Positions 1 through 64,000 of a DNA stretch of 64,000 bases are shown piece after piece. The stretch comes from a virus. Position 1 is the stretch's first letter, and every line of letters starts with the position of its first letter. Under the pieces are notes generated by a model, which was not told the origin of the DNA, searched no databases, and saw only the letters and a program-made list of their open reading frames with translations. Location: the UHGV virus genome UHGV-0211740; one strand, given 5' to 3'. The position numbers and the translations under genes were made by a program.

Positions 1-1810
1 ATGTAATTGTTTTATCTGCAACAATAAGGCAACTATGCAAACGAATGGCATGGCGCGACGGAGTCGCGACATAATATAAAAGCAGTAACCATCACCCCCG
101 TGATAGTTTGTCTGCAAACTATTAATCAGATCATAGTTGCCTTGTATTTAGTTAATCATGACATAACAAGCAAGGCAACTATAGATCTGCTAATAGTTGC
201 CCTGCTTTTATATTATGTCATATATTATTAACTTGTTAATTGTTTTCATGCAAACGAATGTCATGGCTGATTATTGGTGTGTAAATGGTCTATACGTGAA
301 CAGTGAGGCATGCAATAGTAACAGTCGTTATTGTGTCTAAAGTGTATAAGGTGTCAGACAAGTTTTTCTCCTCTTTGTCAAGTGCTGCATGAAAAATTTA
401 CAATCTGGTATGGTAGCATTTTTGCGGCCCTGTTTACATTCAGTAATGTATGTATAATCCTTGTTGTGTGGGCGTTTAGACGTCTAAATGGCTAGATGGC
501 TGCAGGTTAATATCTAATCTATTGGCTGCTAACTATATCCCCCACAAATAGTAAGAAATGCAATTGTTATATGCGTAAACAGTGTCACATGTTATCAATC
601 CTTGTATGTATCGCCAGTGGTGCGCATAATGGGTATTATGTTAAATTGCCAGTAGTGATAACAGTTCTCACAATGATAGGTATTCTCATTCACCCCCCAC
701 AAGATAGGTTGCAAATGTTGTGCCACTGTGTGAACGGCCTCACCTATTAATTTGCCTCACTGCCATGATATTTGAGAATCGTTATAAGAATGAGAAGTAT
801 TCCCATTCCGTCCGCCTGGCAGCACTCCTGTAGGACAAGCACAAAATCGTGGCATAACTGGACCCCCTTGGGATATTTCTGGCTGACTCTTCAGACTTGT
901 GTGGTAAAAGCCAACCCCCTCCGGCGGGGCAGGTGGTGTCTGCTGGAAAATTGCAGGTCAATTAAAAAATTTACGTGGTGTATGAAGCGCTCTTCAGGCA
1001 AGGAGTGTGTTATGGGATGAAACCCTCTTCAGGTGATGATATTTGTGGGTGTGATATTTGCTGGAAAGCCAGATATGACGGGACTCCCGGCGGGGGCAGG
1101 GGTAGTACAGGCAGGGAAAATGTGAGGATGTGGTGGGGTAATTTGATCAGACATGTAGAATATAGGATATGTTACAGGTATGTTAAATATGGAGGTTGAA
1201 TATCTGCAGGATTTGTGTGTAAAATCAAAGACTTAAGTGGTGTTGTGGTATTTTCTATAAATAATTCAGGTTTAATAGGTAATATTTGTCTCTATCCACT
1301 TTGTGTGGTAAACAGATTTAGATGAAATTGGTTTACAAGTGTATACATAATATACAAATTAAAGATACAAGAAACCCCCCTCCCCCTTCGGCTACCATTC
1401 ACCTTTTCCTCTGACTGGTACTTAAACACTTATTCAGACTCTTCAGGTTATCACCCATATACTATATGGCAGTGACTGGTGTCCTCCGGCCCCTCTTTCG
1501 TCACCCGTCCGCTTCGCCAAGCTAATGCCATAGCCAAAGGTTCGGTTGTTCACCCTGTTCACTCAGGTGTATCTCCATACCCCTTCAAACCGAAGAGAAC
1601 AGAAAACCCGAATTACTCGGTAAAAGAAAAGAGAAGAACTTAATTTTATCAGGATGGGCAAGAATGTCAAGGGATGACTGCTCACTAAACAAGCAAACAG
1701 TCATGTGTGGGAGGTAAGTGATTGTGGTGGTGGGAAATTTAGTTGGTGGGTATTATAGGTGCTTCCGGTACCTTATCTGAACAGTTAAACCTGCAAAGCA
1801 GGATTGTGTG

Positions 1811-2161
1811 TCAGTCCAGAGGTTCATCACCTATTTCACTGAAATCAATGTTCATAGTCTCTTCCCAACCATCAATTTCAGCACCTGAGTAGAGATCTTT
1901 AGGGTCTACATTAAGAGCTTCTGCAACAGCGTCCATGTTTAGCACATCTGGGAGGTAAGATTCATCAAATTCAAGGTAAATGAGGCCACGAGTGTTGTCA
2001 GCCCCACCAAATAGCTCTATCTTCATGAAATCTCCTCTGAAAATGAGAGTGTGAACAGGGTTTATACGTTCTGATATGCGTGGAATTATGCACGTTTGCC
2101 TCTTCAGGCCATGCTTTAGCATGAGAAACCTGTGTGGGCTCGGTGCTTCATAGTCTCCCAC
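1811..2161 (-). CDS. hypothetical protein
   Basis: 116-aa ORF at the distal end of the minus-strand block; no recognisable motif. Confidence 0.35.
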   Translation of the reverse strand: MGDYEAPSPHRFLMLKHGLKRQTCIIPRISERINPVHTLIFRGDFMKIELFGGADNTRGLIYLEFDESYLPDVLNMDAVAEALNVDPKDLYSGAEIDGWEETMNIDFSEIGDEPLD

Positions 2162-2534
2162 CTCTGAACCCTTCGTGATCAGGCATAACAGAGAACCGGA
2201 TATCTACGATGCCTTCCCACGTTAGGCCATCAGCCTCAGGATCACCCTGGGATTGCAGTAGGGTGGCTTCAGATATGCGTGTGTTGGTCATGCTCCGCCC
2301 GTGAGTATTCCGGCAACAGCCATTATGGACGTAATGATCATCAGGATCACCACTAAAACATCGGACAATGTTTTCATTGTGCACTCCATATTCTCCAGAC
2401 TATGTGTGGATACTATCACGGGAGGAGGAATGTGTCAACAGGAACGTCGCGAGGGTTTGGTTAAAATCCGAGCGTATGGTGATTTGGGTCAAAACGGACG
2501 TGCGTTCTCGCTACGCTCGAAATAAAAAGTATAC

Positions 2535-2756
2535 TTAAGGCTTTTTGCGGTCCAGTATCTGCTTACGCTGGATAAAGTGCATAAATGTCTCAGCCCATGA
2601 GCAATTCTGATACTCTCGGTACTTGTGCATTGCTTGACGACTCACACCGTACTCTGCAGCAAATGTAGAGACACGTAGAAAATCTGGCAGATCATCATCT
2701 TCAAAATATACCGTACTGAGAGCAATATCGTTATCGTCGTATAGAACAACTTTCAT
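2535..2756 (-). CDS. small protein, possible HTH DNA-binding
   Basis: 73-aa ORF; segment AAEYGVSRQAM resembles a helix-turn-helix recognition helix. Confidence 0.3.
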   Translation of the reverse strand: MKVVLYDDNDIALSTVYFEDDDLPDFLRVSTFAAEYGVSRQAMHKYREYQNCSWAETFMHFIQRKQILDRKKP

Positions 2757-3218
2757 AAATGATACCTCAAGATGTGGTGGTTTAGGGAAACAGTTAAATT
2801 CTTTCTAAAACGCTCTGTGATGAGATTAACTATCTAAGGTATGCAATCGTGCATCAGATAAAGAAAAGGACGCCACAGAGCGTCCTAGGTGCCTTAAATT
2901 CTATATTTTGCTATACCCATGAAGGTTTGTCCAGGTTAGAGTAGCTAAAAGGTGTCAAAAGGTGACTGTCAAAATCTTTCAAACTCTCCAGGTCTTTTTC
3001 CTCATCCTGACACCATCTGTGCCTACATTTATTGTTGTAGTGCATGGAATGCATGGCGTTCTGCAACTTAACAGGCACAAGTGATTCAGGAGCAGATAAT
3101 ACAGTAGGGTATGCCAGAACTACCTCAAACAGTGGAAACACATCAAAACTGAAGTCTATTTCTGCTGAGGTGGCTGGCATGTATGAGTATTTAGCTGTCT
3201 TTGTAGACATAATTCACC

Positions 3219-3545
3219 TCACACAGGTTTGATAATACCTTCACCGAATAGCTCTTCGTATCTAATCTTATCCGGATCCCACTCCTGGATAATTTCGAAG
3301 ACAATATCCAACCCAGGAATAATCACTTCTCCAGTGTCAAGCTTGGCAAGAACAAAACCAGAAGGCTGAATGGTTTCCCAGTTGCGACGATTGGAATAGA
3401 AGACCTCGAAAATATCACCGACCTTGATCTGTTGATCAAGATGTTCAAGATTCTCTTTCATATAGACACAGCGTATTTTTCGTGCAGGCCATAGACCACC
3501 TGCATCACGTTCATTCAATTCTTTTACAGTAATCGGCACACCCAT
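3219..3545 (-). CDS. hypothetical protein
   Basis: 108-aa ORF, tightly packed with neighbours on minus strand. Confidence 0.45.
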   Translation of the reverse strand: MGVPITVKELNERDAGGLWPARKIRCVYMKENLEHLDQQIKVGDIFEVFYSNRRNWETIQPSGFVLAKLDTGEVIIPGLDIVFEIIQEWDPDKIRYEELFGEGIIKPV

Positions 3546-3565
3546 CTCAAATCTCCTTCATAGAT

Positions 3566-3596
3566 AGTAAAAAAGAGGGGCCCAAGCCCCCCTCTT
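3566..3596 (-). terminator. putative rho-independent terminator
   Basis: GC hairpin AGAGGGG..CCCCTCT followed on the minus strand by a T-run; sits between two minus-strand genes. Confidence 0.4.
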
Positions 3597-3601
3597 TGTC
3601 A

Positions 3602-3907
3602 TTATTCTACAGAGCGTTTGAACAGAATGTCTGCCTCAGACATGTGTTCAACCTCTTCTTCGATTTTAGCTCGACGTTTTTCAGCCTCGTAGCGAATATC
3701 GAACTCGGTAGCCACCAGAGATTTGATGAATTTAGGAGAATACAGGTGATCCTGCTTCTCAACAAGGATGATATCCTTGATAGCATCTTTCAGATCTTTA
3801 ATCTGAAGCTGAAGTTCCACCAGCTCTTCAATTGTTTTACGGAGGCGATCACGCTCTGCGATGTCAGAAGGAAGAGAGGTGAACAGTTCAACTTTAGATT
3901 TAGCCAT
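3602..3907 (-). CDS. hypothetical protein (coiled-coil rich)
   Basis: 101-aa ORF, charged helical composition. Confidence 0.45.
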   Translation of the reverse strand: MAKSKVELFTSLPSDIAERDRLRKTIEELVELQLQIKDLKDAIKDIILVEKQDHLYSPKFIKSLVATEFDIRYEAEKRRAKIEEEVEHMSEADILFKRSVE

Positions 3908-3935
3908 AGTAAGGGTCTCCTTATATTGTTTTAAA

Positions 3936-4253
3936 TTAACGTTCTACAAAAATACCGTTCAGTTCGATGACCAGGAATTTCTGGTCTTCGCTATCGTCAC
4001 GTGCCAGAACCTCACAGACGTAGCGGTCATCCCCATCATCATCACAGTCAAATACAAGACTAAGGACTTTATCATGATAAATCTTCGCCACTACTGCCTC
4101 GTAAGTATTGCCGATTGTGAATCCAAGATAGTCCCCGATGCATTTGACAACAACATGGTCGCCAGCATTTAAGTCAATCTTCGTCATTACTGCGCTCCTT
4201 GGGTAATAATATGGTATGTAAAACTTTAACCAGAGATGTGAATAACGCCCCAA
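3936..4253 (-). CDS. hypothetical protein
   Basis: 105-aa ORF. Confidence 0.45.
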   Translation of the reverse strand: MGRYSHLWLKFYIPYYYPRSAVMTKIDLNAGDHVVVKCIGDYLGFTIGNTYEAVVAKIYHDKVLSLVFDCDDDGDDRYVCEVLARDDSEDQKFLVIELNGIFVER

Positions 4254-4342
4254 AACACACCGATAGCGCTAAAACAGACAAGGTCATCATTAAAGCTTCA
4301 GTAAAATCGGTCATTCCTCACCTCTTGTTAGTCACTATACTA

Positions 4343-4606
4343 TCATTTATCTTTGCCGTCAAGAACTTTTTTAAATCTTTCAGGGATATCCCCAGTTCTC
4401 AGGTAGTTCATGACCTCCCAAGGTTCCCACTTAAACTTCTTGCAGAGCAGGGCGGCTGAGATTGTTTCCTTGCGAAAAGAAAGGATATTGATATCCCACT
4501 CCGAGAACCCCAGCTTCCGAAGAGTAGCTATAGAAATCCTCACAGCAACCCAGCAAGAAAAACATGCAACAAACGCTACTGCTACAACCCACATCAGGAT
4601 GTTCAT
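4343..4606 (-). CDS. putative membrane protein
   Basis: 87-aa ORF with hydrophobic N-terminal segment WVVAVAFVACFSCWVAV. Confidence 0.4.
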   Translation of the reverse strand: MNILMWVVAVAFVACFSCWVAVRISIATLRKLGFSEWDINILSFRKETISAALLCKKFKWEPWEVMNYLRTGDIPERFKKVLDGKDK

Positions 4607-4695
4607 ACAAGCACCTTATTGAAATACGAGACACAGTGCCAAGGTTGCTGACCAGCAAATAATTAACAAGGCGGTTGCAACCTTGGCAAGATTTA

Positions 4696-4983
4696 TCATA
4701 GTGTCTCTAGGATTTCATATCCTTCTGGTCGGAAGACAAGCCACTCCGCTGATCCGTTAGGGCGATATGCTTTATACAGAACAACCTGATCTCGGCACAT
4801 GCACATGGCTACATAGTTTTCATCCACACCTGCAGCCTGCATTGCATCTTCTTCTCCGGCAACAGCTTTGCTTACAACTTCCTTGGTAGGCAGGTGTGCG
4901 ATCAGCTCGTCACCATCATTAATTCCAAAATGGCGAAGTTCTCCGTTTGTATCTTTGATCTTAATCTTAACCAGATCTTTCAT
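4696..4983 (-). CDS. hypothetical protein
   Basis: 95-aa ORF. Confidence 0.4.
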   Translation of the reverse strand: MKDLVKIKIKDTNGELRHFGINDGDELIAHLPTKEVVSKAVAGEEDAMQAAGVDENYVAMCMCRDQVVLYKAYRPNGSAEWLVFRPEGYEILETL

Positions 4984-5312
4984 TAATCTTTCTCCAAGTT
5001 CAAAGGCCCTAAGATCTCATAGCCCAGATTTGAAGTTACCAGAGGATCTTCCGCATCTTTTGTATTGTACCACCCGTGGATAACCAGAGTTCCACTACGT
5101 TTCATGTCTAACTGAAACTGTTCTGCCATTTCCTCATCCATCTCTAAGATCTCCATCAGGTATTTGATGTTAGGAAGGTAGGCAGCTGTTACAGTCCCCT
5201 CTACCAGGCCTTCGGGCCAACCTACATCTGGATGACAAGTAGGAACTAAAGAGGTCAGTTTAATGGTGTATGCTTTTTCTGCACGGGCTTTCAGTAACGG
5301 ATCAATCTTCAT
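4983..5312 (-). CDS. hypothetical protein
   Basis: 109-aa ORF, start overlaps upstream stop (translational coupling). Confidence 0.4.
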   Translation of the reverse strand: MKIDPLLKARAEKAYTIKLTSLVPTCHPDVGWPEGLVEGTVTAAYLPNIKYLMEILEMDEEMAEQFQLDMKRSGTLVIHGWYNTKDAEDPLVTSNLGYEILGPLNLEKD

Positions 5313-5662
5313 TATTCGTCCTCCTCTTCGGTGCCTGCTTCCAGGAGCAGGTTAAGAATATCTTCTGCACAAGGTTCATAGAAAGCTTGGCCTTCATAAT
5401 CTACGACTTGGTAGTCATCTCCACGAATAATCAGTGGATCACTCTCAAAATTATCAAGACCTTTAACAACTACAACACGGTCGATTGCCATCATCGTAAG
5501 AACTTTATCTACATTTTCCTCTGCCACACCATACTGCAGCAGGATGTCTTTGGTAGGAGGAACAGCATCAACCACAACACCGTTACCAAAACCTTCCGGC
5601 AATTTAGCTAAAATATCTTCCGGAACAGCATTCATATCAAAACCTGTGATTTCTACTTTCAT
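5312..5662 (-). CDS. hypothetical acidic small protein (paralog family B)
   Basis: 116-aa ORF; MKVEITG N-terminus and acidic C-terminus shared with 5663..5923 and 7087..7356. Confidence 0.45.
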   Translation of the reverse strand: MKVEITGFDMNAVPEDILAKLPEGFGNGVVVDAVPPTKDILLQYGVAEENVDKVLTMMAIDRVVVVKGLDNFESDPLIIRGDDYQVVDYEGQAFYEPCAEDILNLLLEAGTEEEDE

Positions 5663-5923
5663 TTACAGCACCTCTTCGTTAACTACTTCATAAAAATGGC
5701 TTGGGATTGCAATGGCGTTCTCGCCTTCACCTAAGAACACTGTCCCACTAACAATCAACATTAGAAGAACGTCTGCGATACCTTCCTCGGGGACGTTGCC
5801 AAAACCTTTAATCAGCTCGTAGGTTGGAATATTTACCTCTAAGATGTCGCCATCTTTAGAGCGGAAATCAACACCGTCCTGAATCTCTGCCGTTTCAAGG
5901 TTTTTCAATTTAATCTTCATCAA
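5663..5923 (-). CDS. hypothetical small protein (paralog family B)
   Basis: 86-aa ORF; MKIKL start and C-terminal YEVVNEE motif. Confidence 0.45.
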   Translation of the reverse strand: MMKIKLKNLETAEIQDGVDFRSKDGDILEVNIPTYELIKGFGNVPEEGIADVLLMLIVSGTVFLGEGENAIAIPSHFYEVVNEEVL

Positions 5924-5999
5924 TCAGTCTCCTATCTTGTTAAGATGAAGGTATTATTGCACACAGGGTTGGTGTTGTCAACACCTGTGTGGCATAAAA

Positions 6000-6395
6000 T
6001 TACTGAAACAGTGCAGATAAATTACCCTCTGGTGGGAACTTATCTGCCAAGAACGGTGTTAGAACAGTGGCCTTCTGAATATCTGGGGTCCACTCGTTGT
6101 TCAGAACATCCCAGTAGTACGCAATGTTGCTGTGTGGGTGCCGCATTACGAACTTTTTCCCCTCGTAGTCAGTTGAAACCTCTACAGAAGAAATAACAAC
6201 AGAATCTTCAAGGGTTTCTTCGTAGAAAGATCCTCCCTCAAATTTCCAACGAGATGCAAGAGATCCTGCCTTAAACGCTGCAGATAGTGGACTGTCGGCA
6301 AGAACATACATTTCTTGCACTCTGTCACTGCGATCTTTGCTTCTTACGTTGTATACAGTATCTGAGCTATACTCAACACGGTATAGACTTACCAT
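6000..6395 (-). CDS. hypothetical protein
   Basis: 131-aa ORF. Confidence 0.45.
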   Translation of the reverse strand: MVSLYRVEYSSDTVYNVRSKDRSDRVQEMYVLADSPLSAAFKAGSLASRWKFEGGSFYEETLEDSVVISSVEVSTDYEGKKFVMRHPHSNIAYYWDVLNNEWTPDIQKATVLTPFLADKFPPEGNLSALFQ

Positions 6396-6754
6396 TACCG
6401 CACCTCCTCGATAACTTCCACATCTGAGCCTACCACAAATGCAAAAGGGCAGGTTTCCTTAAAGATATCCGGATCACCGCCAAGTTTGCTAACTATCTCT
6501 CCACCATTAATAAATACAAGCTCACCGATATTCATCAGATTGCTGAAATAGTATCCATAATGGTTAAAGAATGCGGCGGGGTCAGGAAGACTGGTAGCCT
6601 CAAGCTCTACATCAGTTGAGGTTACTTTCTTATCATAACCTCTCGCCTTTTGAGATGCAAGATCTGCAGAATCTTCAGGAGACCGGAGATGTATAGGAAT
6701 TGTTTCACCAATAAAACGTACTTTCATATTCTCACCCAACAACCATAGCTTCAA
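6395..6754 (-). CDS. hypothetical small protein (paralog family A)
   Basis: 119-aa ORF; internal MKVRFIGE start and C-terminal GSDVEVIEE motif. Confidence 0.45.
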   Translation of the reverse strand: MKLWLLGENMKVRFIGETIPIHLRSPEDSADLASQKARGYDKKVTSTDVELEATSLPDPAAFFNHYGYYFSNLMNIGELVFINGGEIVSKLGGDPDIFKETCPFAFVVGSDVEVIEEVR

Positions 6755-7052
6755 AAGGTGTCATAAACGAATAAACGGCATCATCATCTGCTTCAGGGAA
6801 TGCTCCCAAAGACTTTATATCTGAGCCTTTGACAAACACAAGGTTCTGATCAAAAGCCTCTTGAGGATCAATCCGATACATATCTCGTAGGGTATCGCTT
6901 ACCTCCTCATCAAGAGGTGAGTATGCTGTGCACGTTTTTCCGATCAAGCTTTGAGAATCGGGGTATCCCCCTGAAGTTTTAAAATAGACAATCATATGGT
7001 ATAACCTCTGGTAAGGGATGGGGACTCCTTTCCCACAAATAATTACAAACAT
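6732..7052 (-). CDS. hypothetical protein
   Basis: 106-aa ORF. Confidence 0.4.
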   Translation of the reverse strand: MFVIICGKGVPIPYQRLYHMIVYFKTSGGYPDSQSLIGKTCTAYSPLDEEVSDTLRDMYRIDPQEAFDQNLVFVKGSDIKSLGAFPEADDDAVYSFMTPFEAMVVG

Positions 7053-7086
7053 TTCCTATAGAGGGAGTATGCTAACCCAAGTAGTA

Positions 7087-7356
7087 TTACTCTTCTACAA
7101 CCTCATACACATCCGGAGTTACAATCAGCTCTTCTCCGTTACCCGGCGCAACAAACACCACCAAACCTTCAGGAGTGTGCTTTTTAGCCATCTCGATAAC
7201 ATCTTCTCGTAAAGCTGGCTCCATCAGATCAAAACCCTCACCTAGGGCATCACGAACAACCTTCATGTAGTCCACTGGTTGTGCTTCAACGATCATGCCT
7301 TCAACCAGTCCACAGTTTTTGTCTGCCAGCTCAGTTTGGAATAATTTAATTTTCAT
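7087..7356 (-). CDS. hypothetical small protein (paralog family B)
   Basis: 89-aa ORF; MKIKLF start, C-terminal YEVVEE. Confidence 0.45.
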   Translation of the reverse strand: MKIKLFQTELADKNCGLVEGMIVEAQPVDYMKVVRDALGEGFDLMEPALREDVIEMAKKHTPEGLVVFVAPGNGEELIVTPDVYEVVEE

Positions 7357-7493
7357 TTAGAGGTCTCCTCAATTATTTGATATTAATAGCCGTAACCTAA
7401 CACATTAACTACAACTGCGATTGCAAACATAATTTCAAAGCATGCAATCTCTACACTTGGAACTAATTTCTTAATCACACCCATTGTAGCACC

Positions 7494-7811
7494 TCATTCT
7501 CCAAAGTCAATCTTTACTTTGCCTTTCCCCTTACCTTTCTTTCCACCACATTTAGCCAACTGACGTGCTGCAACATCTACCATACGATCAGTTGCCTCGT
7601 AAGCATCACTGCCTTTGGCTTTGGCAATAATCTCCTTCCCAGAAATGTCAAAGATGAATGCCCTCACTTCTTGGTGGTCATTTTCAACTTTTACACTTAC
7701 ACGTGCATGATTCACAGAAGGATGTAGACGCTCCAGTTTTGACATTTTGTGGGAAATGAAAGACACCATACCTTCAGTGATTTCTACGTTGCCAGTGATT
7801 TCAATTTGCAT
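7494..7811 (-). CDS. hpf: ribosome hibernation promoting factor (HPF/RaiA family) homolog
   Basis: 105 aa; N-terminus MQIEITGNVEITE and the overall pattern align with bacterial HPF/YfiA, including the RQLxK motif near the C-terminus. Confidence 0.75.
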   Translation of the reverse strand: MQIEITGNVEITEGMVSFISHKMSKLERLHPSVNHARVSVKVENDHQEVRAFIFDISGKEIIAKAKGSDAYEATDRMVDVAARQLAKCGGKKGKGKGKVKIDFGE

Positions 7812-7894
7812 AATGTGCTCCTTTTAAAGAAGGGGGAACCAACCCCCTCTTTGAAAACAATGATACTAAATCTGAAGCGTTGTGTCAACAGTTT

Positions 7895-8185
7895 TTACAA
7901 CTTGTTGTCGATAGTTTTTAAAATATCTACTGCAAGATCTGCCATTTTACGAACATACTCTGCAAACTCAACAGGATCCTTGATCAATGAGTTCACAGGG
8001 TCATACCCTAAAGCGTTTAAAATGGCTACAGCATCCACGACCTTCTCATCATTTGCGAAGATCTCACCGTCAAACTTGTAGGTCCATTTTGAGTCAATCT
8101 TGGCAGGGAAGGATTGGTCAATGCTTATTGCACCATCCTTTTTAAACGCTCCGGTGTTATCAGTGTCCAGAACTAAATCCATCAT
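7895..8185 (-). CDS. hypothetical protein
   Basis: 96-aa ORF. Confidence 0.45.
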   Translation of the reverse strand: MMDLVLDTDNTGAFKKDGAISIDQSFPAKIDSKWTYKFDGEIFANDEKVVDAVAILNALGYDPVNSLIKDPVEFAEYVRKMADLAVDILKTIDNKL

Positions 8186-8202
8186 GTTGGTACCTCACTA
8201 TT

Positions 8203-8616
8203 TCAGTTTAGCTTTTCTTCAACAACCCCGTAGCTTGGAGCAGAGTCAAGAGCTTTCTGGCTTAAAAGTGGTGTAGCAGAATCTGCAAACGGTGTCCAAG
8301 TTTTTGTTCTGGCATTCCAGTAATGCTTCACTCTAGAATCTGGATGCACTATAACAAAAACTTTTTCACTTGTCAACACATTAATTTCTTCCACACCCTT
8401 GCTAACAATTTCCCCATCATAGCCTCCAGTCTGGTAACCTTCGTACCAGGTCCTTGCATAAGCATATCCAGCCTGCCAGCATGCAGCCTCTTTAGAGGTG
8501 GAGACTACGTAGAAATCTTTCTCAAATTCAGGGATACGCCCTTGCTTTACGCTCCAGGCTCCGCGAATTTTCATGGTGACTTTGAAAAGTTTGTTCTTCA
8601 CACTACCGCTCCACAA
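8203..8616 (-). CDS. hypothetical protein
   Basis: 137-aa ORF. Confidence 0.45.
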   Translation of the reverse strand: MWSGSVKNKLFKVTMKIRGAWSVKQGRIPEFEKDFYVVSTSKEAACWQAGYAYARTWYEGYQTGGYDGEIVSKGVEEINVLTSEKVFVIVHPDSRVKHYWNARTKTWTPFADSATPLLSQKALDSAPSYGVVEEKLN

Positions 8617-8893
8617 TCTCTGCGTCTGTTCCTACACCAAAGGCATAGTAAGACTCTTCCCCAAAGTAATACTCTGGTGCACCTGCCTTAATTAAGTCTG
8701 AGCCGTAGATAAATACCACACTGTGGGATACAGTGGATTGCAGTGTGGAGTGCAGCTGACGAATAGGATCATCCTCAGGCAACTCTTCGAAGTATACAGC
8801 AGGTACTACCTTTCCCTTCAGAAAGGATTGCCCCAAGTAGAGGTTAGAGTCAAGAATTTTAACCTTCACAGTCGTCCTCCACGATCTCAACAT
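8603..8893 (-). CDS. hypothetical small protein (paralog family A)
   Basis: KVKILDSNLYLGQ N-terminus and GSDLIKAGA..AEIVE motifs shared with 8859..9083 and 12420..12683. Confidence 0.45.
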   Translation of the reverse strand: MLRSWRTTVKVKILDSNLYLGQSFLKGKVVPAVYFEELPEDDPIRQLHSTLQSTVSHSVVFIYGSDLIKAGAPEYYFGEESYYAFGVGTDAEIVER

Positions 8894-9083
8894 CTTCCCC
8901 TAAGGCAAAGTTGTAAGTCCACTGACTGTCAAAGCATTCCTGAGATGCGCCAGCGGCAATAAGATCTGACCCTTTTATTTTTAAAAGGTCAGGGTAATCT
9001 TCATTAGGAACAGCGGTAAACACTTTTCCAACTAAAGGCTCTTGACCAATATAGAAGTTTGAATCTAAAACTTTAACTTTCAT
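8859..9083 (-). CDS. hypothetical small protein (paralog family A)
   Basis: 74-aa ORF; MKVKVLDSNFYIGQ, GSDLIAAGA, VEIVED. Confidence 0.45.
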   Translation of the reverse strand: MKVKVLDSNFYIGQEPLVGKVFTAVPNEDYPDLLKIKGSDLIAAGASQECFDSQWTYNFALGEDVEIVEDDCEG

Positions 9084-9367
9084 CAGCGGTCTCCATCGGG
9101 CGGCTGTGGAACGTAAACACTGTTACGAATCTCGTCAGCAGTGTAGTAACAAGTTTTCCCCTCTCTGTCTCTGGCAGCAATGTATTCAGCTATACCAATA
9201 AGTGCCATAGACTTGGTGGCGTATCTTTTAAGCTCGTTAGCTCCCCAGCAAAATCTCTGCCAAAACGGTATGAAACCGAATAGGTACACTTTCTGTTTCA
9301 CTATCCAATAAGTGCCTTTACAGATCACTTTAAACTCTGCAGCACTGTTGCTAACACCATTGCTCAT
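9083..9367 (-). CDS. hypothetical protein
   Basis: 94-aa ORF. Confidence 0.4.
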   Translation of the reverse strand: MSNGVSNSAAEFKVICKGTYWIVKQKVYLFGFIPFWQRFCWGANELKRYATKSMALIGIAEYIAARDREGKTCYYTADEIRNSVYVPQPPDGDR

Positions 9368-9379
9368 TATTTTCTCCTT

Positions 9380-9664
9380 CTATTTTTCTGAATTTGGCAA
9401 GTATTGCACATTGGCAGGAGGAACACCGGATAGCTCCCAAACAACCAGAGTGCTGTACCCTGGCACACTTCTAACATTTAAAAGAGTAGGGGCACCAACA
9501 CATTTAAACTTCCTTTTCCCAAATCCGTTCTCCATCATAACCCAGTATCCGGTATCCTGATCACCGGGAATTTGTGTTCCATCATTGTCCACCCAGCGGA
9601 CGGTCCATTTCGACACAGCAACAGCTCTATACTTAAACTTTTTAAACCACTCAAAGAGTTTCAT
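9380..9664 (-). CDS. hypothetical protein
   Basis: 94-aa ORF. Confidence 0.4.
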   Translation of the reverse strand: MKLFEWFKKFKYRAVAVSKWTVRWVDNDGTQIPGDQDTGYWVMMENGFGKRKFKCVGAPTLLNVRSVPGYSTLVVWELSGVPPANVQYLPNSEK

Positions 9665-9849
9665 AATTCAGCCTCACTTGGCAACTCTTCCACCTTAACA
9701 TGCCGAAAAGTGTTACCGTAATGGTTGATCCATGCCATCAGCTCACTTTCTTGCTCTTCCTCTGGGATGAACTCTCGAATGCTGACAAGTTTTAAGAAAA
9801 CCCAATCACAATCTGCACCCATTCTACCGGACAGACAGTAGTGCTTCAT
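9661..9849 (-). CDS. hypothetical protein
   Basis: 62-aa ORF overlapping upstream stop. Confidence 0.35.
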   Translation of the reverse strand: MKHYCLSGRMGADCDWVFLKLVSIREFIPEEEQESELMAWINHYGNTFRHVKVEELPSEAEL

Positions 9850-9867
9850 AGAACCCTCCCCACCAGT

Positions 9868-10068
9868 TTAAAATACTGCCTCTTTTAGCGATCCAAGTAG
9901 CAGCAGGCGTGAAATCTGATCCACATTCATGTAAGATTCAATCTCCTCTCCTTTGAAAGGCTCTCGACAAAACAGTACTGCATTTGGGTTTTCGCTACGC
10001 ACTATATAATACAGATCGTTCAAATCATTCTCATAGTATGTATTAAATTTAAGAATTTTGTCACTCAT
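9868..10068 (-). CDS. hypothetical protein
   Basis: 66-aa ORF. Confidence 0.35.
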   Translation of the reverse strand: MSDKILKFNTYYENDLNDLYYIVRSENPNAVLFCREPFKGEEIESYMNVDQISRLLLLGSLKEAVF

Positions 10069-10352
10069 TTTCTGGTCCTCTTCTTGGATTTTTGTGGAGA
10101 AACGCTTTCTGCAATACGAGACAAACGTTCTTCCGAAGCCTTGCCTATTCCAGGTTTTTTGAGGGGATTATCTTTACGACCGCAATCCAATTGGATATCG
10201 GACACCTCTCCCGCTTTGTAAGTCAATTCTAACAAAAGGTTGTCGTCCTTGTCAAATGTTTTTACGGTAAATTTTTTATCGTCTTCCTTAACCTCATACC
10301 GTGTTCCTGCAGTGTATAGCATAGTTCCATCAGCATAGGATATCCAGATCAT
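10065..10352 (-). CDS. hypothetical protein
   Basis: 95-aa ORF. Confidence 0.4.
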   Translation of the reverse strand: MIWISYADGTMLYTAGTRYEVKEDDKKFTVKTFDKDDNLLLELTYKAGEVSDIQLDCGRKDNPLKKPGIGKASEERLSRIAESVSPQKSKKRTRK

Positions 10353-10696
10353 TGGGCCTTCTCCTGTTGCAACAGCATTAATTCCTTGTTGGATATTTTT
10401 ACTGCAGTTTTTATTGTACCATCTTCACGGAACCACGACCAGAACTCCACGGTGTCGCCACTATCAAGCAAAGCATGCCCGTGATAAAAGTCTTTGTCTT
10501 TCGATAGTTTCTTATCTATATCTGCATCAACACATTCGTGATCCATAGCATTCTGTCTGAATGCATCGGTTATGCCAACACATGCCTTGTTCTCAAGGCT
10601 GGTATATCCTACATCTTTTAATTCAGTTTCCCAAGTCCAGTAGCCTATAAAAGCTACAACAGCTACCCACATTAATAATGTTTTAATCTTTGGCAT
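10349..10696 (-). CDS. putative secreted or membrane-anchored protein
   Basis: 115-aa ORF with N-terminal hydrophobic segment LLMWVAVVAFIGYWTW. Confidence 0.4.
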   Translation of the reverse strand: MPKIKTLLMWVAVVAFIGYWTWETELKDVGYTSLENKACVGITDAFRQNAMDHECVDADIDKKLSKDKDFYHGHALLDSGDTVEFWSWFREDGTIKTAVKISNKELMLLQQEKAQ

Positions 10697-10758
10697 TCTC
10701 TCTACCTCTTTCTTAGTTTATTTCACTATGGCACATCCTTTGTGCCATATTTCACCCA

Positions 10759-11220
10759 CTACTTAAATAGTAGTTCAAAATAGTGCAAAATTAGCAGAAG
10801 TTGAACTACACCCAGTGCAACGGCGAGTATGTTAATCTTAGAATCGAAAAACTTCTTAACTTTTACTCTAAAGGGTTCCTTAATATCCTTTACGATTCTA
10901 TTTATAGATGATCTCACATCCCTGATTGCCATCCTAAACATGGGAGAAGGATCTTCCTTCTCTGTAACGGAATCGAAAACATACTCTCTTCGGTCATAAG
11001 GACCGCCAGCTCTGCGTATTAACCTCTCCACAGAGACCTCGAACGACACACCTGTAACGTAATCGTCTATAACAAGTAATGACGGGTCTTCACCATCAAG
11101 AGGTATCAAAGTTATCTTCCCAGATTTTGTTGAAATCTCTCCTTTTTCAAGCAAGGTGTACCAATGCTCTCTACCAAGACTGTTGAGGCACGTTTTTACA
11201 TATTTAACAAACATCGTCAC
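10759..11220 (-). CDS. hypothetical protein with C-terminal transmembrane segment
   Basis: 153-aa ORF ending ILAVALGVVQLLLILHYF. Confidence 0.4.
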   Translation of the reverse strand: MTMFVKYVKTCLNSLGREHWYTLLEKGEISTKSGKITLIPLDGEDPSLLVIDDYVTGVSFEVSVERLIRRAGGPYDRREYVFDSVTEKEDPSPMFRMAIRDVRSSINRIVKDIKEPFRVKVKKFFDSKINILAVALGVVQLLLILHYFELLFK

Positions 11221-11420
11221 CCCTCATCGCACGTCTGATATAACCATTCTATAAAATCTTGATACCACTCTCCCTCTGAGCGCTCCGTAGGCCAATAATC
11301 CTCACCTTCTCTTGCATTAAAATCTGAGTATTCAACTTTCCACTCTTTTACCAGCTTGTGGAGAAGGTTTTCAGCCTGTTCTAAAGATTTATTTTCTGTC
11401 ATTACTGTCCCCTTTTTCAA
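11217..11420 (-). CDS. hypothetical protein
   Basis: 67-aa ORF. Confidence 0.35.
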   Translation of the reverse strand: MKKGTVMTENKSLEQAENLLHKLVKEWKVEYSDFNAREGEDYWPTERSEGEWYQDFIEWLYQTCDEG

Positions 11421-11622
11421 GATAACTGTACATCAGCGCCGCGCCACCTAAAATGGCTACCAGCAGTAATACCCCCGAGAGCATTTCAATAAACATGGCT
11501 TGAAACACTAGAAGGCCTCCTCTAATTTAACGCACCATTTTAAATACATGTTCTTTTCCCACAAAGGTGCCTGGCTAAGATCTGCGTAGAATGCAATCTC
11601 TTTAAGAACAGTATAAACAGTT

Positions 11623-11859
11623 TTAGGTGAGGTCTCCATTCCTACTCTCCTTTTTCTCCTTACGGAGATTCTTGTAGTAGTCAACCAGGCACATTATCAC
11701 AATGAAGACAACAACAGGCCAAAAAGGTGCAGCAGTAATGATGGTGATAAAATCATCAAACTTCACCCTTCGTGTAGACACGACGCATATACCTGTCAAG
11801 ATTACTGCTGTTATAACGGCTATTACTAGGTAACCCATCAGTACAGCATCTATACTCAT
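11623..11859 (-). CDS. small two-TM membrane protein (holin-like topology)
   Basis: 78 aa; two hydrophobic helices followed by a charged C-terminal tail. Confidence 0.4.
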   Translation of the reverse strand: MSIDAVLMGYLVIAVITAVILTGICVVSTRRVKFDDFITIITAAPFWPVVVFIVIMCLVDYYKNLRKEKKESRNGDLT

Positions 11860-11889
11860 TGGATCCTCCTTTACAGGTTAAATTGTATA

Positions 11890-12423
11890 CTACAGATTGT
11901 TGCTGAGGGTGTCAAGAAAATTATCCCGTTCTTTCTCAGAGTTTTCATGGGTGTAGCTGAAAAACATATCGAGAATAACCTTATTGATATATTCCAGCTC
12001 CTCTGTATTCAGATACTTATCAGGATCTACAATGACTTCCCAAATATCGTACAGACCGCACTCATGATATCCCCAACGCCACTCAATTGTTAAACTGAGC
12101 GGCAAAGCTTTACCGTCACAAACAACCTTCCATCTACAGATGTTGGTATCTGGACGCACCTGTGCACGGTATACCTGTACAAAATCCAATTTGAATTTGA
12201 GGTACTCGTCATACAATTTAAGTACAAAGCTCTCGATTTGTGGAGACACTTTTGCAGCAAACTGTGCGTATTTGTACTTGCACTGGATGATCTTTCTGCG
12301 TTTTGCAGTTAAATTTTTTGCAGACAGTTGTTCTTCAGTGTACCTCCACCTACGGTCAACAAACGCAACAGGGTCTTTGTCCCCATAGAGGTCTTCCCAG
12401 TTAATCAGAAGCATACCTGTCAC
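11890..12423 (-). CDS. hypothetical protein
   Basis: 177-aa ORF. Confidence 0.45.
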   Translation of the reverse strand: MTGMLLINWEDLYGDKDPVAFVDRRWRYTEEQLSAKNLTAKRRKIIQCKYKYAQFAAKVSPQIESFVLKLYDEYLKFKLDFVQVYRAQVRPDTNICRWKVVCDGKALPLSLTIEWRWGYHECGLYDIWEVIVDPDKYLNTEELEYINKVILDMFFSYTHENSEKERDNFLDTLSNNL

Positions 12424-12683
12424 TCCTCCACAACTTCAAGGCCTTTACCGCCCCTCTCTGGAAGATTGCCGAGGGATAGGTAGTAAGTATAGTCTGGTGA
12501 GATTCTACCCGCTTGTGCCCCTGCAGCGATCAAATCTTTTCCAGTGATCATAACAACGTTTTTGTTTGCCGTCAACCGTTTTGCTACTACAATTTTACCG
12601 ACGCAATCGATCAGTGATGGATACCCTAAATCTGTAAGAAATTTAACTTTCATGCTACCTCCTACTTCTACCGTCCCTGGCAA
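12420..12683 (-). CDS. hypothetical small protein (paralog family A)
   Basis: Internal MKVKFL start and ITGKDLIAAGA..LEVVEE motifs. Confidence 0.45.
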   Translation of the reverse strand: MPGTVEVGGSMKVKFLTDLGYPSLIDCVGKIVVAKRLTANKNVVMITGKDLIAAGAQAGRISPDYTYYLSLGNLPERGGKGLEVVEE

Positions 12684-12692
12684 GATAAATTA

Positions 12693-13091
12693 TTACTGAA
12701 CAGAACGCGGAGCTGGGAAGGATAACTCTTCTAAAGAGAAGATTTCATTTCCTACCACCCAAGTTGCTGGATCATCTGGATCAACAGGTTGGATAATCAT
12801 TACCTCATCAACCTTGCACACACGTTTCCCACCTATGGTAGCGTCAGCCACTAACATACGCGGCTCTTCAGAAATGCACAGGTAGCCACCTCGGCCCACT
12901 GTTCCTTCTACAGGATCCTGCCCTTTGACAACGATGAATACCTTTTCTCCTGTGGCGATATTACTTTGCACACGGACAGTTTGACCAACTTTAGAGGTAC
13001 CTACCTTGGTGGCTTCAAACATTAAATCCCGAATTACTGTTGCATAGTTGCCGGAAACTTTCTTACCTTCTTTGGTGATCTCAATCTTCAT
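12693..13091 (-). CDS. hypothetical protein
   Basis: 132-aa ORF. Confidence 0.45.
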   Translation of the reverse strand: MKIEITKEGKKVSGNYATVIRDLMFEATKVGTSKVGQTVRVQSNIATGEKVFIVVKGQDPVEGTVGRGGYLCISEEPRMLVADATIGGKRVCKVDEVMIIQPVDPDDPATWVVGNEIFSLEELSFPAPRSVQ

Positions 13092-13360
13092 AATTTAGGC
13101 TCCTTAAATGAATCTATGTAGTCAATTAAATCCCAAGCATCGCGATGGGCTGTCAGAGGATATACTTCTCCGAGAGGGATCATAGCGGCAAGTCTATCAA
13201 AAACCCAGTCTGGACGCAACATTTTATGGTGATATTCCCACTCACCTTCTACAGACTTTTTCTGAGTGATCAGGATCTCTGTGTAGTGTTTAGCCTGTCT
13301 TGAGTAGATTGAAAATGACTTGTACATAAATGGCCCCTCTTGTTGAAAACAAGAATACAT
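13088..13360 (-). CDS. hypothetical protein
   Basis: 90-aa ORF. Confidence 0.4.
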   Translation of the reverse strand: MYSCFQQEGPFMYKSFSIYSRQAKHYTEILITQKKSVEGEWEYHHKMLRPDWVFDRLAAMIPLGEVYPLTAHRDAWDLIDYIDSFKEPKL

Positions 13361-13362
13361 AA

Positions 13363-13677
13363 CTACCAGGTCACTGTCAAGTAGGCAACTGTGTTATTTT
13401 TCTCTGGCGATATGCCAACAACATCCACTTGCAGACCCCCTGCCCTTAAATCTCCGACGATGTGTGGGAAGTAATCAGAGAGATGTGATGGAAGATTTAT
13501 CGAAAATCCGCACCCCAGAAAGCCTGCTAACGCTTTATTTTGTATCTCCCCTACAATCGCATCGTAAATAGCGTTAAGCTCGTCAGGAAGCGTCACAGGG
13601 CGTTTTAGCGCTAACCGGTGTAATTTGTCCTTAGCACTCATTTTCATTTCAGATCTACCTCTGGTGGTGCCAACCAC
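13363..13677 (-). CDS. hypothetical protein
   Basis: 104-aa ORF. Confidence 0.4.
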   Translation of the reverse strand: MVGTTRGRSEMKMSAKDKLHRLALKRPVTLPDELNAIYDAIVGEIQNKALAGFLGCGFSINLPSHLSDYFPHIVGDLRAGGLQVDVVGISPEKNNTVAYLTVTW

Positions 13678-14177
13678 ATAAATGGCGGCAAATCTAAGCG
13701 GTTTTTCTTATCCCACACAAAATATGCATATGCTTGCCCGTCAGTTCTGCCATTGGACTGGAATGATGGGCGCTTAGATATTGTAATCACTGTGGTAGGG
13801 GCATTTTCAAGCCACCACTCAAAACGTGCTTTACTTTCCAGGAAGTTGAGACGCAAAAGCATAATAACTACGTCAGCATCTTTCAACGCCTTTTCTACAA
13901 ACTCACGGGCCAGGCTGTAGGGAGGGTTGGTTATAATGCAGTCAACATGGTTGTATTCTGTATTCAAGTAGTCCACACCTTCTTGAATCTCTCCCCATGC
14001 AGATCCTAACGGCATACGGGAGTAGAATACCCCGTTAACACTGTTTCGGCACGGCTCCAGATAAGTCCAGTTCTCCGGGAAATCAATTAAGTTATATAGG
14101 CCTTCTGCACACCAATCTGGTGTAACATATTCATCATAAGCATTACGTTGTTCGTCAGGTTTTCTAGCGCAAGTCAT
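13644..14177 (-). CDS. phage-type DNA N6-adenine methyltransferase (small Dam-like)
   Basis: 177 aa with catalytic motif IV ITNPPY; size and motif fit the small phage Dam family. Confidence 0.65.
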   Translation of the reverse strand: MTCARKPDEQRNAYDEYVTPDWCAEGLYNLIDFPENWTYLEPCRNSVNGVFYSRMPLGSAWGEIQEGVDYLNTEYNHVDCIITNPPYSLAREFVEKALKDADVVIMLLRLNFLESKARFEWWLENAPTTVITISKRPSFQSNGRTDGQAYAYFVWDKKNRLDLPPFMWLAPPEVDLK

Positions 14178-14228
14178 GCAAATCTCCAGATCATAAAAGC
14201 CCTCCGAAGAGGGCTTTAAGATTAATAT

Positions 14229-15275
14229 TTAAGCTTCTTCGACAATTCCTGCACCCAGGATTTTTTCATTAAGCTCTTTTGCGGTTTTAATAATATTATC
14301 CACCAGACGCTTACGGGTCTTGTCTTTCACCTGAACCTCTTCGCCACCGTTCAGAGTAGTCTTCAATTGAGACAGAATATCCTGAAGTTCAACGACAGAG
14401 AATCGCTGCAGATCTTCTGAGGTAATCTCGCCGAGAGCGATCCGGACGGTCTCACCACTTTCCATCTGCAGATTCAGGAACACGGTGTGAACATCATCTT
14501 TCACACCATTTGCTTTTGCAGACTCGACAGCATGAACCAGTTCGTCCAGGGAGGTGCACTGGTGAATCTCTGGCAGACCTGCTTCACCTAGTACCCCTTC
14601 ATCACCTTTTGCCAGAAGCTTTTTCGGTTTCTGCCCGTTCTGGATACGCTGAATGTTTTCATCGTCCAGAATGATAGCTCCAGTTCTAGATGCCAGCTCC
14701 TCTCCGTCCAACCATACTTCTCCACCAGCTGTGATGGAGGCGATCTCATCTTCTGTCAGCACTCCACCGTAGTATTTTTCGATCAGACGTTCGAAACGTT
14801 TTTTCCAGTAGCTGACCTGAGTATTCATGTTCACACCGTTGCCATAAGTGCCACCTTGGTAGTAGTGGAACATAAATTCAGTATCTGGAGCCACAGTGCG
14901 TTCTTTGCAACCTAGCCATAAGATTGTTCCAGCAGAGCAGCACATCCCTTCAGCATGTACAACAACGCTTGCCTGAGACTCGCGGAATGCCTGCAGATAT
15001 GCCATTGCAATGTGCACGCAACCACCAGGGCTATTGATGATCACCCGAATGCTTTCTTCCGGCTGAGCCATACGGATCGTCTGCAGACGAGACATATGGT
15101 CTTGTAGGTCTTCCAAGTCGTCGATATAAAGAACGTGGTCAACAACAGGTGTTGGGTAGCTGTATGTTTCCATAATACCACCCGGCATACCAAACATTTT
15201 ATTACTCATCGGTTCGAAGCCGTTCTGTTTTTCTTTCATGCCGTGTACCATGGTGCTGCGAGGTGTTAAATTCAT
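14229..15275 (-). CDS. ClpP-like serine protease with C-terminal helical extension (possible prohead protease-scaffold fusion)
   Basis: INSPGG and MCCSAGT serine motif plus MFHYY histidine region match the ClpP/S14 fold; about 150 aa helical C-terminal tail. Confidence 0.7.
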   Translation of the reverse strand: MNLTPRSTMVHGMKEKQNGFEPMSNKMFGMPGGIMETYSYPTPVVDHVLYIDDLEDLQDHMSRLQTIRMAQPEESIRVIINSPGGCVHIAMAYLQAFRESQASVVVHAEGMCCSAGTILWLGCKERTVAPDTEFMFHYYQGGTYGNGVNMNTQVSYWKKRFERLIEKYYGGVLTEDEIASITAGGEVWLDGEELASRTGAIILDDENIQRIQNGQKPKKLLAKGDEGVLGEAGLPEIHQCTSLDELVHAVESAKANGVKDDVHTVFLNLQMESGETVRIALGEITSEDLQRFSVVELQDILSQLKTTLNGGEEVQVKDKTRKRLVDNIIKTAKELNEKILGAGIVEEA

Positions 15276-15336
15276 GTGAGGTCCTTAATGTTGGAAAATT
15301 AAAAGCGATTTATTTAAACCTGATTCTCATTTGCCT

Positions 15337-15648
15337 TTATTTGGCAATTACCATGGAATACTTGCAATTGTCAGAAGCATCACAGGTCAACGATTGCCAG
15401 TCTACCACATACCACGTGTCATTGTCAACAATTACTTTATCACCTGTTCTGTAAAAGGTGTTGCTTTCAATAACACGAGACTCAGTGAAGAATCGGTGTC
15501 TTCGCTCACGTAGTAGAGCCAAGTTGATTATATTACCACCGCTGTCCTTAATCCACACATTCTTGTATCCTTTATTTGCCAAAATTGTCTCGCCGTTATA
15601 GACAAACAGGCAGTAGATTTTATTCAATCTCTCTTGTATCGTAGCCAT
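15337..15648 (-). CDS. hypothetical protein
   Basis: 103-aa ORF. Confidence 0.4.
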   Translation of the reverse strand: MATIQERLNKIYCLFVYNGETILANKGYKNVWIKDSGGNIINLALLRERRHRFFTESRVIESNTFYRTGDKVIVDNDTWYVVDWQSLTCDASDNCKYSMVIAK

Positions 15649-15749
15649 ACTGTTCTTCTCCTCGTTTTGTCAGGCAATAATACCTAAAGCTTGTCTGTTT
15701 GTCAACAAGTGTTTTAGATATTCAAGGGTGGAATAACCACCCTTATATG

Positions 15750-16538
15750 TTACTCGGAAACAGGAGTCCAAATACGGTTTGCACGGTCCTCAATAAGATT
15801 GAGTGCAATCTGACGACCCAGCCCAGAACGAACAACATCGTCAGGACTATCAAAGCTAATCATCCCAACTTCAGGATCTGGATGGCGTGTAAAGAAATCT
15901 GTCACCCATGCAAGGCCAGATTTACCAGGGATGTCTCGTTGGCTATTGTCCCCCATAATTACAAGGGTGGCCTGATCGGAGATCCTTGTGATAATTGACA
16001 ACATTTCTTCAGGGTTAGTTTGCTGTGCCTCGTCAATTAGGACAAAGCATCGTTCATCGAAACTACGACCACGAATACTTTCAACTTCACAAATCTCTAT
16101 ACGGCTGTTCTGACCGTCTCCCAGCATTGCTGCAAAAGCACCTTTGCCAACACGACGACAAATCGTGTCCATCATACTCCGGAGATAGGGCCACAGTTTC
16201 TGCATTGCATTCCCGGGTTTAAATCCTGAAGTCTTTCCTGTCTGAACGTAAGGGCGTGCAACAATGATCTTATCAATCTCGTTTTTACGTAACAGATCTC
16301 CTGCATAGGCAGATGCCATAAATGTCTTACCAGACCCAAACACACCGTTTACGATAATAATCTTACGTGACCCTAAATAATCAAGATACTTTTGCTGCTT
16401 CTTATTCATCGGTCGGAGAGCTGGAGCTGTGTGCTCTCGTTCTTCAGAAAATTTCTCAGCAGCCTTACGCAAACGATCAGATTTACGAGCCTCTCTGGCT
16501 TCATCACGCATGCGTTTTGTTTCTTTAGCTCGACCCAT
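15750..16538 (-). CDS. phoH: PhoH-like ATPase
   Basis: Walker A GVFGSGKT and LIDEAQ motifs; 262 aa. Confidence 0.8.
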   Translation of the reverse strand: MGRAKETKRMRDEAREARKSDRLRKAAEKFSEEREHTAPALRPMNKKQQKYLDYLGSRKIIIVNGVFGSGKTFMASAYAGDLLRKNEIDKIIVARPYVQTGKTSGFKPGNAMQKLWPYLRSMMDTICRRVGKGAFAAMLGDGQNSRIEICEVESIRGRSFDERCFVLIDEAQQTNPEEMLSIITRISDQATLVIMGDNSQRDIPGKSGLAWVTDFFTRHPDPEVGMISFDSPDDVVRSGLGRQIALNLIEDRANRIWTPVSE

Positions 16539-16576
16539 GGTGGGACTCCTTTCAGATTGAGATGTGTCTGGAACTT

Positions 16577-16927
16577 TTATTGCAACAGTTTTTCGATAGC
16601 CGCTTCCATGCTGCTTGCAACAGCCTGAACTCGGATATTCATCTCTTCTTGGTGGATCAGTTCCTTAAGCTCTTTAACGGTAAATTCTTTAGAGAAACCT
16701 TCCACCATAATATTGTGTAAGGCTTCTTGCGTGTCTACTTGCAAGAACTTTTCCAGTTTGTTGGCAGAGGCTTCTAAATCGGCCCGAATACGAGGGTCAT
16801 CTGTGCGATTCAGCATTAGGCGTAAGCCATCGAGATTAGTAGAGATAGCGTCAGCATGTTGAGTAACTAACCGTGGCAAAATGAGATCTACAAACTTATT
16901 AGCCAAATCAATACGTTCTTGTGTCAC
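16577..16927 (-). CDS. hypothetical protein
   Basis: 116-aa ORF. Confidence 0.4.
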   Translation of the reverse strand: MTQERIDLANKFVDLILPRLVTQHADAISTNLDGLRLMLNRTDDPRIRADLEASANKLEKFLQVDTQEALHNIMVEGFSKEFTVKELKELIHQEEMNIRVQAVASSMEAAIEKLLQ

Positions 16928-17068
16928 TGTTGTACCCCCTCTTCATCCTCATGATGTTTCTTTTCACGCTTGTGTTTTTTCTTAAGCTCAAGCGCAATCT
17001 CTTTTTTGTACGCCTTCTTCAAGGCCTTTTTAGCCATTTGGCACCTCCTCTGCTTTCATTTTACGATA

Positions 17069-17098
17069 ATTATATCTGTCTAAACAAAGCTTTGTCAA
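17069..17098 (-). promoter_or_regulatory. putative sigma70-like promoter (minus strand)
   Basis: Minus-strand TTGACA (plus-strand TGTCAA) and TATAAT-like element separated by about 18 bp, upstream of 16577..16927. Confidence 0.35.
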
Positions 17099-17101
17099 CA
17101 A

Positions 17102-17593
17102 TTAATCTACCTGAACCCATCCGCCTGCTACCTTTTTAAACATTCTTTGGTTATCACTGCCTCGGAACGGTTTCTTGGTTGGCAAATCTTTTATATACTT
17201 ACCATCAATGATGATATCAGCCAGTTTAAGAACATCACTAGAGATATGGTCAAATGTGAACCCAGTATACACAAGAATAGTTTTCTTGTCACCGAATTTT
17301 TCCTTAATTTTCTCCATCAGGCTAATAATACCTGGCTCATTATAGTATGCCAAGGGTTCTCCACCCAGCAGAGAGATACCGCACACAGACGGGTTGTCCA
17401 AATCTGACAAGATTTTTTGCAAGTCTTCCTCGGTGAACTCTCTTCCCTTATCTTTTGACCAAAATGCCTGATTAAAGCAACTAGGGCAAGCGTGTGGGCA
17501 CCCAGATACCCACAAGGCAGTTCTAATACCTGGCCCTTCGGTGTAAGATATTTCTGTGTATCCGGCAATGTTCATAGATACTCCGCACCACAT
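17102..17593 (-). CDS. nrdG: anaerobic ribonucleotide reductase activating protein (radical SAM)
   Basis: CPHACPSC radical-SAM cysteine cluster; located immediately downstream of nrdD. Confidence 0.8.
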   Translation of the reverse strand: MWCGVSMNIAGYTEISYTEGPGIRTALWVSGCPHACPSCFNQAFWSKDKGREFTEEDLQKILSDLDNPSVCGISLLGGEPLAYYNEPGIISLMEKIKEKFGDKKTILVYTGFTFDHISSDVLKLADIIIDGKYIKDLPTKKPFRGSDNQRMFKKVAGGWVQVD

Positions 17594-17751
17594 TCAGGGC
17601 AATACCAAATAAAATCATCCAGCGCCTTGCACCAACGAAGATTACAATGGCAACCGCACTTGCAAATTTTATAAATACCTGTAGACATATTGCACCTCCT
17701 AGTTTACTGTGTACCAACAATATGCCACATCCTTGTGGCTTTTGTCAAGTA

Positions 17752-19875
17752 TCAGCAACCACAACTTCCGTAGTGCTTAACTCGCTCGATAACTTCAGCT
17801 TGCTTGCCTTTATTGTAAGGACGTGAGTTAGGACTGGAAAGGTATCCAGACACACGTCGAATTACACTGATCGTTCCCTCTTCGTGGTTTCCACAGTCTG
17901 GGCATACAAAGCCTTTAGCTGTTGCACTGAACTCACCAGAGAAACCGCACTTTAGACATTTATCCACTGGTTGGTTAATACCAAAATACATAATGTGTTT
18001 ATACCCGAAGTCAACAAGAGCCTCTAAAGCATCCAGGTTGTTTTTCAGGTTAGGTGTCTCTATGTATCCAATGTTGCCGCCAGAGGAGATCATAGCAAAA
18101 CCTTCTTCATACTTCCACTTATCAAAAGGTGAACTATTGATCCATACTGGTTGGTGGAAACTGTTGGTGATATATTCATGCTCGTGCTTCAATACCTCAG
18201 GATATTCACGATCCAGACAGGTTGCAGCTTTGTAGCATAAGCTTTCAGAAGGAGTGCCGTACAAGCTGAATGCCAGACCACTTTCCTTCTTATATCGCTC
18301 ACAAGCATCTTTCATGTGCTGAAGGATTCCAAGAGCTAAAGCCTTGTCTCCCTCTCTACCCAAAATCTGACAGGTTTCATACACACCAATATATCCAATA
18401 CTGATGGAAGCGTACCCGTCATAGAAGAGTTTATCAATACTCTCTTCAGGATCCAAGCGAGCAAGAGCGCCTTCACACCACATGATGGGGTTCTGACCTG
18501 CCTTAGTGCCTTTCAGACGGTTAACCCTTACAAGGTGAGCTTCATATGCCAAATCCAGATATTCGTCTAGAACTGTAAAGAAATCAACACCTTCTGTTTT
18601 AGCTTTTGCTGCAATCATTGGCAGGTTGAGGCTAACAACACCCAAGTTGAATCTGCCGAGGTATTTCTCCTCACCTGTTTCTAAGTCATTATATTTGCTA
18701 AGAAAACTCCGGCAACCCATGCTCGTTACTTTGCCATCTGTAGAACCTGTCACCTTACGATTTAGCGGAACAGAAACAAAGTCAGGATAAATTCGCTCTG
18801 CAGAGCATTCCAGAGCTAATCGTTTCAAATCATAGTTCGGATCCTCAGGGTTCATGTTGACACCCTCTTCTAAGAAGAACAGCACTTTAGGGAACACAGG
18901 TGTGATCCGTTCTTCACCAAGACCCATTTTGTGGACTTTCAGGTAGTTTTTGGTAATCATTCTACCAAATACCGAGGTATCAAGTCCTAAACTTAATGTT
19001 ATGAACGGAGTTTGCCCGTTGACAGAAGTTAACGTGTTGATTTGATAAAGCAACGTCTGCATACTGTCAAACACGTCTTTATCAGTCATCTGCATTGCAA
19101 CGCCTTCAGCATCCGGCAACCAATGCTCCTGACAAAATTTAAGGTTCTTCTCATAGGTAGCTTCAGCATACTGTGCCAGATAATGATCAATATGGCTCAT
19201 AGTCTGACCGCCGTATTGAGCACTAGCCACTGCACTAGAGATTTGGCTAAGGATTGTTGTTGCAACCCCTATTGACTTAGGCTTGCTGACATGGGCGTTA
19301 CCAATGTTGAATCCGTTTTCCAGCATATCTGGATAATTTACCAAACAACAGTTTGTTAGAGGGCTGATCAGATAGTCAAGATCATGCACATGGATGAAGC
19401 CTTTATTGTGCTCTTCGGAGACACGGTCTGGCAGGATCTGTGTTGATGCAAGGTGTTTGCTAAGGATGCCTGCAAGCAGGTCACGATGAGTGTGTACATG
19501 ATTGGTAGGCTTATTTGCATTTTCTTTTGTAAATTCATCACAAGTGCGATCCAAGAAGCCACTAATATCTGCAAGCAGTTTTCCACCTGCCTCTCTGTTA
19601 TTATCTCTTGTCTGCCTATACTGGATGTATTCTCTGGCTGCACATTTTAAACCCATATCCATGAGAGCGTCTTCAACAAGGATATGGATATTTTTTACAG
19701 AGATTGTGCACTGATTGGCTGGTAGATTGTTAGCAACAACTTCATTAACCGCGCAGGCGATCCGGTAAGCTTCTTCTTCAGTATGTCCAGACTCAAGTAA
19801 GGCGGACTCTGCCGCCTTGATCACCTTAATTCCGTTATAGACCTCTTCTCTACCGTCCCGTTTTACAACTTTCAC
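17752..19875 (-). CDS. nrdD: anaerobic ribonucleoside-triphosphate reductase
   Basis: 707 aa; N-terminal ATP-cone (KVVKRDGREE), C-terminal glycyl radical motif RRVSGYL with preceding Cys-rich Zn ribbon. Confidence 0.9.
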   Translation of the reverse strand: MKVVKRDGREEVYNGIKVIKAAESALLESGHTEEEAYRIACAVNEVVANNLPANQCTISVKNIHILVEDALMDMGLKCAAREYIQYRQTRDNNREAGGKLLADISGFLDRTCDEFTKENANKPTNHVHTHRDLLAGILSKHLASTQILPDRVSEEHNKGFIHVHDLDYLISPLTNCCLVNYPDMLENGFNIGNAHVSKPKSIGVATTILSQISSAVASAQYGGQTMSHIDHYLAQYAEATYEKNLKFCQEHWLPDAEGVAMQMTDKDVFDSMQTLLYQINTLTSVNGQTPFITLSLGLDTSVFGRMITKNYLKVHKMGLGEERITPVFPKVLFFLEEGVNMNPEDPNYDLKRLALECSAERIYPDFVSVPLNRKVTGSTDGKVTSMGCRSFLSKYNDLETGEEKYLGRFNLGVVSLNLPMIAAKAKTEGVDFFTVLDEYLDLAYEAHLVRVNRLKGTKAGQNPIMWCEGALARLDPEESIDKLFYDGYASISIGYIGVYETCQILGREGDKALALGILQHMKDACERYKKESGLAFSLYGTPSESLCYKAATCLDREYPEVLKHEHEYITNSFHQPVWINSSPFDKWKYEEGFAMISSGGNIGYIETPNLKNNLDALEALVDFGYKHIMYFGINQPVDKCLKCGFSGEFSATAKGFVCPDCGNHEEGTISVIRRVSGYLSSPNSRPYNKGKQAEVIERVKHYGSCGC

Positions 19876-20150
19876 TTTTTCTCTCCAAAACCATTCTTAA
19901 CAAAAGAAATGAAATCGTCGGCACCGCCTATATGGATACTTTCAAGATTGCCTTCTAAGAAGATCTGCGGCAACGTTCTGGGTACGATTGGACTGCACTT
20001 CTCGATAAGTTCTTCTTTTGTGTATCCCTCGCCAAGTGTCTTATATACAAAAGGCAGACCTTTACTGACTGCAAATTCTTTTGCTCTTACACAATGTGGG
20101 CAGTTATCTTTACCGTAAATGATAAAGAAAAAAGATTTTTCACAGCTCAT
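19872..20150 (-). CDS. glutaredoxin/thioredoxin-like redoxin
   Basis: 92 aa with CPHC active site; placed between nrdB and nrdD. Confidence 0.65.
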   Translation of the reverse strand: MSCEKSFFFIIYGKDNCPHCVRAKEFAVSKGLPFVYKTLGEGYTKEELIEKCSPIVPRTLPQIFLEGNLESIHIGGADDFISFVKNGFGEKK

Positions 20151-20153
20151 ATA

Positions 20154-21242
20154 TTAAAACTCCCAAATTTCTTCTTCAGCGTCGTTAACAGTTGTGTTGA
20201 CTCGGTAGTCAGTGTTCGACATTTCTTGGTTCGCCGTCTGTTGCAATGAAGGTTTCATCCACACCTGCATAAACGGTAGCGGGTCCTTTGTTGGCGGCAC
20301 AAAGTCTTTGTCGATGTCGTAGTAATCATAAATCGGTGAGCAGTTATAGTCAACCCATTCTTTAAGCAACGGTGAGTTAAGACCTATAATCGCTCTTCCT
20401 TCGCTGAAAATATAGTCACTCCAACCGTACTCCTTGGTTCGTACTTCATCAAGAATCTCTTTCAACTCCCCTTTTATCTCAAGGAAGCTTTTCTCCCACA
20501 CTGGATCATTGAGCAGGATATCAATGATGGCAAAATCACCTTTTGAATGCAGCATTTCGTCAAGCATGATTTTTTGAACAAGCTGCGCCACCTGAACAAA
20601 AATACCCTGTTCAGCTACTGCGAAAGTGCATGCAAAACTTGCAATAAACTCAATACTCTCCAGAGCTAAAAGTGCAAAAAGTGCTCTAAGAATGCATTTC
20701 CGTACAATATCTTCTTCAACACTGGAAGGATCCAGTCGGTATTTTGCACCAATAACCTCAAGCTCTTGCATATATTTGACAATAACCCCAGATCTGCTCA
20801 GCACGTTCTGGTTTTCCTGAATTTCTTCTATGATCTCGCGAGCATTAGGTAGGCACTGTCTAACAATCTCTGAGTAAGTAAGTGCGTGAAGAACTTCAAT
20901 CTCCGACTGCTTCATCAACAGAGCGAAAAGCTCACTATTAGTGATGAATGGTGAAAAGAGGCAGATGATTGATCTTGCCGCAACGCTATCAGCCTCCCAT
21001 TGCCACATCAAGGTCTGCACCATCACGTCATAAGTTGACTTTGAGCATGTTACAAAATCTGAAATAGATTGCGACAAATCCACTTCATCCTCTGCCCAAT
21101 CCTGTTCTTTTTGTTTTTTATACAGTTCAAACAGTTGTGGGTATTTTTTATTGATAGAGTCATACATCCCCATTTGCTGTCCTAGAAACAGCGGATAGTC
21201 ACCAGTTTTATGAGCGGTGTTCTCAGCATTAAATACAGCCAT
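20154..21242 (-). CDS. nrdB: ribonucleotide reductase class Ia beta subunit
   Basis: 362 aa; position downstream of nrdA, di-iron ferritin-like pattern. Confidence 0.85.
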   Translation of the reverse strand: MAVFNAENTAHKTGDYPLFLGQQMGMYDSINKKYPQLFELYKKQKEQDWAEDEVDLSQSISDFVTCSKSTYDVMVQTLMWQWEADSVAARSIICLFSPFITNSELFALLMKQSEIEVLHALTYSEIVRQCLPNAREIIEEIQENQNVLSRSGVIVKYMQELEVIGAKYRLDPSSVEEDIVRKCILRALFALLALESIEFIASFACTFAVAEQGIFVQVAQLVQKIMLDEMLHSKGDFAIIDILLNDPVWEKSFLEIKGELKEILDEVRTKEYGWSDYIFSEGRAIIGLNSPLLKEWVDYNCSPIYDYYDIDKDFVPPTKDPLPFMQVWMKPSLQQTANQEMSNTDYRVNTTVNDAEEEIWEF

Positions 21243-21281
21243 TAGTCTACCTCTAAAATGGGGCCGAAGCCCCTTTTAAAA

Positions 21282-23597
21282 TTACAGTGCACAACTTTCG
21301 CAATACGGATCTTCAACTGAACTATCTGCGATCAAAGGATAGTTCTTTCTGGTTTCATCTTCAGCATGTTTCTTGGCATGAAGTTCCTCTGCCAAGGAGT
21401 CACCAGCACCAACCCTAGAGTTTAAATAATACCATGTCTTCATCCCGAATTTAGTGGCACGGATAAGGTACCCTAGTTGCTCCTTCATTGAAATTTTACC
21501 ATCTTTCAACTTGGTGTAATCTATGTACAAATCCGCGCTGATTGCCTGACCTGTGAATTTTTGAATCACGGCATACATATCGATCATGTCGTTGGTATCA
21601 ACGTCCCAAGCCGAAGTGTAATACTCTTTCAACTCATCGTATTCAGGAACGATAAACAGCACCTGCCCTTGTGGCGACTTTTTAAAGATAATGTGCTCAC
21701 GGACAGGATAAACCCCGTTAGTGGTGTTTGTTGCCAGCGAAGAGCTTTCATTAGGCATATATGCTTCAAGAACGCTATTACGTATCCCACCATTTTCAAT
21801 GATTTGTTTACGTAACCCTTCCCAATCCTGTTTAAGAGAAGGATCTTTCACCACACTATCGACCTCTTTGTTATAGGTGTCGATTGGTAACCAACCTTCC
21901 GGGTATTTTGTTTTATGCATCCATTCGCAGACACCACGCTCTTTTGCCAATCGTAAACTTGCTTTGTGCAAGCTGTAGCTGTGAAGCTCTGCAAGATCAT
22001 GGACAAGCTGTTTACTTTCAGGAGATCCGTAAGTAACCTTGTGGCTGGCAATAAAATGTGCAACATTGGTAAGGCCAACCCCGATAGATCTGCGTTTTTT
22101 AACAGTGCTCTCCATATTTTCATACGGATATGTCATGATTTCCATAACATTGTCAATCATAAGCACCGTGTAGTATGCAACGTCCTCATACTCCTCTGTG
22201 GTAACCCTCCCAGCTACAAGAGATGATAGGAAGCACAATGCAACCTCACCATCATCAGCATCATACTTGAAGATATTACGCATATCTGAATAGCCTTTTG
22301 TCGGAAGGGCTATCTCTGCACACAGGTTGCTTGAATAGATTACATCTTTAAAAGGTGTATGTCTATTCATCTCATCTGTCCAGTATACGTACAGTCTTCC
22401 TACCTCAGTGCGCTGCGTGATAAGTTCAGCAGCAAGATCTCTAGCACGGATCCATGTTTTAGGAATACTGTCATCTTTAGCGATCCGATCAACCTCTGCA
22501 TCAAACTCTTCCATAGACATGGTGAAGATGCCTTCATGTAGCTGAGGTGCGTGCTTATAAGAAACAAGCATCCAATCTAAATTTTTAGCCACACGGTTGA
22601 TAAACGACCTATTAATACCTATGGAATAATCCATAGTGTTGATTCTTTTTGAAGCAACAGTCATAGGGTTTCTCAAACGGATTAGCTCATCAATCTGAGG
22701 ATCCAGTGCAAGGAATGACACTGTTGCCGAACCACCACGGGATTGTTGTCTATTCTCCTTAACCCCAGCATCAATACCACGATAATATGGGAGCTTGCCC
22801 ATATGCTTAATCGTGTTACCACGAACACCATCACCTGCAGATCTTGACGATAAATAGTAGCCAATGCCTGCTTGGTTAACCGTCATTGTGTACGCAACTT
22901 CACGTGCTACACCAATTGACTTTGCTGTATCGTCAGCTTTTATTACGCAACAAGATGCATACCCTGTCTTGCCTGTGCGTAGACCGTTTAAGTACGGTGT
23001 TGGGGCATTGATCTTTAAGTCTGACAGATAAGTGTATAATTTTACAACATCGTTAATACGGCGTTCTTTAGGCATATTCTTCATGACAGCCATTGCTATC
23101 CCCATAAACATCATCTGGGGAGATTCAAACAGGGTGTCTTTAAGAGTATCCTTGATCCCGTATTTGTCACGAAACTGTTTAAGGACTGCATAGCCATAAC
23201 CGAGATCTTTACTGTGATCAATAACAGTGTTTAAAGTATTTAACTCAGTAAAGCTATAACCCATATCCTCCCAATACCCTTTCTCAACCATGGTATTGTA
23301 GAATGAGGGTAAGGAAGGGATCTTTGTAAACCCTCCAAAAGCCTCTTTATAGATCTGACCAATAAGAACACGACCAGCCATACGGGAATGTGCTTCGTCT
23401 TTACGGCTAACACATGAATCTATAATAGCCTGGTTAACTTCTTTGGTTGTGCATCCATCATACAGACGTTTGTATGCATCCATTGCAATATGTGACCAAT
23501 TGCCGTTACCGTCGTCACCGAAAATAGCTGCCTTATTTAAACGTTCTGGATCGAATTCAACTTCACATCCGTTACTTTTAATTACTTTGGTGATCAA
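21282..23597 (-). CDS. nrdA: ribonucleotide reductase class Ia alpha subunit
   Basis: 771 aa; N-terminal ATP-cone, C-terminal CESC redox tail. Confidence 0.9.
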   Translation of the reverse strand: MITKVIKSNGCEVEFDPERLNKAAIFGDDGNGNWSHIAMDAYKRLYDGCTTKEVNQAIIDSCVSRKDEAHSRMAGRVLIGQIYKEAFGGFTKIPSLPSFYNTMVEKGYWEDMGYSFTELNTLNTVIDHSKDLGYGYAVLKQFRDKYGIKDTLKDTLFESPQMMFMGIAMAVMKNMPKERRINDVVKLYTYLSDLKINAPTPYLNGLRTGKTGYASCCVIKADDTAKSIGVAREVAYTMTVNQAGIGYYLSSRSAGDGVRGNTIKHMGKLPYYRGIDAGVKENRQQSRGGSATVSFLALDPQIDELIRLRNPMTVASKRINTMDYSIGINRSFINRVAKNLDWMLVSYKHAPQLHEGIFTMSMEEFDAEVDRIAKDDSIPKTWIRARDLAAELITQRTEVGRLYVYWTDEMNRHTPFKDVIYSSNLCAEIALPTKGYSDMRNIFKYDADDGEVALCFLSSLVAGRVTTEEYEDVAYYTVLMIDNVMEIMTYPYENMESTVKKRRSIGVGLTNVAHFIASHKVTYGSPESKQLVHDLAELHSYSLHKASLRLAKERGVCEWMHKTKYPEGWLPIDTYNKEVDSVVKDPSLKQDWEGLRKQIIENGGIRNSVLEAYMPNESSSLATNTTNGVYPVREHIIFKKSPQGQVLFIVPEYDELKEYYTSAWDVDTNDMIDMYAVIQKFTGQAISADLYIDYTKLKDGKISMKEQLGYLIRATKFGMKTWYYLNSRVGAGDSLAEELHAKKHAEDETRKNYPLIADSSVEDPYCESCAL

Positions 23598-23902
23598 TTT
23601 GCTTCCTCCACTTCATCAACGTATTTATCAAGGCAGGTATCAGTATCTTGCTGAGTAAAGGTATCCTCTTCTACAGAGATATTTATAATTTTACCTGTAT
23701 ACTCGTCATAATAAACATCATCATACATTTTAATATCGTTTGTCAGGCCGTTGAACCAAAGCCACCCAACATACTCTGTCCGACTTGCAAAACCAAGATC
23801 CTTCCACTTGGAATTATGACTCATCTTCACCACCTTAGCTTTCAATACCGAATAATTTTTCCAGGCGATGCAGATCTTCAAAATTGAAAGGTTCATCAAC
23901 AA
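23594..23902 (-). CDS. hypothetical protein
   Basis: 102-aa ORF. Confidence 0.4.
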   Translation of the reverse strand: MLMNLSILKICIAWKNYSVLKAKVVKMSHNSKWKDLGFASRTEYVGWLWFNGLTNDIKMYDDVYYDEYTGKIINISVEEDTFTQQDTDTCLDKYVDEVEEAN

Positions 23903-24296
23903 TATGAATATCTTCAGCCTTTTCAGATTGTTTTGTATACTTTCTTACATTAACACGATCCTCTACAGGGATATCGTATGGAAGATCTTGAACAAGCAGT
24001 GCCTCATCTGGCGTTTTATCCACATCTAAAATATCTACACCATTGTACATTTGTGGGTATCTAAAGTCAGCACGCATGACACCCGCAAATACATCTGCCT
24101 TTCGGTAATGGGTAGGCTTATTTTTGCATCTAACGTTTTTTCCACGAAGAACATCAATATTTTTTAAATCAAACCCCACAGCAAACAGTGCAGCTCGGAG
24201 ACCGTTTCGTGTACGAACGTTAAACCCAGGAACGGTAGATAGGAAATCTAAAGTAACTGAAATAAATGTCTTTTTAGGAATCATAACATCACTCAT
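23835..24296 (-). CDS. hypothetical protein
   Basis: 153-aa ORF. Confidence 0.4.
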   Translation of the reverse strand: MSDVMIPKKTFISVTLDFLSTVPGFNVRTRNGLRAALFAVGFDLKNIDVLRGKNVRCKNKPTHYRKADVFAGVMRADFRYPQMYNGVDILDVDKTPDEALLVQDLPYDIPVEDRVNVRKYTKQSEKAEDIHIVDEPFNFEDLHRLEKLFGIES

Positions 24297-24393
24297 ATCT
24301 GTCTCCTTTCTGGCTCACCAACAAAGTGAGCCATTATTATAGATCATCTGATACTGTTAGTCAACACAAAAGTTACCTATCGCTGTGATAGGA

Positions 24394-25377
24394 TTATCCT
24401 TTCATGAAGTGATTATTAAGAAGCTGTCGGTGCTGAACCCACCCACAAAAGTTGGCAGACCAGAATTTACCATCACGGTCTTGATGGGTCACACCTTCCT
24501 GCCAGACACAGCTGTCTTGTGTGATTTCACATGAAGACAGATAGTAGTTTAAACGTTCCATCACATTGTCGTGATCCATAGGAGTCGCCTGGTGCTCGTA
24601 AGGGCTTGCATGAATACGATCCCCACCAATCAATTTTTTAGCCACATTGTCTGCCTTTTCAAACGTGCTGTCAATATTGCGATAAGATACTTGTGCACAA
24701 CAGCTCGCGCTAATAGACAGAGCTTCTTCAGTATTGAGAACGCAGAGCTTTCCTTCTGCATCCCGTACAGCATAGTTAAACTCACCGTCCAAATAAATGT
24801 GCTCTACATATGGGGTGTGCCATTGACCAGGTTTAAGGATTTCAGGAGTACTATTAGCCATAGCCTCCCACATACAATTAGCCAACATCTGAATCGTAGG
24901 ATCCGCATCGTGCCAGCAACGGAGGTGGAAAAAATTATTCCACTCGGTGCTTGTTACAACTGTTTTCATGCGCTGAAACGGCTCTACTAAGCGGTTACAC
25001 ACCTGCTTATGGTATCCAGCAAGAGCAAACTTCTCAGCATGCCAGGCTGCATTTTTGGCAGCTTCTTTCCAGAACTCTTCAGGAGAGAACTCAAGATCAG
25101 TGTACTCGACACGGATCTTCTGATCGTGATCGCCACCATCCTCCATGCCTCGCTGGTTTACACCAAAACGAACTGGCATTGCAGGATTTTCCACAACCTG
25201 CTGCAGCATTTTGCTAACAGGTACTGCACGAGAGGACATTGCATTTCTGCTGAAAACTCGGTGTGTCATGAGTTCAGAGTGAATGATTCGAGGATACTCT
25301 AGCTCAAAAGTGGTGATACGCTTACCTTTCTCGGAAATGCTGTCAGCAATAATCTTTGCAGTGCACAGTTTTAGCAT
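24394..25377 (-). CDS. thyX: flavin-dependent thymidylate synthase-like protein (ThyX family)
   Basis: Segment THRVFSRNAMSSR matches the ThyX signature RHRx7-8S pattern in position and spacing. Confidence 0.6.
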   Translation of the reverse strand: MLKLCTAKIIADSISEKGKRITTFELEYPRIIHSELMTHRVFSRNAMSSRAVPVSKMLQQVVENPAMPVRFGVNQRGMEDGGDHDQKIRVEYTDLEFSPEEFWKEAAKNAAWHAEKFALAGYHKQVCNRLVEPFQRMKTVVTSTEWNNFFHLRCWHDADPTIQMLANCMWEAMANSTPEILKPGQWHTPYVEHIYLDGEFNYAVRDAEGKLCVLNTEEALSISASCCAQVSYRNIDSTFEKADNVAKKLIGGDRIHASPYEHQATPMDHDNVMERLNYYLSSCEITQDSCVWQEGVTHQDRDGKFWSANFCGWVQHRQLLNNHFMKG

Positions 25378-25577
25378 TATTTAGCTCTCCTTGTTTTAAT
25401 TTTGGAAATTTCGTCTGGGTTTATGTTGGCCTTAAATGCAAGGTACCTGTTAAACATATCAGAGCACATATCCTGGGTGATCCTGGAAGCATACACCAGC
25501 TTTCCATCCAGATTATATACCTCTAGCCAGTCTCCGTATCGGACTACAGGATCTCCCCCTTTAGAACATCTGCCCAT
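25377..25577 (-). CDS. hypothetical protein
   Basis: 66-aa ORF. Confidence 0.35.
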   Translation of the reverse strand: MGRCSKGGDPVVRYGDWLEVYNLDGKLVYASRITQDMCSDMFNRYLAFKANINPDEISKIKTRRAK

Positions 25578-25578
25578 T

Positions 25579-26172
25579 TCAAATACCTTCTAAAAACTTT
25601 CCTATTTTATACCAGCTATGAGTGGTATAGTCAACACTAACCTTTAACTCCTCGAATTGCTCATAAGGTGTGTCTTTTAAGATTTTAATAACTTCTGGTC
25701 GTGAAGCAAACTGGTTCAGGTACTCATGCCTGTCATCAATTATGACATCTACAGCCACATTCCCTTTGAAATGTGTGGCATAGAAGCCGTGTCCCTGAGA
25801 ATGATCGTCCAGATCCATAAAGTCGCTGGTCCAACGCTTTAAGAACCTTGATTTAGAAGCTAGGTGACCTTTCTTGCACACCGAGATAAATGCAAGCTTG
25901 TGACCACGGCCCACCAAGTCTTTCATAACCTCAATAGCACCCTCCTCAGGCTTAAGAAAGTCGTAAAGGAACGGGTCACTCCAGAAATCAAAAGGACCTA
26001 TGATGTTTTCTTTGGGACGGTCAGGCCAATACTTTGACAGATCGTAATACATCGTTCCGTTAGAAGGTTTATCTATTGTCTTGTTAGCTGGGCCATATAA
26101 ACGCTCTAGCCACTCCCACCATGCTGTTCCTGAGTCTACCAGTGTCAAATCTACATCAATTCCGATCAGCAT
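25579..26172 (-). CDS. HAD-superfamily phosphatase, probable 5-prime deoxyribonucleotidase
   Basis: N-terminal GIDVDLTLVD carries the HAD DxDxT motif. Confidence 0.5.
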   Translation of the reverse strand: MLIGIDVDLTLVDSGTAWWEWLERLYGPANKTIDKPSNGTMYYDLSKYWPDRPKENIIGPFDFWSDPFLYDFLKPEEGAIEVMKDLVGRGHKLAFISVCKKGHLASKSRFLKRWTSDFMDLDDHSQGHGFYATHFKGNVAVDVIIDDRHEYLNQFASRPEVIKILKDTPYEQFEELKVSVDYTTHSWYKIGKFLEGI

Positions 26173-26177
26173 TGCTC

Positions 26178-26780
26178 TCAGCCCTCTTTAGCATCAATAT
26201 ACTTGCACACAATCTCAGATGCACACTCCCAAGGTGCTCCCTCAGGGTTAACGACATCAAACTCGATACCTTTTATCCCGTTCTTCTCTAGGCTAAGGTA
26301 AGTTCTGGAATCATTTCCCCAATCATATCCTGCACGGTGTATACGGAACAATAGCAGATCTCCACCTGTGCGGTATGCGTACTCGCTAAGGCATGCCAGC
26401 TCCTCTTTGAAGCCACCATCAGAGTAAACAACAACCCCTTTACCTTCTGGGAAATCTTTCTCCAGAGAAGCAACACTGGCCTTTCCGAAAGCGTCGCTAC
26501 CGAATACAGGTTTAATAAGGGACTCGCTACAATGGATCATCCACTCGCGAGGAGAAACGTGCTTTCCATCGATCATCAAGAACGGGCACGGCTCTTCTTT
26601 GTAGCGGCGATCATAAAATGCATTCCACAACTGTGGTGAAATACCTGCTGCCTTAATTGCCACGCTGAATAGCATTTCCTTTACCTCGCGGTGATGCGAG
26701 TTTGGAATAGCTTCCAACAAAAGATCTGCGATATGGTCTTTTCCAGAGCTTGGTGGTGCATTAAGAACAATAATATCCAT
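26178..26780 (-). CDS. P-loop nucleotide kinase, probable dNMP kinase
   Basis: NAPPSSGKD P-loop resembles the T4 gp1 dNMP kinase motif. Confidence 0.45.
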   Translation of the reverse strand: MDIIVLNAPPSSGKDHIADLLLEAIPNSHHREVKEMLFSVAIKAAGISPQLWNAFYDRRYKEEPCPFLMIDGKHVSPREWMIHCSESLIKPVFGSDAFGKASVASLEKDFPEGKGVVVYSDGGFKEELACLSEYAYRTGGDLLLFRIHRAGYDWGNDSRTYLSLEKNGIKGIEFDVVNPEGAPWECASEIVCKYIDAKEG

Positions 26781-26983
26781 TAAAAACCTCCGTGATATTC
26801 TCCAACTGCATCAATAATACTTTTACACTTATCTACCAACTCGTTAGCTACTACAGCATCGTCCTCCCAAACAGCCTCCTCGATTTGATCAAGCAGTGAT
26901 CGCATCTTCTGCATCATTTCTGGGATAAAGTCTTCTGAAAAGCTATCTGGAATTATTAACTCTGGTGTCATTGCGGTCTCCAA
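26780..26983 (-). CDS. hypothetical protein
   Basis: 67-aa acidic ORF. Confidence 0.35.
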   Translation of the reverse strand: METAMTPELIIPDSFSEDFIPEMMQKMRSLLDQIEEAVWEDDAVVANELVDKCKSIIDAVGEYHGGF

Positions 26984-26998
26984 TCATACTGTGCGTTA

Positions 26999-27457
26999 TT
27001 AGAAGTTTGTTTTTACACGTCCCTTTTCATCGACTTCGTTGTTAGCTAGGAGCGTTACAAAGTCTGTAAAACGAACATGAAGAACTCTTTTCTTACCCAG
27101 GTACCCTAAAGCCACCCCTGAGAAATTTAGCATCAAAGGGGCTAAAGAAGCTCTGGCACTGAAATGCTGTTGTTCCACCCTTCCAACACCTTTAGTATAG
27201 GATGGGTTGAGATTATAAGTTCTGAATCCAAGTTTTGTTGGAGCTTTAGAGTTAAAAACAACTTTATAGCGTTTCTTACTCAGTTTATGCTCCAGGATAA
27301 GCATCCCCTTATCACCTTTGATAAGTTGAAAATCTGTAAAGTGCTCTTTTAAGACGAAAGGTAGTGCCAGCCCCATGGCCTGCCCCCTTTGAACCGCAGT
27401 CTCACCAAAAGCTTTTGCGTCAGTAAGTTCTTTAGTTAAGTCTATACTTTTGATCAT
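26999..27457 (-). CDS. hypothetical protein
   Basis: 152-aa ORF. Confidence 0.4.
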   Translation of the reverse strand: MIKSIDLTKELTDAKAFGETAVQRGQAMGLALPFVLKEHFTDFQLIKGDKGMLILEHKLSKKRYKVVFNSKAPTKLGFRTYNLNPSYTKGVGRVEQQHFSARASLAPLMLNFSGVALGYLGKKRVLHVRFTDFVTLLANNEVDEKGRVKTNF

Positions 27458-28268
27458 ACTGGGCCTCCAGAATGTATTGTAGTTCTTTCTTACCTATACT
27501 CTTCATTCCTGCGGTCTTACCCGCTTCTTCTTGAAAAGAAGAATAGCACTCGATAAACACTCTGTCAACACCATCAACCAAAGATTTTATGAAATATGTT
27601 GATTCTTTAGATTTTGGGTCATCCTCACCTAATACTTTTCCGGCATTATACCCAACACGCCTCACACAGAAGTCGTAGTCATCTGGTGTACTAAAAGAAA
27701 ATAGCTTATTCTCTCCAATCTCTACAGGACTTCTATTGCAGTCCTTTTTCTCCCAGATCTGGAAAACGCATGGCACGTCATAAGGTTTGCCACTGAGTAA
27801 AAAAGAATTCTTGGGGCACCTTTCGCTGTAAACAAGGTGCATCGACATATCCAGCTTGTTTGCAAAAAATATTTTTTCAAATGTTCGTGGTAAGATGAAG
27901 GCTATAGCCCCACCAAGCTCCAATAACGACGCACAGTGGTTAAAGAACTTGCAAGCTAAAGATGAATTCTTGCCAAATGGAGGGTTACCTATGAATACAT
28001 CTGCCTTGGGATACACCTCCAAAAAGTTTGCCTGAATGCACGGTGTTGGGCCTTCAAATTCAGGATCTGGGACCAAATCGTACGACAATATCTCTGAGAA
28101 CAGTTTTGAAAAAGAACCCTTTCCAGCAGAAGGCTCAACGTATGCACAATTTCCATACTTACCTTTTACTTTGCCAACAAGATATTTGGCATACTCGGGA
28201 TCTGTGTAATATTTGTCGTTGGACTCTTTCTTGCTCAAAGTGCCTCCAAAAAGGAAAGGGAGGCGCAA
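27432..28268 (-). CDS. DNA methyltransferase (NPPF motif, probably N6-adenine)
   Basis: Motif I-like EPSAGKGSF and motif IV FIGNPPFGK. Confidence 0.65.
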   Translation of the reverse strand: MRLPFLFGGTLSKKESNDKYYTDPEYAKYLVGKVKGKYGNCAYVEPSAGKGSFSKLFSEILSYDLVPDPEFEGPTPCIQANFLEVYPKADVFIGNPPFGKNSSLACKFFNHCASLLELGGAIAFILPRTFEKIFFANKLDMSMHLVYSERCPKNSFLLSGKPYDVPCVFQIWEKKDCNRSPVEIGENKLFSFSTPDDYDFCVRRVGYNAGKVLGEDDPKSKESTYFIKSLVDGVDRVFIECYSSFQEEAGKTAGMKSIGKKELQYILEAQYDQKYRLN

Positions 28269-28283
28269 GCCTCCCTCTAAGTG

Positions 28284-29267
28284 TTAGATTATCTGGATCA
28301 GGGTGTTTTTCATTTCTTCTCTGGTCCGGATGTTGTTACGATCACGAACAACAGACCCACAACCTTCGCAACGGTATGTTTTAAATGCACTCAGCTGAGT
28401 ATACGCCAAAGCTTCCTCTTCGTGAAGGTGTTCTCCACCGCAGCGTGGGCAACGAACTTTCGACTCCTCGTCCTGGTAGTACAGCGACATGTTGGGGTGC
28501 TGCTTAGCAAACGGGCGAGCCAGCAAGTACAGACCTTCCAGAGACAGAATATCCCCAACATTATACTCACGCATTTGTTTAAACGCCTCAAGATCACCAT
28601 GGACACACTTGATCCACATTTCAAATGTATGGTCAATCAGCTTCTGTCGGGCCAGTTGGAAGTATTTGCATGCATATTCCAAGGTGTTTGCATTCAAACG
28701 GAATGCCTTCTTAATCATCTTAAGGGTGTCAACCTCTTTGTAGGGACTTGTTGGCGGCAACCCGTGAAATGCAAATCGTTGGTTGGCCCACCCACAGTCA
28801 AAACCTGAATTGTGAGCTACTGCAACATCACATTTGTCCAGATAATACCACAGATCCTGAATCAACTCAAGATCGTTGTGAATATCCTCACCCCACATTT
28901 TGTAATCAGGAAGAGCACAGTCAACCACGCTAGGACTGTCTAACCACTTACCTGCAAAAGTTAGCATATAGGGCATAATTTCAATACCGCAGGTTTGAAT
29001 GTTGGTTTTATAGTGCCCAAAGAACCAGCCGTTTGTTGGAGATGTCTCTGTATCATACACCCAAACTTTGGCACCCTTGTGTTCCTCAAGGAAGCGCTCA
29101 GTTGCCTCTCCTACAATCTCTGACATATTTTCCTGTGCACGTTTAAGCTGTAGTCGGATCCAGCTCTCTCGTGACTCACGTCCTAAAAATTCACGAGCAA
29201 TTTGTCTATTAGTGTATCCCTGCTGCTTTAGTGTTAAAATTTGCTCAAGAGTTAACTTTGTCATCAT
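28284..29267 (-). CDS. DEDD-family 3-prime to 5-prime exonuclease with HTH and C-terminal Zn ribbon
   Basis: VYDTETS (Exo I) and AHNSGFD (Exo II) motifs; C-terminal CPRCGGEH..CEGCG; N-terminal GYTNRQIAREF. Confidence 0.6.
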   Translation of the reverse strand: MMTKLTLEQILTLKQQGYTNRQIAREFLGRESRESWIRLQLKRAQENMSEIVGEATERFLEEHKGAKVWVYDTETSPTNGWFFGHYKTNIQTCGIEIMPYMLTFAGKWLDSPSVVDCALPDYKMWGEDIHNDLELIQDLWYYLDKCDVAVAHNSGFDCGWANQRFAFHGLPPTSPYKEVDTLKMIKKAFRLNANTLEYACKYFQLARQKLIDHTFEMWIKCVHGDLEAFKQMREYNVGDILSLEGLYLLARPFAKQHPNMSLYYQDEESKVRCPRCGGEHLHEEEALAYTQLSAFKTYRCEGCGSVVRDRNNIRTREEMKNTLIQII

Positions 29268-29279
29268 CGTTAAGATTCC

Positions 29280-29501
29280 TTAGTAAAACTGAAGAATGTC
29301 TTTTAAAGCGAAGTCACGATATTCGCCCTTGTCTACATCAAAGGCATGCATCAACCACTGCTCTTCTTTATGATACTCTGTAGAACCAAACCATAAATTA
29401 GGTTCAGTAACGCAGCGATCTGCAACAACACCTTTCCAGTTACGGTATTTCATCCTGATCAGAACTGAATCGCAAGGATTGAATACCTTTTTCATCCCCA
29501 T
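29280..29501 (-). CDS. hypothetical protein
   Basis: 73-aa ORF. Confidence 0.35.
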   Translation of the reverse strand: MGMKKVFNPCDSVLIRMKYRNWKGVVADRCVTEPNLWFGSTEYHKEEQWLMHAFDVDKGEYRDFALKDILQFY

Positions 29502-30045
29502 AGAAGTCTCTCTCCTCAGTTTTCTTTATGAACTCCTGCATGTAGGCTTCAATAGCCTCATGCTTAGTGTGCTCTGGATTAATGACAAGATCGAGATCCG
29601 ATTCTGCTCGTGCAATAATTGTGGCTTTAGAGCATCTCCTCAAGAACTTTGTCATATCGTCTCTGTAGTTTTTGTGGAGCGGGAAGTCGCTGTAGTCTTT
29701 CTCCAGATAGTCAGCCATCCGGCGCAACGCCTCTGATAAACTGCAATCTGTATACTCGTTACAGTATTTCATCCAGTACTTAAGCACATACCCTTCAAAG
29801 GTATTAGTGAATTGGGACAAAACACCCCTGCAACGACCAGTCAGATGATCATGATCTAAACAAGGCTTACGAAGTGGCTCGCACAAGATCGGATCAAGGC
29901 CATCCTGCTCTTCTGACAATTCTTTCCGAAAGTTGGCTATGTCCTTAGAATCTTTTAGCCACCCGCTATGAACGGGGGCTTTGACAGCTTTCTTTCTTAT
30001 TTTACGCTTTGCGATAATCCCTCCAGATGTGCCCTGCCTATCCAA
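29440..30045 (-). CDS. Endonuclease VII-family (HNH-like) nuclease
   Basis: CLDHDHLTGRCRGVL matches the Endo VII Zn/HNH core. Confidence 0.6.
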   Translation of the reverse strand: MDRQGTSGGIIAKRKIRKKAVKAPVHSGWLKDSKDIANFRKELSEEQDGLDPILCEPLRKPCLDHDHLTGRCRGVLSQFTNTFEGYVLKYWMKYCNEYTDCSLSEALRRMADYLEKDYSDFPLHKNYRDDMTKFLRRCSKATIIARAESDLDLVINPEHTKHEAIEAYMQEFIKKTEERDFYGDEKGIQSLRFSSDQDEIP

Positions 30046-30626
30046 TAGGCATCTGCGAGATCGGCCTTACCTTGTACCAAATTGATCCCATCCAGAAACC
30101 CTGGTTCAGATACTTCACAGGCCTTAACCATTAACTTTTTATCCATCGTAACAGGTTTCTTCACAGTATGCTCTTTACCTGTCTTTTTGTCAAGCTTTTT
30201 CTTCTCCTCAAAAGCAAGTTCTTCAGGAAGATGACTACGAGCAAACTTTTTGGCGGTTGTCGGTGTTACTGTGTGGACCTTAAACAGGCCGTCATTTTCA
30301 CAATCTGCTAAAGCATCCCAAAGCATAACTTCGAGACCGTAAAACAGCCCAGCTAGTTCACGTGTGGCATCCCCGCGCGATCCAAATGAAAGACCTTCCA
30401 TAACCACCGTGTCGATGCCGTGTGTGTGGATATAATATCTGACCTGTTTGCAAATCCAGTCAATACGCTCAGCAGCTGTCGCAAAAGAAACCGTCCCTGG
30501 TTTCTTCTCTTTTGCAGATGAGCTTTGAGTGCGTAACACAACTTTATGAACAGGCTTTCCATCGTCCCATACAACGCAAGCTGTGTGTGTCAACGACTGG
30601 TCTATGGATAATAGACGCTCTCTCAT
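29997..30626 (-). CDS. RuvC-like Holliday junction resolvase
   Basis: N-terminal SIDQSLTHTACVVWDDG catalytic Asp region, MEG and ADAYWIG acidic positions typical of the RNase H-like RuvC fold. Confidence 0.6.
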   Translation of the reverse strand: MRERLLSIDQSLTHTACVVWDDGKPVHKVVLRTQSSSAKEKKPGTVSFATAAERIDWICKQVRYYIHTHGIDTVVMEGLSFGSRGDATRELAGLFYGLEVMLWDALADCENDGLFKVHTVTPTTAKKFARSHLPEELAFEEKKKLDKKTGKEHTVKKPVTMDKKLMVKACEVSEPGFLDGINLVQGKADLADAYWIGRAHLEGLSQSVK

Positions 30627-30955
30627 GCTTCCTCACCCTCCTCTCCTTCATCAGGAGCATAGGCCTTATCTTTGAACAGGACAAGAGAGCAAAGCTTGAC
30701 ATCTGTTTCCACACTGGTGAACATGCATAACCGCTCGCCCTCAATAAGCTCACAATCCTCTTTTAAAACAGCAGACCATACACGGTCATCTGCGTAATCA
30801 TCAGTATATAAGATGTATGAAATGGTGTCATCTTCATACAACCGCCACATACCTGTGGCAACAATAAATGTATTTTTTGTTTTAAGTGTCCCTGTTGTAT
30901 GATCATCCTCAAAAACAGCTTCCATAATTGCGTTATCTACAGCATTTTTAGTCAT
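30623..30955 (-). CDS. hypothetical protein
   Basis: 110-aa ORF. Confidence 0.4.
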   Translation of the reverse strand: MTKNAVDNAIMEAVFEDDHTTGTLKTKNTFIVATGMWRLYEDDTISYILYTDDYADDRVWSAVLKEDCELIEGERLCMFTSVETDVKLCSLVLFKDKAYAPDEGEEGEEA

Positions 30956-32094
30956 CAGATTGCTCCAACATTTCTAAGAACGTTAACAAGTTTTGTTTGA
31001 TCATTAAATGTCCGCTTCATATACAGACAGTCAAAAATTATACTCATCCATTGACCTACGGAAATTCTACGATCAATACCATTGAAGTCGGTATACTTAA
31101 CAACACCTTTCGGGAACCATTTCTTGTACTGATCGATAATAGCCACCCACATCTCCTTTGGAGTGTTGCACTGAGATAGCAGGTAGAATGCTGAGGCATC
31201 CCCGAATTTTCCTTTACCGATAAGTCCTTGATACGGCTTGATGTTATCAGCAGAGTCACCACACAGCATTTGGTATCCGAAGAACAGCATTCCGTAACCA
31301 CCAACTTCTCCATTAGGCTTCATGAAGATGTTCCCCATACCGTTATCGATCAGCATAGGAGTCTCTCTTACAAAATCTCCTTTATCGTTTCGCATGGGAT
31401 CGAACACAAGCCCAGGTAGTGTTCTTTGGTCCTTATCGATAGAGATAATAAACTTGTTGAACTTACCTGTTTTTTGGTAGTGGTTCCAACCTTCAAATTG
31501 CTGGATAGCTAACCAGTCGTCAGCCTCGATACCGTTGATCACTTGAGCATTATACTGCTTTTGGAGATACTGTCTTGCATCTCCAAGCAGCAGTGGTCGA
31601 AGAGTATTGTTACGGTTGGCTTTGTATCTTTCCGGCATTGGGAGATCTAGTCTGAAGTTACCTGTGCCTCCCAACACCCCGACACATCGATCTTCCGGAA
31701 TACCCAGGTAGTTAAGAACTGCATTTGCCTTACATTTGATTGTGTGCAAGCAGTTCTCTACAGGATCAGGCGTTTGGATATCCAAGACATCGAAATCTTC
31801 ACGTGTCCACGGAATAAACTCCTTACCAGACTTTTTACATGCGGCTTCACGGTTGGTATTCTCAGCTTTTAACCAACCACCAACGGTGTTCTTCTGCCGC
31901 CCCCAGAACTCTGTTCGTGTTTTAAACATCTTCTTACGTCCGGAGGCTTTGTGTGTTACCTCAATTGTCCTTTTTTCACAACTTGCCGCAGCTTGATATG
32001 CAACCTGGTCGAAGTCATAATAGACTATAGCGTCAGGTTCGAGAAGATCAGCAAGACAATCTACAGATTCAATAAGTGGATATTCTCTACTCAA
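30955..32094 (-). CDS. 5-prime to 3-prime exonuclease / flap endonuclease
   Basis: GIEADDW and GDSADNI motifs characteristic of the FEN / T5 D15 / T4 RNase H family. Confidence 0.7.
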   Translation of the reverse strand: MSREYPLIESVDCLADLLEPDAIVYYDFDQVAYQAAASCEKRTIEVTHKASGRKKMFKTRTEFWGRQKNTVGGWLKAENTNREAACKKSGKEFIPWTREDFDVLDIQTPDPVENCLHTIKCKANAVLNYLGIPEDRCVGVLGGTGNFRLDLPMPERYKANRNNTLRPLLLGDARQYLQKQYNAQVINGIEADDWLAIQQFEGWNHYQKTGKFNKFIISIDKDQRTLPGLVFDPMRNDKGDFVRETPMLIDNGMGNIFMKPNGEVGGYGMLFFGYQMLCGDSADNIKPYQGLIGKGKFGDASAFYLLSQCNTPKEMWVAIIDQYKKWFPKGVVKYTDFNGIDRRISVGQWMSIIFDCLYMKRTFNDQTKLVNVLRNVGAI

Positions 32095-32395
32095 AGCCCC
32101 TCCTGTTAGTTATTCTGCAAGATGGTTGGATGCTATAATGAAATGCATCATCACTCTCTGCGATAAGTGACTCAACATCCCAATACTTTTCAAAAAGGAA
32201 CGGATTAGAACCCCAGTGGTGTGTTATTTTCATCAGAGAGTCTGGTATAAGGTAGCCACAGATCTTAACTACATCACCAGGTTGAATTGTGTTTTCATGA
32301 AGGTTGTTTGCCTTCTTCAGAATCATACCTTTGTGATTCTCATTTGCATACAACTGGACAATATCTTTATCTTCAACAATAAAAATTTTAAGCAT
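32087..32395 (-). CDS. hypothetical protein
   Basis: 102-aa ORF. Confidence 0.4.
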   Translation of the reverse strand: MLKIFIVEDKDIVQLYANENHKGMILKKANNLHENTIQPGDVVKICGYLIPDSLMKITHHWGSNPFLFEKYWDVESLIAESDDAFHYSIQPSCRITNRRGFE

Positions 32396-32454
32396 ACCTG
32401 GTTCTCCTAGTTAATAAATAGTTAATTGATAATATCAGATTAGAGGCTCATTTG

Positions 32455-32748
32455 TCAAGACTTTTTGGTCTTTCTTGGAGAGCTTTTTGTTGATCTTTTC
32501 CTCTTGTGGTAAATTCCAAGTGCAGCATTTTCTTGGGCACACGTTTTAACAGTTTTTAGATCAGAGCTTTCAGCTCTGGACAGATTAAGCTCCCACCAAC
32601 CCAGCCAGTAAAGTTCTGATTCCGACAACTGCTCAGATTCAGCCTTCCGGTACAAGGCTTGCATCCCTCTGATGATATCGTCAAGAGGTGTATCGAATAC
32701 AAAAGCTGTCTTATCAAATTTCTCTTTTACAGGTTTCTTAGCCATCAA
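32455..32748 (-). CDS. hypothetical protein with basic C-terminus
   Basis: 97-aa ORF. Confidence 0.35.
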   Translation of the reverse strand: MMAKKPVKEKFDKTAFVFDTPLDDIIRGMQALYRKAESEQLSESELYWLGWWELNLSRAESSDLKTVKTCAQENAALGIYHKRKRSTKSSPRKTKKS

Positions 32749-33241
32749 GGTAACCCTCTATCCACGAAAAGTCAGTCTTCCATTCTGGAACTTTACTAAG
32801 CTCGCGCCACTCTGCAAAGCAGTCTCGGTAATAAGCTTCTGCCATACCCTTAGTGATTTTATTCACCTTAGCCAACTGATTAACTGCCTGAGCATACTTT
32901 CCACGAATATTTGCTAACCCTGGATGCACCGATGTGTGACAATCTGGGCACAACGCTATCAGCCCGACAAGCCGGATCACTCCATCTTCGAAAGTGTAAA
33001 GTTCATGACACTCAACTGGGTGTTTGCTGCCTTTACCGCCGCACACCTCACAAGTATAGTTGGCTTCTCTGTAGCACTTCTTACGGATCTTATCCCACTC
33101 ACTCTTCTTCACAGCGTTTCTGAGGTTATTATACCAAGCTGTTTCCGGGATCAGTTGCACAATAAGCCTGCGTTCAGACTTCATTAAACGTCCGTCTTCC
33201 ATCAGCCCTCCAATTTGACCATACAATGACCATCTTTCCAC
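32738..33241 (-). CDS. HNH endonuclease
   Basis: CEVCGGKGSKHPVECHE and CPDCH Zn/HNH motifs. Confidence 0.55.
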   Translation of the reverse strand: MERWSLYGQIGGLMEDGRLMKSERRLIVQLIPETAWYNNLRNAVKKSEWDKIRKKCYREANYTCEVCGGKGSKHPVECHELYTFEDGVIRLVGLIALCPDCHTSVHPGLANIRGKYAQAVNQLAKVNKITKGMAEAYYRDCFAEWRELSKVPEWKTDFSWIEGYLDG

Positions 33242-33420
33242 TTAGAAATCGATCTTTCGCCATTAGAGTAATAAACTTCAAGCTTAGCACGGTCATTCTT
33301 GATCTGTATGACCTTCGCTGTTTCTAGGGAACCATAACCGTAGTATACTGCAACAGTATCTCCCACATACACTGCACTCCCACGATAATCGTGAATATAA
33401 TCAGTGCCTTCTAAAGCCAT
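33202..33420 (-). CDS. hypothetical protein
   Basis: 72-aa ORF. Confidence 0.35.
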   Translation of the reverse strand: MALEGTDYIHDYRGSAVYVGDTVAVYYGYGSLETAKVIQIKNDRAKLEVYYSNGERSISKWKDGHCMVKLEG

Positions 33421-33430
33421 ATTACCACCC

Positions 33431-33637
33431 TTATTCGAAGAAGTGAGTCCGAGGACAAGATCCAGCCTCGCCTTGTTTCACAAGCTCGTAGAGCTCACCT
33501 TGGCTTGTTTCATAAAGGCAAATACGTTTACCATTGTCCCGATATACATCTACAAGATACGCTGTTTCACCTGCAAACACGACACCACAGGCAAAGCATG
33601 CTGCCATGAATAAAATTGCCAACAGAAAATCTTTCAT
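33431..33637 (-). CDS. small secreted protein or lipoprotein
   Basis: N-terminal signal-like AILFMAACFACG. Confidence 0.35.
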   Translation of the reverse strand: MKDFLLAILFMAACFACGVVFAGETAYLVDVYRDNGKRICLYETSQGELYELVKQGEAGSCPRTHFFE

Positions 33638-33700
33638 GGTTAAACTCTCCTTAACATTTTACTGGGTAACAATACCACATCCGTGTGGTCATGTCAATGA

Positions 33701-34171
33701 TTAATCCAGGACAACACCGCCTGACTTTTTAAACACCTCGATCAACTTTTCGATCTTCTGTTCGTGCTGACCATACCCTGCACCAGGAAGGCTTGCCCAT
33801 CGGGATCTGCAAAGATGGATGGCCTGATGAATACGACCTTCATCGATATCATCGAGCGCCTTGCACTCACGGATCAATTGTAGTGCGATCTTATCCTGAC
33901 TGGCAGGGCCAAAATCTGGTAATCCTAACTGTTTCATATAGTGTTTAGCAAACTTCTCCAAAACTTGGTAGCGCCCCGCAGCAGAGGAGGTAAGTTTAGC
34001 ATTTAGCTTAACGTACACACCTGGATGCTTACTGTAATCGCTAAACAGCTTGCCACCGACTATGACATCATAGCCCCGATCCTTGGTAGGTTGTCTACCA
34101 TTATCTGTACCTTCTGAATATGCGATCATATCTAAGAAAGCTTTTCGTTGAACATTTTTATCAAGTTTCAT
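33701..34171 (-). CDS. endolysin, lambda R-like lytic transglycosylase
   Basis: 156 aa near-collinear with lambda R: QRKAFLDM..SEGTDNGRQ..GYDVIVGG..WASLPGAGYGQ. Confidence 0.85.
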   Translation of the reverse strand: MKLDKNVQRKAFLDMIAYSEGTDNGRQPTKDRGYDVIVGGKLFSDYSKHPGVYVKLNAKLTSSAAGRYQVLEKFAKHYMKQLGLPDFGPASQDKIALQLIRECKALDDIDEGRIHQAIHLCRSRWASLPGAGYGQHEQKIEKLIEVFKKSGGVVLD

Positions 34172-34295
34172 TTTTCATACTCTCCAATTTACTCATAACT
34201 AACCCGATCAACAACACTGCATAATGTGGTTATGTAGGTGCCAATTGAAAAACCATCATTCAATTGGCTACCGTTACCTACTAAACCTTCCTACA

Positions 34296-35579
34296 TCATT
34301 CCAGAACCTCCCAAGTGTCAGGGTTAACATTTCGGACGCAGATGCCGACAGGGAATTGGTAGTTGTTGTCTTCTGTCCTTGCTTGATATTTGAAGGTGAC
34401 AAACTTGCCGATCATTTCCTGCATCCTGTCATAGCTACGCTCCTCGTGCGTGCCTTTCATCTTCATTTTAACAACGATACCTTCCTTGTCAACGCAGATA
34501 AGAACACCTTCATCATTCTTATCTTTCTCAACGTCAATAACTTTCACCTCAGCATCGTTGAACTTTTTCCATTTCAATGCTTCAGATGTTCGCTGACCAT
34601 ATTCATATTTACCGCAGAAGTTACGCATGATAGTACCTTCATATCCTTCTGACATGAATACACCAACAGATTCTTCGCAATGATCAACTGTGTACGCAAG
34701 CTCTGCGTCAACAACCTTGATATGGTCAAGCATCAGAGTGGTAATGGTATCTTCTGCATCCATAAGGTCCTTGCATCTTCCAGATTCTGTTTCCGGATCC
34801 CACCATACCTTGTCACTAGGGATGTCGAAAATATGATACTCTAAGTCATAGCTACAGTACCCTCCGTAACGCAAATCATCACGAACAGGCTCAACATCAA
34901 CAGGAATATCTACCTTATTGAAGTTTTTGTATGTTGATAAGCCTGCCTTAATTGCGGCATGACGGCGTTTTTTATCTGCCTCGTAGTCTTTATCTATCTC
35001 GGCCTGAATCTCTTCCTGTGTGCGCCACCGTTTAGCAAGAGACACTATTTTCTGCAGAGGCAGACCATGAATATAGATCTCTCCGTCGAGCTGTTTAATC
35101 CCGGTGGTGAAGTGGAAAGAACGAAGTTGCTCCAGAAGCTTTCCTTGAATAGGGTAGGACTTATTACCACGGGAAATAAATTTAGGCTCACCGTTTTGGA
35201 AAACAACCAGTAGACGAAGGCCATCTAACTTACGCAAGATCCAGCAAGGTAATTTAAGTGCCTTTCCACGCTTCAGGTAGTCATGCATCAGCATGGGTAA
35301 AAGGTCAACCCCCTGCTCGCAATCTTCCATATTTTCAACATACCCCAGACGGACTTGTTTTTCCCACTTACTGATCGCTTCCAGCTCAGCCTGTTGCTCA
35401 GCTGTAGTTTCATTGGCACGGCCCACGTTCTTAGGTGTGCAGATCGTCTCTTTGTATTGCAGTTTACCATCAAGCTTGCCAAACTCTACGATAACCTTAT
35501 CACCATCCGTGAATACTTTCCACTGTTGGTAGCTGCCATCTTTGTTCAGTGCGTACAGTGTTGTTTTGATCTGATGCAT
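34296..35579 (-). CDS. ATP-dependent DNA ligase
   Basis: Nucleotidyltransferase motif I KLDGLR, motif IV EGYEGTIM, motif V LKWKKF. Confidence 0.75.
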   Translation of the reverse strand: MHQIKTTLYALNKDGSYQQWKVFTDGDKVIVEFGKLDGKLQYKETICTPKNVGRANETTAEQQAELEAISKWEKQVRLGYVENMEDCEQGVDLLPMLMHDYLKRGKALKLPCWILRKLDGLRLLVVFQNGEPKFISRGNKSYPIQGKLLEQLRSFHFTTGIKQLDGEIYIHGLPLQKIVSLAKRWRTQEEIQAEIDKDYEADKKRRHAAIKAGLSTYKNFNKVDIPVDVEPVRDDLRYGGYCSYDLEYHIFDIPSDKVWWDPETESGRCKDLMDAEDTITTLMLDHIKVVDAELAYTVDHCEESVGVFMSEGYEGTIMRNFCGKYEYGQRTSEALKWKKFNDAEVKVIDVEKDKNDEGVLICVDKEGIVVKMKMKGTHEERSYDRMQEMIGKFVTFKYQARTEDNNYQFPVGICVRNVNPDTWEVLE

Positions 35580-35848
35580 TACTCAGCCTCTTCCTTAAAA
35601 ATTTTAAACATCTCTTCTTTGCTCATTACCAACCAGTCTCCCATAAAGTCAACTAACCAATCCCCTTGGTACAAGACCAGGTTACCAAACGGCTCGACAA
35701 GCTCACACATGCGAAGAATATCTCTGGTCCGAACAGGTGACGGTGTAAACACACCTGTATCAATCCACCGTTGCAGATCAGATACTGATGAAGAGCTTCC
35801 GTCAAACTGGTGTGCTTCTACAGGTTTAGCAAGATTAAATAACGGCAT
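35579..35848 (-). CDS. hypothetical protein
   Basis: 89-aa ORF. Confidence 0.4.
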   Translation of the reverse strand: MPLFNLAKPVEAHQFDGSSSSVSDLQRWIDTGVFTPSPVRTRDILRMCELVEPFGNLVLYQGDWLVDFMGDWLVMSKEEMFKIFKEEAE

Positions 35849-36143
35849 TGCAGTCCTCCTTCTCTAATAGGTCTTTTATCGGGTAAACAAGTAGGTGTGG
35901 ATCGTAATAATTTATAGTTTTATTCTGCCACACTATGAACTTAATTACAACTAAATTTACCACATCTTTATCTCCATGTAGTCCAACACACAGATTTGTC
36001 CATATTTTGTGGTTGAAGACCTTACTGTCGATGTAGATCTTAGTGTCAAACTTATCCTCTATCCTGCCTATAAGTTTAACCAATTCTTTCATCTGATCCC
36101 CAAACACAGCATCGTTTTCAAGATACCTAGAGTGCTTGTACAT
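35835..36143 (-). CDS. hypothetical protein
   Basis: 102-aa ORF. Confidence 0.4.
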   Translation of the reverse strand: MYKHSRYLENDAVFGDQMKELVKLIGRIEDKFDTKIYIDSKVFNHKIWTNLCVGLHGDKDVVNLVVIKFIVWQNKTINYYDPHLLVYPIKDLLEKEDCNAVI

Positions 36144-36206
36144 AACTAACTACCTCACTTTCCTACTTTCCACAACAGATAAAGCCGGGTGACCCCGGCT
36201 ATGTTG

Positions 36207-36920
36207 TTAAATATACTCTGTTACATCCTTGAAGCTTGAAGGCTTCATAATCTTACCTTTGCTGTCAAGGAAGATGATAACCTTATTACCGTTGTAGAAT
36301 TCTTCTTTAGCAACAAAACCTTCATATCTACCATCGAAGCGTCGCTCAAGATCTTTAATCTCTAACTCTACAAGTTGTTCAACAGGCATATCTGCACTGG
36401 CACCGTGTGAATACCGTAGATGGTTGACCCGTGCAAACTTGCTGTCATTAGATTTGAGAACCTTCCGCATCATCCCGCACACATCACCGCGAAGCTGGAA
36501 TAGCAAAGCTGTTGACAACTCCGCCAGGCGGTAAGCAGAAGCTTTTTGCTTGGAGGTGTTTTTTGCAGCGATCAGTGTGTCATAGAACTCACCGATCTTA
36601 AACTTAAGACCTCGCGGATTATCAAACAGGTTTGACCACTTTTCATGATTATCATTAACAAGATAAGCGGCATAGCTTGTAACAACATGAAGATCGCAGG
36701 CCTCTTTTAGCAGATGATCTCCACCATCACCTTTCTCCAGCTCTTCCAAAACCTCATTAAACTCTTCCTCAATGAAGCTAAGTTGTAATTCGAATGGTGT
36801 GTATGATTTTTTCACTTTAGCTGCCACACGGTTCCAGTTTTCCACCCAGTTGGCAGACCAAAGGTAGTTTTCAGGTTGGGACAGTTTTTCCAGATTGTCA
36901 ATTAACTTAGTATTCAGCAT
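36207..36920 (-). CDS. hypothetical protein, possible MazG-like nucleotide pyrophosphohydrolase
   Basis: 237 aa; acidic helix FIEEEFNEVLEELEK resembles the metal-binding EExxE motif of all-alpha NTP pyrophosphatases; weak. Confidence 0.3.
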   Translation of the reverse strand: MLNTKLIDNLEKLSQPENYLWSANWVENWNRVAAKVKKSYTPFELQLSFIEEEFNEVLEELEKGDGGDHLLKEACDLHVVTSYAAYLVNDNHEKWSNLFDNPRGLKFKIGEFYDTLIAAKNTSKQKASAYRLAELSTALLFQLRGDVCGMMRKVLKSNDSKFARVNHLRYSHGASADMPVEQLVELEIKDLERRFDGRYEGFVAKEEFYNGNKVIIFLDSKGKIMKPSSFKDVTEYI

Positions 36921-36933
36921 TAAAGGTCTCCTT

Positions 36934-37695
36934 TTAAAGTTCCATGAAGTTTTCTACAGTTTCAATCAATGTTTTATCAGAGAAAGCGTCAACCGCACCG
37001 TTAAACCAAACAGGAATGCCGCGATCCTCATACTGGTAAATGTCACTACGTGAAATGCCATTCTCCTCCAAATGCTGTGAGTCATATTTGTTAACAATCA
37101 ACAGCTTAGTTCCCTTGTTACAGGCAGGGAACAGCTCCCAGTTAAAATTGATAACTGTGTTTGAGCACCCTACAAGGATAACCATATCATTGCTTGTCAG
37201 AGAAGTCAACAGATCATACATGTCTGTATACTTTGGAGCAACTTCTCCGAAGAACACCACATTAGGCTTAACCCAAATATACTCGCCTGCATCTACCTCC
37301 GAATACCCAATGTCTTTAATGACATTGCTTCCTTCATCGTCCTCATAGACTATTTCTGGCAAATACCCGTGGACATGTAAAATATCTTCATGTTTTACAC
37401 CAGCACGCTCTAGCAAATCATCTACATTGGTGGTCAGGTTGATCACACGACCAGACCAACGAGAATACCACTCTGCGATCCGGAGATGTGCAAGATTAGG
37501 CTCAACACTGCCCAAAGCTATACGCCGTGCATTGTAAAAGTCATGCACCTTATAATAGTTCTTGGCAAAGGTGTGGATGTTACACACCTCATCGATGCTG
37601 AAATTCTCCCACATTGCAGTGCTACCAGATCGAAAGGTGGGGATACCGGATTCAGCACTCAAGCCAGCACCAGAGATAACAATCAGTCGTCGCAT
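36934..37695 (-). CDS. Sir2-family NAD-dependent protein (sirtuin-like)
   Basis: N-terminal GAGLSAESGIPTFR Rossmann motif and downstream HG catalytic dyad; no Zn-binding Cys pairs. Confidence 0.75.
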   Translation of the reverse strand: MRRLIVISGAGLSAESGIPTFRSGSTAMWENFSIDEVCNIHTFAKNYYKVHDFYNARRIALGSVEPNLAHLRIAEWYSRWSGRVINLTTNVDDLLERAGVKHEDILHVHGYLPEIVYEDDEGSNVIKDIGYSEVDAGEYIWVKPNVVFFGEVAPKYTDMYDLLTSLTSNDMVILVGCSNTVINFNWELFPACNKGTKLLIVNKYDSQHLEENGISRSDIYQYEDRGIPVWFNGAVDAFSDKTLIETVENFMEL

Positions 37696-37703
37696 AGGTG
37701 TCC

Positions 37704-38051
37704 TCAGTAAATGTTCTGTTTAATCTCTATTCCAAACTTTTTGAACGAATCTGCAGCAAGCATAAATTTACGAGCTGCCGATGGGTTAGAAGTATGCACG
37801 AAAATCTTCACGTTGTCAACCACAGGTGGCTTGCCAAATACAAATAGCTCTTCCAGTCTCAATAAAACAGCATATCCGTCTTGATCAGAGTCTTCACCCA
37901 AATCGTGGTCAAAGAACCACTCTGTCACTCTTCGATACATTTTAGCAGAATTATTAAGAAACTCCATAGCCTCTTGTGAGGTTTTAAACCAAATTGCATC
38001 TGCCTGTCCGTAGTCAGCTGGGTTACGCAAATCATCTATCCAAACTTTCAT
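37704..38051 (-). CDS. hypothetical protein
   Basis: 115-aa ORF immediately upstream of the Sir2 gene. Confidence 0.4.
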   Translation of the reverse strand: MKVWIDDLRNPADYGQADAIWFKTSQEAMEFLNNSAKMYRRVTEWFFDHDLGEDSDQDGYAVLLRLEELFVFGKPPVVDNVKIFVHTSNPSAARKFMLAADSFKKFGIEIKQNIY

Positions 38052-38059
38052 ACATACCT

Positions 38060-38668
38060 CTAAAAATTTTCTATCGGTGTTTTTGAAGATAAAGCTAAAA
38101 CTATCTTATTCTCAATTCTTCGTAATCCTAATAGCAACCTACTATCATCTACAGTTTTAATCAAGTCTCTAAGAAGTTGCAGTTTACATTCTAAGTATCT
38201 CATGTGTGCCTCAATCTGCGTGGGGAAGGTTCCAAGATAAACCTGCGTGTCCTTAACCCCATCTTTGCAATAGGCAGCAAAAGATGGGCCTTTTCTTCTT
38301 ACTCCCATCAAACACTCCCCTCTTTGCGGCATCCTTGCTACAAAGAAGTTGTTTATTTCCCGGGGAACAAAAATACACGCTTCTGGGCAGTATATAAGAT
38401 TATTCTCGAAGAGAATATCTTTATCTAAAAATTTATCCCGCCAATCTTGTTTTTCCATCCAACGCTTGAAGTTGCTGAAGATTTTCCATTCTTCACAAAC
38501 TTCTACCATAGCATAAGCTTCAAATTTCTTGTTTTTAAGGTAGCACCTCCCTAGCATATTTGACCACGTCATATAAAAAGGACACATTATTCTCTTTCCA
38601 GTATCCTTGTCCAAAACCCTGACAGGATAGTCTGCATCATTAACACCAACACCATGTACAAGTTTCAT
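38060..38668 (-). CDS. putative homing-endonuclease-like protein with AP2-type DNA-binding segment
   Basis: YLGTFPTQIEAHMRY resembles the AP2 domain found in phage HNH homing endonucleases; weak. Confidence 0.35.
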   Translation of the reverse strand: MKLVHGVGVNDADYPVRVLDKDTGKRIMCPFYMTWSNMLGRCYLKNKKFEAYAMVEVCEEWKIFSNFKRWMEKQDWRDKFLDKDILFENNLIYCPEACIFVPREINNFFVARMPQRGECLMGVRRKGPSFAAYCKDGVKDTQVYLGTFPTQIEAHMRYLECKLQLLRDLIKTVDDSRLLLGLRRIENKIVLALSSKTPIENF

Positions 38669-38712
38669 ACAGACCTCTTAAGCTGAAATGATTAAAAAGA
38701 ACTTCCCCTTCT

Positions 38713-39669
38713 TCATTGCATATAGTCCTCGTTGTGGAAATAGTAGTCAAGTATCTCACGACGTTCCTGCTCAAGGAGGCAGTTCCACACATCCTCTGTG
38801 TAGTTGTTACGAATGAAGTTTACCATGCCATAAAACTCTTCGTCAATACGTTTAAAGATATCCTCATCCCAAATCTTCCAAGCTCTCCCTCTCATTACGG
38901 CCTTCCGTGCCAGGTAGTATGGAGATTTGATCTTCAACTGCAGGTCATAAGGGTAGTAAGGATTACGGATCATGTACCCTTCGCCCCTTGTTTCTGCAGC
39001 TAATTCTTTTGCATAGCTGAACGGAATTTCACGCACAGTGTGAGGACGTTTTGCACCAAGATACTTGGCAATACCGTCTAAAGCCGCTTCTGGTAGCATT
39101 ATTCCAGAATCATTGTATCTACAACCTATCAAATACGCACCATGATCCTCATGAACAATATGCGGGTCTGAAGGGTGACAAATTTCAAACATAAATGTCA
39201 TGTTTTCATGGCCCATAACCTTCTTGATAAGATCTAAATTGCCACATTGCTCCTGAATGGTTTCCTTTGCAAGGTTACAATATGGAGAATCAAGAGACCC
39301 AGTCGTTGAGAATAATAGTTCACCTTTATGAGAGGATACCACGCCAAGGAACCCGTTCTTTTTCTCTACAGCCGTCACAAGCTTATTGTCAGGTAGGTTG
39401 GTTGAGTTTTCTCCCAAGTTAAACACTTTTGTGAAGGGCCATGCCACAACATTCCCCTCGTTACCGACAACAATGCCTCGGCACTCCAGTAGACGCGGAG
39501 AAAAATGCCATAAATTGTTGTAGAATACTTTTCTGGCATATTTGTAGATCTTTAATCCGAGATCTGGATAATACCGACTGGTTACAAGACCTTTATCCAC
39601 TAAATCATCTGCATTAAAATACTTCATCATGCGTTCCTCATTTGTCATTTTGTTCCACAATCTTCCCAC
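38713..39669 (-). CDS. RNA ligase, Rnl1 (T4 RnlA) family
   Basis: LLECRGIVV, KVFNLGEN, motif I VEKKNGF, motif IV EGYMIR and motif V LKIKS line up with T4 Rnl1. Confidence 0.75.
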   Translation of the reverse strand: MGRLWNKMTNEERMMKYFNADDLVDKGLVTSRYYPDLGLKIYKYARKVFYNNLWHFSPRLLECRGIVVGNEGNVVAWPFTKVFNLGENSTNLPDNKLVTAVEKKNGFLGVVSSHKGELLFSTTGSLDSPYCNLAKETIQEQCGNLDLIKKVMGHENMTFMFEICHPSDPHIVHEDHGAYLIGCRYNDSGIMLPEAALDGIAKYLGAKRPHTVREIPFSYAKELAAETRGEGYMIRNPYYPYDLQLKIKSPYYLARKAVMRGRAWKIWDEDIFKRIDEEFYGMVNFIRNNYTEDVWNCLLEQERREILDYYFHNEDYMQ

Positions 39670-39748
39670 ACAAACAGTATCATGTCAACACTTGAAATGC
39701 TCAAAAGAACACGGTATACTGTCGTTAAAATTAAAACGGAGGGTCGCT

Positions 39749-40159
39749 ATGTCTAAAATGCTATATATCGTGCGTGGTCTACCAGGGTCTGGCAAATCAA
39801 CACTGGCAAATGCGTTATCTTTAGAAGGTCTGTATCCACATTTTGAGAACGACATGTTCTGGTACGACGATGATGGAAATTACAACTGGGATGCAAGTAA
39901 AGTGACACTTGCTGCAAAATGGTGCAAAGATAATATAGAAGATATGATGCGTATGGGGTACGACCGTGTCGTGGTAAGCAACACATTCACAAAAGAAAAG
40001 CATGTGCAAGAGTATATTGACATGGCGATCCGTAATGGGTATAATTACACAGTAATCGTGGTGGAGAATCGCCACGGTAACAAAAGTATCCACAATGTTC
40101 CAGAAAAGGTTGTGGATCGTATGGAACGTGAACTGAAAAACTGTATTAAACTTAAATGA
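39749..40159 (+). CDS. P-loop kinase, putative polynucleotide 5-prime kinase
   Basis: Start refined to the ATG after a GGAGGG RBS; Walker A VRGLPGSGKST like the T4 Pnk kinase domain. Confidence 0.55.
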   Translation: MSKMLYIVRGLPGSGKSTLANALSLEGLYPHFENDMFWYDDDGNYNWDASKVTLAAKWCKDNIEDMMRMGYDRVVVSNTFTKEKHVQEYIDMAIRNGYNYTVIVVENRHGNKSIHNVPEKVVDRMERELKNCIKLK

Positions 40160-40166
40160 GGATAGT

Positions 40167-40721
40167 ATGAAATATTTTATAACAAGTGACACACACTTTC
40201 TCCACCAGCGTGTTATGGAGTTCGATTCTTGTCAAAAGCACAGATCGCAGTATAACCACGATCTTGATAGCATGAATGCAGGGATCATAGACAAGTGGAA
40301 CTCAATTGTGTCACCATGGGACACTGTGTTCCACTTGGGAGACATTGCATGCACTAAGGATAAGAATATCAACAACTTACTGCCTGAAATTCTAAATATG
40401 CTGAACGGACATATTATTCTTGTTCGTGGTAACCATGACACAAGGACGACTGTCAGAATTATGAAAGAGTTCTGTCATGAGGTTGTAGATTATTACGAGC
40501 TTCGCCACAACAAGAATCTGATCTGTATGAGCCATTACCAGTTTGCAACGTGGAACAGAAAGCCCCACGGATCAGTTCAACTGTTTGGTCATGCTCACGG
40601 AACCACACAACAGTTATTTGGCAGGCAGTTGGATGTTGGTTGGGATGTATGGGGTAGACTGTTACCACTAGAAGAGGCATACAGCCTTGCAATGAGTTTT
40701 GATATTGACAGCAGGGAGTAA
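40167..40721 (+). CDS. calcineurin-like metallophosphoesterase
   Basis: Motifs SDTHF, LGDIA, RGNHD and GHAHG of the binuclear metallophosphoesterase fold. Confidence 0.7.
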   Translation: MKYFITSDTHFLHQRVMEFDSCQKHRSQYNHDLDSMNAGIIDKWNSIVSPWDTVFHLGDIACTKDKNINNLLPEILNMLNGHIILVRGNHDTRTTVRIMKEFCHEVVDYYELRHNKNLICMSHYQFATWNRKPHGSVQLFGHAHGTTQQLFGRQLDVGWDVWGRLLPLEEAYSLAMSFDIDSRE

Positions 40722-40768
40722 TCCCTGCTATATTAAAGAAAATAGCCACACAAGGAGAATCAGGAGAT

Positions 40769-41119
40769 ATGAAAGATGAGGATAAGCTGCCCTATCTTAA
40801 AGTCCCACTTGGGATACTTTCTCTGTCGAAAGTTTTGAATACTACAACTGGAGAGGTGGTTATTCTTGATCTGTATGACAAGGTAGTATACTGCTACCTG
40901 CACAACTGGTATAAGCTTGGAGGAAATTCACGATTCACACCGAGCACAAGGAAAATTGCAGCTGATACAGGGATTAAGAAAACAAAAGCAGCAGAATGCG
41001 TTAGAACTTTAGAGTGTGCGGGGATAGTTGAAACTTCCACACAAGGGAGAGGGAAAAGATGCACATTTTCTAAAGTTTTACCACCAGAAGAAGTGATTCG
41101 CATGTCAACAACTGGTTAG
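40769..41119 (+). CDS. hypothetical protein, possible winged-helix DNA-binding protein
   Basis: 116 aa; STRKIAADTGIKKTKAAECVRTLECAGIV resembles a wHTH; lies just upstream of the palindrome array. Confidence 0.35.
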   Translation: MKDEDKLPYLKVPLGILSLSKVLNTTTGEVVILDLYDKVVYCYLHNWYKLGGNSRFTPSTRKIAADTGIKKTKAAECVRTLECAGIVETSTQGRGKRCTFSKVLPPEEVIRMSTTG

Positions 41120-41195
41120 ACCAGTAAAAACTTAAATATTTGTATTATAAAGGTATGTATGTTTTATGTCCACACCAGCACAAAGATTACAAACT

Positions 41196-41274
41196 GTCCG
41201 TGAGACGGACACTACTGTCCGCCACGCGGACACATCTGCCCGTAATACGGACACTAACTGTCCGTGATACGGAC
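41196..41274. promoter_or_regulatory. array of four 15-bp palindromic operator-like sites
   Basis: GTCCGTGAGACGGAC, GTCCGCCACGCGGAC, GCCCGTAATACGGAC and GTCCGTGATACGGAC at 41196, 41217, 41238 and 41260; 21-22 bp periodicity. Confidence 0.55.
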
Positions 41275-41779
41275 ACATAAAGAATATAACTAAAATAACT
41301 AAAGAATAAAAATAAAAAGATCTAGTACTTATTGTACTAAAGTGCATATACTTAACTTATGTAGAATATACTAGATCTAAAGTACTATGTTTTAAATTTA
41401 TTACTTACTGGTATAGTGTCGGCCCTTCATTGGCACTCGCCTATGAGGGGCGAGATGCCGGGCCTCCATAGTGCACACAATAACAGGCGTGCATACGTGC
41501 ATGGCTGTTCACATGTGTGGGAGCGAAGCTATAGCGCAGGCCAAAGGCCGAGCACTAATGTGGACCGCCGACGAAAGCTTGCCAGCGCAGTAAGGAGTCG
41601 GTTGGGAGTCTCCCGCGCGAGTTTGTTTAAAGTTTATGTGTGGAAACTGGCAAGAAGGCCTCTAAATCGCTCTACAGCTGTGTGAACTACACTGGGTAAG
41701 GCAATCACACCAGTTTGATAGAAAAGCTCGTTACAAAGCGATACAGTGAGTTTTTCTATAACCTGAAGAGGAGTCAGCT

Positions 41780-42358
41780 ATGAGCTCACGCAAACATGAC
41801 CGAGAAAAGATTGCAAAACGTTATCAGGATGAAGAACAGATGGAGAAAACTTTCAAGTGGAGGCCAGGTTTCCAGCGCAATCATTCGGACGCTCGTGATC
41901 GTAAGCATCCAGATAAGTGGTTAACACCGCCAAACGATGACATGCAAGTCGGTGATGAGAAGGAGTTGTCACCGGGGAAAGATGGCAACTACATTCGCAC
42001 TAAGGAAGCTGGTCCAAAGGATGACAGCTATCTTGTAGATAAGGTTCTTGCTAGTATTGATGTAGATGTTGATACTGTACGAGACACTTTCCTTGGTTGG
42101 TATCGCACAGGGTTTTTCGACATCAAGGCTATTCGTCGTGTTTGCGATATTAAAAAGTCTGCCTACGATGACGACTCTCTACATCGCACTCTAAGACAAT
42201 ATTCAGAGAGATACGGTCATCCAGTTATCACTCTTGACGATATTAACGAAGTGATGTATCATGTAGAGGTTGTTGCAGGTAGGTTCGGTGATGCATATCT
42301 CGGTATTCTTTCTGCAAAGGATGAGGTAATGTTAAATAAAATTTACTATGAACGCTGA
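41780..42358 (+). CDS. hypothetical protein
   Basis: 192-aa ORF, first long plus-strand ORF after the control region. Confidence 0.5.
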   Translation: MSSRKHDREKIAKRYQDEEQMEKTFKWRPGFQRNHSDARDRKHPDKWLTPPNDDMQVGDEKELSPGKDGNYIRTKEAGPKDDSYLVDKVLASIDVDVDTVRDTFLGWYRTGFFDIKAIRRVCDIKKSAYDDDSLHRTLRQYSERYGHPVITLDDINEVMYHVEVVAGRFGDAYLGILSAKDEVMLNKIYYER

Positions 42359-42557
42359 GGAGCGCTTAATGAACAACCCGGTAGCAAAGAACTGCAATAA
42401 GTTCAACAAGCCTGCAATTCACACTGACAGGAAAAAGAGCTGGTCTCCGGATATTGACGAGGAGCTTGAGGATTACTTCGAAGGCTTGGCCCTTAATGCA
42501 GATGAGATTGCGATTAAAGAGTACGCAGACAGGAAGGATAAGGCCGGAATCTGTTGA
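42348..42557 (+). CDS. hypothetical protein
   Basis: 69-aa ORF overlapping upstream stop. Confidence 0.35.
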   Translation: MNAEERLMNNPVAKNCNKFNKPAIHTDRKKSWSPDIDEELEDYFEGLALNADEIAIKEYADRKDKAGIC

Positions 42558-42582
42558 CAAAAACAGTGTTACCTGATAAGAT
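42554..42582 (+). promoter_or_regulatory. sigma70 consensus-like promoter
   Basis: TTGACA, 17-bp spacer, TAAGAT; upstream of 42634. Confidence 0.45.
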
Positions 42583-42633
42583 CTGCAATATGATGTGATG
42601 CAATTTTAACTTACGAGGTCTACAGGTAATGCT

Positions 42634-42876
42634 ATGTTTAAGGTTAAGCTCGTTTTTCGTTCCATGAATGAGGATTATTTAGAAGATGAAGGTGAATTTC
42701 GTGCGCTAGATGATGCAATAGATTTTGCCAACGACTTAGCTTGTATGAATACTGGATACGGGTTATGTTGTTGGGATGGCGGTGTTCAGATCGGTGACAG
42801 CAAGATTTTCTACTTCTACCCTGAGCCAGATAACAAACAAATTAAGTATGTTTTATTTATTTGCGCTTTACAATGA
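42634..42876 (+). CDS. hypothetical protein
   Basis: 80-aa ORF. Confidence 0.45.
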   Translation: MFKVKLVFRSMNEDYLEDEGEFRALDDAIDFANDLACMNTGYGLCCWDGGVQIGDSKIFYFYPEPDNKQIKYVLFICALQ

Positions 42877-43164
42877 GGTTGTTTTCATGTATGATGATGA
42901 ATATCCAATTTAAAGACGAATTTGATGGCTTTATCTCCGGATGCTTTGAAACAGGATTCGGAGAAGGCTGAGTTCCCCCTAGAGGGCTTGATAGTGCACC
43001 ACACTTAAAATGGTAGGGGCAGCCAGCACATGACGATGTGACCCCAGCCAACCTGTAATAAGGTCGAGCCCAAGCGCGGTAATGGGTCTCTGGTAACCCA
43101 CTTGTTGGGTCTTGCTGGTCCAGGACGCTGGACAAGTCGCAGGGAACACCACCCTGCGGCGAAC

Positions 43165-43193
43165 TTGACAATTAGTATCTGCCGTGATAAAAT
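43165..43193 (+). promoter_or_regulatory. sigma70 consensus-like promoter
   Basis: TTGACA, 17-bp spacer, TAAAAT; upstream of 43222. Confidence 0.45.
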
Positions 43194-43221
43194 CCACCTA
43201 TCACGTGATAATGGAGGAAAC

Positions 43222-43563
43222 ATGGCGGATACAACTAAAAAGCGTCGCCGTAGAGGCAGACCTCTGAAAGAGGAGTCCAACGCCATTCAGCTAGAGAAGA
43301 ACATTCTTGATATGAAGGAATCTTTTATAGCGATGGTTCCAGAAGCTCATAAAGTTCTAAGAGAGCTGATGTTGGATCCGAAAACCAAACAAAATATTCG
43401 TCAAAGCATTGCAGAGTATGTCCTTGACAAGGCAGACAGAATGCAGGAAGAATATGATGAGATGTTTGGTGAAGAGGAAGAAGAGGTGGTAGTAGAAGAG
43501 GCTGAAAAACCAGCACCTTTTATGCCGTTTACCACCGAAATACAGCCTGTTAGTAACAGTTAA
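43222..43563 (+). CDS. small DNA-binding protein with AT-hook-like motif
   Basis: Start refined to MADTTKK after a GGAGG RBS; KRRRRGRPLK AT-hook-like segment and acidic C-terminus. Confidence 0.45.
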   Translation: MADTTKKRRRRGRPLKEESNAIQLEKNILDMKESFIAMVPEAHKVLRELMLDPKTKQNIRQSIAEYVLDKADRMQEEYDEMFGEEEEEVVVEEAEKPAPFMPFTTEIQPVSNS

Positions 43564-43572
43564 AATATTTTC

Positions 43573-43601
43573 TTGACAAACTTTGCTTAACAGTGTAATA
43601 T
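43573..43601 (+). promoter_or_regulatory. sigma70 consensus promoter for the tRNA cluster
   Basis: TTGACA at 43573, 17-bp spacer, TAATAT at 43596. Confidence 0.5.
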
Positions 43602-43659
43602 TATAAATATGGTCTCCCACCTTTTCTGGCGGCTCAGGTGTAAAAGAAAGCCACCCAGT

Positions 43660-43734
43660 GCCCTGTTAGCTTAGTGGATAAAGCAGCGGCCTTCTAAGCC
43701 GTTGACACTGGTTCGAGTCCAGTACGGGGTGCCA
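43660..43734 (+). tRNA. tRNA-Arg (anticodon TCT)
   Basis: 7-bp acceptor stem, T-arm CTGGTTCGAGTCCAG, anticodon loop CTTCTAA, 3-prime CCA encoded. Confidence 0.75.
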
Positions 43735-43738
43735 AATC

Positions 43739-43825
43739 GGGGAGTTATACCGTAGAGGTAGCGGTGTAGACTGTAAATCTATTGTCATTGCGACTCGGGT
43801 GGTTCGACTCCATCACTCCCCACCA
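43739..43825 (+). tRNA. tRNA-Tyr (anticodon GTA)
   Basis: Acceptor GGGGAGT/ACTCCCC, anticodon loop CTGTAAA, long variable arm, T-loop GGTTCGACTCC, CCA encoded. Confidence 0.75.
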
Positions 43826-43936
43826 AAATCCCATATTTGTGATAAATAATATAGATAATGACATTGATGTTTATCGTCGTTTATACTAGTCCCTAACTGT
43901 TCGAAAATCAGTGTCATTATCAGTGTTGTTTATAAA

Positions 43937-44026
43937 AGAGAGTAGGGAGCATGGTGCTCAAGCGGTCTTGAAAACCGTCCCGTTGAGATATCCTCGATGA
44001 TGGTTCGATTCCATTACTCTCTGCCA
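43937..44026 (+). tRNA. tRNA-Ser (anticodon TGA)
   Basis: Perfect 7-bp acceptor AGAGAGT/ACTCTCT, anticodon loop CTTGAAA, long variable arm, T-loop TTCGATT, CCA encoded. Confidence 0.75.
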
Positions 44027-44124
44027 GATCGTGGATCATGAAATTAAGCGAGCGCCGGAAGCAGAACCGGATTAACAAATGTTACAGTCGTCATCGCCGA
44101 CTAGCAGCATGATCCACATAATAT

Positions 44125-44221
44125 GCTAGGTAAGCCCTTTGGCAAGGGCGAGGATTTTTAATCCTGAAAATAGACGAAGCAGTCGTTGAATACATAGGTG
44201 GTTCGATTCCATCGCCTAGCA
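44125..44221 (+). tRNA. atypical 97-nt tRNA-like gene (possible pseudo-tRNA or non-canonical tRNA)
   Basis: Perfect acceptor stem GCTAGGT/GCCTAGC and canonical T-arm GGTGGTTCGATTCCATC, but no clean 5-bp anticodon stem with 7-nt loop (closest is AGGA/TCCT with loop TTTTTAA) plus about 30 nt of extra internal sequence; no encoded CCA. Confidence 0.35.
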
Positions 44222-44228
44222 CCTTTTT

Positions 44229-44304
44229 GCTGATGTAGCACAATTGGTAGTGCAATTGATTTGTAATCAATAGGTTGCAGGTTCAAGTCCTGCCATCAGC
44301 ACCA
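44229..44304 (+). tRNA. tRNA-Thr (anticodon TGT)
   Basis: Acceptor GCTGATG/CATCAGC, anticodon stem-loop ATTGA-TTTGTAA-TCAAT, T-loop GGTTCAAGTCC, CCA encoded. Confidence 0.8.
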
Positions 44305-44305
44305 T

Positions 44306-44380
44306 GTCCCTGTAGCTGGAAGGTTCAAGCAAGCGACTCATAATCGCCAGACGGTGGTTCAATTCCACCCAGGGCCACCA
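44306..44380 (+). tRNA. tRNA-Met or Ile2 (anticodon CAT)
   Basis: Acceptor GTCCCTG/CAGGGCC with one mismatch, anticodon loop CTCATAA, T-arm GGTGGTTCAATTCCACC, CCA encoded. Confidence 0.7.
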
Positions 44381-44391
44381 AATTATAAATA

Positions 44392-44468
44392 CTCCGCGTA
44401 GCTCAGCTTGGTAGAGCGCCTGATTTGGGATCAGGAGGTCGAGTGTTCGAATCACTCCGTGGAGACCA
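44392..44468 (+). tRNA. tRNA-Pro (anticodon TGG)
   Basis: C1-G72 acceptor CTCCGCG/CGTGGAG, D-arm AGCTCAGCTTGGTAGAGC, anticodon loop TTTGGGA, T-loop GTTCGAATC, CCA encoded. Confidence 0.8.
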
Positions 44469-44511
44469 ATTTCACTATACCTTAAACATATATACAAAAG
44501 GAATCCTAAAA

Positions 44512-44781
44512 ATGTATACACTTAAAATTGTAGAACGTGTAAATCCAACCCATACTGTAGATTTTCGTGACGATTTCAACCCTCTTGCTGTAAATCTTCG
44601 AGAGTCGTATCATGAACTAAGCTGCGATGCAGTAGTGGTCTTCTTTGAAGACAACTCTGAAGGGGCAGTAGCTTGTGTTGTCGATAGCGAGCAGAAGTTT
44701 TATATTTACAGAGATGTGGATGCTTACTTGATGAATGAGAATGCAGTTACTGTTAGAATCATCCACCGAGTGCCTCGATAA
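44512..44781 (+). CDS. hypothetical protein
   Basis: Start refined to the internal ATG (MYTLKIV) immediately after tRNA-Pro; 89 aa. Confidence 0.45.
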   Translation: MYTLKIVERVNPTHTVDFRDDFNPLAVNLRESYHELSCDAVVVFFEDNSEGAVACVVDSEQKFYIYRDVDAYLMNENAVTVRIIHRVPR

Positions 44782-44886
44782 GTATTAGTCTCCTTTTAGT
44801 TAGTTTAGATCTATTTAGGTTACTCAATTTTAACCCGCCCCGTTAGCTGTATGGCTGCGGGGTTTTTTCGTTTCTGGAGCCGTAAA

Positions 44887-45285
44887 ATGATTTCAGTTTT
44901 AACATGGCTGGGCAGGTATAAAGGGGTCATAAAAGGTTTAGTTTTTGCAGCAACTCTTGGTATAGCCTATCTTGGTGCCGTATATTGGTTTAATTCTAAG
45001 CTTGACACTGCTTACCAGGAGGGTGTGACAGCAACAGAGTTGAAGTGGGAACGGATCCTTGATCAGCAACAAAAGCAAGCTGACAGGATTAAAATGGGCC
45101 ATGCAGAGGAGGTTAAAAACCTTGAAAAATCCCTTTCTGACCTGCAGGATAAATTAAGTATAGCTGAGAAGGCAGGTAAAGAAAAGCAGATTATTTACCT
45201 CCAATCGCCTGAAGGTAAGAAGTCAACACTTCCTGATCAGCTTATAGAGATTTATAATGAGAGTATCAATCAGGAGGGTCGATGA
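44887..45285 (+). CDS. putative i-spanin (Rz-like)
   Basis: Start refined downstream of a terminator-like hairpin; N-terminal TM VIKGLVFAATLGIAYLGAVYWF followed by a coiled-coil periplasmic domain. Confidence 0.5.
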   Translation: MISVLTWLGRYKGVIKGLVFAATLGIAYLGAVYWFNSKLDTAYQEGVTATELKWERILDQQQKQADRIKMGHAEEVKNLEKSLSDLQDKLSIAEKAGKEKQIIYLQSPEGKKSTLPDQLIEIYNESINQEGR

Positions 45286-45569
45286 GAGTTGCTGCACTAC
45301 TTATTATGTGCTTGTTATTATGTGGGTGTACAACCAGCGTTGAGAGAGAATACAAGATTGACCCTCCGGATGTAGGGAGGTTGATTGTTAAACCACCAGA
45401 GGGTGCCATGAAACCACCTGCTAAAGCCGTGCCTTTGAAGAAGGGTGCCCCGGATGCGGTGAATTCTGGCATTATGAGGGATAATAACCTATCTTGCAGT
45501 AATGATAGAGCTAAATTAATCATTTTGCAAGACTATATTAGAACACTGTTTCCAAAGGAGAGAGGTTAA
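45282..45569 (+). CDS. putative o-spanin (Rz1-like lipoprotein)
   Basis: Lipobox LLLCGC near the N-terminus, proline-rich mature region, overlaps i-spanin stop. Confidence 0.55.
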   Translation: MRVAALLIMCLLLCGCTTSVEREYKIDPPDVGRLIVKPPEGAMKPPAKAVPLKKGAPDAVNSGIMRDNNLSCSNDRAKLIILQDYIRTLFPKERG

Positions 45570-45994
45570 TGTCTAAGATTTACGGACCGTGTTCTGAAAA
45601 GCAGAAGATGATCCTGGAAAATGATGCAGATATTTTGGTAATTGGCGGGGCTGCAGGATCTGGCAAGTCATTCCTCTTGCAGCTAATGCCGCTTAAAATT
45701 ATTGATGACCCGCACAGCTCTGTGGTTATGTTCCGAAGAACAACCCCACAGTTGGAAGGTGAGGGGGGACTATGGCCTAAAGCAGTAGCTATTTATAGTG
45801 ATCTGCCAGAAAACATTAAGCCAAAGTTTAGAGAGAAGGATCATAAGTTCATTTTTCCACGGTTTGATCCGAGCACTGGCAAGTGGGACAGGAGCAAAAA
45901 GGGAGCTGTTGTAAAATACTGCCACATGGAATATGTCCAAGATAAGCTTAACCATCAGGGTTTGGAATACACCATGGTTTGCTTCGATGAGGGT
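45569..45994 (+). CDS. terL: terminase large subunit, exon 1 (ATPase N-terminal part)
   Basis: Walker A GGAAGSGKS and Walker B MVCFDE; reading frame terminates at a TAA that begins the intron. Confidence 0.75.
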
Positions 45995-46877
45995 TAATTT
46001 GTAGCTCTCGTAAAACCTCCCTAATTGCGGGGAAATCTTTATTATTGACACCACCAATCTGTCATGGTAACATGATAGAGGCTTCGAAGAGAGATCGAAG
46101 GTATGGTAACAGTGTGTTAATTTAGATAATCCGCAGCGAAGCATCCGAGAGGATGAACGTTCAACGACTAGTCGAAAGACGTAGAATCAAGCGATTCGAA
46201 ACGGGAGGGTGCATGTGTAATACTAAAAAATGTATGGATTGCCAAAGAGTTCTACCTATTGATGATTTCTTTTTATCATCTAAGAGCAAGGATGGATACT
46301 CAGGTACATGCAAGGAATGCTATATGTACTACAGGAAGGGTGGATCTCGTAAAAACAAAAATATGGTTAAGAGAGATGACGCAGCATTGTTTATTCAAGA
46401 CTTGCTGAAGAAAGGTGAACTTTTTGAATGCAAATCTTGTCATAAAAGTATGCTCGCTGATAGTTTTTACACAAAACGTGACTATGGCAAAGTATATCTG
46501 GTTACGAACAGGTGTAAGATGTGTGAAAAGTTTTATCAGATTGAGAAGAAATTTCACATAACAAAAGATGAATACTATCGTCTACTCTCAGATCAAGATC
46601 ATAAGTGTGCCATTTGTAGAATATCTCTTGATGAGTATAGGACGCAAGGGTACAGAGATTTCTTTTGTGTTGATCATGACCATAAAACTGGTGCTGTAAG
46701 AGGGTTGCTTTGTGATAAATGCAACAGAGCTTTAGGCTTCTTCCAAGAAGATGAGGAAACTATTCTTAAAGCGGCAGAATATTTACACATTCATAAGATA
46801 TAGTCTGGTCTGCATGGAGACATGCAGCTGCCTGAAAATGGCGGGGCAAGACTAGCGACCTTGCCCGAACATAAACG
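45995..46877 (+). mobile_element. group I self-splicing intron carrying a homing endonuclease ORF (3-prime boundary approximate)
   Basis: Core elements in canonical order: P AATTGCGGGGAAA (~46030), Q AATCCGCAGC (46128), R GTTCAACGACTAGTC (46159), S AAGATATAGTCTGG (46795); internal guide GCTCTC pairs with exon end GAGGGT. Confidence 0.65.
46153..46803 (+). CDS. intron-encoded homing endonuclease, Endonuclease VII/HNH-like
   Basis: Cys-rich N-terminus and CVDHDHKTGAVRGLLCDKCN Endo VII core; ORF lies between intron R and S elements; true start may be an internal ATG. Confidence 0.65.
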   Translation: MNVQRLVERRRIKRFETGGCMCNTKKCMDCQRVLPIDDFFLSSKSKDGYSGTCKECYMYYRKGGSRKNKNMVKRDDAALFIQDLLKKGELFECKSCHKSMLADSFYTKRDYGKVYLVTNRCKMCEKFYQIEKKFHITKDEYYRLLSDQDHKCAICRISLDEYRTQGYRDFFCVDHDHKTGAVRGLLCDKCNRALGFFQEDEETILKAAEYLHIHKI

Positions 46878-47999
46878 ACACAATTCGAATGGGAGCAGAT
46901 AGACTATCTGATGTCTCGTTTGCGATCTCAGTCAAAGTATCCATCAAGAATGGTTATCAGCTGTAACCCCGACTCAGAGCATATGCTTGCCAAACTGGTT
47001 AGATGGTGGCTGGACGATGAAGGGTATCCAGATCCGGAGAAATGTGGCAAGAAAAGATATTTTATCCGGCGTGACGGTGAATTTATTTGGGGAGACTCTA
47101 AAGAGGAGTTGATAGAGAAATACACCACAGTTAATGGACTGGGTGTGGAGATCAAGCCAAGACCGTTGTCATTCTCGTTTATAGGCGCAACAATATTCGA
47201 TAATCCTGTCTGCTTGAGAGACAACCCAGAATACCTTGCTTTCCTTGAAGGTCTGCCAGAACTGGAAAAAGCTCAGCTTCTTCATGGTAACTGGTTTGCC
47301 AAACCTGAGGGTGCGAACTACTTTCAAAGATCTTTCCTTCGTGATGCCGACAGCGTACCTTTAGGGTCTGTGTCTTGCAGGGCATGGGATAAAGCTGGAA
47401 CTGAAAGAACTTCAGGTAATAAATTCCCTGACTTTACTGCCAGTGTCAAGGTAAGTAAAGATAGTGATGGATTCTACTACCTGTCAGGAGATTATTGTCC
47501 GGAGAACGTGGATGACGGGAGATATTCCACAGGTCTGGAAGGCAAGTTCTGTAAAAAGGCTGGCGAACGAGATGTGATCATCAGGAAACAGGCGCAGTTT
47601 GATGGTGATGATTGTATAATCGTATTCTCTGTGGACCCCGGTCAGGCAGGTAAGAGTGAGTTCTTAACCTCATCCAGATCCTTGCTCGCCGAAGGTTTCA
47701 GGGTTGAAGAAGACCCAATGCCTTCCAACAAATCTAAACTGACAAGGTTCTCACCTTTTGCCAATCTTGCCCAACAAGGGATGGTGAGGATTGTAAAATC
47801 CAGTTTCCATCCTGATACTTTGGAAGCATTTCTGACTGAACTTGAAAAGTTCAACGGGGAAAGATCAACATTTAACAGAAAAGACGACTGGGCCGACTGT
47901 GTAGCATCTGCGATTAATTTCCTGGAGAAAGAGGAGGTAGCACTGCCTTGTGTGATCCCATCAATATCATCACCTTCTATGTTTAAGCGTTTTATCTAA
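46878..47999 (+). CDS. terL: terminase large subunit, exon 2 (ATPase C-motif and nuclease domain); exon start approximate
   Basis: In-frame continuation with no stops from 46875; contains VISCNP coupling-motif-like segment and C-terminal nuclease-like acidic residues; possible splice acceptors after G at 46877, 46892, 46895 or 46898. Confidence 0.65.
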   Translation, partial: TQFEWEQIDYLMSRLRSQSKYPSRMVISCNPDSEHMLAKLVRWWLDDEGYPDPEKCGKKRYFIRRDGEFIWGDSKEELIEKYTTVNGLGVEIKPRPLSFSFIGATIFDNPVCLRDNPEYLAFLEGLPELEKAQLLHGNWFAKPEGANYFQRSFLRDADSVPLGSVSCRAWDKAGTERTSGNKFPDFTASVKVSKDSDGFYYLSGDYCPENVDDGRYSTGLEGKFCKKAGERDVIIRKQAQFDGDDCIIVFSVDPGQAGKSEFLTSSRSLLAEGFRVEEDPMPSNKSKLTRFSPFANLAQQGMVRIVKSSFHPDTLEAFLTELEKFNGERSTFNRKDDWADCVASAINFLEKEEVALPCVIPSISSPSMFKRFI

Positions 48000-48099
48000 G
48001 TGTTGCCAATCTTGATCAGATGTGGTACAATAGAGTAATTGGAGATACTAGCCCTCTGACGAGGGCTATTTTGTTATACTGTTTTGAGGGGTAAAGCTT

Positions 48100-49656
48100 G
48101 TGTCCAAAAAGAACCGCAGGAAACACAACGCCACAGCCAAAACTGTGAATAAATCTGGGAACGCAGGCGCACCAACTCATAATGTTCGTATGAGTGAGAT
48201 CGGTTCTGGCGCACTTTCCCAAATTATGGCAGAATCGCAATCTATGATGGTTGAGGAATTGCGTTGGCCTCAGCTGATTGCCACAGTGGAGACTATGAAA
48301 TGTGATTCCACAGTTGCTACTGCCTTAGATACAAAATATGTTTTCATCACGAAAGCATTTAATGATTTTAAGATCCTTTATAATGTTAAAAGTGAAGACT
48401 CTAAGAAAGCTGCCGAGCTTATAGAGTATTCTTTGCATAATTTGGCAAACCAACAAACTCTTCGAGATATTGCAAGAAGCGCAGCTACCTTTAACGAGTA
48501 TGGTTTTTCACTGTTTGAGAAAGTATACCGCAGAGAGAAAGAAGGTAAATACGCCGGGATGCTTCTTATTGATAAAATTGCATTCCGACCTCAGGCCAGT
48601 CTGTCCAGATCAGAGCCGTTTGTCTTTGACAAGAACAGTAGAACACTGACAGGTATTTATCAGTCACCTAATGCATTTCTAAACAATCAGAATGCACGCT
48701 GGGCTGGACCTCTTGCTGCAATGCCTTCAAAAGGCTTTAATGAGCCTGAAATTTTCATTCCTGCTAAAAAGCTTATGCTCATGACCCTGTCAGGAACAGA
48801 ATCTAATCCTGCAGGTGTGTCACCGATGATAGGTTGCTACAGATCTTTCCGTGAGAAAGTTCTGATTGAAAACCTTGAGGTTGTTGGCTGCTCCAAAGAC
48901 CTTGGTGGTGTGCTTGAGCTGAAAATTCCTTCCAATATTTTGAATAAGGCCAGTATTGACCCGAATTCGATGGAAGGGAGAATGGTTGCAGATCTGATGC
49001 TTGACGCAGCAAACGCCCACAGTGGTGAGCAAAGTTTCTTTATACTTCCGTCTGATAGGGATAAATCTGGTAAAGAGCTTTACTCTATGACCCTGAAGGG
49101 GGTTGATGGTATTGGTAAGCAGTATTCCACTAAAGATCTGATTGATGCCCGTAAGAAGGCGATTCTTGACCGTTTCGGTGCTGGCTTTATTAACCTCGGT
49201 AACGATAACGTTGGATCCTTCTCTCTGTCTGAGTCAAAACAATCTATCCATGGTCATTTTGTTCAGCGTGATATAGATATTATCACCGAGGCCTTCAATA
49301 AAGATCTTATTCCACAGCTTCTGGCATTGAATGGTATCATCCTTGAAGATGATGATATGCCTAAACTGAAACCCGGTCTGATTGAAGAAGTGGACATGGA
49401 GAGCTTCTCCAAGTTTGTCCAGAGGATCGGTGCTGTAGGTTACTTGCCAAAAACTCCTGCAGTAATTAATAAGATTCTTGAAGTAGGCGGGTTTGATGAA
49501 AGATTTGACGAGGACATGGATCAGGAAGAGCTGATGAAGCTCTTGGGCCAGGATATCAGCAGGGCTGGTGATGGAATGGCTGCAGGATCCACTGGAAACG
49601 GCACTTCTAAGATGTCATCAACCAGAGATAATTCCGTATCCAACATGGAAAATTAA
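48100..49656 (+). CDS. portal protein
   Basis: 518-aa ORF (GTG start) immediately downstream of terminase; size and position typical of portal. Confidence 0.65.
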   Translation: MSKKNRRKHNATAKTVNKSGNAGAPTHNVRMSEIGSGALSQIMAESQSMMVEELRWPQLIATVETMKCDSTVATALDTKYVFITKAFNDFKILYNVKSEDSKKAAELIEYSLHNLANQQTLRDIARSAATFNEYGFSLFEKVYRREKEGKYAGMLLIDKIAFRPQASLSRSEPFVFDKNSRTLTGIYQSPNAFLNNQNARWAGPLAAMPSKGFNEPEIFIPAKKLMLMTLSGTESNPAGVSPMIGCYRSFREKVLIENLEVVGCSKDLGGVLELKIPSNILNKASIDPNSMEGRMVADLMLDAANAHSGEQSFFILPSDRDKSGKELYSMTLKGVDGIGKQYSTKDLIDARKKAILDRFGAGFINLGNDNVGSFSLSESKQSIHGHFVQRDIDIITEAFNKDLIPQLLALNGIILEDDDMPKLKPGLIEEVDMESFSKFVQRIGAVGYLPKTPAVINKILEVGGFDERFDEDMDQEELMKLLGQDISRAGDGMAAGSTGNGTSKMSSTRDNSVSNMEN

Positions 49657-49724
49657 AAAATTATCAACACAGGGGGTTGCAAAACCTCCTTTGGCGTGAT
49701 AAAATAATCCACATGGGGAATAAG

Positions 49725-50144
49725 ATGCCACAGGAAGAAATGATTTCCTACGAAATCATCTACGAACCTGACACTAAAGATGCTCACGGTGAGTGGATGA
49801 GTAAAGACACCATCAAAAAGGCTAAAGACAACTGGGACGCAGCATACGCCGCAGGACTGGTTTCTGAAAACCTCTTTCACTTGACTTCTACAGATGCTTT
49901 CACTATTGAAAAAACGTGGATTCAAGAAGAGTTTGATGTTGTAGTAATTGGCACTGAGCAGGTCATCAAGGCTGGCTCTTGGGTTGCTAAAGTTAAATAC
50001 AATAATCCTGAGTTATGGGAAGCTAAGAAGGCTGGCATTGTTGGTGGCCTAAGTATTCAGGCAACTGGTAATGTTGATGAAGAAACTGGAGAGATCACCA
50101 ACGTAAATTTCGGGATCAGTGTTGTAGAAGAGGGCAATGAGTAA
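49725..50144 (+). CDS. head-module protein of unknown function
   Basis: Start refined to MPQEEM after a GGGG RBS; located between portal and scaffold. Confidence 0.4.
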   Translation: MPQEEMISYEIIYEPDTKDAHGEWMSKDTIKKAKDNWDAAYAAGLVSENLFHLTSTDAFTIEKTWIQEEFDVVVIGTEQVIKAGSWVAKVKYNNPELWEAKKAGIVGGLSIQATGNVDEETGEITNVNFGISVVEEGNE

Positions 50145-51124
50145 TGTCTGAAAAAACAATCACTATTAAAGAGAAAGGGATTGCCCTGTGCCATAAGGCG
50201 CAAGGCTATAGCGCTAACAATCGACCTGTATCTCTTTTAATGAAGAGCGATCTTCAGCCTGAGCAGTTGACAGAGGATATTGTTAAGGCTCTTCGCCAAG
50301 TCACTGTGGAGCTTAGTTTTGAAGAATACCTGCGTCGTTTCTTCGATATGTGGTATGACGATGCTAAGGCACTGGCTCACCTGCTCGGGTTCGAGATTGA
50401 GGAAGAAGCTTGGGCAAAAGAACACCCAGATTGGGAGTGGGCGCAGGCTGATGCAGAGGCTTGTGTGCAGTGGTTAGAAGAACGTTGTGACAACGTAACC
50501 ATTCACAAAGCTGCTAAAGAAGGTAAAGATTTAAGTATTGTTGACCAATACACTCTGTTAAAAACCCAACAAGTTTTTGAGCAGATGACCGCTGATCTCT
50601 TCGATGAAGAAGGGAAACTTATTAAAGCGGCACAGGAAACCACAGAAGAGGTTGTTACTGATGCTGTGGACAATGTTGATAAATCCGCAAATACCGAGGA
50701 GAATCCGGTGGAAGACGTAACCAAGTCTCAAGAGTACCTGGACCTGCTGAAACAGTTCGAAGAACTGAAGGCTACCAATGAAAAAGCTGAAGAAATCATC
50801 AAGGCTCAGGTAGAAGTTGAAAAAGCTAAAATGCTGGAAAAAGCTCAAGCGTTAAGCTTCGCTACTGAAGAAGATCACACAACTCTGGTCGAATTCATGC
50901 TGGACAAAGCTAATGCTTCTGTTGTTGCATTGCTGGAAAAAGCCCAAGCTCGTATTGCTGAACTGGAAGCTGAAGTTGAAAAAGCTAAAGATGAGTTCGC
51001 AACTACCGAGCAAGGCAAAGATGGTGATGTCGTAGTAGATGACATTGCTAAATCTGCTGAAGATATTATTGCTGAAAACGTCGCTAAAGCTCTGGCTCGT
51101 GCACGTAAAGAATCTAATAAATAA
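50144..51124 (+). CDS. putative scaffolding protein
   Basis: 326 aa, highly acidic, long coiled-coil stretch (AELEAEVEKAKDEF); position between portal and capsid genes. Confidence 0.5.
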   Translation: MSEKTITIKEKGIALCHKAQGYSANNRPVSLLMKSDLQPEQLTEDIVKALRQVTVELSFEEYLRRFFDMWYDDAKALAHLLGFEIEEEAWAKEHPDWEWAQADAEACVQWLEERCDNVTIHKAAKEGKDLSIVDQYTLLKTQQVFEQMTADLFDEEGKLIKAAQETTEEVVTDAVDNVDKSANTEENPVEDVTKSQEYLDLLKQFEELKATNEKAEEIIKAQVEVEKAKMLEKAQALSFATEEDHTTLVEFMLDKANASVVALLEKAQARIAELEAEVEKAKDEFATTEQGKDGDVVVDDIAKSAEDIIAENVAKALARARKESNK

Positions 51125-51142
51125 TTTGCGTAATAGGGGAAA

Positions 51143-51520
51143 ATGATGATCACCACTCAATATTCTGATATCGTGCTCGGCAAAGTAGATGCAAGCGATG
51201 CAGGTTTCAACTTTAAAGAGATTGAAATTACCCTTACTGCTGATCACGTTGCTGGCGCAGTAGTTACCAAAACTGGCACTCTGGCTAATCAAGATGGCAC
51301 AGATACCTTTGGTGTACTGGTTGACCGCGCTCTTCTGCCTGACGATTCTGGTAAAGTTAATCTGGCAGAGCCTCTGAAAGTTGGCGAGAAGTATAAACTG
51401 GTTGTTGCTGTTCGTGGCGTTACTTTCGCTAAAAAACATCTGAAAGTGGCTGGCGGTACGGCTGCACCTGCTGCAGTTCTGGAAGCTCTCGAAGCCAAAG
51501 GCAACAAAGTTCAGGAATAA
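51143..51520 (+). CDS. putative head decoration protein
   Basis: 125 aa directly upstream of the major capsid gene, as for lambda gpD; host-optimised codon usage. Confidence 0.45.
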   Translation: MMITTQYSDIVLGKVDASDAGFNFKEIEITLTADHVAGAVVTKTGTLANQDGTDTFGVLVDRALLPDDSGKVNLAEPLKVGEKYKLVVAVRGVTFAKKHLKVAGGTAAPAAVLEALEAKGNKVQE

Positions 51521-51555
51521 TCCTAGATCTTTGGGAAACAAAATTTTAAAGTTAT

Positions 51556-52569
51556 TTGGAGAAAATAATGCGTAAAGATGATTTTGGTATTGTTGATTTA
51601 GGTGCTACTCTTGAACTGGTTCCGCGCCAATATCGCCTGATTACTGGTATGGATCTGTTTGAAACCCATCTCGGCACCTCAACAATTGCACAGATCGAAC
51701 GTGTTGATGAGGTGGTTGGTGATATTGCCGCTCGTCGTCGTGGTGGTGAACGTAACTACGTTGATAGCGAACGTTCACAGATCAAAAACCTGAACATCCC
51801 GTTCTTCCCACTGGATAAGGGAATCACTGCTGCGGACGTTCAGAACTTCCGTCGCTACTTCACTCCGGATGCACCGAAAACTGTGCAAGACGTGGTTACT
51901 CGTGTAGTTCGTCGTATTCGTCTGAGCCACGAAACCTTGCGTGAAAAAGCTCTTTTTGCTGCAGTTCTGGGTAAATCCTATGCACCTGGTGATGCAACCT
52001 GTCAGTATGACTATTACAAACTGTGGGGCGTTTCCCAGAAATCTATCGAAATCGATCCTAAAAATGCAGCACAGGACCCGATGGAAGTAATCGAAGATGC
52101 ACGTCTGCACATTGCTCTGCAGGCTGGTGACAACGCTGGTGCTTACAACATCATCGCGCTGTGCTCTCCGAAATTCTTCTCTGCACTGGTTCATCATCCG
52201 CTGGTAGAGCTGGCTTACACCTACTACAGCTCTTCTCAGGAACCGCTGCGTCGTCGTCTGGGTGCAGGTGGCGAACAGAGCATTTACCGTGTGTTTGAAC
52301 ACAAAGGCATGACCTTCATCGAAGACATCTCTGGCAACATTCCGGACGGTGAGGCTCGCCTGATGCCTATGGGTATTGACCAGATGTTCCAGCTGCACTT
52401 TGCTCCTGCTGACACTGTGGAAGATGCAAATACCCCAGCTCAAGAACTGTATATGTGGTATAAACACTCTGCCTACCTGAGAGAACAGAAAATCGAATCT
52501 GAAACCTCTATGCTGGCAGTTAACACCCGTCCAGAGCTGGTTGTTAAAGCAACTCTGAAAAGTGAATAA
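51556..52569 (+). CDS. major capsid protein
   Basis: 337 aa, highest GC and strongest codon bias in the window, followed by a strong terminator; position in head module. Confidence 0.6.
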   Translation: MEKIMRKDDFGIVDLGATLELVPRQYRLITGMDLFETHLGTSTIAQIERVDEVVGDIAARRRGGERNYVDSERSQIKNLNIPFFPLDKGITAADVQNFRRYFTPDAPKTVQDVVTRVVRRIRLSHETLREKALFAAVLGKSYAPGDATCQYDYYKLWGVSQKSIEIDPKNAAQDPMEVIEDARLHIALQAGDNAGAYNIIALCSPKFFSALVHHPLVELAYTYYSSSQEPLRRRLGAGGEQSIYRVFEHKGMTFIEDISGNIPDGEARLMPMGIDQMFQLHFAPADTVEDANTPAQELYMWYKHSAYLREQKIESETSMLAVNTRPELVVKATLKSE

Positions 52570-52593
52570 TCACTAAGGTGATTCATCCCATAT

Positions 52594-52624
52594 GGGGAGG
52601 GGGTTCTCCCCTCCCCTTTTTATT
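52594..52624 (+). terminator. rho-independent terminator
   Basis: GGGGAGGGGG-TTCT-CCCCTCCCC hairpin followed by TTTTTATTT. Confidence 0.6.
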
Positions 52625-52649
52625 TATTAGGGTTTAACAGGAGTGTCCC

Positions 52650-53492
52650 GTGAAGAGAGCCGTATATCCAGTCGAGTATGATCCTCTATTAAGAGTTTTC
52701 AATAACCAGTTAAGTTTTTATCAATTTTTAGCACAATATAACCCAGAAATCAATGTTGGTTTATCAGCCCTGCTGCCACCAACAGAATTCGTTATTGGCA
52801 GTGTTCATTACCCGTGCAGAACAATTGTAGACTTCTTCAAGAAGATTGCAAAACATACGGGCCTGCCAATCGATACTGGTATTTCAACTATCCGTATGGG
52901 TGTTATTCTTCTGTTCTTCACAGAGAACCTTGATGAAAGCACTTTAACACTGCAAAGCGGTGATGTCAATATCACACTCACCCCGTCAGTCTTTAAAGAA
53001 GTAGATGCTGCTTTCAAGGTTTCCGTGGCAGAAGGTTATCTGTGGGATCCTGAAGGGATGCCTAAAAAAGTGACCATAAACGATGAGCAATGCGATGTTG
53101 TTTATGCAGCTGATACCCAAACTTTCACCATTGAGTGGCCTAAGAAACGTTCTCAGGTTGTAAATCTTGGTTTGACCTCTACAGTGGCACCGGAACCAGC
53201 TCCACCTGTGCCGCCTGTAGGTCCTACTGAACCTGGTGGTGGTGAAGAATCCCAAGGTCCGACTGTACCGGAGGAAGGCACTGAGCAGGATCCTGAACAG
53301 GCACAAGAATCAAGATCTTCTCGTAGTGATGTTGATGCCGTGCTACAGCAGGCCGCAGCTCTTAACAACGAAGATGACAAAAGTGGTTCAAAAGATGCAC
53401 TCCAAACCTTCGCCAAAGAGCACGGTGTTACCTTAAGTAAGGCAAAAACTTTCCAAAATATGATGAAAGATTTTGAGGCTGCACTGGCATAA
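52650..53492 (+). CDS. hypothetical structural protein
   Basis: 280 aa with Pro/Glu-rich linker; head-tail joining region. Confidence 0.4.
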   Translation: MKRAVYPVEYDPLLRVFNNQLSFYQFLAQYNPEINVGLSALLPPTEFVIGSVHYPCRTIVDFFKKIAKHTGLPIDTGISTIRMGVILLFFTENLDESTLTLQSGDVNITLTPSVFKEVDAAFKVSVAEGYLWDPEGMPKKVTINDEQCDVVYAADTQTFTIEWPKKRSQVVNLGLTSTVAPEPAPPVPPVGPTEPGGGEESQGPTVPEEGTEQDPEQAQESRSSRSDVDAVLQQAAALNNEDDKSGSKDALQTFAKEHGVTLSKAKTFQNMMKDFEAALA

Positions 53493-53551
53493 TTTTGTTA
53501 AGGCCCCTTCCAAATCAGGAATGGGGCTTTATTTTTATGAGGTATTTTCAA

Positions 53552-54172
53552 ATGGCATGGTATGAAGATGAAGAGATTATCCCGTCCCCTCCTAACCATG
53601 ATGGTGTAGTCGATACCCCAGAAGATCCACCAAAAGAAGATCCTGTGCCTCCAGAACCTGATCCGGACCAACCTCTTATTGATATTATGAGGTTATTGCT
53701 TGGCAATGTTGATGAGGAAACACTACCCGATGAGGTAATTAAAACATTCCTCGACATGGAGAAGCTGAAACTAAATTACCCGGCAAACCCTGATAAGCTA
53801 CCTCTGCTTAAGTACAATGTGCTTGTGCAGCTTGTGCGGTGGCTGATGATGCAAGAAGTGTCCAGCGGTAATGCAAGTATAACTTCCCGTCTGGAAAAAA
53901 TAGGTGATGAGACCATAGAGATTCGTGGTGGATCTTCCTACGCCCAGTGGAAAGATTTCCTTGATTGGCTGCTGGCACACCCCGACTATGTAGATTCTGA
54001 TCTGGATGCTTATAGCAGAATGATCATTATCGGTGGTGTTCGTGTAGACGAAGGAGTTCGGGTTAAATTTAATGAAAACAGTAACGGCCCGTTCGATGTT
54101 CAGGGGATTACACCTATTAGTGGTCTAAATAATCAACCTCCTCGCCACCCAAGACGCAAACGCAGTTTTTAA
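53552..54172 (+). CDS. hypothetical structural protein
   Basis: Start refined to the internal ATG (MAWYEDEE) downstream of a hairpin. Confidence 0.4.
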   Translation: MAWYEDEEIIPSPPNHDGVVDTPEDPPKEDPVPPEPDPDQPLIDIMRLLLGNVDEETLPDEVIKTFLDMEKLKLNYPANPDKLPLLKYNVLVQLVRWLMMQEVSSGNASITSRLEKIGDETIEIRGGSSYAQWKDFLDWLLAHPDYVDSDLDAYSRMIIIGGVRVDEGVRVKFNENSNGPFDVQGITPISGLNNQPPRHPRRKRSF

Positions 54173-54226
54173 AAATTGTTGCTTTTGATGCATCTTTGTG
54201 GTAAAATACATTAGTGAGGAATAATA

Positions 54227-54691
54227 ATGCTAAAGGTTAAATGTCAAACAAGGTTCAACCTAAAGCGTTTAGATCGCTTTTACAAAGAACTTGTGAAACT
54301 TGAGAGCAAAACAATAACCTACGGCTTTTATGACGAACCTCACCCTTCGGGCTTAAATATGGCGACATTGGCAGCTATTCACAACTTCGGTTGGAACGGG
54401 CTGCCTGTTCGCAATTTTATGGAGACAGCCTTTGCATTTCACAGCACTCAGCTGCAGACCTTAACAGAAAAATTGTTGAGAGCTATGGCTAGAGGGTCAA
54501 ATGCAGAGGCCATTCTTAGGCAGATGGGGGATACAGGGGCCAAAGCTATCCAGTTTGTTATTGAGGCTGGGCAGTTTAGTAATCCTACGGTTAGTGAGCA
54601 GTGGGCACAAGAGAAGGGCTTCAACGAAGCTATGCGGCATTATGATGTGCTGCTTGAATCTGCAACCTTTAAAATTGGACAGCAAAAATAA
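54227..54691 (+). CDS. putative head-tail connector/neck protein
   Basis: 154-aa ORF in neck region. Confidence 0.4.
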   Translation: MLKVKCQTRFNLKRLDRFYKELVKLESKTITYGFYDEPHPSGLNMATLAAIHNFGWNGLPVRNFMETAFAFHSTQLQTLTEKLLRAMARGSNAEAILRQMGDTGAKAIQFVIEAGQFSNPTVSEQWAQEKGFNEAMRHYDVLLESATFKIGQQK

Positions 54692-54700
54692 GGGGGTTGA

Positions 54701-55126
54701 GTGGCAGCAGGTTATAGGCTGATAGGAAAGAACAGGCTAATACCTCGTAAAACATTCAAAGGTCGCCACAGAGTGTATAACAAAACAATTGGTGGGCCTT
54801 TTGTCAACGAGGGGTTAGAACTTGAATATGAAGAGTTTGATGTCTTAGAGTGTGTTGTGCAGCCGTTGACAGGAAGGGCAGCTAAAGATTACTCCTCTCA
54901 AATAAACCCTGAGGGTGACAGACAGTATGAGGCTTTTACAGTTTACTCATCAACCAAGTTGTATAGTCCGGATGAAGGAACGTATGCAATGGCTGATCAA
55001 ATTCAACTGCCTGACATACGTGGTGACTTGAAATGGTTTACCGTTTTAAAGTGTGATGCATATGTCACGTCTGGTGGGGGAAGATATAGATTTTTTGTGG
55101 TAGAAGAGCCTGAAGGAGAAAACTAA
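54701..55126 (+). CDS. putative neck or tail completion protein
   Basis: 141-aa ORF. Confidence 0.4.
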   Translation: MAAGYRLIGKNRLIPRKTFKGRHRVYNKTIGGPFVNEGLELEYEEFDVLECVVQPLTGRAAKDYSSQINPEGDRQYEAFTVYSSTKLYSPDEGTYAMADQIQLPDIRGDLKWFTVLKCDAYVTSGGGRYRFFVVEEPEGEN

Positions 55127-55677
55127 TGGAAGCTTTCGAAAAAGTTTTTTCTGATCTTGAAACCACTATTGCTAAACTCGTCAAGGTTGCTACAGGAAGA
55201 ACTGTGGTTCTGGCAGAAAGTTCTACCATACCGAAGCCGGAAGGTGAGTTTGTACTTTTACAAACATTGGCGATCAATCCTACCACTTGGGAAGACAATG
55301 AGTTTCAAGATGCGGAGGGTAATGCTTACGTCACCCACAGTTACACTGTTACTTATCTGTTAACAGCTTATCGTGGCAGGGCATATGCTGCACTGAGTAG
55401 AGTACTGCAAGCAATCAATCTCCCAATGTTTTATGACAAGTATTTCCCTCTGGGATCGTGCTTTGCCTACTCTAACAATTCAACAATCTCACCTCAAAGG
55501 GTGCCGTTGAATAAGCAGACGTATGAAAATAGAGCCACTGTAATGTTGACATTTAACGTAAGGTTTGTTGAGACAGACATTGGGGCTTTTGAAGATCTCC
55601 AGGGAATCAAGGCTGAAGTAACCACACATTTCCCTTCACCCGATGCTGGTCAAGCGGTTACAGACAGCGGTCAGTAA
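55126..55677 (+). CDS. putative tail terminator or completion protein
   Basis: 183-aa ORF immediately upstream of the major tail gene. Confidence 0.4.
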   Translation: MEAFEKVFSDLETTIAKLVKVATGRTVVLAESSTIPKPEGEFVLLQTLAINPTTWEDNEFQDAEGNAYVTHSYTVTYLLTAYRGRAYAALSRVLQAINLPMFYDKYFPLGSCFAYSNNSTISPQRVPLNKQTYENRATVMLTFNVRFVETDIGAFEDLQGIKAEVTTHFPSPDAGQAVTDSGQ

Positions 55678-55749
55678 TCGTTATAATTGTGTAGTGTAAT
55701 GATTACACTGCGTGTTTGATATCCGTGCACAGATATTAAGAGGAAACAA

Positions 55750-57126
55750 ATGCCATATTTAGATAAAGTGGTAGATGTTACAGTTAACCTCGGAACCCAG
55801 CCTATTGACACTGTAGGTTTCGAAACTCCCCTGTTCATCGCTATCCACAATAACTTTACTGAGCGAGCTCGCGTATATGCTGAGCTGGACCAGATGGTGG
55901 AAGATGGTTTCGCACAAGGCTCTGCAGCATATGAGTTTGCAGCAAAAGCTTTTGGTGGTGTATTCCCTCCACAATATGTTATGATCGGCAGACAAGCCAA
56001 AGAAAAAACCACTGTAGATTTTAAAGGTATTGCTGCCGCAGCCGATACCGATGTCGTAATGACTATTGCAAAAGGTGACTACAATACTGCCTTGATAGTC
56101 CCTGTTTCTGGTGGAACAGCTGCAACTCAGATTGCAGAATCAATGAAGACCAAAATTGAAGCAGATGATAGCTTGAACGATATCACTGTAGTGGCTTCTG
56201 AAGGTGTTCTCACCATCACTGGTGACTGCACTGTTGGTTATCATACTGGTAACTATACCATTAAGAATGTCCCTAATGCTGAAAAACCTTCTACAGTAAT
56301 TGACAAGATCAATGCTGAGCGAGACAATTGGTACTTCCTGTGCCATGAAGACCACACTGACATTGAAGCGTGTGCTAAGTGGGCTCAGGCTAACTACAAG
56401 TTGCATGTCTACTCTACTTCAGAAGATGTAACTGGTAAAGACAGCAACATCGCCGCTAAACTGAAAGCTGCAAAATATGACAGTGTTGGTATGTACGACC
56501 CTCGCGCCGACAAAGACTTCCCAGAGGGCGGTATTATCGGTGCTATGGCATCCAACGACCCATCTTACGGCGACAGCTTACACTTAAAACAGATGCCTGG
56601 TGTGCTTGCACCATCACTGACATTGACCCAGCGCATGGCGATTTGGGAGAACAACATTAACTTCTACAGAACAATCAACGGTGTTGGTGCTTTCTGGGAA
56701 GGTAAATGTGCCTCTGGTCAGTATGCAGATGCTATCCGCTTCGCTCACTGGATTAAGTTTAGATCTGAAGAGTCCATGTTCGGATATATGCACCGCCGCT
56801 CTAATATGGGCCTGAGCATGAAGATGTCTGATGATGATCTGCCAGTTATCAAGTCTGTTCTGATGAACAACCCGATCAATACGGGCATTAAGAACGGTGC
56901 GATCCTGACAGGTTTTGACGAAGACAATAATGTATTCTACGACCCGATCATTACAGTTCCAAAACGTGCAGAAATCCCGACCAACCAGTTGGCTGCTCGT
57001 GTTCTGGAAGGTGTGAAAGTAGAACTGGTGTATAACAACGCTCTGCACTTCGTTCGTATCCGGATCAACGTTCTTCTGGACAAAGTTGGTTCTAAATCCA
57101 CCAATGCTGTTGCAATGACTGAATAA
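55750..57126 (+). CDS. major tail protein (tail sheath likely; sipho-type tube not excluded)
   Basis: 458 aa, followed by a 157-aa tube-like protein, a frameshifted chaperone pair and the tape measure gene. Confidence 0.5.
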   Translation: MPYLDKVVDVTVNLGTQPIDTVGFETPLFIAIHNNFTERARVYAELDQMVEDGFAQGSAAYEFAAKAFGGVFPPQYVMIGRQAKEKTTVDFKGIAAAADTDVVMTIAKGDYNTALIVPVSGGTAATQIAESMKTKIEADDSLNDITVVASEGVLTITGDCTVGYHTGNYTIKNVPNAEKPSTVIDKINAERDNWYFLCHEDHTDIEACAKWAQANYKLHVYSTSEDVTGKDSNIAAKLKAAKYDSVGMYDPRADKDFPEGGIIGAMASNDPSYGDSLHLKQMPGVLAPSLTLTQRMAIWENNINFYRTINGVGAFWEGKCASGQYADAIRFAHWIKFRSEESMFGYMHRRSNMGLSMKMSDDDLPVIKSVLMNNPINTGIKNGAILTGFDEDNNVFYDPIITVPKRAEIPTNQLAARVLEGVKVELVYNNALHFVRIRINVLLDKVGSKSTNAVAMTE

Positions 57127-57136
57127 GGAATACTAG

Positions 57137-57610
57137 ATGGAAACTCAAATTTTAACTCCTTATGCGTATGACCCTAAAAAGGTCAAACTGTATCTGATGC
57201 AGCAGCGTGTCACTGGCTTCGCTGCTGACACCAAGATCGTTGTTTCAAGAAATGAAGACAACATCTACCCTCACGTCGGTGTGGATGGCGAAATGTCTGC
57301 GGCTCTGTCTCGTAACCAATCCGGTGTTATGACTGTATCTTTGCAGAACACTTCTGTATGGAACGCCTACCTTTCTGACTGGCAGAAACAGGCATCAATC
57401 ACTGGTCTGGTATTCTTCCCGGTTCTGTTGGAAGGTAGCCAGGGTCCTGGTATTGCCACAATCGGTTGGATCCAGAAACAGCCCGACCTGACTTATGGAA
57501 CCGAAGTAGGTCAGCTGGACTGGGATATCGGTATCCTGGATGCATGGCTCAACCGTGACAACATCACTGGTGCTCTCACTGGCCTCGCAGGTCTTGCAGG
57601 TATTATCTAA
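57137..57610 (+). CDS. putative tail tube protein
   Basis: 157-aa ORF between the major tail gene and the chaperone genes. Confidence 0.45.
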   Translation: METQILTPYAYDPKKVKLYLMQQRVTGFAADTKIVVSRNEDNIYPHVGVDGEMSAALSRNQSGVMTVSLQNTSVWNAYLSDWQKQASITGLVFFPVLLEGSQGPGIATIGWIQKQPDLTYGTEVGQLDWDIGILDAWLNRDNITGALTGLAGLAGII

Positions 57611-57627
57611 GAGCACACTTCAGCATA

Positions 57628-57658
57628 AGCCTCACCTTCAGGTGGGGCTTTTTGCTTT
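57628..57658 (+). terminator. rho-independent terminator
   Basis: AGCCTCACC-TTCA-GGTGGGGCT hairpin then TTTTTGCTTTT. Confidence 0.5.
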
Positions 57659-57700
57659 TATGGTTCTGACACACGTTCTTGAATTGCTTGAAAGGTTAAA

Positions 57701-57729
57701 TTGACAATGCACCATAATCATGGTAAAAT
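57701..57729 (+). promoter_or_regulatory. sigma70 consensus-like promoter
   Basis: TTGACA, 17-bp spacer, TAAAAT upstream of the tail chaperone gene. Confidence 0.45.
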
Positions 57730-57772
57730 ACACAAATATGGTGCACAACATGACTAATAAGGATGCTATAAA

Positions 57773-58246
57773 ATGGCTATAAACTTTAGACCTACAACAG
57801 AGATTGACTTAGCAGGGCACAACTTCGTGATCACCCACTGGGGGCCGATGAAGGCAATGAAAAACATGCCTAAGATTGGCAAGATTGTGGCTGTCCCGTT
57901 GGGTGCTATCGGTGGATCTATTATCTCAGGCGGTCAGAATATGGCAGAGGTCCTTCCTACTGCTCTGGCCTACCTGTTCCAGGAACTTGATGATAACTCT
58001 ATTGAAGAGTTATTTAAAATCTTGTTCGAAGATATTACTGTAGACGGTGTGGATAGGCTTAATCCCGATGTCGTGTTTGCAGGGCATCTGCTGGAAATGA
58101 TTAAACTGGCAGGTAAGGTTCTGGAGGTTAACTACGGCTGTTTTTTCACACAAGACGGTTTAGGAAGCCTTCTGGAGATGTTACAGCAGATGGGTATGAT
58201 TCAGCAGGTGAACAATCTGGATCAGACTCCGGAAGAGCAGGAATAA
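57773..58246 (+). CDS. tail assembly chaperone (upstream frame)
   Basis: 157-aa acidic protein immediately upstream of the tape measure gene; contains slippery TTTTTTC near its 3-prime end. Confidence 0.5.
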   Translation: MAINFRPTTEIDLAGHNFVITHWGPMKAMKNMPKIGKIVAVPLGAIGGSIISGGQNMAEVLPTALAYLFQELDDNSIEELFKILFEDITVDGVDRLNPDVVFAGHLLEMIKLAGKVLEVNYGCFFTQDGLGSLLEMLQQMGMIQQVNNLDQTPEEQE

Positions 58247-58506
58247 GCAAAGTTGTTGTGAGAGCCAGTGAGTGGGCAGCTAAGAATAGCTCACTTAACT
58301 GGTTCGACTTTCTTTGGTGTAGGGTGCTCAAGAACTTTAAAGGGGAAAATTTTGAATCGCTTAATCTTGCAGATATGGCGTATTTCCTCAAGCTCTGTGA
58401 GTATCTTGATATCGAAGAATTCCTAGATACCGTCCAAAACAGGGAAATGGAGCGGGAGCAGAAGGCTGCCGCAGCTGCTGCGAAAGCTAAGCGCAGGAGA
58501 GGATAA
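58141..58506 (+). CDS. tail assembly chaperone -1 frameshift extension
   Basis: The -1 frame is open from the slippery heptamer at 58141 through the annotated 58258..58506 ORF. Confidence 0.45.
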   Translation, partial: FFHTRRFRKPSGDVTADGYDSAGEQSGSDSGRAGISKVVVRASEWAAKNSSLNWFDFLWCRVLKNFKGENFESLNLADMAYFLKLCEYLDIEEFLDTVQNREMEREQKAAAAAAKAKRRRG

Positions 58507-58511
58507 TCTAA

Positions 58512-58547
58512 GGGCCGGATTCCTTTTCTGGGATCTGGCCCTTTTTA
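58512..58547 (+). terminator. putative terminator or attenuator hairpin
   Basis: GGGCCGGAT..ATCTGGCCC hairpin followed by TTTTTATT. Confidence 0.4.
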
Positions 58548-58560
58548 TTATGAGGAAAAC

Positions 58561-60900
58561 ATGGCTACAAATAAGATAGTTGCCACAACAGTCAACAAGA
58601 TTGGCTTTGAGATAGAGAACTCCTCCTACAAAAAAGCTGTAGAGAAAATTCGCAGTATCGGGAAGGAGTTCAGGAAACTGGGCGAGGATTTTAACTCAGC
58701 CAACCCCATGAGCAGATGGCAGGCAGTGGCTGTTAAAACTCAGCAGACAATGCAACGTGTTGCCAGACAGCAATCCCAAGCAAATGCTAAACTACACAGG
58801 GAGAGCGTTGCTCAGGCCAAGAAAGAGGCTGCAGTAAAGGCTGCAATAGAGCGCAGGGAGAATGCAAGACGTAAGCAAGCTGTAGGCAATCTTACCGCCA
58901 AAAACCCAGAGATGGCTAGGATGCGTAAGTTCTACCAGCAGCAAGCTAAAGAGGCCAAAAAAGCTGCCAAATCTGCACCAGTATCCTATGGTGGTTATAA
59001 GGCACCTAAGGCAAGAGTTCTTGCTAACGCCAAGTCTTTCAGATATATTCCCGGCAACCCTAACATGGGTGGGGTGGCTTCAGATCCTAATCTTGTGAAA
59101 GCCCAGACTGCTGCCATGAACCGTTATCACAGACAGCTAAGAAGGGACAGCAAGGCTGGGATGGATAATAGGCTTATGGCAGATCGTGAGGCAAGGAGAA
59201 CCCACCTCTACAACTCTGCGATAAGACTTTCTGCTAAATATGGTGCCGGATTCCGTGGCAGATTGTCTGGGTATTCGGAGTTAGAGTCCCGATTTGCTCG
59301 CGGGGAAATGAGTAAGTCAACCTTTAACGCCCACCTGTCTGCGTTGCAGTCTGGATTCAAAAGTGCCACCAGCCAAACTCTGACCCTCGGTGATGCTATG
59401 AGGGATTTGCGTAGATCTGTGATCAACGCTACAGCTGCGTATACAGCTTTTTCTGGATTTGCTGCAGTTAACAGATCCGGTCATATGATGGAGGGGGCAA
59501 GTGCTGCTCTTACTGCTGTTACTGGAGATCCAAACAAAGCCAACAGTGAAGTTGCGTTTGTCCAGCAGGAGGCTATGCGTCTTGGTTTTGACCTCAAGTC
59601 TGGTCTTCAGGGTTATTCTCAGATGGCGGTAAACGCCAAAAATCAGATGACAAACCAAGAGGTGCATGAGCTATTCTCTGCATACTCCCAATATGCTGCT
59701 GCTTACGGTGCCGATGAGGTAAAATACCAGCGCGGTATTATGGCAATCCAGCAAATGCTCGGTAAAGGGCAAGTAATGTCCGAAGAACTGAAGCAACAAC
59801 TTGCTGAAGCATTACCTGGTGCATACGAACCTTTTATCAAAGCTACCCAAGAGGCTTTTGGTCTTGCTGAGCTCTCCATGGATCAGTTCATGGACATGAT
59901 GAAAAAAGGTGAAGTTAAAACAGCCAAGATAATGAAGTATGTGGCTAAGTACATGAATGAGGCATCTGCAGCTGGTTATGAAAGAATGCAGAAGTCTAAC
60001 GTACTGGCAGAAAACAGACTGAAAACCTTCATCGAACTGTCCCGTCAGAAACTGTTCACACGTTGGGCAGATGAACTGACAGAGTTCTACTACACCCTGA
60101 TCCGCACAGGGGAAACTTTCCAGTTCCTATGGGACGCTTCTGGTGACTTTGTCAGCGGATTTGTGAGAGGTTTGAACTGGGTTGTTGGTGAACTAAACAA
60201 CACTATAGTTAAGATCCGTTTGTTTTTCCTTGAATGGGGAATTAAATGGGGGCTCATAACCGCCAAGACGAAGGAATATTCTGAAGAGATACATGACACC
60301 TTTAGCATGGCTAAATGGGCAGGGTATGCTGCTGCAATCATGCTGGTAGTGAACGCCCTTACAAAAGGGTTTGTTATGGCATCCATGCTTGTAAAAACAT
60401 TTAAGTTCCTCAGCAACCTGAGAGGTGCAGCTGGAGCTGCAGGTGCTGGTGCAGTAACCGCAGACGGCTCTGGAGGAGGAGCAGCCGGAAAAGGTGGTGG
60501 TGGCCTCAAGACACCTGGTGGCAAAGTTGGTCTGCTCGGTAAGCTGGGCATTATCGGTACAATACTAAGCGCCGGGGAATTATTTAATGACCGTTTCAAC
60601 CCGCTGAGTGAAAGAAATCAACAGCTGGATACCATCGGCGATATGATTCGTAAAGACATCATATCTGGAGGTAACGGGTTTGTTGATCCTCTAAGCACCT
60701 TGCCGGGAGGTACTCTTCCGTTACCAGGTGGCCCTGGTTTTGCTTCTCAGTTAAGAACTATGGAAATGCTACCTTTAGAGATCAGTGATGGTAAAATCAC
60801 GATTTCAATAGATGAGGGCGAGTTTAGCAAAATATTTGATGCAAAACTTGAGTGGGAGAACAGTAAAGATATCAACTTTATGTCCACAGATCTTTGGTAA
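58561..60900 (+). CDS. tail tape measure protein
   Basis: 779 aa, helical with Gly/Ala-rich segment (AAGAAGAGAVTADGSGGGAAGKGGGG), downstream of the chaperone pair. Confidence 0.75.
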   Translation: MATNKIVATTVNKIGFEIENSSYKKAVEKIRSIGKEFRKLGEDFNSANPMSRWQAVAVKTQQTMQRVARQQSQANAKLHRESVAQAKKEAAVKAAIERRENARRKQAVGNLTAKNPEMARMRKFYQQQAKEAKKAAKSAPVSYGGYKAPKARVLANAKSFRYIPGNPNMGGVASDPNLVKAQTAAMNRYHRQLRRDSKAGMDNRLMADREARRTHLYNSAIRLSAKYGAGFRGRLSGYSELESRFARGEMSKSTFNAHLSALQSGFKSATSQTLTLGDAMRDLRRSVINATAAYTAFSGFAAVNRSGHMMEGASAALTAVTGDPNKANSEVAFVQQEAMRLGFDLKSGLQGYSQMAVNAKNQMTNQEVHELFSAYSQYAAAYGADEVKYQRGIMAIQQMLGKGQVMSEELKQQLAEALPGAYEPFIKATQEAFGLAELSMDQFMDMMKKGEVKTAKIMKYVAKYMNEASAAGYERMQKSNVLAENRLKTFIELSRQKLFTRWADELTEFYYTLIRTGETFQFLWDASGDFVSGFVRGLNWVVGELNNTIVKIRLFFLEWGIKWGLITAKTKEYSEEIHDTFSMAKWAGYAAAIMLVVNALTKGFVMASMLVKTFKFLSNLRGAAGAAGAGAVTADGSGGGAAGKGGGGLKTPGGKVGLLGKLGIIGTILSAGELFNDRFNPLSERNQQLDTIGDMIRKDIISGGNGFVDPLSTLPGGTLPLPGGPGFASQLRTMEMLPLEISDGKITISIDEGEFSKIFDAKLEWENSKDINFMSTDLW

Positions 60901-60979
60901 TTAAACTATGTGGGGGGGCTCTGGCCCCCTTTATTTTATCAGTGTTGTAAAAACGGCTATTTTATGATACAATATCTAA

Positions 60980-61891
60980 ATGGTATCGGAGTGTCCTGGA
61001 GAGGTTATGCCAAGTAATATAGTTGATGAAAAAGACCTGTACAAGCCTCAAGAGGTTAAATCTCCAAAGGCTGAAAAGGCAGAGCAGCAAACTGAAAGTG
61101 ATGTAAAGTATACTATGTTTGTCAGCGGTCTTAACTACGGCGGTCGCAATATAGAGATGAAGGGTAAAAACTTCACTAACGACCTTGCCATTATCTTCGA
61201 TCAGGTTGAGAATTATTCTTTTAAACAAACGGTCGATAAGTCAGATTTTGCAGTAGAAGATAAGTCTACCCTGTCAGATCATGCAGTGGTTAAGGATGGG
61301 GTATTTTCTTTCACTGGTCGGGTAAATACATCCCCTCATATAATTTATGAGCAAAACTACATTGATAGAAACACTGACTCCAAAAACCCTGCAGCGTCTA
61401 TGCGACCTGGTGCGGCATTAGAAGCTTTGACAGAGATCATTAATAAGCGACAGTTGGTTTCTTTAGTTACCGAGGAGAGACTCCTTGAAAACTACATTAT
61501 AACCAGTCTTTCTGCCAACAAGTCTGTTGGTGAAGGTGCTGCAATGGTGTTTGATGTGGAACTTACAGAATTCCGCACATTCTACTTGAACAAGGTTGTT
61601 AATGCAACTGTATACAGCAATCCTAAGAAGGTCGGCAAGACTCAGCAAAAAGGTGCTGTCAACGATTGCAAGAATGGTAGTAACGTAGGTAACAAGAGAG
61701 ACACAGGGGCATTTGCAGACACCGCGTCCACAAATGCTGCAGAAGAGTGGCAGCCATACAAATCTATGATGTGGACAGATGAAAACGGTGTTACCCAATC
61801 GGCTGCAGATTGGTACTATCAGGAATATGGAAGACCTTCCACCATAGTCCCATCTGAGCAGGGAAACTACAACAAAGTTAACGGAAAATAA
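60980..61891 (+). CDS. putative tail/baseplate protein
   Basis: 303-aa ORF after the tape measure gene. Confidence 0.4.
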   Translation: MVSECPGEVMPSNIVDEKDLYKPQEVKSPKAEKAEQQTESDVKYTMFVSGLNYGGRNIEMKGKNFTNDLAIIFDQVENYSFKQTVDKSDFAVEDKSTLSDHAVVKDGVFSFTGRVNTSPHIIYEQNYIDRNTDSKNPAASMRPGAALEALTEIINKRQLVSLVTEERLLENYIITSLSANKSVGEGAAMVFDVELTEFRTFYLNKVVNATVYSNPKKVGKTQQKGAVNDCKNGSNVGNKRDTGAFADTASTNAAEEWQPYKSMMWTDENGVTQSAADWYYQEYGRPSTIVPSEQGNYNKVNGK

Positions 61892-61903
61892 GGGGAGCGT
61901 GTA

Positions 61904-62284
61904 ATGGAGCTTAAAGATTGGTGCGTAATCACCTTTGTGTGGGACATTGACGGCTTTCCTGATCAGACTATGCGTGTGGTTTTAGATAATGAAACCTATG
62001 AAATGCGTATGCAATGGAACGAGAGGGATGAGTCCTGGTGGTTATCTCTTGGTCCAGTAGGCGACAGTCCTTTAGTAACCAGAAAAGTAACAGCTTGTCA
62101 AGACATTTTAGACGGGCTGCATTACAGAGACGATTTACCGAAGGGTAGGCTAATGGCTCTGTCGTTTAAAGACGATCAATATTGGGGCAGGGTTGGAAGA
62201 TACAACCTTGGGGCCAGATCTGAGCTACAACTTGTATACGGCACCCCGGTTGATCTTTACAAGGAACAGCAAGGGTTAGACTAA
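61904..62284 (+). CDS. putative tail/baseplate protein
   Basis: 126-aa ORF. Confidence 0.4.
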   Translation: MELKDWCVITFVWDIDGFPDQTMRVVLDNETYEMRMQWNERDESWWLSLGPVGDSPLVTRKVTACQDILDGLHYRDDLPKGRLMALSFKDDQYWGRVGRYNLGARSELQLVYGTPVDLYKEQQGLD

Positions 62285-63288
62285 TGGCAGAGTATAGACG
62301 TAGAACATGGCGATTGTTGTTTGGTCGCCCTGTAGAACATGGCGGAAAATCAAAAACCAATATCCCAAAATCTGTTGAAAAGAAAGGAGAAAGTGATTCT
62401 GGAGTTTATGAGGTTAGCTCAGACACAGGTGCTGCCAATATAGAGTTCGACATACAAAAGGATAACACCAAAGAGCCAAACAAAGGCTATGTGATAGTTT
62501 ACAACCTGTCTGACGATACGGTTAACTATCTGGACATGCACCAAGCTGATGCTCTTGCAGTGATGTTTGAGGCTGGCTATGATAATGAGAACCAGTTGAT
62601 ATTCTCAGGAACTGTAGAGTTTGTTGAAGATAGGTGGGAAGGCCCGACTAGGAAAACTAAGTTCATCTTCGGAGACGGCACTGAGAATATCATTAAGTGC
62701 CAAAGCACCAGATCTTATCAGAAAGGCACACCTCTGGACTCTGTGCTTAATGACCTCCTGAAGGATATGAACTTACCAAAAGGTAGGGTTGTTGGTTTTG
62801 GAAACCAAACTTTGCAATACTCTATGGCTTTCTCTGGGAACACTGCAGAGAACCTCCGCAGATTTGCAAGACTGACCAACTCAACATTTAGCGTTCAGGA
62901 TGGGGCTTTGTATTGGACCAAGGTTGGGAAAAGGTTCAAGGACTCTGTATTTGAAATCAGTGCAGAGTCTGGGATGCACGGATCGCCCACCCCTAAAAAC
63001 CCAGAGCCTGCGAGAAAACGAAAAGCTAAAGCTGCTGCAAAAGGCGGTTCAACATCTAAAAAGAAAAAGAAAAACCCGAAAGAGGACGTTGGTCTTACCG
63101 TGACAACATGTCTTAACGGGGCTATCCTCCCAGAGTCAACCATCTATCTTAAGAGCAGGCAATATACAGGCTTCTACAAGGTGATCACAGTGCACCACAA
63201 GGGCACCATCGAAGGAGGTGATTACATTACAGAGCTTGGACTTGGGGAAGCTGTTGGTGGGGTTGTTGACAAAACTGAGGAGGTATAA
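62284..63288 (+). CDS. putative baseplate hub or tail protein
   Basis: 334-aa ORF, translationally coupled to neighbours. Confidence 0.4.
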   Translation: MAEYRRRTWRLLFGRPVEHGGKSKTNIPKSVEKKGESDSGVYEVSSDTGAANIEFDIQKDNTKEPNKGYVIVYNLSDDTVNYLDMHQADALAVMFEAGYDNENQLIFSGTVEFVEDRWEGPTRKTKFIFGDGTENIIKCQSTRSYQKGTPLDSVLNDLLKDMNLPKGRVVGFGNQTLQYSMAFSGNTAENLRRFARLTNSTFSVQDGALYWTKVGKRFKDSVFEISAESGMHGSPTPKNPEPARKRKAKAAAKGGSTSKKKKKNPKEDVGLTVTTCLNGAILPESTIYLKSRQYTGFYKVITVHHKGTIEGGDYITELGLGEAVGGVVDKTEEV

Positions 63289-63965
63289 TGGCAATAAACA
63301 GGAAAGATGCTGCTGTAAGATCCTTTATAGAAAAGATAATGAGGGACTACCACACCAGTATTAGAGCCAGAGTTGTCAGTGTAGATTACAGTATCCCCTC
63401 TGCAGCCGTGCAGCCAATAGCCGAAACCATGTTTGACGATGGGGATGTAGAAAGGTACCCTCTTATCTATGATGTCCCAATTCAGGTGATGTCTGCAAAT
63501 GGTGGTAAGGCAAGGTTAACACTTCCTATTAAAGCTGGTGATGTTGTAGGGCTGCAATTTTCAGAGAGAAATGAAAACAATAACGATGACCAGCAAACCC
63601 ACGGCCTGTTTCCAGGATGGGCTATCACCTCTGTTCATTCTGACTCTAATGCCTTGCAGATCGACCCTGATAATGTAGAGTTATGGAACGACAGGGTTTA
63701 TTTTAAACTAACACCTTCTGGTGATTTTGAGCTTCAAACACCGGGCGGAACATTACGGTGCGACAGTAGCGGGGAGTTTTCTTTTACTAACGGAGCTGCC
63801 AATTTACGCGCTGCCGTAGATGGGAATATTAGAATGAATGGTGCCACAATAGATCCGTCAGGTAGAATCATAACGGCTGCTGGTGTGGATTTGGATTCAT
63901 TCTATGCAGAATATAAAGGTCATACTCACTCTTGCCCTGATGGCGAGACCAGTGGACCGCACTAA
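63288..63965 (+). CDS. putative baseplate/spike assembly protein
   Basis: 225-aa ORF, translationally coupled. Confidence 0.4.
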   Translation: MAINRKDAAVRSFIEKIMRDYHTSIRARVVSVDYSIPSAAVQPIAETMFDDGDVERYPLIYDVPIQVMSANGGKARLTLPIKAGDVVGLQFSERNENNNDDQQTHGLFPGWAITSVHSDSNALQIDPDNVELWNDRVYFKLTPSGDFELQTPGGTLRCDSSGEFSFTNGAANLRAAVDGNIRMNGATIDPSGRIITAAGVDLDSFYAEYKGHTHSCPDGETSGPH

Positions 63966-64000
63966 TAGAGGGCTTGCATGGCTACGCTTTATAGTGATAT

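Follow-up and report, generated by a model that had tools for sequence, protein, structure and literature searches.

At the lambda origin, four dyad-symmetric repeats lying about two helical turns apart are bound by the N-terminal winged-helix domain of the O protein; an AT-rich tract follows, and beyond this tract there is a 28-bp palindrome. The repeats reside inside the O gene, the C-terminal domain of O recruits P-DnaB, and lambdoid phages exchange initiator and iteron specificities as a pair. In the oriV of the IncQ plasmid RSF1010, iterons and an AT-rich stretch stand beside the ssiA and ssiB hairpins, which serve as single-stranded priming sites for a dedicated primase. Very stable mini-hairpins of the GCGAAGC type are known from IncQ plasmids and from single-strand initiation origins of the G4 and phiX type. 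At T4 oriF and oriG, the T7 primary origin and ColE1, a transcript beside an easily melted tract primes replication by way of an R-loop, the ColE1 RNA II being a long multi-hairpin RNA. Small elements can also draw on a larger phage, as in the sharing of cos between P2 and P4 and the hijacking of ICP1 replication by PLE: equipped with an initiator and iterons of their own, they depend on a lytic myovirus helper and share or target its machinery. Iteron origins, finally, are defined by a winged-helix Rep protein, iterons of 17–22 bp in two to seven copies, phased binding and an adjacent AT-rich unwinding element (PMC4980987).

For the rV5-type phages, which are common in therapy and biocontrol collections, the origin is so far undefined. 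The authors of the rV5 genome were unable to place it by GC skew, because the skew coincides with the switch in transcription direction; they also found that the phage encodes its own primase-helicase and a polymerase related to that of ICP1 (PMC3606486). A concrete and testable origin module whose initiator and iterons can be swapped would close this gap. The window, by which is meant the whole 64-kb stretch of DNA analysed here, is the genome of a Vequintavirus (rV5-like) myovirus, and its segment 41100–41800 matches 119 phage records at 80–98% identity, the closest being OX460980 (97.6%). A first-pass annotation had singled out an AT-rich block and a GC-rich island within this segment, and had proposed a replication origin, a structured non-coding RNA or a long regulatory leader for the gene at 41780. 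Its observations are confirmed in part and its interpretation is supported in part. The origin is the best supported of the three candidates, with chances that seem about even, and it gains its support mainly from two features just outside the coordinates then considered and absent from that annotation: four palindromic repeats (41195–41275) and a winged-helix gene (40769–41119).

The reading proposed here is that 40769–41410 may constitute an iteron-type origin module, and that the adjoining island may be an origin-coupled structured element, acting as RNA or single-stranded DNA, which is shared with probable satellites. Judged on the sequence evidence set out below, this reading could equally well prove right or wrong. 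Among textbook origins that of lambda comes closest, with four dyad repeats, an AT-rich tract and structured sequence beyond; IncQ oriV with its priming hairpins is a second parallel. The lambda repeats lie inside the O gene whereas those here follow a gene of 116 codons, and in place of the 28-bp palindrome there is a structured element of about 280 nt. Moreover, lambda O has a C-terminal domain for recruiting P-DnaB, while the protein here is a bare DNA-binding domain, matched weakly by 'O-like' PHROG families. With the origins of RK2 (oriV), F, P1, R6K and pPS10 the locus has in common a winged-helix Rep-like protein, phased iterons and an adjacent AT-rich element (PMC4980987). By contrast, the plasmid iterons are direct and those here palindromic, DnaA boxes are common there and absent here, and iteron plasmid origins do not require a structured element such as the island. 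To our knowledge, none of these plasmid origins carries it. Compared with the IncQ, G4 and phiX-type signals the island is longer and modular, it shows no sequence similarity to Microviridae or other phages, and the primase is not known to act at it. The T4, T7 and ColE1 origins work without iterons or an initiator; at the present locus no promoter was found for the island, nor any sequence similarity to these origins. The small elements which share the island differ from the satellites of P2 and ICP1 in being plasmids rather than integrated islands and in encoding their own major capsid protein and tape measure, and their dependence on a helper is putative.

Initiator-like gene, palindromic repeats and AT-rich tract

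Upstream of the locus are genes for an RNA ligase (38713–39669, minus strand), a polynucleotide kinase/ATPase and a phosphoesterase (40167–40721), in that order. The winged-helix gene (40769–41119, plus strand) is preceded by a sigma70-type promoter-like site, TTGACA-18-TATATT (40705–40734, plus strand), which was found in a promoter scan and is equivalent in position to promoter P76 annotated in the rV5 record. A non-coding stretch of 660 bp separates this gene from one for a 192-aa protein of PHROG 12226 (41780–42358, plus strand). Downstream of the latter lie three small genes, then a second non-coding GC-rich stretch with no similarity to the first; six tRNA genes occupy 43660–44468, and farther on are spanins, a split gene for the terminase large subunit, the portal and the major head protein.

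By its Pfam and PHROG matches the 116-aa protein is a winged-helix DNA binder, and a candidate origin-binding initiator. It consists of the DNA-binding domain only, matching Pfam HTH_36 (E 1.6e-5) and DUF6945. It matches PHROG 12838, 'replication initiation protein', at E 3.5e-72 and, more weakly, the N-terminal DNA-binding domains of the longer initiator families 8102, 428, 678 and 270, one of which is 'O-like'. The protein is confined to the genus: it was found in 119 phage records, and a set of 5.8 billion proteins contains five clusters of it. Three other Vequintavirinae genomes (two Seunavirus and one Mydovirus) possess a small winged-helix gene of the same initiator-like PHROG family, situated where transcription diverges and flanked by short repeats and an AT-rich tract with a GC content near 20%; the GC island is absent from these three loci.

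The winged-helix gene is separated from the repeats by a fast-evolving spacer (41120–41188), the most diverse part of the region (diversity 0.115), inside which the promoter scan found a minus-strand promoter-like site (41172–41144). The repeats themselves are four palindromes of 17 bp with the form TGTCCG-N5-CGGACA, at 41195–41211, 41216–41232, 41237–41253 and 41259–41275. Their start-to-start spacings of 21, 21 and 22 bp correspond to two helical turns. This is the sole cluster in the 64 kb: seven matches to the motif were found where 1.05 would be expected, and those three that do not belong to the array have two mismatches apiece and are at chance level. Among 18 aligned genomes the array has a diversity of 0.024, compared with 0.039–0.054 for the neighbouring genes, and in relatives the number of repeats is six (L017) or three (L021 and L033). 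Read as iterons, the repeats lie within the range of two to seven phased copies of 17–22 bp and are unlike classical iterons in being palindromic. No DnaA box (TTATNCACA, at most one mismatch) was found within 41100–41800.

Two diverged relatives, the IMG/VR contig L007 and the Logan assembly L023, retain the phosphoesterase gene, the GC island and the 192-aa gene. In both, a remotely similar winged-helix protein of 143 aa replaces the 116-aa protein, and the repeats are different palindromes, ATCTGATRCA...TGYATCAGAT, in four to five copies. The protein and the repeats that it adjoins have thus been replaced jointly, which is what one would expect if the one binds to the other, and the winged-helix protein may be the cognate binder of the repeats. 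That the GC island is kept while initiator and repeats are swapped marks it as a separate conserved unit.

Beside the iterons lies the AT-rich tract (41278–41410; 20–27% GC, diversity 0.021), a candidate DNA unwinding element. It begins with A-rich direct repeats, 18-mers in three copies (repeat family D2, 41278–41317), and in sequence it has the make-up of the AT-rich element of iteron origins: 130 bp at 20% GC with short internal repeats. The extreme composition reported earlier for 41281–41410 (20% GC) is borne out, since the window has a mean GC of 43.1% (sd 4.4%, 150-nt windows) and the block is one of just two 150-nt troughs at or below 27% GC in the 64 kb. A different A-rich tract is found at this place in L007 and L023, and in plasmid copies of the locus CTAATAGATAAAG... 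is found at the same relative place.

Two smaller features once noted in the tract have fared less well. The 10-bp inverted repeat AGATCTAGTA / TACTAGATCT (41318–41378) is present, with arms at 41318–41327 and 41369–41378, the left arm starting one nucleotide before the 41319 given for it. It is neither above chance nor conserved, however: an arm of at least 10 nt arises in 6.5% of dinucleotide shuffles of the AT-rich region (P=0.065), the right arm is altered without compensation in relatives, and the repeat is missing from L007 and L023. It is probably not a functional unit. The sequence AGTACT does occur twice in the tract (41324 and 41381), with six copies in the whole window, but the enrichment is marginal (P=0.035) and carries no weight. 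A further motif, AGATCT, considered as a phage promoter motif behind the inverted repeat, was rejected, its 52 copies being mostly intragenic and having no common flank.

The 116-aa protein is labelled 'replication initiation protein' in RefSeq records and 'putative transcriptional regulator' in many others, and the nearest solved structures in a sequence search are an uncharacterised protein and regulators of the CodY and GntR type. These labels and structural neighbours would suit a transcription regulator for which the palindromes, lying upstream of the AT-rich region, are operators or activator sites, the tract combines a promoter and an upstream element, and the island is the long, structured 5′ leader of the 41780 operon; the invariant hairpin and Shine–Dalgarno sequence directly before the 41780 gene would fit such a leader. 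In the AT-rich tract, however, scanning revealed no promoter of the sigma70 type, and the number of iterons changes freely. A homolog of the 41780 gene exists without the island, and the plasmids which carry the island lack this gene, have their promoters downstream of the element, and offer the iteron array as the only origin candidate in the parts examined. Regulation of the 41780 operon is therefore a distinctly improbable explanation of the locus as a whole.

An origin, by comparison, is supported by the initiator-like gene, the phased palindromic iterons, the cassette swap and the same order of elements in the plasmids, and at the level of sequence the locus has the phased repeats and the AT-rich element that help to define an iteron origin, together with a candidate winged-helix initiator. 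Under this reading dimers of the winged-helix protein would occupy the four phased palindromes just downstream of its own gene, binding to the repeats would help to melt the adjoining AT-rich tract, and replication would start here. GC skew, which had been suggested as a check, is ambiguous: the cumulative minimum falls at 39–40 kb, some 1.5 kb from the module, but as it coincides with the switch in transcription direction it is not independent evidence.

Structure and conservation of the GC-rich island

The GC-rich island that had been described after the AT-rich block is equally real. Its 100-nt windows reach 54–58% GC, and no other stretch of the 64-kb window stays at or above 55% GC for as long as 41400–41665. 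The island is non-coding. The only open reading frame that had been remarked in it (89 aa, 41416–41685) was thought not to look like a protein, and this judgement holds: its diversity in 18 aligned genomes is flat across the three codon positions (0.047, 0.048 and 0.039), whereas the genes flanking the island have a 3- to 7-fold excess of variation at the third. Several genomes have 1-nt indels in the frame and four have an 18-nt deletion, it has no Pfam match, and the small ORFs called within the island differ between annotators.

The island opens with hairpin P1 (41421–41464, plus strand), composed of an outer stem (41421–41425 / 41460–41464) and an inner stem (41432–41441 / 41449–41459) in which A41455 is bulged. 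The following segment (41465–41557, plus strand) contains TGTGTGG at 41514, a GGCC-AAA-GGCC hairpin and, at 41521–41527, the GCGAAGC mini-hairpin sequence. It is variable, differing in L007 and L023, and since V5, MaxTheCat, A6-1 and Pr121LW tolerate the 18-nt deletion (41477–41494), that part of the island is dispensable. In rV5 itself, some of the variable sequence is missing. Next is a conserved core of 62 nt (41558–41619, plus strand), in which a helix (41567–41572 / 41597–41602) encloses GCU-UGCC-AGC and a CM(GNAA)GG hairpin (41588–41595), M being A in the window and C in all other sequences. The 3′ part (41620–41700, plus strand; diversity 0.060) has a second TGTGTGG at 41637, is again variable and aligns poorly with L023 and the plasmids. 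A small hairpin with an AAC loop at about 41680–41692 looked compensatory by eye, but its pairing is broken in several phages.

Folded as a single sequence, the island is somewhat more stable than its shuffles on both strands (z -2.8 and -2.0). With the phage sequences alone, RNAalifold gave a covariation term of +0.45 and double changes at four of 97 pairs; there is too little variation among phages for the structure to be testable on them, and a covariation signal emerged only once the plasmid copies were added. The P1 hairpin, with 15 pairs, is then 100% paired in 13 distinct sequences, a result equalled by six of 500 shuffles, slid controls giving 35–47%. Its inner stem, GGCACTCGCC...GGCGAGATGCC, which the first-pass annotation had picked out as a hairpin, is invariant in the phages; in plasmid NZ_CP020521 it reads GTCACTCTCC...GGAGAGATGAC, two G-C to U-A double changes (T-A in DNA) leaving the stem intact. 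The core helix, (A/G)CCGAC...GTCGGT in phages and GCTGCC...GGCAGC in plasmids, is likewise 100% paired at all six pairs, three of which covary (A-U/G-U/G-C, C-G/U-A and A-U/C-G), and none of 500 shuffles reaches its score. The GNRA-type loop of the core hairpin varies solely at its free position, being GUAA or GGAA. In total the two helices provide five covarying positions, the rest of the island giving no signal, and as the compensatory changes mostly split the phage from the plasmid clade they represent few independent events. The sequence comparison thus supports base pairing in these two helices, whether as RNA or as single-stranded DNA. Apart from the plasmid and metagenome copies, no sequences more distant than L007 and L023 were available for covariation, the flanking proteins being genus-specific.

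The plus strand is favoured by the A-U/G-U/G-C series, the GNRA loops and a G.T pair in a hairpin at 41718–41759, while folding energies are mixed as a guide to strand. In the phage, scanning yielded neither a promoter nor a terminator attributable to the island.

A covariance model of the core (R1) has a single match in the window, at 86.9 bits, and each genome proved to contain one copy and no more. There was no match in the loci examined from other genera, nor in a locus with a 50% homolog of the 192-aa gene, and among 50,697 phage records the core is limited to Vequintavirus. One copy of the island was found in IMG/VR and none among species-representative genomes. The Rfam scan that had been recommended was carried out with the covariance models of Rfam 15, whose families include RNase P RNA, 6S, tmRNA, Y RNA, GOLLD/ROOL and ribozymes. 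In the window tRNAs alone pass the gathering threshold, and searches of 2.4 kb and of 400 nt at E values up to 10 gave nothing meaningful for the island. RNase P RNA was considered separately, as CCGGGCCTCCATAG (like CR-I) and AGGCCAAA resemble conserved regions of M1 RNA. It was rejected because no covariance-model match appeared at E up to 10 on 400 nt and because GAGGAAAGUCC, which precedes the resembling stretch in E. coli M1 RNA, is absent from the island.

Copies of the island in 13-kb plasmids

An unexpected result was that the 62-nt core ties the phage to 13-kb plasmids which encode capsid and tail proteins. Parts of the island, in two blocks, recur at 83–89% identity in circular E. 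coli plasmids of 13.2–13.7 kb, a group that includes pE275a_13, NZ_CP035869.1 and NZ_CP020521.1; one plasmid of 39.6 kb carries three copies, and a pattern scan of metagenomes added two contigs with the element (13.9 and 15.5 kb). The core is 83–89% identical between the phage and the plasmid or metagenome copies, while its flanks have diverged beyond alignment. Searched against the 50,697 phage records, the plasmid element matches Vequintavirus only, and by the core only.

The plasmids share more than this element with the phage, at lower levels of identity. In NZ_CP020521 the major head protein belongs to PHROG 29, the same family as that of the window (23% identical, E 1e-10), and the tape measure has its widest-covering match, of those records listed, in an rV5-like tape measure (77% covered at 25% identity). 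A neck/tail-completion protein is 46% identical to the product of 54314–54655 in the window, a tail protein 52–57% to that of 61157–61693 and a small protein 63% to that of 2541–2750. The core is therefore far better conserved between phage and plasmids than the proteins they share (23–63% identical). The same plasmid encodes a Rep-like helix-turn-helix protein, and a comparison of ten of its 15 annotated proteins with the PHROGs gave no match to a terminase or portal family. A capsid and tail gene content related to the phage gives these molecules the appearance of satellites or reduced relatives of rV5-type phages, and on the sequence evidence they are probably satellites. A literature search found no paper describing 13-kb capsid-bearing plasmids nor, for Vequintavirus, any transcriptome, mapped origin or account of satellites.

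In these plasmids, which fit the iteron plasmid pattern, and in the metagenome contigs, five or six 23-bp iterons lead into an AT-rich tract of short length; after it come a strong GC hairpin, the modular element with the core, promoters and the Rep-like gene. The iteron sequence differs from plasmid to plasmid. Since the molecules replicate as plasmids, and the parts examined offer no origin candidate besides the iteron and AT-rich region, this region is the candidate, and the element is oriented relative to it as in the phage. Within the element, mini-hairpin modules in varying number are separated by TGTGTG(TG)GG. Two other motifs were tried and rejected: T7-type primase sites (GGGTC/TGGTC) after TGTGTGG, which occur in some plasmid modules and not in the phage, and a boxA-like CGCTCTTT, found in two plasmid modules and not conserved in the phage.

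The promoter-like and terminator-like sites flanking the plasmid element lie on strands opposite to those expected for a plus-strand RNA. The origin-proximal edge has terminator-like hairpins on the minus strand only, and sigma70-type promoters of the region are located solely after the structured element. These flanking signals are nevertheless compatible with a transcription unit of its own, and hence with the island being the gene for a free-standing, trans-acting non-coding RNA, a regulator or anti-defence decoy useful to phage and satellites, whose proximity to the origin would be incidental. Such a gene would account for a GC-rich island with several stable hairpins in an AT-poor setting, for the two covarying helices with a GNRA loop varying only at its free position, and for the A-U/G-U/G-C series, which is consistent with a plus-strand RNA; the surroundings are also rich in RNA biology (RNA ligase, kinase and six tRNAs). 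The structured RNA proposed earlier is therefore upheld as far as covariation in two helices is concerned, but not by any Rfam family, with E values up to 10 allowed on the 400 nt. In addition, the phage sequence yielded neither a promoter nor a terminator for it, and from one copy to another its hairpin modules have been reshuffled, lost or duplicated. Loops of 3 nt prevail among the mini-hairpins, a size more typical of folded DNA than of RNA, and the fixed place of the island after an AT-rich tract in unrelated initiator contexts is left unexplained. An RNA gene placed here by accident is thus rather unlikely.

The traffic of the element between phage and plasmids could alternatively mean that the island is without function of its own, a patch of DNA recently recombined between them and for this reason highly identical. 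Module shuffling, the occurrence of P1 in one plasmid only (NZ_CP020521), which points to recombination, and the tolerated 18-nt deletion would all agree with this. It is hard to reconcile with a core that is present in all of the approximately 120 phage genomes and in every plasmid copy, at a diversity below that of synonymous sites, with the preservation of two helices by compensatory changes, or with flanks which have diverged past alignment where the core has not. A neutral patch is accordingly very improbable.

The genomes of rV5-type phages are circularly permuted and packaged by headful (PMC3606486; PMC13211470), and the core might in principle be a pac site for the phage terminase which the plasmids have copied for packaging by a helper. 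The plasmids encode capsid and tail proteins, and the ten proteins scanned in NZ_CP020521 include no terminase or portal match; the best-conserved sequence common to phage and plasmids is precisely the core. The element is situated some 4 kb before the gene for the terminase large subunit and shares its strand with the genes in between, and TGTGTGG is repeated in the phage and more numerous in the plasmids. However, a site recognised as duplex predicts no compensatory changes that keep intrastrand pairing, and no record in the collection begins at the core. A pac site is usually located in or beside the gene for the small terminase, and no such gene was recognised within 4 kb. The link of the core to iterons and an AT-rich tract would also be unexplained, and packaging as the primary role of the core is considered improbable.

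A possible two-part origin and a probable leader element of the downstream gene

If the 13-kb plasmids are satellites, as is probable, the element would represent the portion addressing the machinery that phage and satellite have in common, with initiator and repeats interchangeable. The island keeps its place through the exchange of initiator and repeats and is better conserved than the shared proteins, which suggests contact with that common machinery, be it the phage replisome, the primase-helicase or a host factor. In an origin of this kind the island (41421 to about 41700) would be a separate base-paired element cooperating with the iterons and the AT-rich tract. It could take the form of a primer or R-loop RNA, or of folded single-stranded DNA beside the melted tract; the likeliest form is a structured transcript, or else a single strand that folds at the border of the opened DNA. 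There it may help in priming or in loading the phage primase-helicase and replisome. A more far-reaching proposal, which is offered tentatively, is that the island is an undescribed cis-acting structured element, the invariant half of a two-part origin, and at the same time the handle by which 13-kb plasmid satellites, an undescribed family with capsid and tape-measure genes of their own, gain access to the replication or packaging machinery of lytic Vequintavirus phages.

The island matches no known RNA family and yet is the best-conserved sequence between phage and plasmids. Through the core, the comparison points to a satellite-helper system of a virulent coliphage and to the exact sequence of the interaction. 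Were this to be true, satellite parasitism of rV5-like phages and a role for structured DNA or RNA at phage origins would become directly testable.

The third of the original candidates, a long regulatory leader for the 41780 gene, does not account for the island: plasmid copies occur without the gene and have their promoters after the element, and elsewhere a homolog of the 192-aa gene, 50% identical, follows a spacer of 60 nt that lacks the island. It fits at most the last 80 nt or so of the non-coding stretch. Here an invariant 12-bp hairpin, ATAGAAAAGCTC / GAGTTTTTCTAT (41718–41759, plus strand; segment diversity 0.020), stands just before the Shine–Dalgarno sequence of the 41780 gene. The G.T pair in its stem fits the plus strand only, and this hairpin is probably an mRNA leader element.

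Candidate origins in other genera and a plasmid family with phage structural genes

In three loci from Mydovirus and Seunavirus genomes, a divergent intergenic region (L004, 2987-3265; L005, 2773-3483; L006, 2953-3227) adjoins a gene for a 105-aa initiator-like winged-helix protein (PHROG 8102, E 7e-36). The intergenic region holds repeats of 20-23 bp together with a tract of about 20% GC. From this arrangement, these regions may be regarded as candidate origins for Mydovirus and Seunavirus, sharing the general design of that in the window.

The plasmid element is carried by a family whose members are circular plasmids of E. coli and contigs from metagenomes (L024, which is NZ_CP020521.1, L025-L029 and L031). 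Most are 13-15 kb in length, although one plasmid record of 39.6 kb is included, in which the element is present three times. Each copy examined in the family has its own type of iteron. The gene content is described from L024, the member which was analysed in full: it encodes a major head protein, a tape measure protein and neck and tail proteins, all distant kin of those of the window phage, along with a Rep-like gene of its own. These plasmids and contigs are probably satellites of rV5-like phages; we found no paper describing the family.

Islands, promoters and short motifs in the window

A second non-coding island, which is also GC-rich (about 55%), lies at 42950-43165. Its sequence is unrelated to that of the first GC island, and an Rfam search with it gave no match. 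A strong sigma70-like promoter (43165-43193) begins exactly where this island stops, and downstream of it lies the gene for a protein of 114 aa whose N-terminus is very basic (KKRRRRGRPLK) and which belongs to PHROG 3330, a family of unknown function. A further promoter-like site (TGGACA-17-TATAAT, 11/12 matches) is found on the minus strand at 41172-41144, oriented so that it would read into the winged-helix gene from its 3' end; conservation of the site among relatives is only partial.

A homolog of the 192-aa protein encoded downstream of the first island, 50% identical, occurs at 5001-5564 of L022, a Logan contig (DRR174583), in different, phage-like surroundings. DNA ligase and two unknown genes precede it, the gap to the preceding gene is just 60 nt, and the GC island is absent from this locus.

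The motif TGTGTGG, which in the plasmid element also lies between successive hairpin modules, occurs 24 times in the window versus 9.7 expected. Six plus-strand copies recur at a spacing of roughly 400 nt (465, 898, 1302, 1704, 2131 and 2403) within 400-2500, a region of GC-rich peaks and exclusively short ORFs which includes the window's other AT-rich trough (1211-1375). Separately, AGATCT is present in 52 copies in 64 kb, compared with about 16 expected from length alone; their flanks share no motif and nearly all are intragenic.

The terminase gene and probable mislabelling of database records

The terminase large-subunit gene (45569-47999) is present as two ORFs, split by an endonuclease VII/HNH-like ORF at 46153-46803. 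This agrees with the terminase gene of rV5, which is reported to be interrupted and to bear a homing endonuclease.

Eighteen UNVERIFIED 'Campylobacter phage' records (MG0656xx, for example L016) are rV5-like coliphage genomes with about 90% identity to the window, and their host labels are probably wrong. The PLSDB entry CP057073.1, a 137,565-bp E. coli 'plasmid' from cattle faeces, appears to be a phage genome deposited as a plasmid, since the entire query matches it at 90% identity and its size is that of a complete rV5-like genome.

Follow-up and report, generated by a model that had tools for sequence, protein, structure and literature searches.

The GC-rich island and its coding potential

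The window, meaning the whole 64,000-nucleotide stretch of DNA analysed here, is Vequintavirus (rV5-like) phage DNA and raises the question of what is encoded by a GC-rich stretch lying between ORF80 and a small gene that precedes a tRNA cluster. The region around the island shares 99.4% identity with Vequintavirinae sp. EcoIv14a_Aya and approximately 96% with many rV5-like Escherichia phages. The first-pass annotation had described 42880-43165 as the second of two GC-rich islands, placed ahead of a near-consensus promoter and a gene for an AT-hook-like protein, and had proposed that such islands are structured RNAs or imported elements. The base composition bore out the first part of this description, with a G+C content of 0.507 over that interval and 0.575 in a trimmed island (42972-43164), compared with 0.431 for the whole window and 0.40 to 0.41 for the flanking coding DNA. 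The conserved RNA described below lies within the trimmed island, whereas the left third of the proposed interval (42880-42971) falls outside it and contains a candidate promoter, a micro-ORF, and a lineage-specific hairpin (Table 1). The other GC-rich island also exists (approximately 41400 to 41700; G+C, 0.535), but the two are unrelated in sequence and the first is restricted to Vequintavirus. The near-consensus promoter and the ORF with the KRRRRGRPLK motif were both present as described.

Table 1. Positions of the island, its parts, and the neighbouring features in the window
Feature	Position	Strand	Basis or remark
Candidate sigma-70 promoter TTTACA-17-TATGAT	42867-42895	+	Consensus scan, 10/12 matches; overlaps the end of ORF80
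26-codon micro-ORF (MMMNIQFKDEFDGFISGCFETGFGEG)	42891-42971	+	Sequence and translation
Lineage-specific hairpin (29 nt, 42935-42963)	42935-42942 paired with 42956-42963	+	Relatives carry a promoter at that position
GC-rich island, non-coding RNA locus (approximately 190 nt)	42972-43164	+	G+C content, comparative evidence
Conserved 5' module (H1, H2, then UAAAAUGGUAGG)	42975-43018	+	
Predicted helix H1, CCC-UAGA-GGG	42975-42986	+	Helix never varies
Predicted helix H2, AGUG-CACCA-CACU	42993-43005	+	Helix never varies
H3, GGGG / CAGCCAG / CACAU-GACG-AUGUG / A / CCCC	43016-43045	+	Compensatory changes
Three-helix-junction core (approximately 41 nt)	43047-43087	+	Covariance model R1, covariation counts
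P1, GCCA with U + GGU	43047-43050 with 43083 and 43085-43087; G43084 bulged	+	Covaries strongly
P2, ACCU-GUAAUA-AGGU	43051-43054 with 43061-43064	+	Outer pair covaries; loop positions 3 to 5 vary
Linker J2/3, CGA (consensus C-N-A)	43065-43067	+	C and A invariant
P3, GC with GC (hypothetical)	43068-43069 with 43076-43077	+	Never varies
P3 loop (6 nt)	43070-43075	+	Variable sequence
Linker J3/1, GGUAA (consensus G-R-U-A-A)	43078-43082	+	Invariant
Predicted H4, ACCCA-CUUGU-UGGGU	43096-43110	+	Predicted fold
Predicted H5, GUCCAG-GACG-CUGGAC	43111-43136	+	Predicted fold
Predicted H6, CGCAGGG-AACACCA-CCCUGCG	43138-43158	+	Predicted fold
Near-consensus promoter TTGACA-17-TAAAAT, upstream TG	43165-43193	+	11/12 positions; serves the downstream gene; right edge of the island
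113-aa gene, phrog_3330	ATG 43222, stop 43563	+	Starts MADTTKKRRRRGRPLKEES; N-terminal RRRRGRPLKEESNAI motif, acidic tail
tRNA cluster (Arg, Tyr, Ser, Thr, Met, Pro)	43660-44468	+	ARAGORN, Rfam; starts approximately 500 nt past the island

Three minus-strand ORFs (104, 93, and 72 aa) overlap the island, and many deposited genomes annotate a hypothetical protein here. None of these ORFs had a match in Pfam or PHROGs, whereas the flanking plus-strand ORFs matched phrog_5676 (E value of 1e-42) and phrog_3330 (E value of 1e-47), in agreement with the earlier dismissal of the minus-strand ORFs as artefacts. No credible ORF was found in 42972-43164. The micro-ORF at the left edge encodes a conserved KDEFDGF string, which persists in the relatives L020/L051 as an 8-codon ORF (MKDEFDGF followed by a stop), but this ORF is not within the conserved RNA. 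The substitutions that separate the lineages preserve RNA pairing by compensation, and the indels of 1 to 6 nt include lengths not divisible by three. The 3' half of the island is not alignable between lineages, yet its hairpins are kept. The locus is non-coding, and the proposal that the island encodes a protein, either from a minus-strand ORF or as a plus-strand micro-protein, is hardly credible.

Comparative evidence for a structured RNA

The comparison with related phages suggested in the first-pass annotation showed the island to be conserved, at 95 to 99% identity in 119 Vequintavirus records. More diverged syntenic relatives were found in IMG/VR and metagenomes (L020/L051, L079, L081, and L083), and these share with the window the gene order ORF80 homologue, island, promoter, phrog_3330 homologue, tRNA-Arg, tRNA-Tyr. 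Between the window and the L020-type relatives, the flanking coding sequences were 69% identical, compared with 91% for the 5' module and 83% for the core, and the hairpin at 43016-43045 (H3) was 49% identical. Judged from these identities, the island is under purifying selection, and this is stronger than the selection on the neighbouring genes.

The low identity of H3 conceals a conserved pairing. In a hand-made structural alignment of the window with L020, L079, L081, and L083, 7 of the 10 pairs were changed on both sides and none was broken, such that GGGG..CACAU-GACG-AUGUG..CCCC in the window is replaced by GGAAC..CUACG-GACG-CGUAG..GUUCC in the diverged relatives. Within the lineage, no part is more conserved than the 5' module; its helices H1 and H2 never vary and hence stand as predicted helices. 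In the window lineage, an alternative closing helix between GACCC (43041-43045) and GGGUC (43084-43088) has two compensatory columns and competes with H3, and the two pairings may alternate. Downstream of the core, the relatives have H4-like and H5-like hairpins of different sequence, and H6 is missing from the L020 type. A long-range pairing in the minimum-energy fold of the window (GGGCUUG with CGAGCCC) was rejected, as other lineages lack a partner for it and the L079-type RNAs show no compensation.

We also analysed folding energy. Over 42900-43170 (271 nt) the z-score was -2.48 for the plus strand and -0.86 for the minus strand, and for the trimmed 193 nt the values were -1.39 and -1.30, respectively. 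The single-sequence folding energy of the trimmed RNA is no better than that of shuffles or of the opposite strand. Structure is not demonstrated by folding energy alone, and the comparative evidence carries the case.

For the core, we compiled an ungapped alignment (A1) of 44 distinct sequences. The proposed pairing was present in 96.4% of cells, and the covariation score was 0.363, compared with 0.087 for shuffled alignments, none of which reached 0.363 in 500 trials; slid registers gave at most 44% pairing. P1 covaries strongly. Of its three inner pairs, one is AU in 27 sequences, UA in 8, UG in 5, and CG in 4; another is CG in 27, GC in 8, UA in 7, AU in 1, and GU in 1; and the third is CG in 31, GC in 12, and another combination in 1. 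A bulge-free register for P1 was rejected, since the register with the bulged G raised P1 pairing from 82% to 91% and nearly doubled the covariation score. In 43 sequences the outer pair of P2 is A-U, whereas L064/65 have G-C at this pair; the same switch to G-C is seen in L089 and L090, which come from independent lineages. Most homologues were collected by sequence patterns, and the invariance of the core is therefore partly an effect of ascertainment; the flanks that form P1 were never included in the search patterns, so the covariation of P1 is not. The G-U pairs in P1 fit a plus-strand RNA only. On this alignment evidence, H3, P1, and P2 are kept by compensatory changes.

A covariance model built from A1 (R1) scored 66.8 bits at 43047-43087, the sole credible site in the window, and 37 to 69 bits in other lineages. 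A candidate second copy at 34709 scored 16 bits inside a 427-aa ORF and was dismissed as a chance match. The structured-RNA reading in the first-pass annotation thus gained support from conservation well above that of the flanking genes, from compensatory changes, and from the covarying core helices, and the locus is very probably a functional non-coding RNA element.

The promoters around the island differ between lineages. In the window, TTTACA-17-TATGAT could launch the island transcript near 42902, as judged from its match to the consensus, but it is not kept in L020-type relatives, which have another promoter. The diverged relatives carry TTGACA-17-TATACT (11/12 positions, with an upstream TG) approximately 25 nt before the first hairpin, where the window lineage instead has the 29-nt hairpin. 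A second promoter directly follows the last hairpin in these relatives; in L081, a promoter is found at the position equivalent to 43165-43193. The promoters on both sides bracket an RNA of approximately 170 nt as a unit of its own in the relatives. A scan of the window found no terminator-like site 3' of the island, and the 3' end of the RNA would consequently need processing or read-through.

The core in other phages

Searches with the island returned 472 records by megablast and 1,017 by blastn. Beyond the 119 Vequintaviruses, the matches cover only approximately 40 to 44 nt (43043-43087) at 86 to 98% identity. They include T4, RB32, JS98, T4-like phages of Klebsiella, Enterobacter, Citrobacter, Kosakonia, and Yersinia, and Pseudomonas phage PsgM04F. 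The core is present in approximately 1,000 phage records overall, approximately 900 of them from T4-like phages, and the hosts are Escherichia, Klebsiella, Enterobacter, Citrobacter, Yersinia, and Pseudomonas. Further lineages were added by pattern scans of IMG/VR, metagenomes, and bacterial genomes.

The core is carried in several settings. In the Tevenvirinae, it occupies a spacer of 110 to 200 nt that separates denV, or an inserted ORF, from vs.8 directly downstream. In approximately 900 T4-like genomes the module sits in an mRNA leader rather than in a free small RNA, a position that fits a cis-acting role at least there. A Karamvirus-like contig (L028) has two tandem copies, the second of which has a shorter P3 loop and a shorter linker, a length change in keeping with a hairpin whose role is to present conserved junction nucleotides. 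PsgM04F and nine related contigs have the core inside or beside tRNA arrays, in the same orientation; in L091 it lies 175 nt after a tRNA-Ile gene; and in L090 it lies approximately 1 kb after two tRNA genes, with an intrinsic terminator 25 nt 3' of the motif that does not overlap P1. L089 is a 1.06-Mb Pseudomonas serbica megaplasmid in which the core lies in an 850-nt non-coding stretch ending in a terminator, and L084, L069/L057, and L076 are further singleton occurrences. In every case examined the core was co-oriented with the surrounding genes, and at least four lineages have it in association with tRNA regions. Neither in the window nor at the PsgM04F-type loci was a vs.8 homologue found near the core.

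Although few genomes have been studied as thoroughly as that of T4, the core is unannotated there and lies within a vs.8 reading frame that the reference annotation takes through the motif. This annotation might be taken to favour a coding function, but an in-frame stop separates the motif from the conserved Vs.8 N terminus in 14 of the 15 testable T4-like genomes. Only T4 is open, so the reference vs.8 start (NC_000866, position 64912) is over-extended across the motif.

The alternative raised in the first-pass annotation, imported DNA, was considered together with mobile DNA and with sites acting at the DNA level, for instance the target of a homing endonuclease or a hotspot of recombination; on such a reading, the GC richness would reflect a foreign origin and not an RNA function. 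This alternative was not upheld and is very unlikely. The island does exceed the G+C content of the window mean by 14 points, its 44-nt core is 97.8% identical to that of T4 between unrelated flanks, and its distribution is patchy across phage lineages, with sister genera lacking the core. tRNA regions are also known hotspots of gene turnover. However, neither terminal repeats nor target duplications were found: the repeat search gave a single imperfect inverted pair of 10 nt and a single direct pair of 22 nt (73% identity), neither at the borders, and no endonuclease or transposase ORF lies at the island. The island had no match in 5,426 Escherichia coli genomes. Among 185,579 bacterial and archaeal species representatives, a strict core pattern gave no match and a loose pattern gave one, the megaplasmid. 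Judged from these searches, the island is not host-derived. Only the core of 41 to 44 nt is shared with other phage groups, and the G-U-containing covariation and strict co-orientation point to RNA. Patchy transfer of a module is compatible with an RNA function and is no substitute for one.

The RNA was then compared with known families. The Rfam search proposed in the first-pass annotation gave no family on the island: with Rfam 15 at E values of up to 1, only tRNAs and a group I intron elsewhere were found in 38000-48000, and the core in seven loci from other lineages also had no hit at that threshold. ARAGORN placed six tRNAs in the window, all outside the island, and the Rfam tRNA clan gave none in 42880-43165; the island is not tRNA-like. 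Mimicry of the tRNA-Tyr anticodon loop, the 16S 530 loop, 5S rRNA, or a type I-E CRISPR repeat was considered and rejected, as the matches are short and differ from lineage to lineage. The hexaloop of P2, GUAAUA, is identical to the 1093-1098 loop of 23S rRNA helix 44 in the GTPase-associated centre (the 1095 loop), and both lie in a small three-helix junction. The order of helices differs, however, and loop positions 3 to 5 of the core vary freely (GUAAAA, GUGAAA, GUAGCA, and GUAACA), so the likeness is probably a shared loop fold rather than mimicry. We rate the core as a new RNA family, though one whose general type, the orphan structured phage RNA, is familiar. Literature searches based on its sequence, on vs.8 and denV, and on RNA motifs of phages turned up no account of the element, which may be among 10,006 unnamed candidates (PMC10690425).

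Proposed role of the RNA and its putative partner

The core is found in different carriers, namely a presumed free RNA in the window, the spaces between tRNA genes in PsgM04F-type phages, and an mRNA leader in T4-like phages, which suggests a portable docking module. Approximately 18 unpaired or junction nucleotides are near-invariant across phages of different host genera, which argues for one conserved partner rather than variable base-pairing targets. We therefore favour a model in which the island would be transcribed from the plus strand as an RNA of approximately 190 nt (42972-43164), or up to approximately 260 nt if transcription starts near 42902, that would fold as a string of hairpins around the three-helix junction. 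This RNA would be made separately or by processing, like the stable RNAs of the T4 tRNA cluster, and the invariant junction would dock one conserved partner, which could be a protein of the host or of the phage, or else a small ligand. The carrier transcript, a free small RNA here and the vs.8 mRNA leader in T4-like phages, would then recruit or titrate that partner. Taken as a whole, the proposal of a tRNA-region small RNA by which a conserved protein or ligand is recruited or titrated has, in our judgement, about an even chance of being correct.

The closest analogues in setting are the T4 rnaC and rnaD RNAs (species 1 and 2), which are phage-encoded, structured, 120 to 140 nt long, and co-oriented in or beside the tRNA cluster, and which have no assigned function. 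They differ from the island in that there is no sequence similarity (blastn with a word size of 7 against the window gave only chance matches of 9 to 17 nt, with E values above 0.3 and none in the island), and T4's own core lies 6 kb away, upstream of vs.8. In addition, rnaC ends in a tRNA-like T arm, whereas Rfam and ARAGORN detected no tRNA-like features in the island. ROOL and GOLLD are likewise conserved structured RNAs of phages and prophages, function unknown, that often lie beside tRNA genes. These are 500 to 800 nt long and their Rfam models fail here, in contrast to an island of approximately 190 nt with a shared unit of approximately 41 nt; the 850-nt non-coding region of the megaplasmid is nearer to them in size.

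The gene downstream of the island bears on whether the RNA belongs to that gene or to the tRNA region. Its 113-aa product contains KKRRRRGRPLK, an AT-hook R-G-R-P core with basic flanks, and GRPLKEESNAI is invariant in 19 homologues. No Pfam match was found, and AlphaFold predicts an all-helical protein at low confidence (pLDDT, 63.8). The protein is AT-hook-like by motif. In the sister genera (GAP31-type and Erwinia-phage-type Vequintavirinae) the phrog_3330 gene lies inside tRNA arrays, with a tRNA-Cys gene approximately 90 nt upstream and a tRNA-Tyr gene just downstream, and R1 gave no match in these genera even with filters off. In these genera, tRNA genes fill the slot that the island holds in Vequintavirus, which makes the island part of the stable-RNA region. 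We found no functional link between the island and the AT-hook-like gene, which the sister genera keep without the RNA, and the gene is a neighbour of the RNA and not demonstrably part of it.

The main rival to a small RNA of the tRNA region is a cis-acting leader, which might work as an aptamer in the manner of a riboswitch, as an operator bound by a protein, or as an antitermination element of the put type. It would control phrog_3330 and the tRNAs in the window, and vs.8 in the T4-like phages. This rival suits the T4-like setting better than a small RNA does; the core there is always directly upstream of vs.8 in a leader of 110 to 200 nt. The tandem copies of L028 recall glycine aptamers, which also occur in tandem, and the core is always co-oriented with downstream genes. 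In the window, there is no terminator between the core and the next gene, and in L090 the terminator past the motif precedes a gene and has an attenuator-like look. The architecture is also that of a typical aptamer: three-way-junction aptamers such as the purine class have a short closing helix, two hairpins, an invariant junction, and variable loops, and the core likewise combines a small junction and invariant linkers with covarying stems. The downstream genes, however, are unrelated, comprising vs.8, phrog_3330, tRNAs, a 78-aa ORF, and an Orn-like exonuclease. The core also differs from riboswitches in having no Rfam model match and no coherent regulated gene set, and many of its copies lie in tRNA arrays. 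A place in the 5' leader of related genes was found in the Tevenvirinae only (vs.8); elsewhere it is followed by tRNAs or by unrelated ORFs, or is closed off by a terminator of its own, and in PsgM04F-type phages no protein gene follows it. In the closest relatives of the window, the downstream gene has its own consensus promoter right after the RNA, and phrog_3330 occurs in the sister genera with no RNA. Finally, a candidate switch helix in T4-like leaders, between the P1 3' strand and a conserved GGCCC, does not covary. We regard a cis-acting leader as a tentative explanation of the element as a whole.

HK022 put and lambda nut boxB are promoter-proximal, orientation-dependent short RNAs that bind a universally conserved host machine. 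In some lineages P2 (ACCU-GUAAAA-AGGU) loosely resembles the boxB hairpin, GCCCU-GAAAA-AGGGC. The core locus differs in having neither boxA nor an N-like protein, and in its loop length, and the resemblance is a lead only.

A further possibility is that the core cleaves itself as a ribozyme, or serves as a dedicated recognition element for an RNase, so that polycistronic early and tRNA-region transcripts would be cut at this point. Hammerhead, twister, and hatchet ribozymes occur in varied contexts, in phages, and in tRNA neighbourhoods, and twister is also found in phage-related and tRNA-related contexts. The core resembles them in its varied intergenic positions, in having no constant gene partner, and in being common in phages and next to tRNAs. 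Its junction nucleotides are invariant within a compact structure; long flanking helices join the ends of the PsgM04F-type RNAs; and the terminator-less RNA of the window needs some processing step. The P3 region (GAGC-CCAAGC-GCGG-UAA) also resembles the P4 loop of twister, ..CCGG-UCCCAAGC-CCGG-AUAA... However, no Rfam ribozyme model, including twister, matched at E values of up to 1, and the pseudoknot-forming CCC of twister is not conserved in the core. The twister-like CCCAAGC loop of the window is replaced elsewhere by CAAAGU, AAGAGU, CUUUUG, and others, and the twister-type stem partner at 43066 varies (G, U, or A) without compensation. We consider a cleavage element improbable.

Returning to a docking RNA, a conserved, covarying motif in approximately 1,000 genomes very likely contacts something universal, and its partner could explain part of the role of phage tRNA regions and stable RNAs. 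A bolder proposal, which we offer as speculative, is that the core is a new functional RNA class that large virulent phages of at least five lineages would have placed in different transcripts, namely free small RNAs in tRNA arrays and the vs.8 leader in T4. It could be an aptamer that recognises a small ligand or a host machine, or a self-cleaving ribozyme of a new type, and one possible purpose would be to sense or neutralise a conserved host factor, for example a tRNA-directed defence nuclease. Vs.8 has recently been described as a terminase-ATPase-like protein that activates the Avs2 defence sensor, in a report that does not mention the leader (bioRxiv 10.64898/2026.04.30.721860), and identifying the partner of the core would offer a handle on the regulation of vs.8. 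These results also correct existing gene calls, namely the spurious "hypothetical proteins" in rV5-like phages and the start of vs.8 in T4, and a seed alignment is supplied for the new RNA family.

The vs.8 leader and a megaplasmid copy of the motif

The reference annotation of phage T4 places the start of vs.8 at record position 64912, so that the 41-nt three-helix-junction RNA motif is translated. Of 15 other T4-like genomes, 14 carry an in-frame stop after the motif and ahead of the conserved N terminus of Vs.8 (..PYLSLM). The true start of vs.8 probably lies about 40 codons downstream of the annotated T4 start. A Karamvirus-like contig (L028) has two tandem copies of the motif before vs.8, at 9023-9064 and 9137-9176, and a separate hairpin domain precedes each of them; in the second copy the linker is 1 nt shorter and the loop of P3, the motif's mini-hairpin, is 5 nt long.

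The leaders of the T4-like phages share a second conserved element, a hairpin with AGGA in its loop, located 30 to 55 nt 3' of the motif and 25 to 35 nt 5' of the vs.8 start. This element is maintained at the nucleotide level, whatever the reading frame, and is absent from the window.

Only one match to the motif was found in a bacterial genome, on a Pseudomonas serbica megaplasmid (NZ_JAQIYM010000090.1). Here the motif is embedded in a GC-rich stretch of approximately 850 nt (about 1050-1800 of the locus) that contains no credible ORF, is closed by an intrinsic terminator and is flanked by an HNH/Ref-like protein gene on one side and an oligoribonuclease-like gene on the other. This stretch may represent a much larger RNA.

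Positions of elements in the T4-like leaders and of the origin-like arrangement
Feature	Location	Remark
Motif in T4 (L088, NC_000866)	2360-2401	record 64859-64900
GCCA(A/U/C)GGAA(U)GGCCC, T4-like locus L004	1570-1590	second conserved leader element
GCCA(A/U/C)GGAA(U)GGCCC, T4-like locus L001	1575-1592	second conserved leader element
Replication-initiation-like HTH gene	window, within 40769-41400	phrog_12838, E 3.5e-72
Four spaced inverted repeats, GTCCG-N5/6-CGGAC type	window, ~41195-41275	3' of HTH gene
Strongly AT-rich stretch	window, 41280-41400	after inverted repeats

Surroundings of the two GC-rich islands

Upstream of island 2, the RNA locus that carries the motif in the window, lies a micro-ORF of 26 codons (42891-42971) with KDEFDGF at its center. 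In diverged syntenic relatives of the L020 type, KDEFDGF survives in an ORF of only 8 codons, which has a good Shine-Dalgarno sequence and lies directly upstream of the promoter of the RNA.

Island 1 (window 41400-41700; G+C content, 0.535) gave no match in Rfam. It is less conserved than island 2 and occurs only in the 119 Vequintavirus records that also have island 2, at 85 to 97% identity; no counterpart was detected in L081-type syntenic relatives or in other phage groups. To its left, window 40769-41400 looks like a replication origin in its arrangement. Of two adjacent genes at 39629-40721, one specifies a P-loop kinase-like protein (..GLPGSGKST..) and the other a metallophosphoesterase; one relative has them annotated as AAA ATPase and phosphoesterase. 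The presence of this pair near the tRNA region is reminiscent of polynucleotide kinase/phosphatase RNA-repair modules.

tRNA cluster, terminase gene and host labels

Within the tRNA cluster, the tRNA model matches 44125-44221 weakly, at 29.4 bits, equal to its gathering score; ARAGORN called no tRNA at this site. Phage JLBYU08 has a tRNA-Stop(tta) of about 100 nt annotated at the homologous position, and the site is possibly a suppressor-like tRNA, a long-arm tRNA or a pseudogene.

The Rfam group I intron model RF00028 matched window 45985-46827 with 44.8 bits (E 5.9e-9), slightly below its gathering score of 50. Because this match starts at the point where the ORF of the terminase large subunit (45569-45997) is cut short, an intron appears to split the terminase gene of the window.

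In the phage database, 18 records titled "Campylobacter phage" are approximately 96% identical to rV5-like coliphages across this region, and their host labels are probably unreliable.

What the first reader, a model, noticed from the sequence alone, without database searches (positions are those of the whole stretch)
44031..44117. Perfect 10-bp inverted repeat enclosing a 67-nt segment with a basic micro-ORF between tRNA-Ser and the tRNA-like gene
GTGGATCATG (44031) and CATGATCCAC (44108) are exact reverse complements flanking 67 nt. The segment contains an in-frame ATG to TGA micro-ORF of 24 codons (MKLSERRKQNRINKCYSRHRRLAA). It may be a processing hairpin for the polycistronic tRNA transcript, a small RNA, or a tiny basic peptide gene.
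Basis: seen in the sequence. Interest (0 to 1): 0.4.

Follow-up and report, generated by a model that had tools for sequence, protein, structure and literature searches.

The report
Conserved structured RNA in phage tRNA operon
The 10-bp inverted repeat is the closing stem of a roughly 90-nt folded RNA that is unannotated, absent from Rfam, and shared almost unchanged by rV5-like phages, P1/D6-like plasmid-prophages and phage lambda; it is not a peptide gene, and its function is still unknown.

Summary
The repeat alone is not statistically unusual. Comparative data are what make it real.

The 67-nt interior is about 82% identical to an unannotated stretch of phage lambda (44852-44946, between tR' and S). 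It also matches a stretch just after tRNA-Ser(UGA) in D6/P1-like plasmid-prophages. The flanking stem has a different sequence in each lineage but still pairs. All 9 modelled P1 pairs show changes on both sides, including compensations within lineages.

Two inner hairpins complete a three-helix module. P2 is invariant and P3 has one clearly covarying pair.

There is no Rfam 15 match, no annotation in any record, and no paper in the library holds the core 16-mer. The micro-ORF is lost in the closest relatives, so the peptide reading is rejected.

Most likely this is a self-contained structured RNA module. It would be cut out of polycistronic phage transcripts and act through its near-invariant core. 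That mechanism is inferred, not shown.

The parts
44027..44121 (+). Whole structured RNA module (extent of the covariance-model match)
   Evidence: Model R1 scores 90.7 bits, E 2e-19, and this is the only hit in the 64-kb window. MFE folding of the tRNA-Ser-to-tRNA-like precursor keeps it as an independent domain.
44031..44040 (+).
   Evidence: Pairing is kept with different sequences in rV5, L119, L209, lambda-type and D6-type copies.
44108..44117 (+).
44041..44054 (+). J1/2 junction strand AAATTAAGCGAGCG. AATTAAGCGA is invariant in all but one copy (L052 has AACTAAGCGA); the last 3 nt are variable.
   Evidence: Alignments.
44055..44070 (+). P2 hairpin CCGG[AAGCAGAA]CCGG, invariant
   Evidence: Predicted by MFE and RNAalifold. 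It never varies, so covariation neither supports nor refutes it. Two exclusion scans of viral contigs, one per helix, found no variant.
44071..44080 (+). J2/3 junction strand ATTAACAAAT; three variable positions, AAAT invariant
44081..44105 (+). P3 arm: 2-bp base (G44081-C44105, T44082.G44104), internal loop, stem AGTCG/CGACT (44086-44090 / 44098-44102), 7-nt loop TCATCGC (44091-44097)
   Evidence: RNAalifold predicts it independently. Pair 44088/44100 is U-A in rV5-type copies and G-C in lambda/D6-type copies. The base pair 44086/44102 is A-U, G-C or A.C.
44106..44107 (+). J3/1 (AG), short variable linker
44038..44112 (+). 24-codon micro-ORF: present in this window but not a conserved gene
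   Evidence: It is disrupted in rV5, L102, phiWec196, L119 and all lambda/D6-type copies.
43937..44026 (+). tRNA-Ser(UGA) with encoded CCA, 4 nt upstream of P1: the 5' processing boundary
   Evidence: The same tRNA-Ser-then-module arrangement occurs in D6-like plasmid-prophages.
44125..44221 (+). Atypical tRNA-like gene 7 nt downstream of P1: the 3' processing boundary
   Evidence: Rfam tRNA 29.4 bits. ARAGORN calls it 'tRNA-??? (atcc)' in relatives.

Best explanation
The inverted repeat is helix P1 of a roughly 90-nt three-helix RNA module (P1, P2, P3, joined by long A/U-rich junction strands). The module is always transcribed in the sense orientation inside highly expressed, untranslated phage transcripts: tRNA operons in rV5-like and D6-like phages, and the late-operon leader in lambdoid phages.

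Shown:
- The fold is conserved, and P1 is maintained by compensatory changes.
- The interior is conserved at 82%, against 88% for the adjacent tRNA-Ser in the same comparison.
- The module recurs in three unrelated phage lineages with unrelated flanks.
- It is not coding.

Inferred: in the window, RNase P cleavage at the 5' end of the downstream tRNA-like gene and 3' maturation of tRNA-Ser would release the spacer. P1 would clamp both ends against exonucleases, leaving a discrete stable RNA of about 87-95 nt. Its near-invariant junctions and loops would be the working surface, most likely bound by a factor common to E. coli hosts (a protein or RNA partner, i.e. a decoy or regulator). On this reading the module does not act merely as a passive hairpin.
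For: Conservation and fold:
- The core matches lambda 44866-44934 and D6 7056-7120 at about 84-86% by blastn, while the flanks are unrelated.
- On 33 distinct sequences, P1 has 9 of 9 pairs with changes on both sides and 93.6% of cells paired. No shuffle of 500 reached the observed covariation score, and versions slid by 1-3 columns drop to 26-51% paired.
- Compensations occur within lineages. Window versus rV5 differs at two pairs (G-C/U-A and U-A/C-G). L119 has A-U where the window has U-A. L209 has only G.U wobbles. Lambda-type copies switch GUGCU/AGCAC to GUGGU/ACCAC, and L113 changes two further pairs.
- RNAalifold recovers P1, P2 and P3 independently.
- Between the window and the D6-like locus L005, the core is 82% identical. 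tRNA-Ser is 88%, and tRNA-Arg, Thr and Met are about 70%.

Context:
- The orientation always matches the tRNAs or the late transcript. The module follows tRNAs in rV5-like, D6-like, L057 and L085 loci.
- The module folds as an independent domain within the precursor.
- In lambda, the northern-blot probe for the about 63-nt Hfq-bound lytic-cycle sRNA LPR2 maps to lambda 44816-44850. That is 6 nt upstream of P1, so this leader is processed into discrete small RNAs (bioRxiv 10.1101/2024.10.31.621285; sequence).
Against: - No expression or end-mapping data exist for the module itself in any phage.
- P2 and all loops are invariant, so only P1 and one or two P3 pairs are tested by covariation.
- The family is narrow: Enterobacteriaceae phages only. 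Invariance could therefore partly reflect recent horizontal transfer.
- Between-lineage P1 differences could come from capture into different pre-existing hairpins rather than from compensation. Only the within-lineage cases are clean.
- Two prophage copies (L033, L042) are recombinants with a broken P1.
- No partner is identified. The lambda RIL-seq study reported only LPR2 and 6S RNA as further Hfq-bound sRNAs there, which weakly suggests the module is not an Hfq sRNA.
- The covariation alignment was fitted to the model, which biases pair counts toward the structure.
Confidence: 0.45

Rival explanations
1. A cis-acting processing, 3'-end-formation or insulator module. The compact fold presents two A/U-rich single strands (AAUUAAG and CAAAUGUUACAG). 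These would act as an entry or cleavage site for a host endonuclease such as RNase E, or would simply keep the spacer from misfolding with its neighbours. The effect would be clean separation of the upstream RNA (tRNA-Ser in rV5/D6, the LPR2 hairpin in lambda) from what follows. On this reading the module has no trans function.
For: It always lies directly 3' of a functional small RNA: 4 nt after the tRNA-Ser CCA in the window, after tRNA-Ser in D6, and 6 nt after the LPR2 probe region in lambda. The invariant AAUU just after P1 fits the RNase E RN|WUU preference (own knowledge). The other spacer of this operon, Tyr-Ser, is also a conserved long hairpin.
Against: Host tRNA operons need no such module. 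A nuclease entry site would not require about 50 invariant positions that include a hairpin stem and both loops. No cleavage data exist.
Confidence: 0.25
2. A new catalytic or ligand-sensing RNA. Either a self-cleaving ribozyme that cuts at its own edge to free neighbouring RNAs, or an aptamer whose P1 forms only when a ligand or tRNA is bound. In lambda-type copies the P1 5' strand has an alternative upstream partner.
For: A variable closing helix around a near-invariant multi-helix core is the usual signature of ribozymes and aptamers. A possible 4-bp pseudoknot, GCGA (J1/2) with UCGC (the P3 loop), can be read from the sequence. In lambda, L057 and L085 an upstream segment GCACAACAGGTAAGAGCA is complementary to the 5' flank plus the P1 5' strand, so two exclusive pairings are possible.
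Against: No match to any Rfam ribozyme or riboswitch at E up to 10. There is no consistent downstream gene to regulate. The pseudoknot is untested because both partners are invariant. The rV5-type copy has no alternative partner for P1.
Confidence: 0.08
3. An Hfq-type base-pairing sRNA of the prophage STnc100/PasD kind, which occupies the same late-leader slot in lambdoid phages.
For: In D6 the module is followed by an STnc100-like element (RF02076, 39.6 bits, E 2e-7). Lambda's 5' flank plus P1 5' strand (AGCCAGTGCTCTTTCCGTTGTGCTGAAT) is homologous to the D6 junction that opens that element (alignment score 31 against a shuffle mean of 15.8, sd 2.4). STnc100 lies in Stx-phage late operons, 75 nt after stx2B (PMC12370729).
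Against: The core itself gives no STnc100 hit at E up to 10, and its alignment to the STnc100-like interior scores no better than shuffles. There is no intrinsic terminator or U-tail after P1. The module was not among the Hfq-bound lambda sRNAs reported.
Confidence: 0.07
4. No RNA function. The module would be a hitch-hiking or recombination-linker DNA segment at mosaic junctions of phage genomes, with the stem being incidental.
For: Lambdoid copies have several different 5' and 3' flanks that begin right at the module edges. L033 and L042 are hybrids of D6-type and lambda-type flanks. The distribution is narrow and looks like horizontal transfer.
Against: Compensatory double substitutions within lineages keep P1 paired. 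Orientation relative to transcription is constant. The interior is conserved at a level between those of the neighbouring tRNAs, while the immediate flanks have been completely replaced.
Confidence: 0.1
5. A gene for a 24-aa basic peptide (MKLSERRKQNRINKCYSRHRRLAA).
For: The ORF exists in this window.
Against: The start is lost in rV5, L102 and phiWec196 (TTG TAA) and in the closest relative L119 (ATT). A 1-nt indel shifts the frame in lambda/D6-type copies. Variation is not in a 3-nt periodic pattern. The ATG is buried in P1 and no Shine-Dalgarno sequence is present.
Confidence: 0.01

Closest known systems
Phage T4 stable RNAs species 1 and 2 (rnaC, rnaD) in the T4 tRNA cluster
   Same: Small structured non-tRNA RNAs encoded inside a phage tRNA gene cluster and co-transcribed with tRNAs, with function still unknown (positions from the T4 annotation; the biology is from own knowledge).
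   Different: No sequence or structure similarity. Model R1 gives no hit on rnaC or rnaD (best 11.3 bits, on an unrelated stretch), and blastn finds no T4-like match. The T4 RNAs are longer (139 and 119 nt). Their reported tRNA-like ends are recalled from memory and were not tested; no such feature was seen in this module.
STnc100 (Rfam RF02076) / PasD prophage sRNAs
   Same: They occupy the same genomic slot, the late-operon leader between Q and the lysis genes of lambdoid phages. They share the architecture of a closing helix followed by (G)AAU around a multi-hairpin interior. In D6 an STnc100-like element directly follows the module, and lambda's P1 frame is homologous to that element's frame (bioRxiv 10.64898/2026.05.13.724894).
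   Different: The interior is unrelated: there is no CM hit and no significant alignment. STnc100 and the Pas sRNAs end in an intrinsic terminator, which this module lacks.
Lambda LPR2 sRNA (Silverman et al., bioRxiv 10.1101/2024.10.31.621285)
   Same: It is the immediately adjacent unit of the same lambda late leader. It shows that this leader is cut into discrete small RNAs during lytic growth.
   Different: LPR2 is the hairpin 5' of the module (probe at lambda 44816-44850). It is Hfq-bound and absent from rV5-like phages. The module itself (lambda 44852-44946) is not described there.
tRNA-spacer-derived regulatory RNAs such as 3'ETS-leuZ of E. coli (own knowledge)
   Same: These are functional RNAs released as by-products of tRNA operon processing. 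This is the mode proposed here for the window copy.
   Different: 3'ETS-leuZ is a short, Hfq-bound sponge with little structure. This module is a compact three-helix fold with no known partner.

Membership tests
tRNA / tRNA-like (RF00005) | Cloverleaf with T-arm abutting the acceptor 3' strand; detectable by ARAGORN or the Rfam tRNA model | tested here: not met
   ARAGORN and Rfam find nothing at 44027-44121, although they do find the neighbouring tRNAs. The junction lengths read from the sequence are incompatible with a cloverleaf.
STnc100 (RF02076) | CM score at or above the gathering score of 47 bits | tested here: not met
   No hit at E up to 10 in the window or in lambda. Only the neighbouring D6 element hits (39.6 and 27.5 bits).
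STnc100 (RF02076) | Intrinsic terminator at the 3' end | tested here: not met
   No terminator-like site after P1. The tail reads AUAAUAU.
Known small self-cleaving ribozymes and riboswitches in Rfam 15 | Match to the family covariance model | tested here: not met
   No such family appears at E up to 10 on either strand. No CUGANGA / GAAA hammerhead core can be read from the sequence.
Self-cleaving ribozyme (any class) | Site-specific self-scission in vitro | not testable with these tools
   Requires transcription and cleavage assays.
Hfq-dependent base-pairing sRNA | 3' hairpin with U-tail; Hfq enrichment; seed-target chimeras | tested here: not met
   The U-tail hairpin is absent. Hfq binding cannot be tested here. 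The lambda RIL-seq study listed only LPR2 and 6S RNA as further Hfq-bound sRNAs.
Small protein gene | ORF, start codon and reading frame conserved in relatives | tested here: not met
   The start is lost in rV5, L102, phiWec196 and L119. There is a frame-shifting indel in lambda/D6-type copies.
MITE / IS-type element with terminal inverted repeats | Conserved terminal repeat sequence and target-site duplication | tested here: not met
   Only the stem sequence varies while the interior is conserved, and no flanking direct repeats are present.
Intrinsic terminator | GC-rich hairpin followed by a T-run | tested here: not met
   One search lists no site at 44031-44117.
Conserved structured RNA motif (generic criterion) | Helices supported by compensatory changes in independent sequences, on one transcribed strand | tested here: met
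   P1 has 9 of 9 pairs with changes on both sides. P3 has one solid and one partial covarying pair. P2 is uninformative. Orientation is constant.

The most novel reading that the evidence does not exclude
The module is a new functional RNA class carried by coliphages. One possibility is a self-cleaving or ligand- or tRNA-sensing RNA. The other is an RNA decoy that neutralises a host factor, for example a tRNA-targeting defence nuclease. The decoy reading fits its home among phage tRNA genes and, in rV5-like phages, its proximity to Pnkp and RNA ligase genes. If so, phage lambda has carried an undescribed functional RNA in its late leader.
Probability: 0.12. Interest if true: 0.85.

Novelty: new member of a known kind. 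Interest (0 to 1): 0.6.

Why it matters
A structured RNA conserved at a level comparable to that of neighbouring tRNAs is shared by a virulent myovirus, a plasmid-prophage and phage lambda. It is absent from Rfam 15 and from every GenBank and RefSeq annotation examined. It occurs in about 11% of complete E. coli genomes (589 of 5426).

Lambda genetics makes it directly testable through deletion and compensatory P1 mutants. Public lambda RNA-seq and RIL-seq data probably already contain its reads.

It adds to the recent picture that lambdoid late leaders and phage tRNA operons are arrays of small functional RNAs (6S, LPR2, STnc100/Pas, StxS). It may also explain why spacers in phage tRNA clusters are conserved.

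Tried and rejected
- Peptide gene: rejected, because the ORF is not conserved.
- tRNA or pseudo-tRNA: no ARAGORN or Rfam hit.
- Any Rfam 15 family: none at E up to 10 on the window, lambda or D6 copies.
- Promoter or terminator: none at the element.
- T4 rnaC/rnaD homology: no CM hit.
- Homologues after tRNA-Ser in a T5-like phage (Salmonella phage S132), or next to the tRNA-like gene of Avunavirus 24-2-1: none, with filters off.
- Wider family members:
  - The genome-contig scan returned only lambda contamination, chance matches and one Enterobacter prophage.
  - Exclusion scans for P2 or P3 variants in viral contigs found none or only coding-sequence chance matches.
  - The metagenome scan gave only rV5-type copies and one lambdoid copy.
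- Literature: the core 16-mer occurs in no paper of the library. Searches on the lambda late leader, rV5 tRNA and phage tRNA spacers gave nothing on this element.
- Homology of the core to the STnc100 interior: not significant.
- Ideas considered and dropped as unsupported or coincidental: integron attC-like site, DnaA box in the 3' arm, boxA-like TGCTCTTT in the lambda/D6 flanks, SRP-RNA-like GGAAGCAG, CsrA GGA sites, and the Ser codons UCA UCG in the P3 loop. Each is absent from at least one lineage, has the wrong polarity, or is too short to test.

Full report
**What is there.** The window is a Vequintavirus (rV5-like) genome segment, 92-94% identical to known members over 16 kb. The finding lies in the tRNA operon, which runs:
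- promoter-like TTGACA-17-TAATAT at 43573-43601 (annotated as P(tRNA) in rV5)
- tRNA-Arg, tRNA-Tyr and tRNA-Ser(UGA) 43937-44026
- a 98-nt spacer
- a tRNA-like gene at 44125-44221
- tRNA-Thr, tRNA-Met and tRNA-Pro

A perfect 10-bp inverted repeat with a short spacer is expected about 5.5 times per shuffled window, so the repeat alone proves nothing. The fold is only moderately better than shuffles (z = -3.2).

**The key result.** A sensitive blastn search with the spacer hit about 114 rV5-like phages across the whole spacer. It also hit phage lambda (44866-44934, between orf-64/tR' and S, unannotated) and the P1-like plasmid-prophage D6 (7056-7120), at 84-86% identity over the interior only.

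In the four-way alignment the interior is nearly invariant. The flanking 8-10 nt are unrelated in sequence, yet in every case they form a helix:

| Copy | 5' arm | 3' arm |
|---|---|---|
| window | GTGGATCATG | CATGATCCAC |
| rV5 | GTTGACCTTG | CATGGTCAAC |
| lambda | GTTGTGCTG | CAGCACAAC |
| D6 | ATTTGGCT | AGCCAAGT (extendable to 15 bp) |

I built a covariance model with three helices. It finds exactly one copy per locus, and one in the window at 44027-44121 (90.7 bits).

**Covariation.**
- On 33 distinct sequences, all 9 modelled P1 pairs show changes on both sides, and 93.6% of cells are paired.
- None of 500 shuffles reaches the observed covariation score. Sliding the 3' partners by 1-3 columns drops pairing to 26-51%.
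- That alignment was fitted to the model and the lineages are few, so I rely mainly on clean within-lineage events read directly from the sequences:
  - Window versus rV5 differs by two compensated pairs.
  - L119 flips U-A to A-U.
  - L209 and phiWec196 show only G.U wobble changes.
  - Lambda-type copies switch C-G to G-C, and L113 changes two further pairs.
  - D6-type copies switch G.U to A-U.
- RNAalifold independently predicts P1, P2 (CCGG[AAGCAGAA]CCGG) and P3 (stem with the 7-nt loop UCAUCGC, plus a 2-bp base).
- P3 has one solid covarying pair (U-A in rV5-type, G-C in lambda/D6-type). Its basal pair is A-U, G-C or A.C.
- P2 never varies and is therefore untested.

**Not coding.** The ATG of the micro-ORF is TTG followed by TAA in rV5, phiWec196 and L102. 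It is ATT in L119, the closest clade-mate. Lambda/D6-type copies differ by a 1-nt indel. Variable positions cluster in the junctions and show no 3-nt periodicity.

**Distribution and context.**
- Lineage 1: Vequintavirus, always tRNA-Ser(UGA) then module then tRNA-like gene. The module is absent from an Avunavirus that does have the tRNA-like gene, and from a T5-like phage with a related tRNA-Ser.
- Lineage 2: D6-like 90-kb phage-plasmids of E. coli, Salmonella, E. albertii and E. fergusonii (167 PLSDB records). Here too the module follows a homologous tRNA-Ser(UGA), in a cluster Arg-Tyr-Thr...Ser-[module]...Met that resembles the rV5 cluster.
- Lineage 3: lambda and many lambdoid prophages, in the late leader just after tR'. 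In some it lies downstream of tRNA arrays (L057 Ile-like/Arg/Gly; L085 Asn/Gly/Thr/Arg).
- In total, 589 of 5426 complete E. coli genomes carry it, and it is never annotated.
- Orientation always matches the tRNAs or the late transcript.
- The family is narrow. GTDB genomes gave only lambda contamination plus one Enterobacter prophage. Metagenomes gave only rV5-type copies and one lambdoid copy.
- Between the window and a D6-like locus, the core is 82% identical. The adjacent tRNA-Ser is 88%, and tRNA-Arg, Thr and Met are about 70%. The spacer and stem are completely replaced. The interior is thus about as constrained as a tRNA.

**Relation to known RNAs.**
- No Rfam 15 family matches the module at E up to 10 in any of the three contexts, and no paper in the library holds its core 16-mer.
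- In D6 the module is followed by an STnc100-like element (RF02076, 39.6 bits) upstream of tciA.
- Lambda's 5' flank plus P1 5' strand is homologous to the D6 junction that opens that element. Further helix-framed units of the form 'GTTGTGNTG-(G)AAT ... CANCACAA', with unrelated interiors, occur in the D6-like tRNA region.
- The core itself is not significantly similar to the STnc100 interior.
- STnc100 and PasD are prophage sRNAs of unclear function that occupy the same late-leader slot in Stx phages.
- In lambda, the northern probe for the recently reported about 63-nt Hfq-bound sRNA LPR2 maps to 44816-44850. That is the hairpin immediately 5' of the module. The leader is therefore processed into discrete small RNAs, and the module is the next unit along, so far undescribed.
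- T4 rnaC and rnaD, the classic stable RNAs of a phage tRNA cluster, are not homologous.

**Mechanism.**
- Shown: a conserved RNA-level structure, sense-transcribed in highly expressed untranslated phage transcripts.
- Inferred, as my preferred reading (confidence about 0.45): tRNA maturation on both sides releases the spacer, and in lambda leader processing does the same. P1 clamps the ends, and a stable RNA of about 90 nt acts through its invariant junctions and loops on a factor common to E. coli hosts.
- Main rival (0.25): a purely cis-acting processing or 3'-end-formation module for the upstream RNA.
- Less likely: a new ribozyme or sensor (0.08). In lambda-type copies an upstream segment can pair with the P1 5' strand, giving two exclusive folds.
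- Less likely: an STnc100-type Hfq sRNA (0.07).
- Less likely: a functionless mosaic linker (0.10). Its support is the recombinant copies L033 and L042 with a broken P1.
- Least likely: the peptide (0.01).

Interest is 0.6. It is an unrecognised, tRNA-grade-conserved RNA in phage lambda and two other coliphage lineages, directly testable with lambda genetics, but its function remains unknown.

Noticed in passing
window 43845-43936: The Tyr-Ser spacer forms a long imperfect hairpin of about 26 bp, within a 31-pair predicted structure. It is conserved in rV5-like phages, with a compensatory double change in L119. It overlaps a promoter-like site, ATGACA-18-TATACT, at 43858-43887. It may be an RNase III-type processing site or a second structured spacer RNA.
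   Followed up: partly
window 44125-44221: An atypical tRNA-like gene with a long variable arm and anticodon loop TTTTTAA. It scores Rfam tRNA 29.4 bits, is missed by ARAGORN here, and is called 'tRNA-??? (atcc)' in relatives. GenBank records label it Lys, OTHER or TERM (suppressor). It also occurs in Avunavirus 24-2-1 (91.8%) and in Erwinia phage pEp_SNUABM_01, where it is annotated tRNA-TERM.
   Followed up: partly
L003 621-698 (lambda 44786-44863): Directly after tR', the segment GCACAACAGGTAAGAGCA is complementary to TGCTCTTTCCGTTGTGC, which is the 5' flank plus the P1 5' strand. The P1 5' strand therefore has two alternative partners. The LPR2 northern probe maps to the loop and 3' side of this hairpin. 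The same arrangement occurs in L057, L085 and the D6-like L005.
   Followed up: partly
L004 1586-1706; L005 3143-3263 (-): An STnc100-like RNA (RF02076, below the gathering score) sits upstream of the TerC-family gene tciA in D6-like plasmid-prophages. This is a context not reported for STnc100 in the papers read.
   Followed up: partly
L005 3460-3912 (-): The Thr-Ser spacer of D6-like plasmids contains further helix-framed units of the form 'GTTGTGNTG-(G)AAT ... CANCACAA' with unrelated interiors. This suggests a modular, cassette-like family of framed RNAs.
   Followed up: no
L003 764-776 (lambda 44929-44941): CAACAGCACAAC, the J3/1 linker plus the P1 3' strand of the lambda copy, is complementary to the GcvB R1 sequence GUUGUGUUGUUG as I recall it. 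This is reminiscent of the prophage anti-sRNA AgvB. The feature is absent from the rV5-type copy and the GcvB sequence was not verified here.
   Followed up: no
L125-L155 (genome-contig hits): Nineteen contigs from unrelated taxa (Pseudomonas, Shewanella, Bacillaceae, Bacteroidota and others) share one flank-inclusive stretch identical to lambda; the same stretch recurs truncated at a contig end in two more and with one mismatch in a third. Some contigs are about 48.4 kb. This is lambda control-DNA contamination in public assemblies.
   Followed up: yes
phage records MG065646-MG065690: Records named 'Campylobacter phage' carry the rV5-type coliphage tRNA operon at about 93% identity, and some are rV5-sized (~135-143 kb). 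They are probably mislabelled or contaminant genomes.
   Followed up: no
L033 4066-4160; L042: Recombinant copies with a D6-type 5' flank and a lambda-type 3' flank. P1 and one P3 pair are broken. These are either decaying copies or evidence that the conserved core serves as a recombination point.
   Followed up: partly
L113 10464-10612; L137 948-1021 (-): A SIB antitoxin RNA (111 bits) and isrJ (64 bits) lie a few hundred nt upstream of the module in two prophages. The late leader is crowded with RNA genes.
   Followed up: no
window 36000-52000 (annotations of relatives): Relatives annotate polynucleotide kinase/3'-phosphatase, RNA ligase 1 and a Sir2-like protein within this 16-kb stretch around the tRNA operon. 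This fits a tRNA-repair or counter-defence neighbourhood.
   Followed up: no
PLSDB records NZ_CP082339.1 and CP057073.1: A 48,502-bp lambda genome and a 137.6-kb record that carries the rV5-type module and is of rV5-like genome size are filed as plasmids in PLSDB.
   Followed up: no
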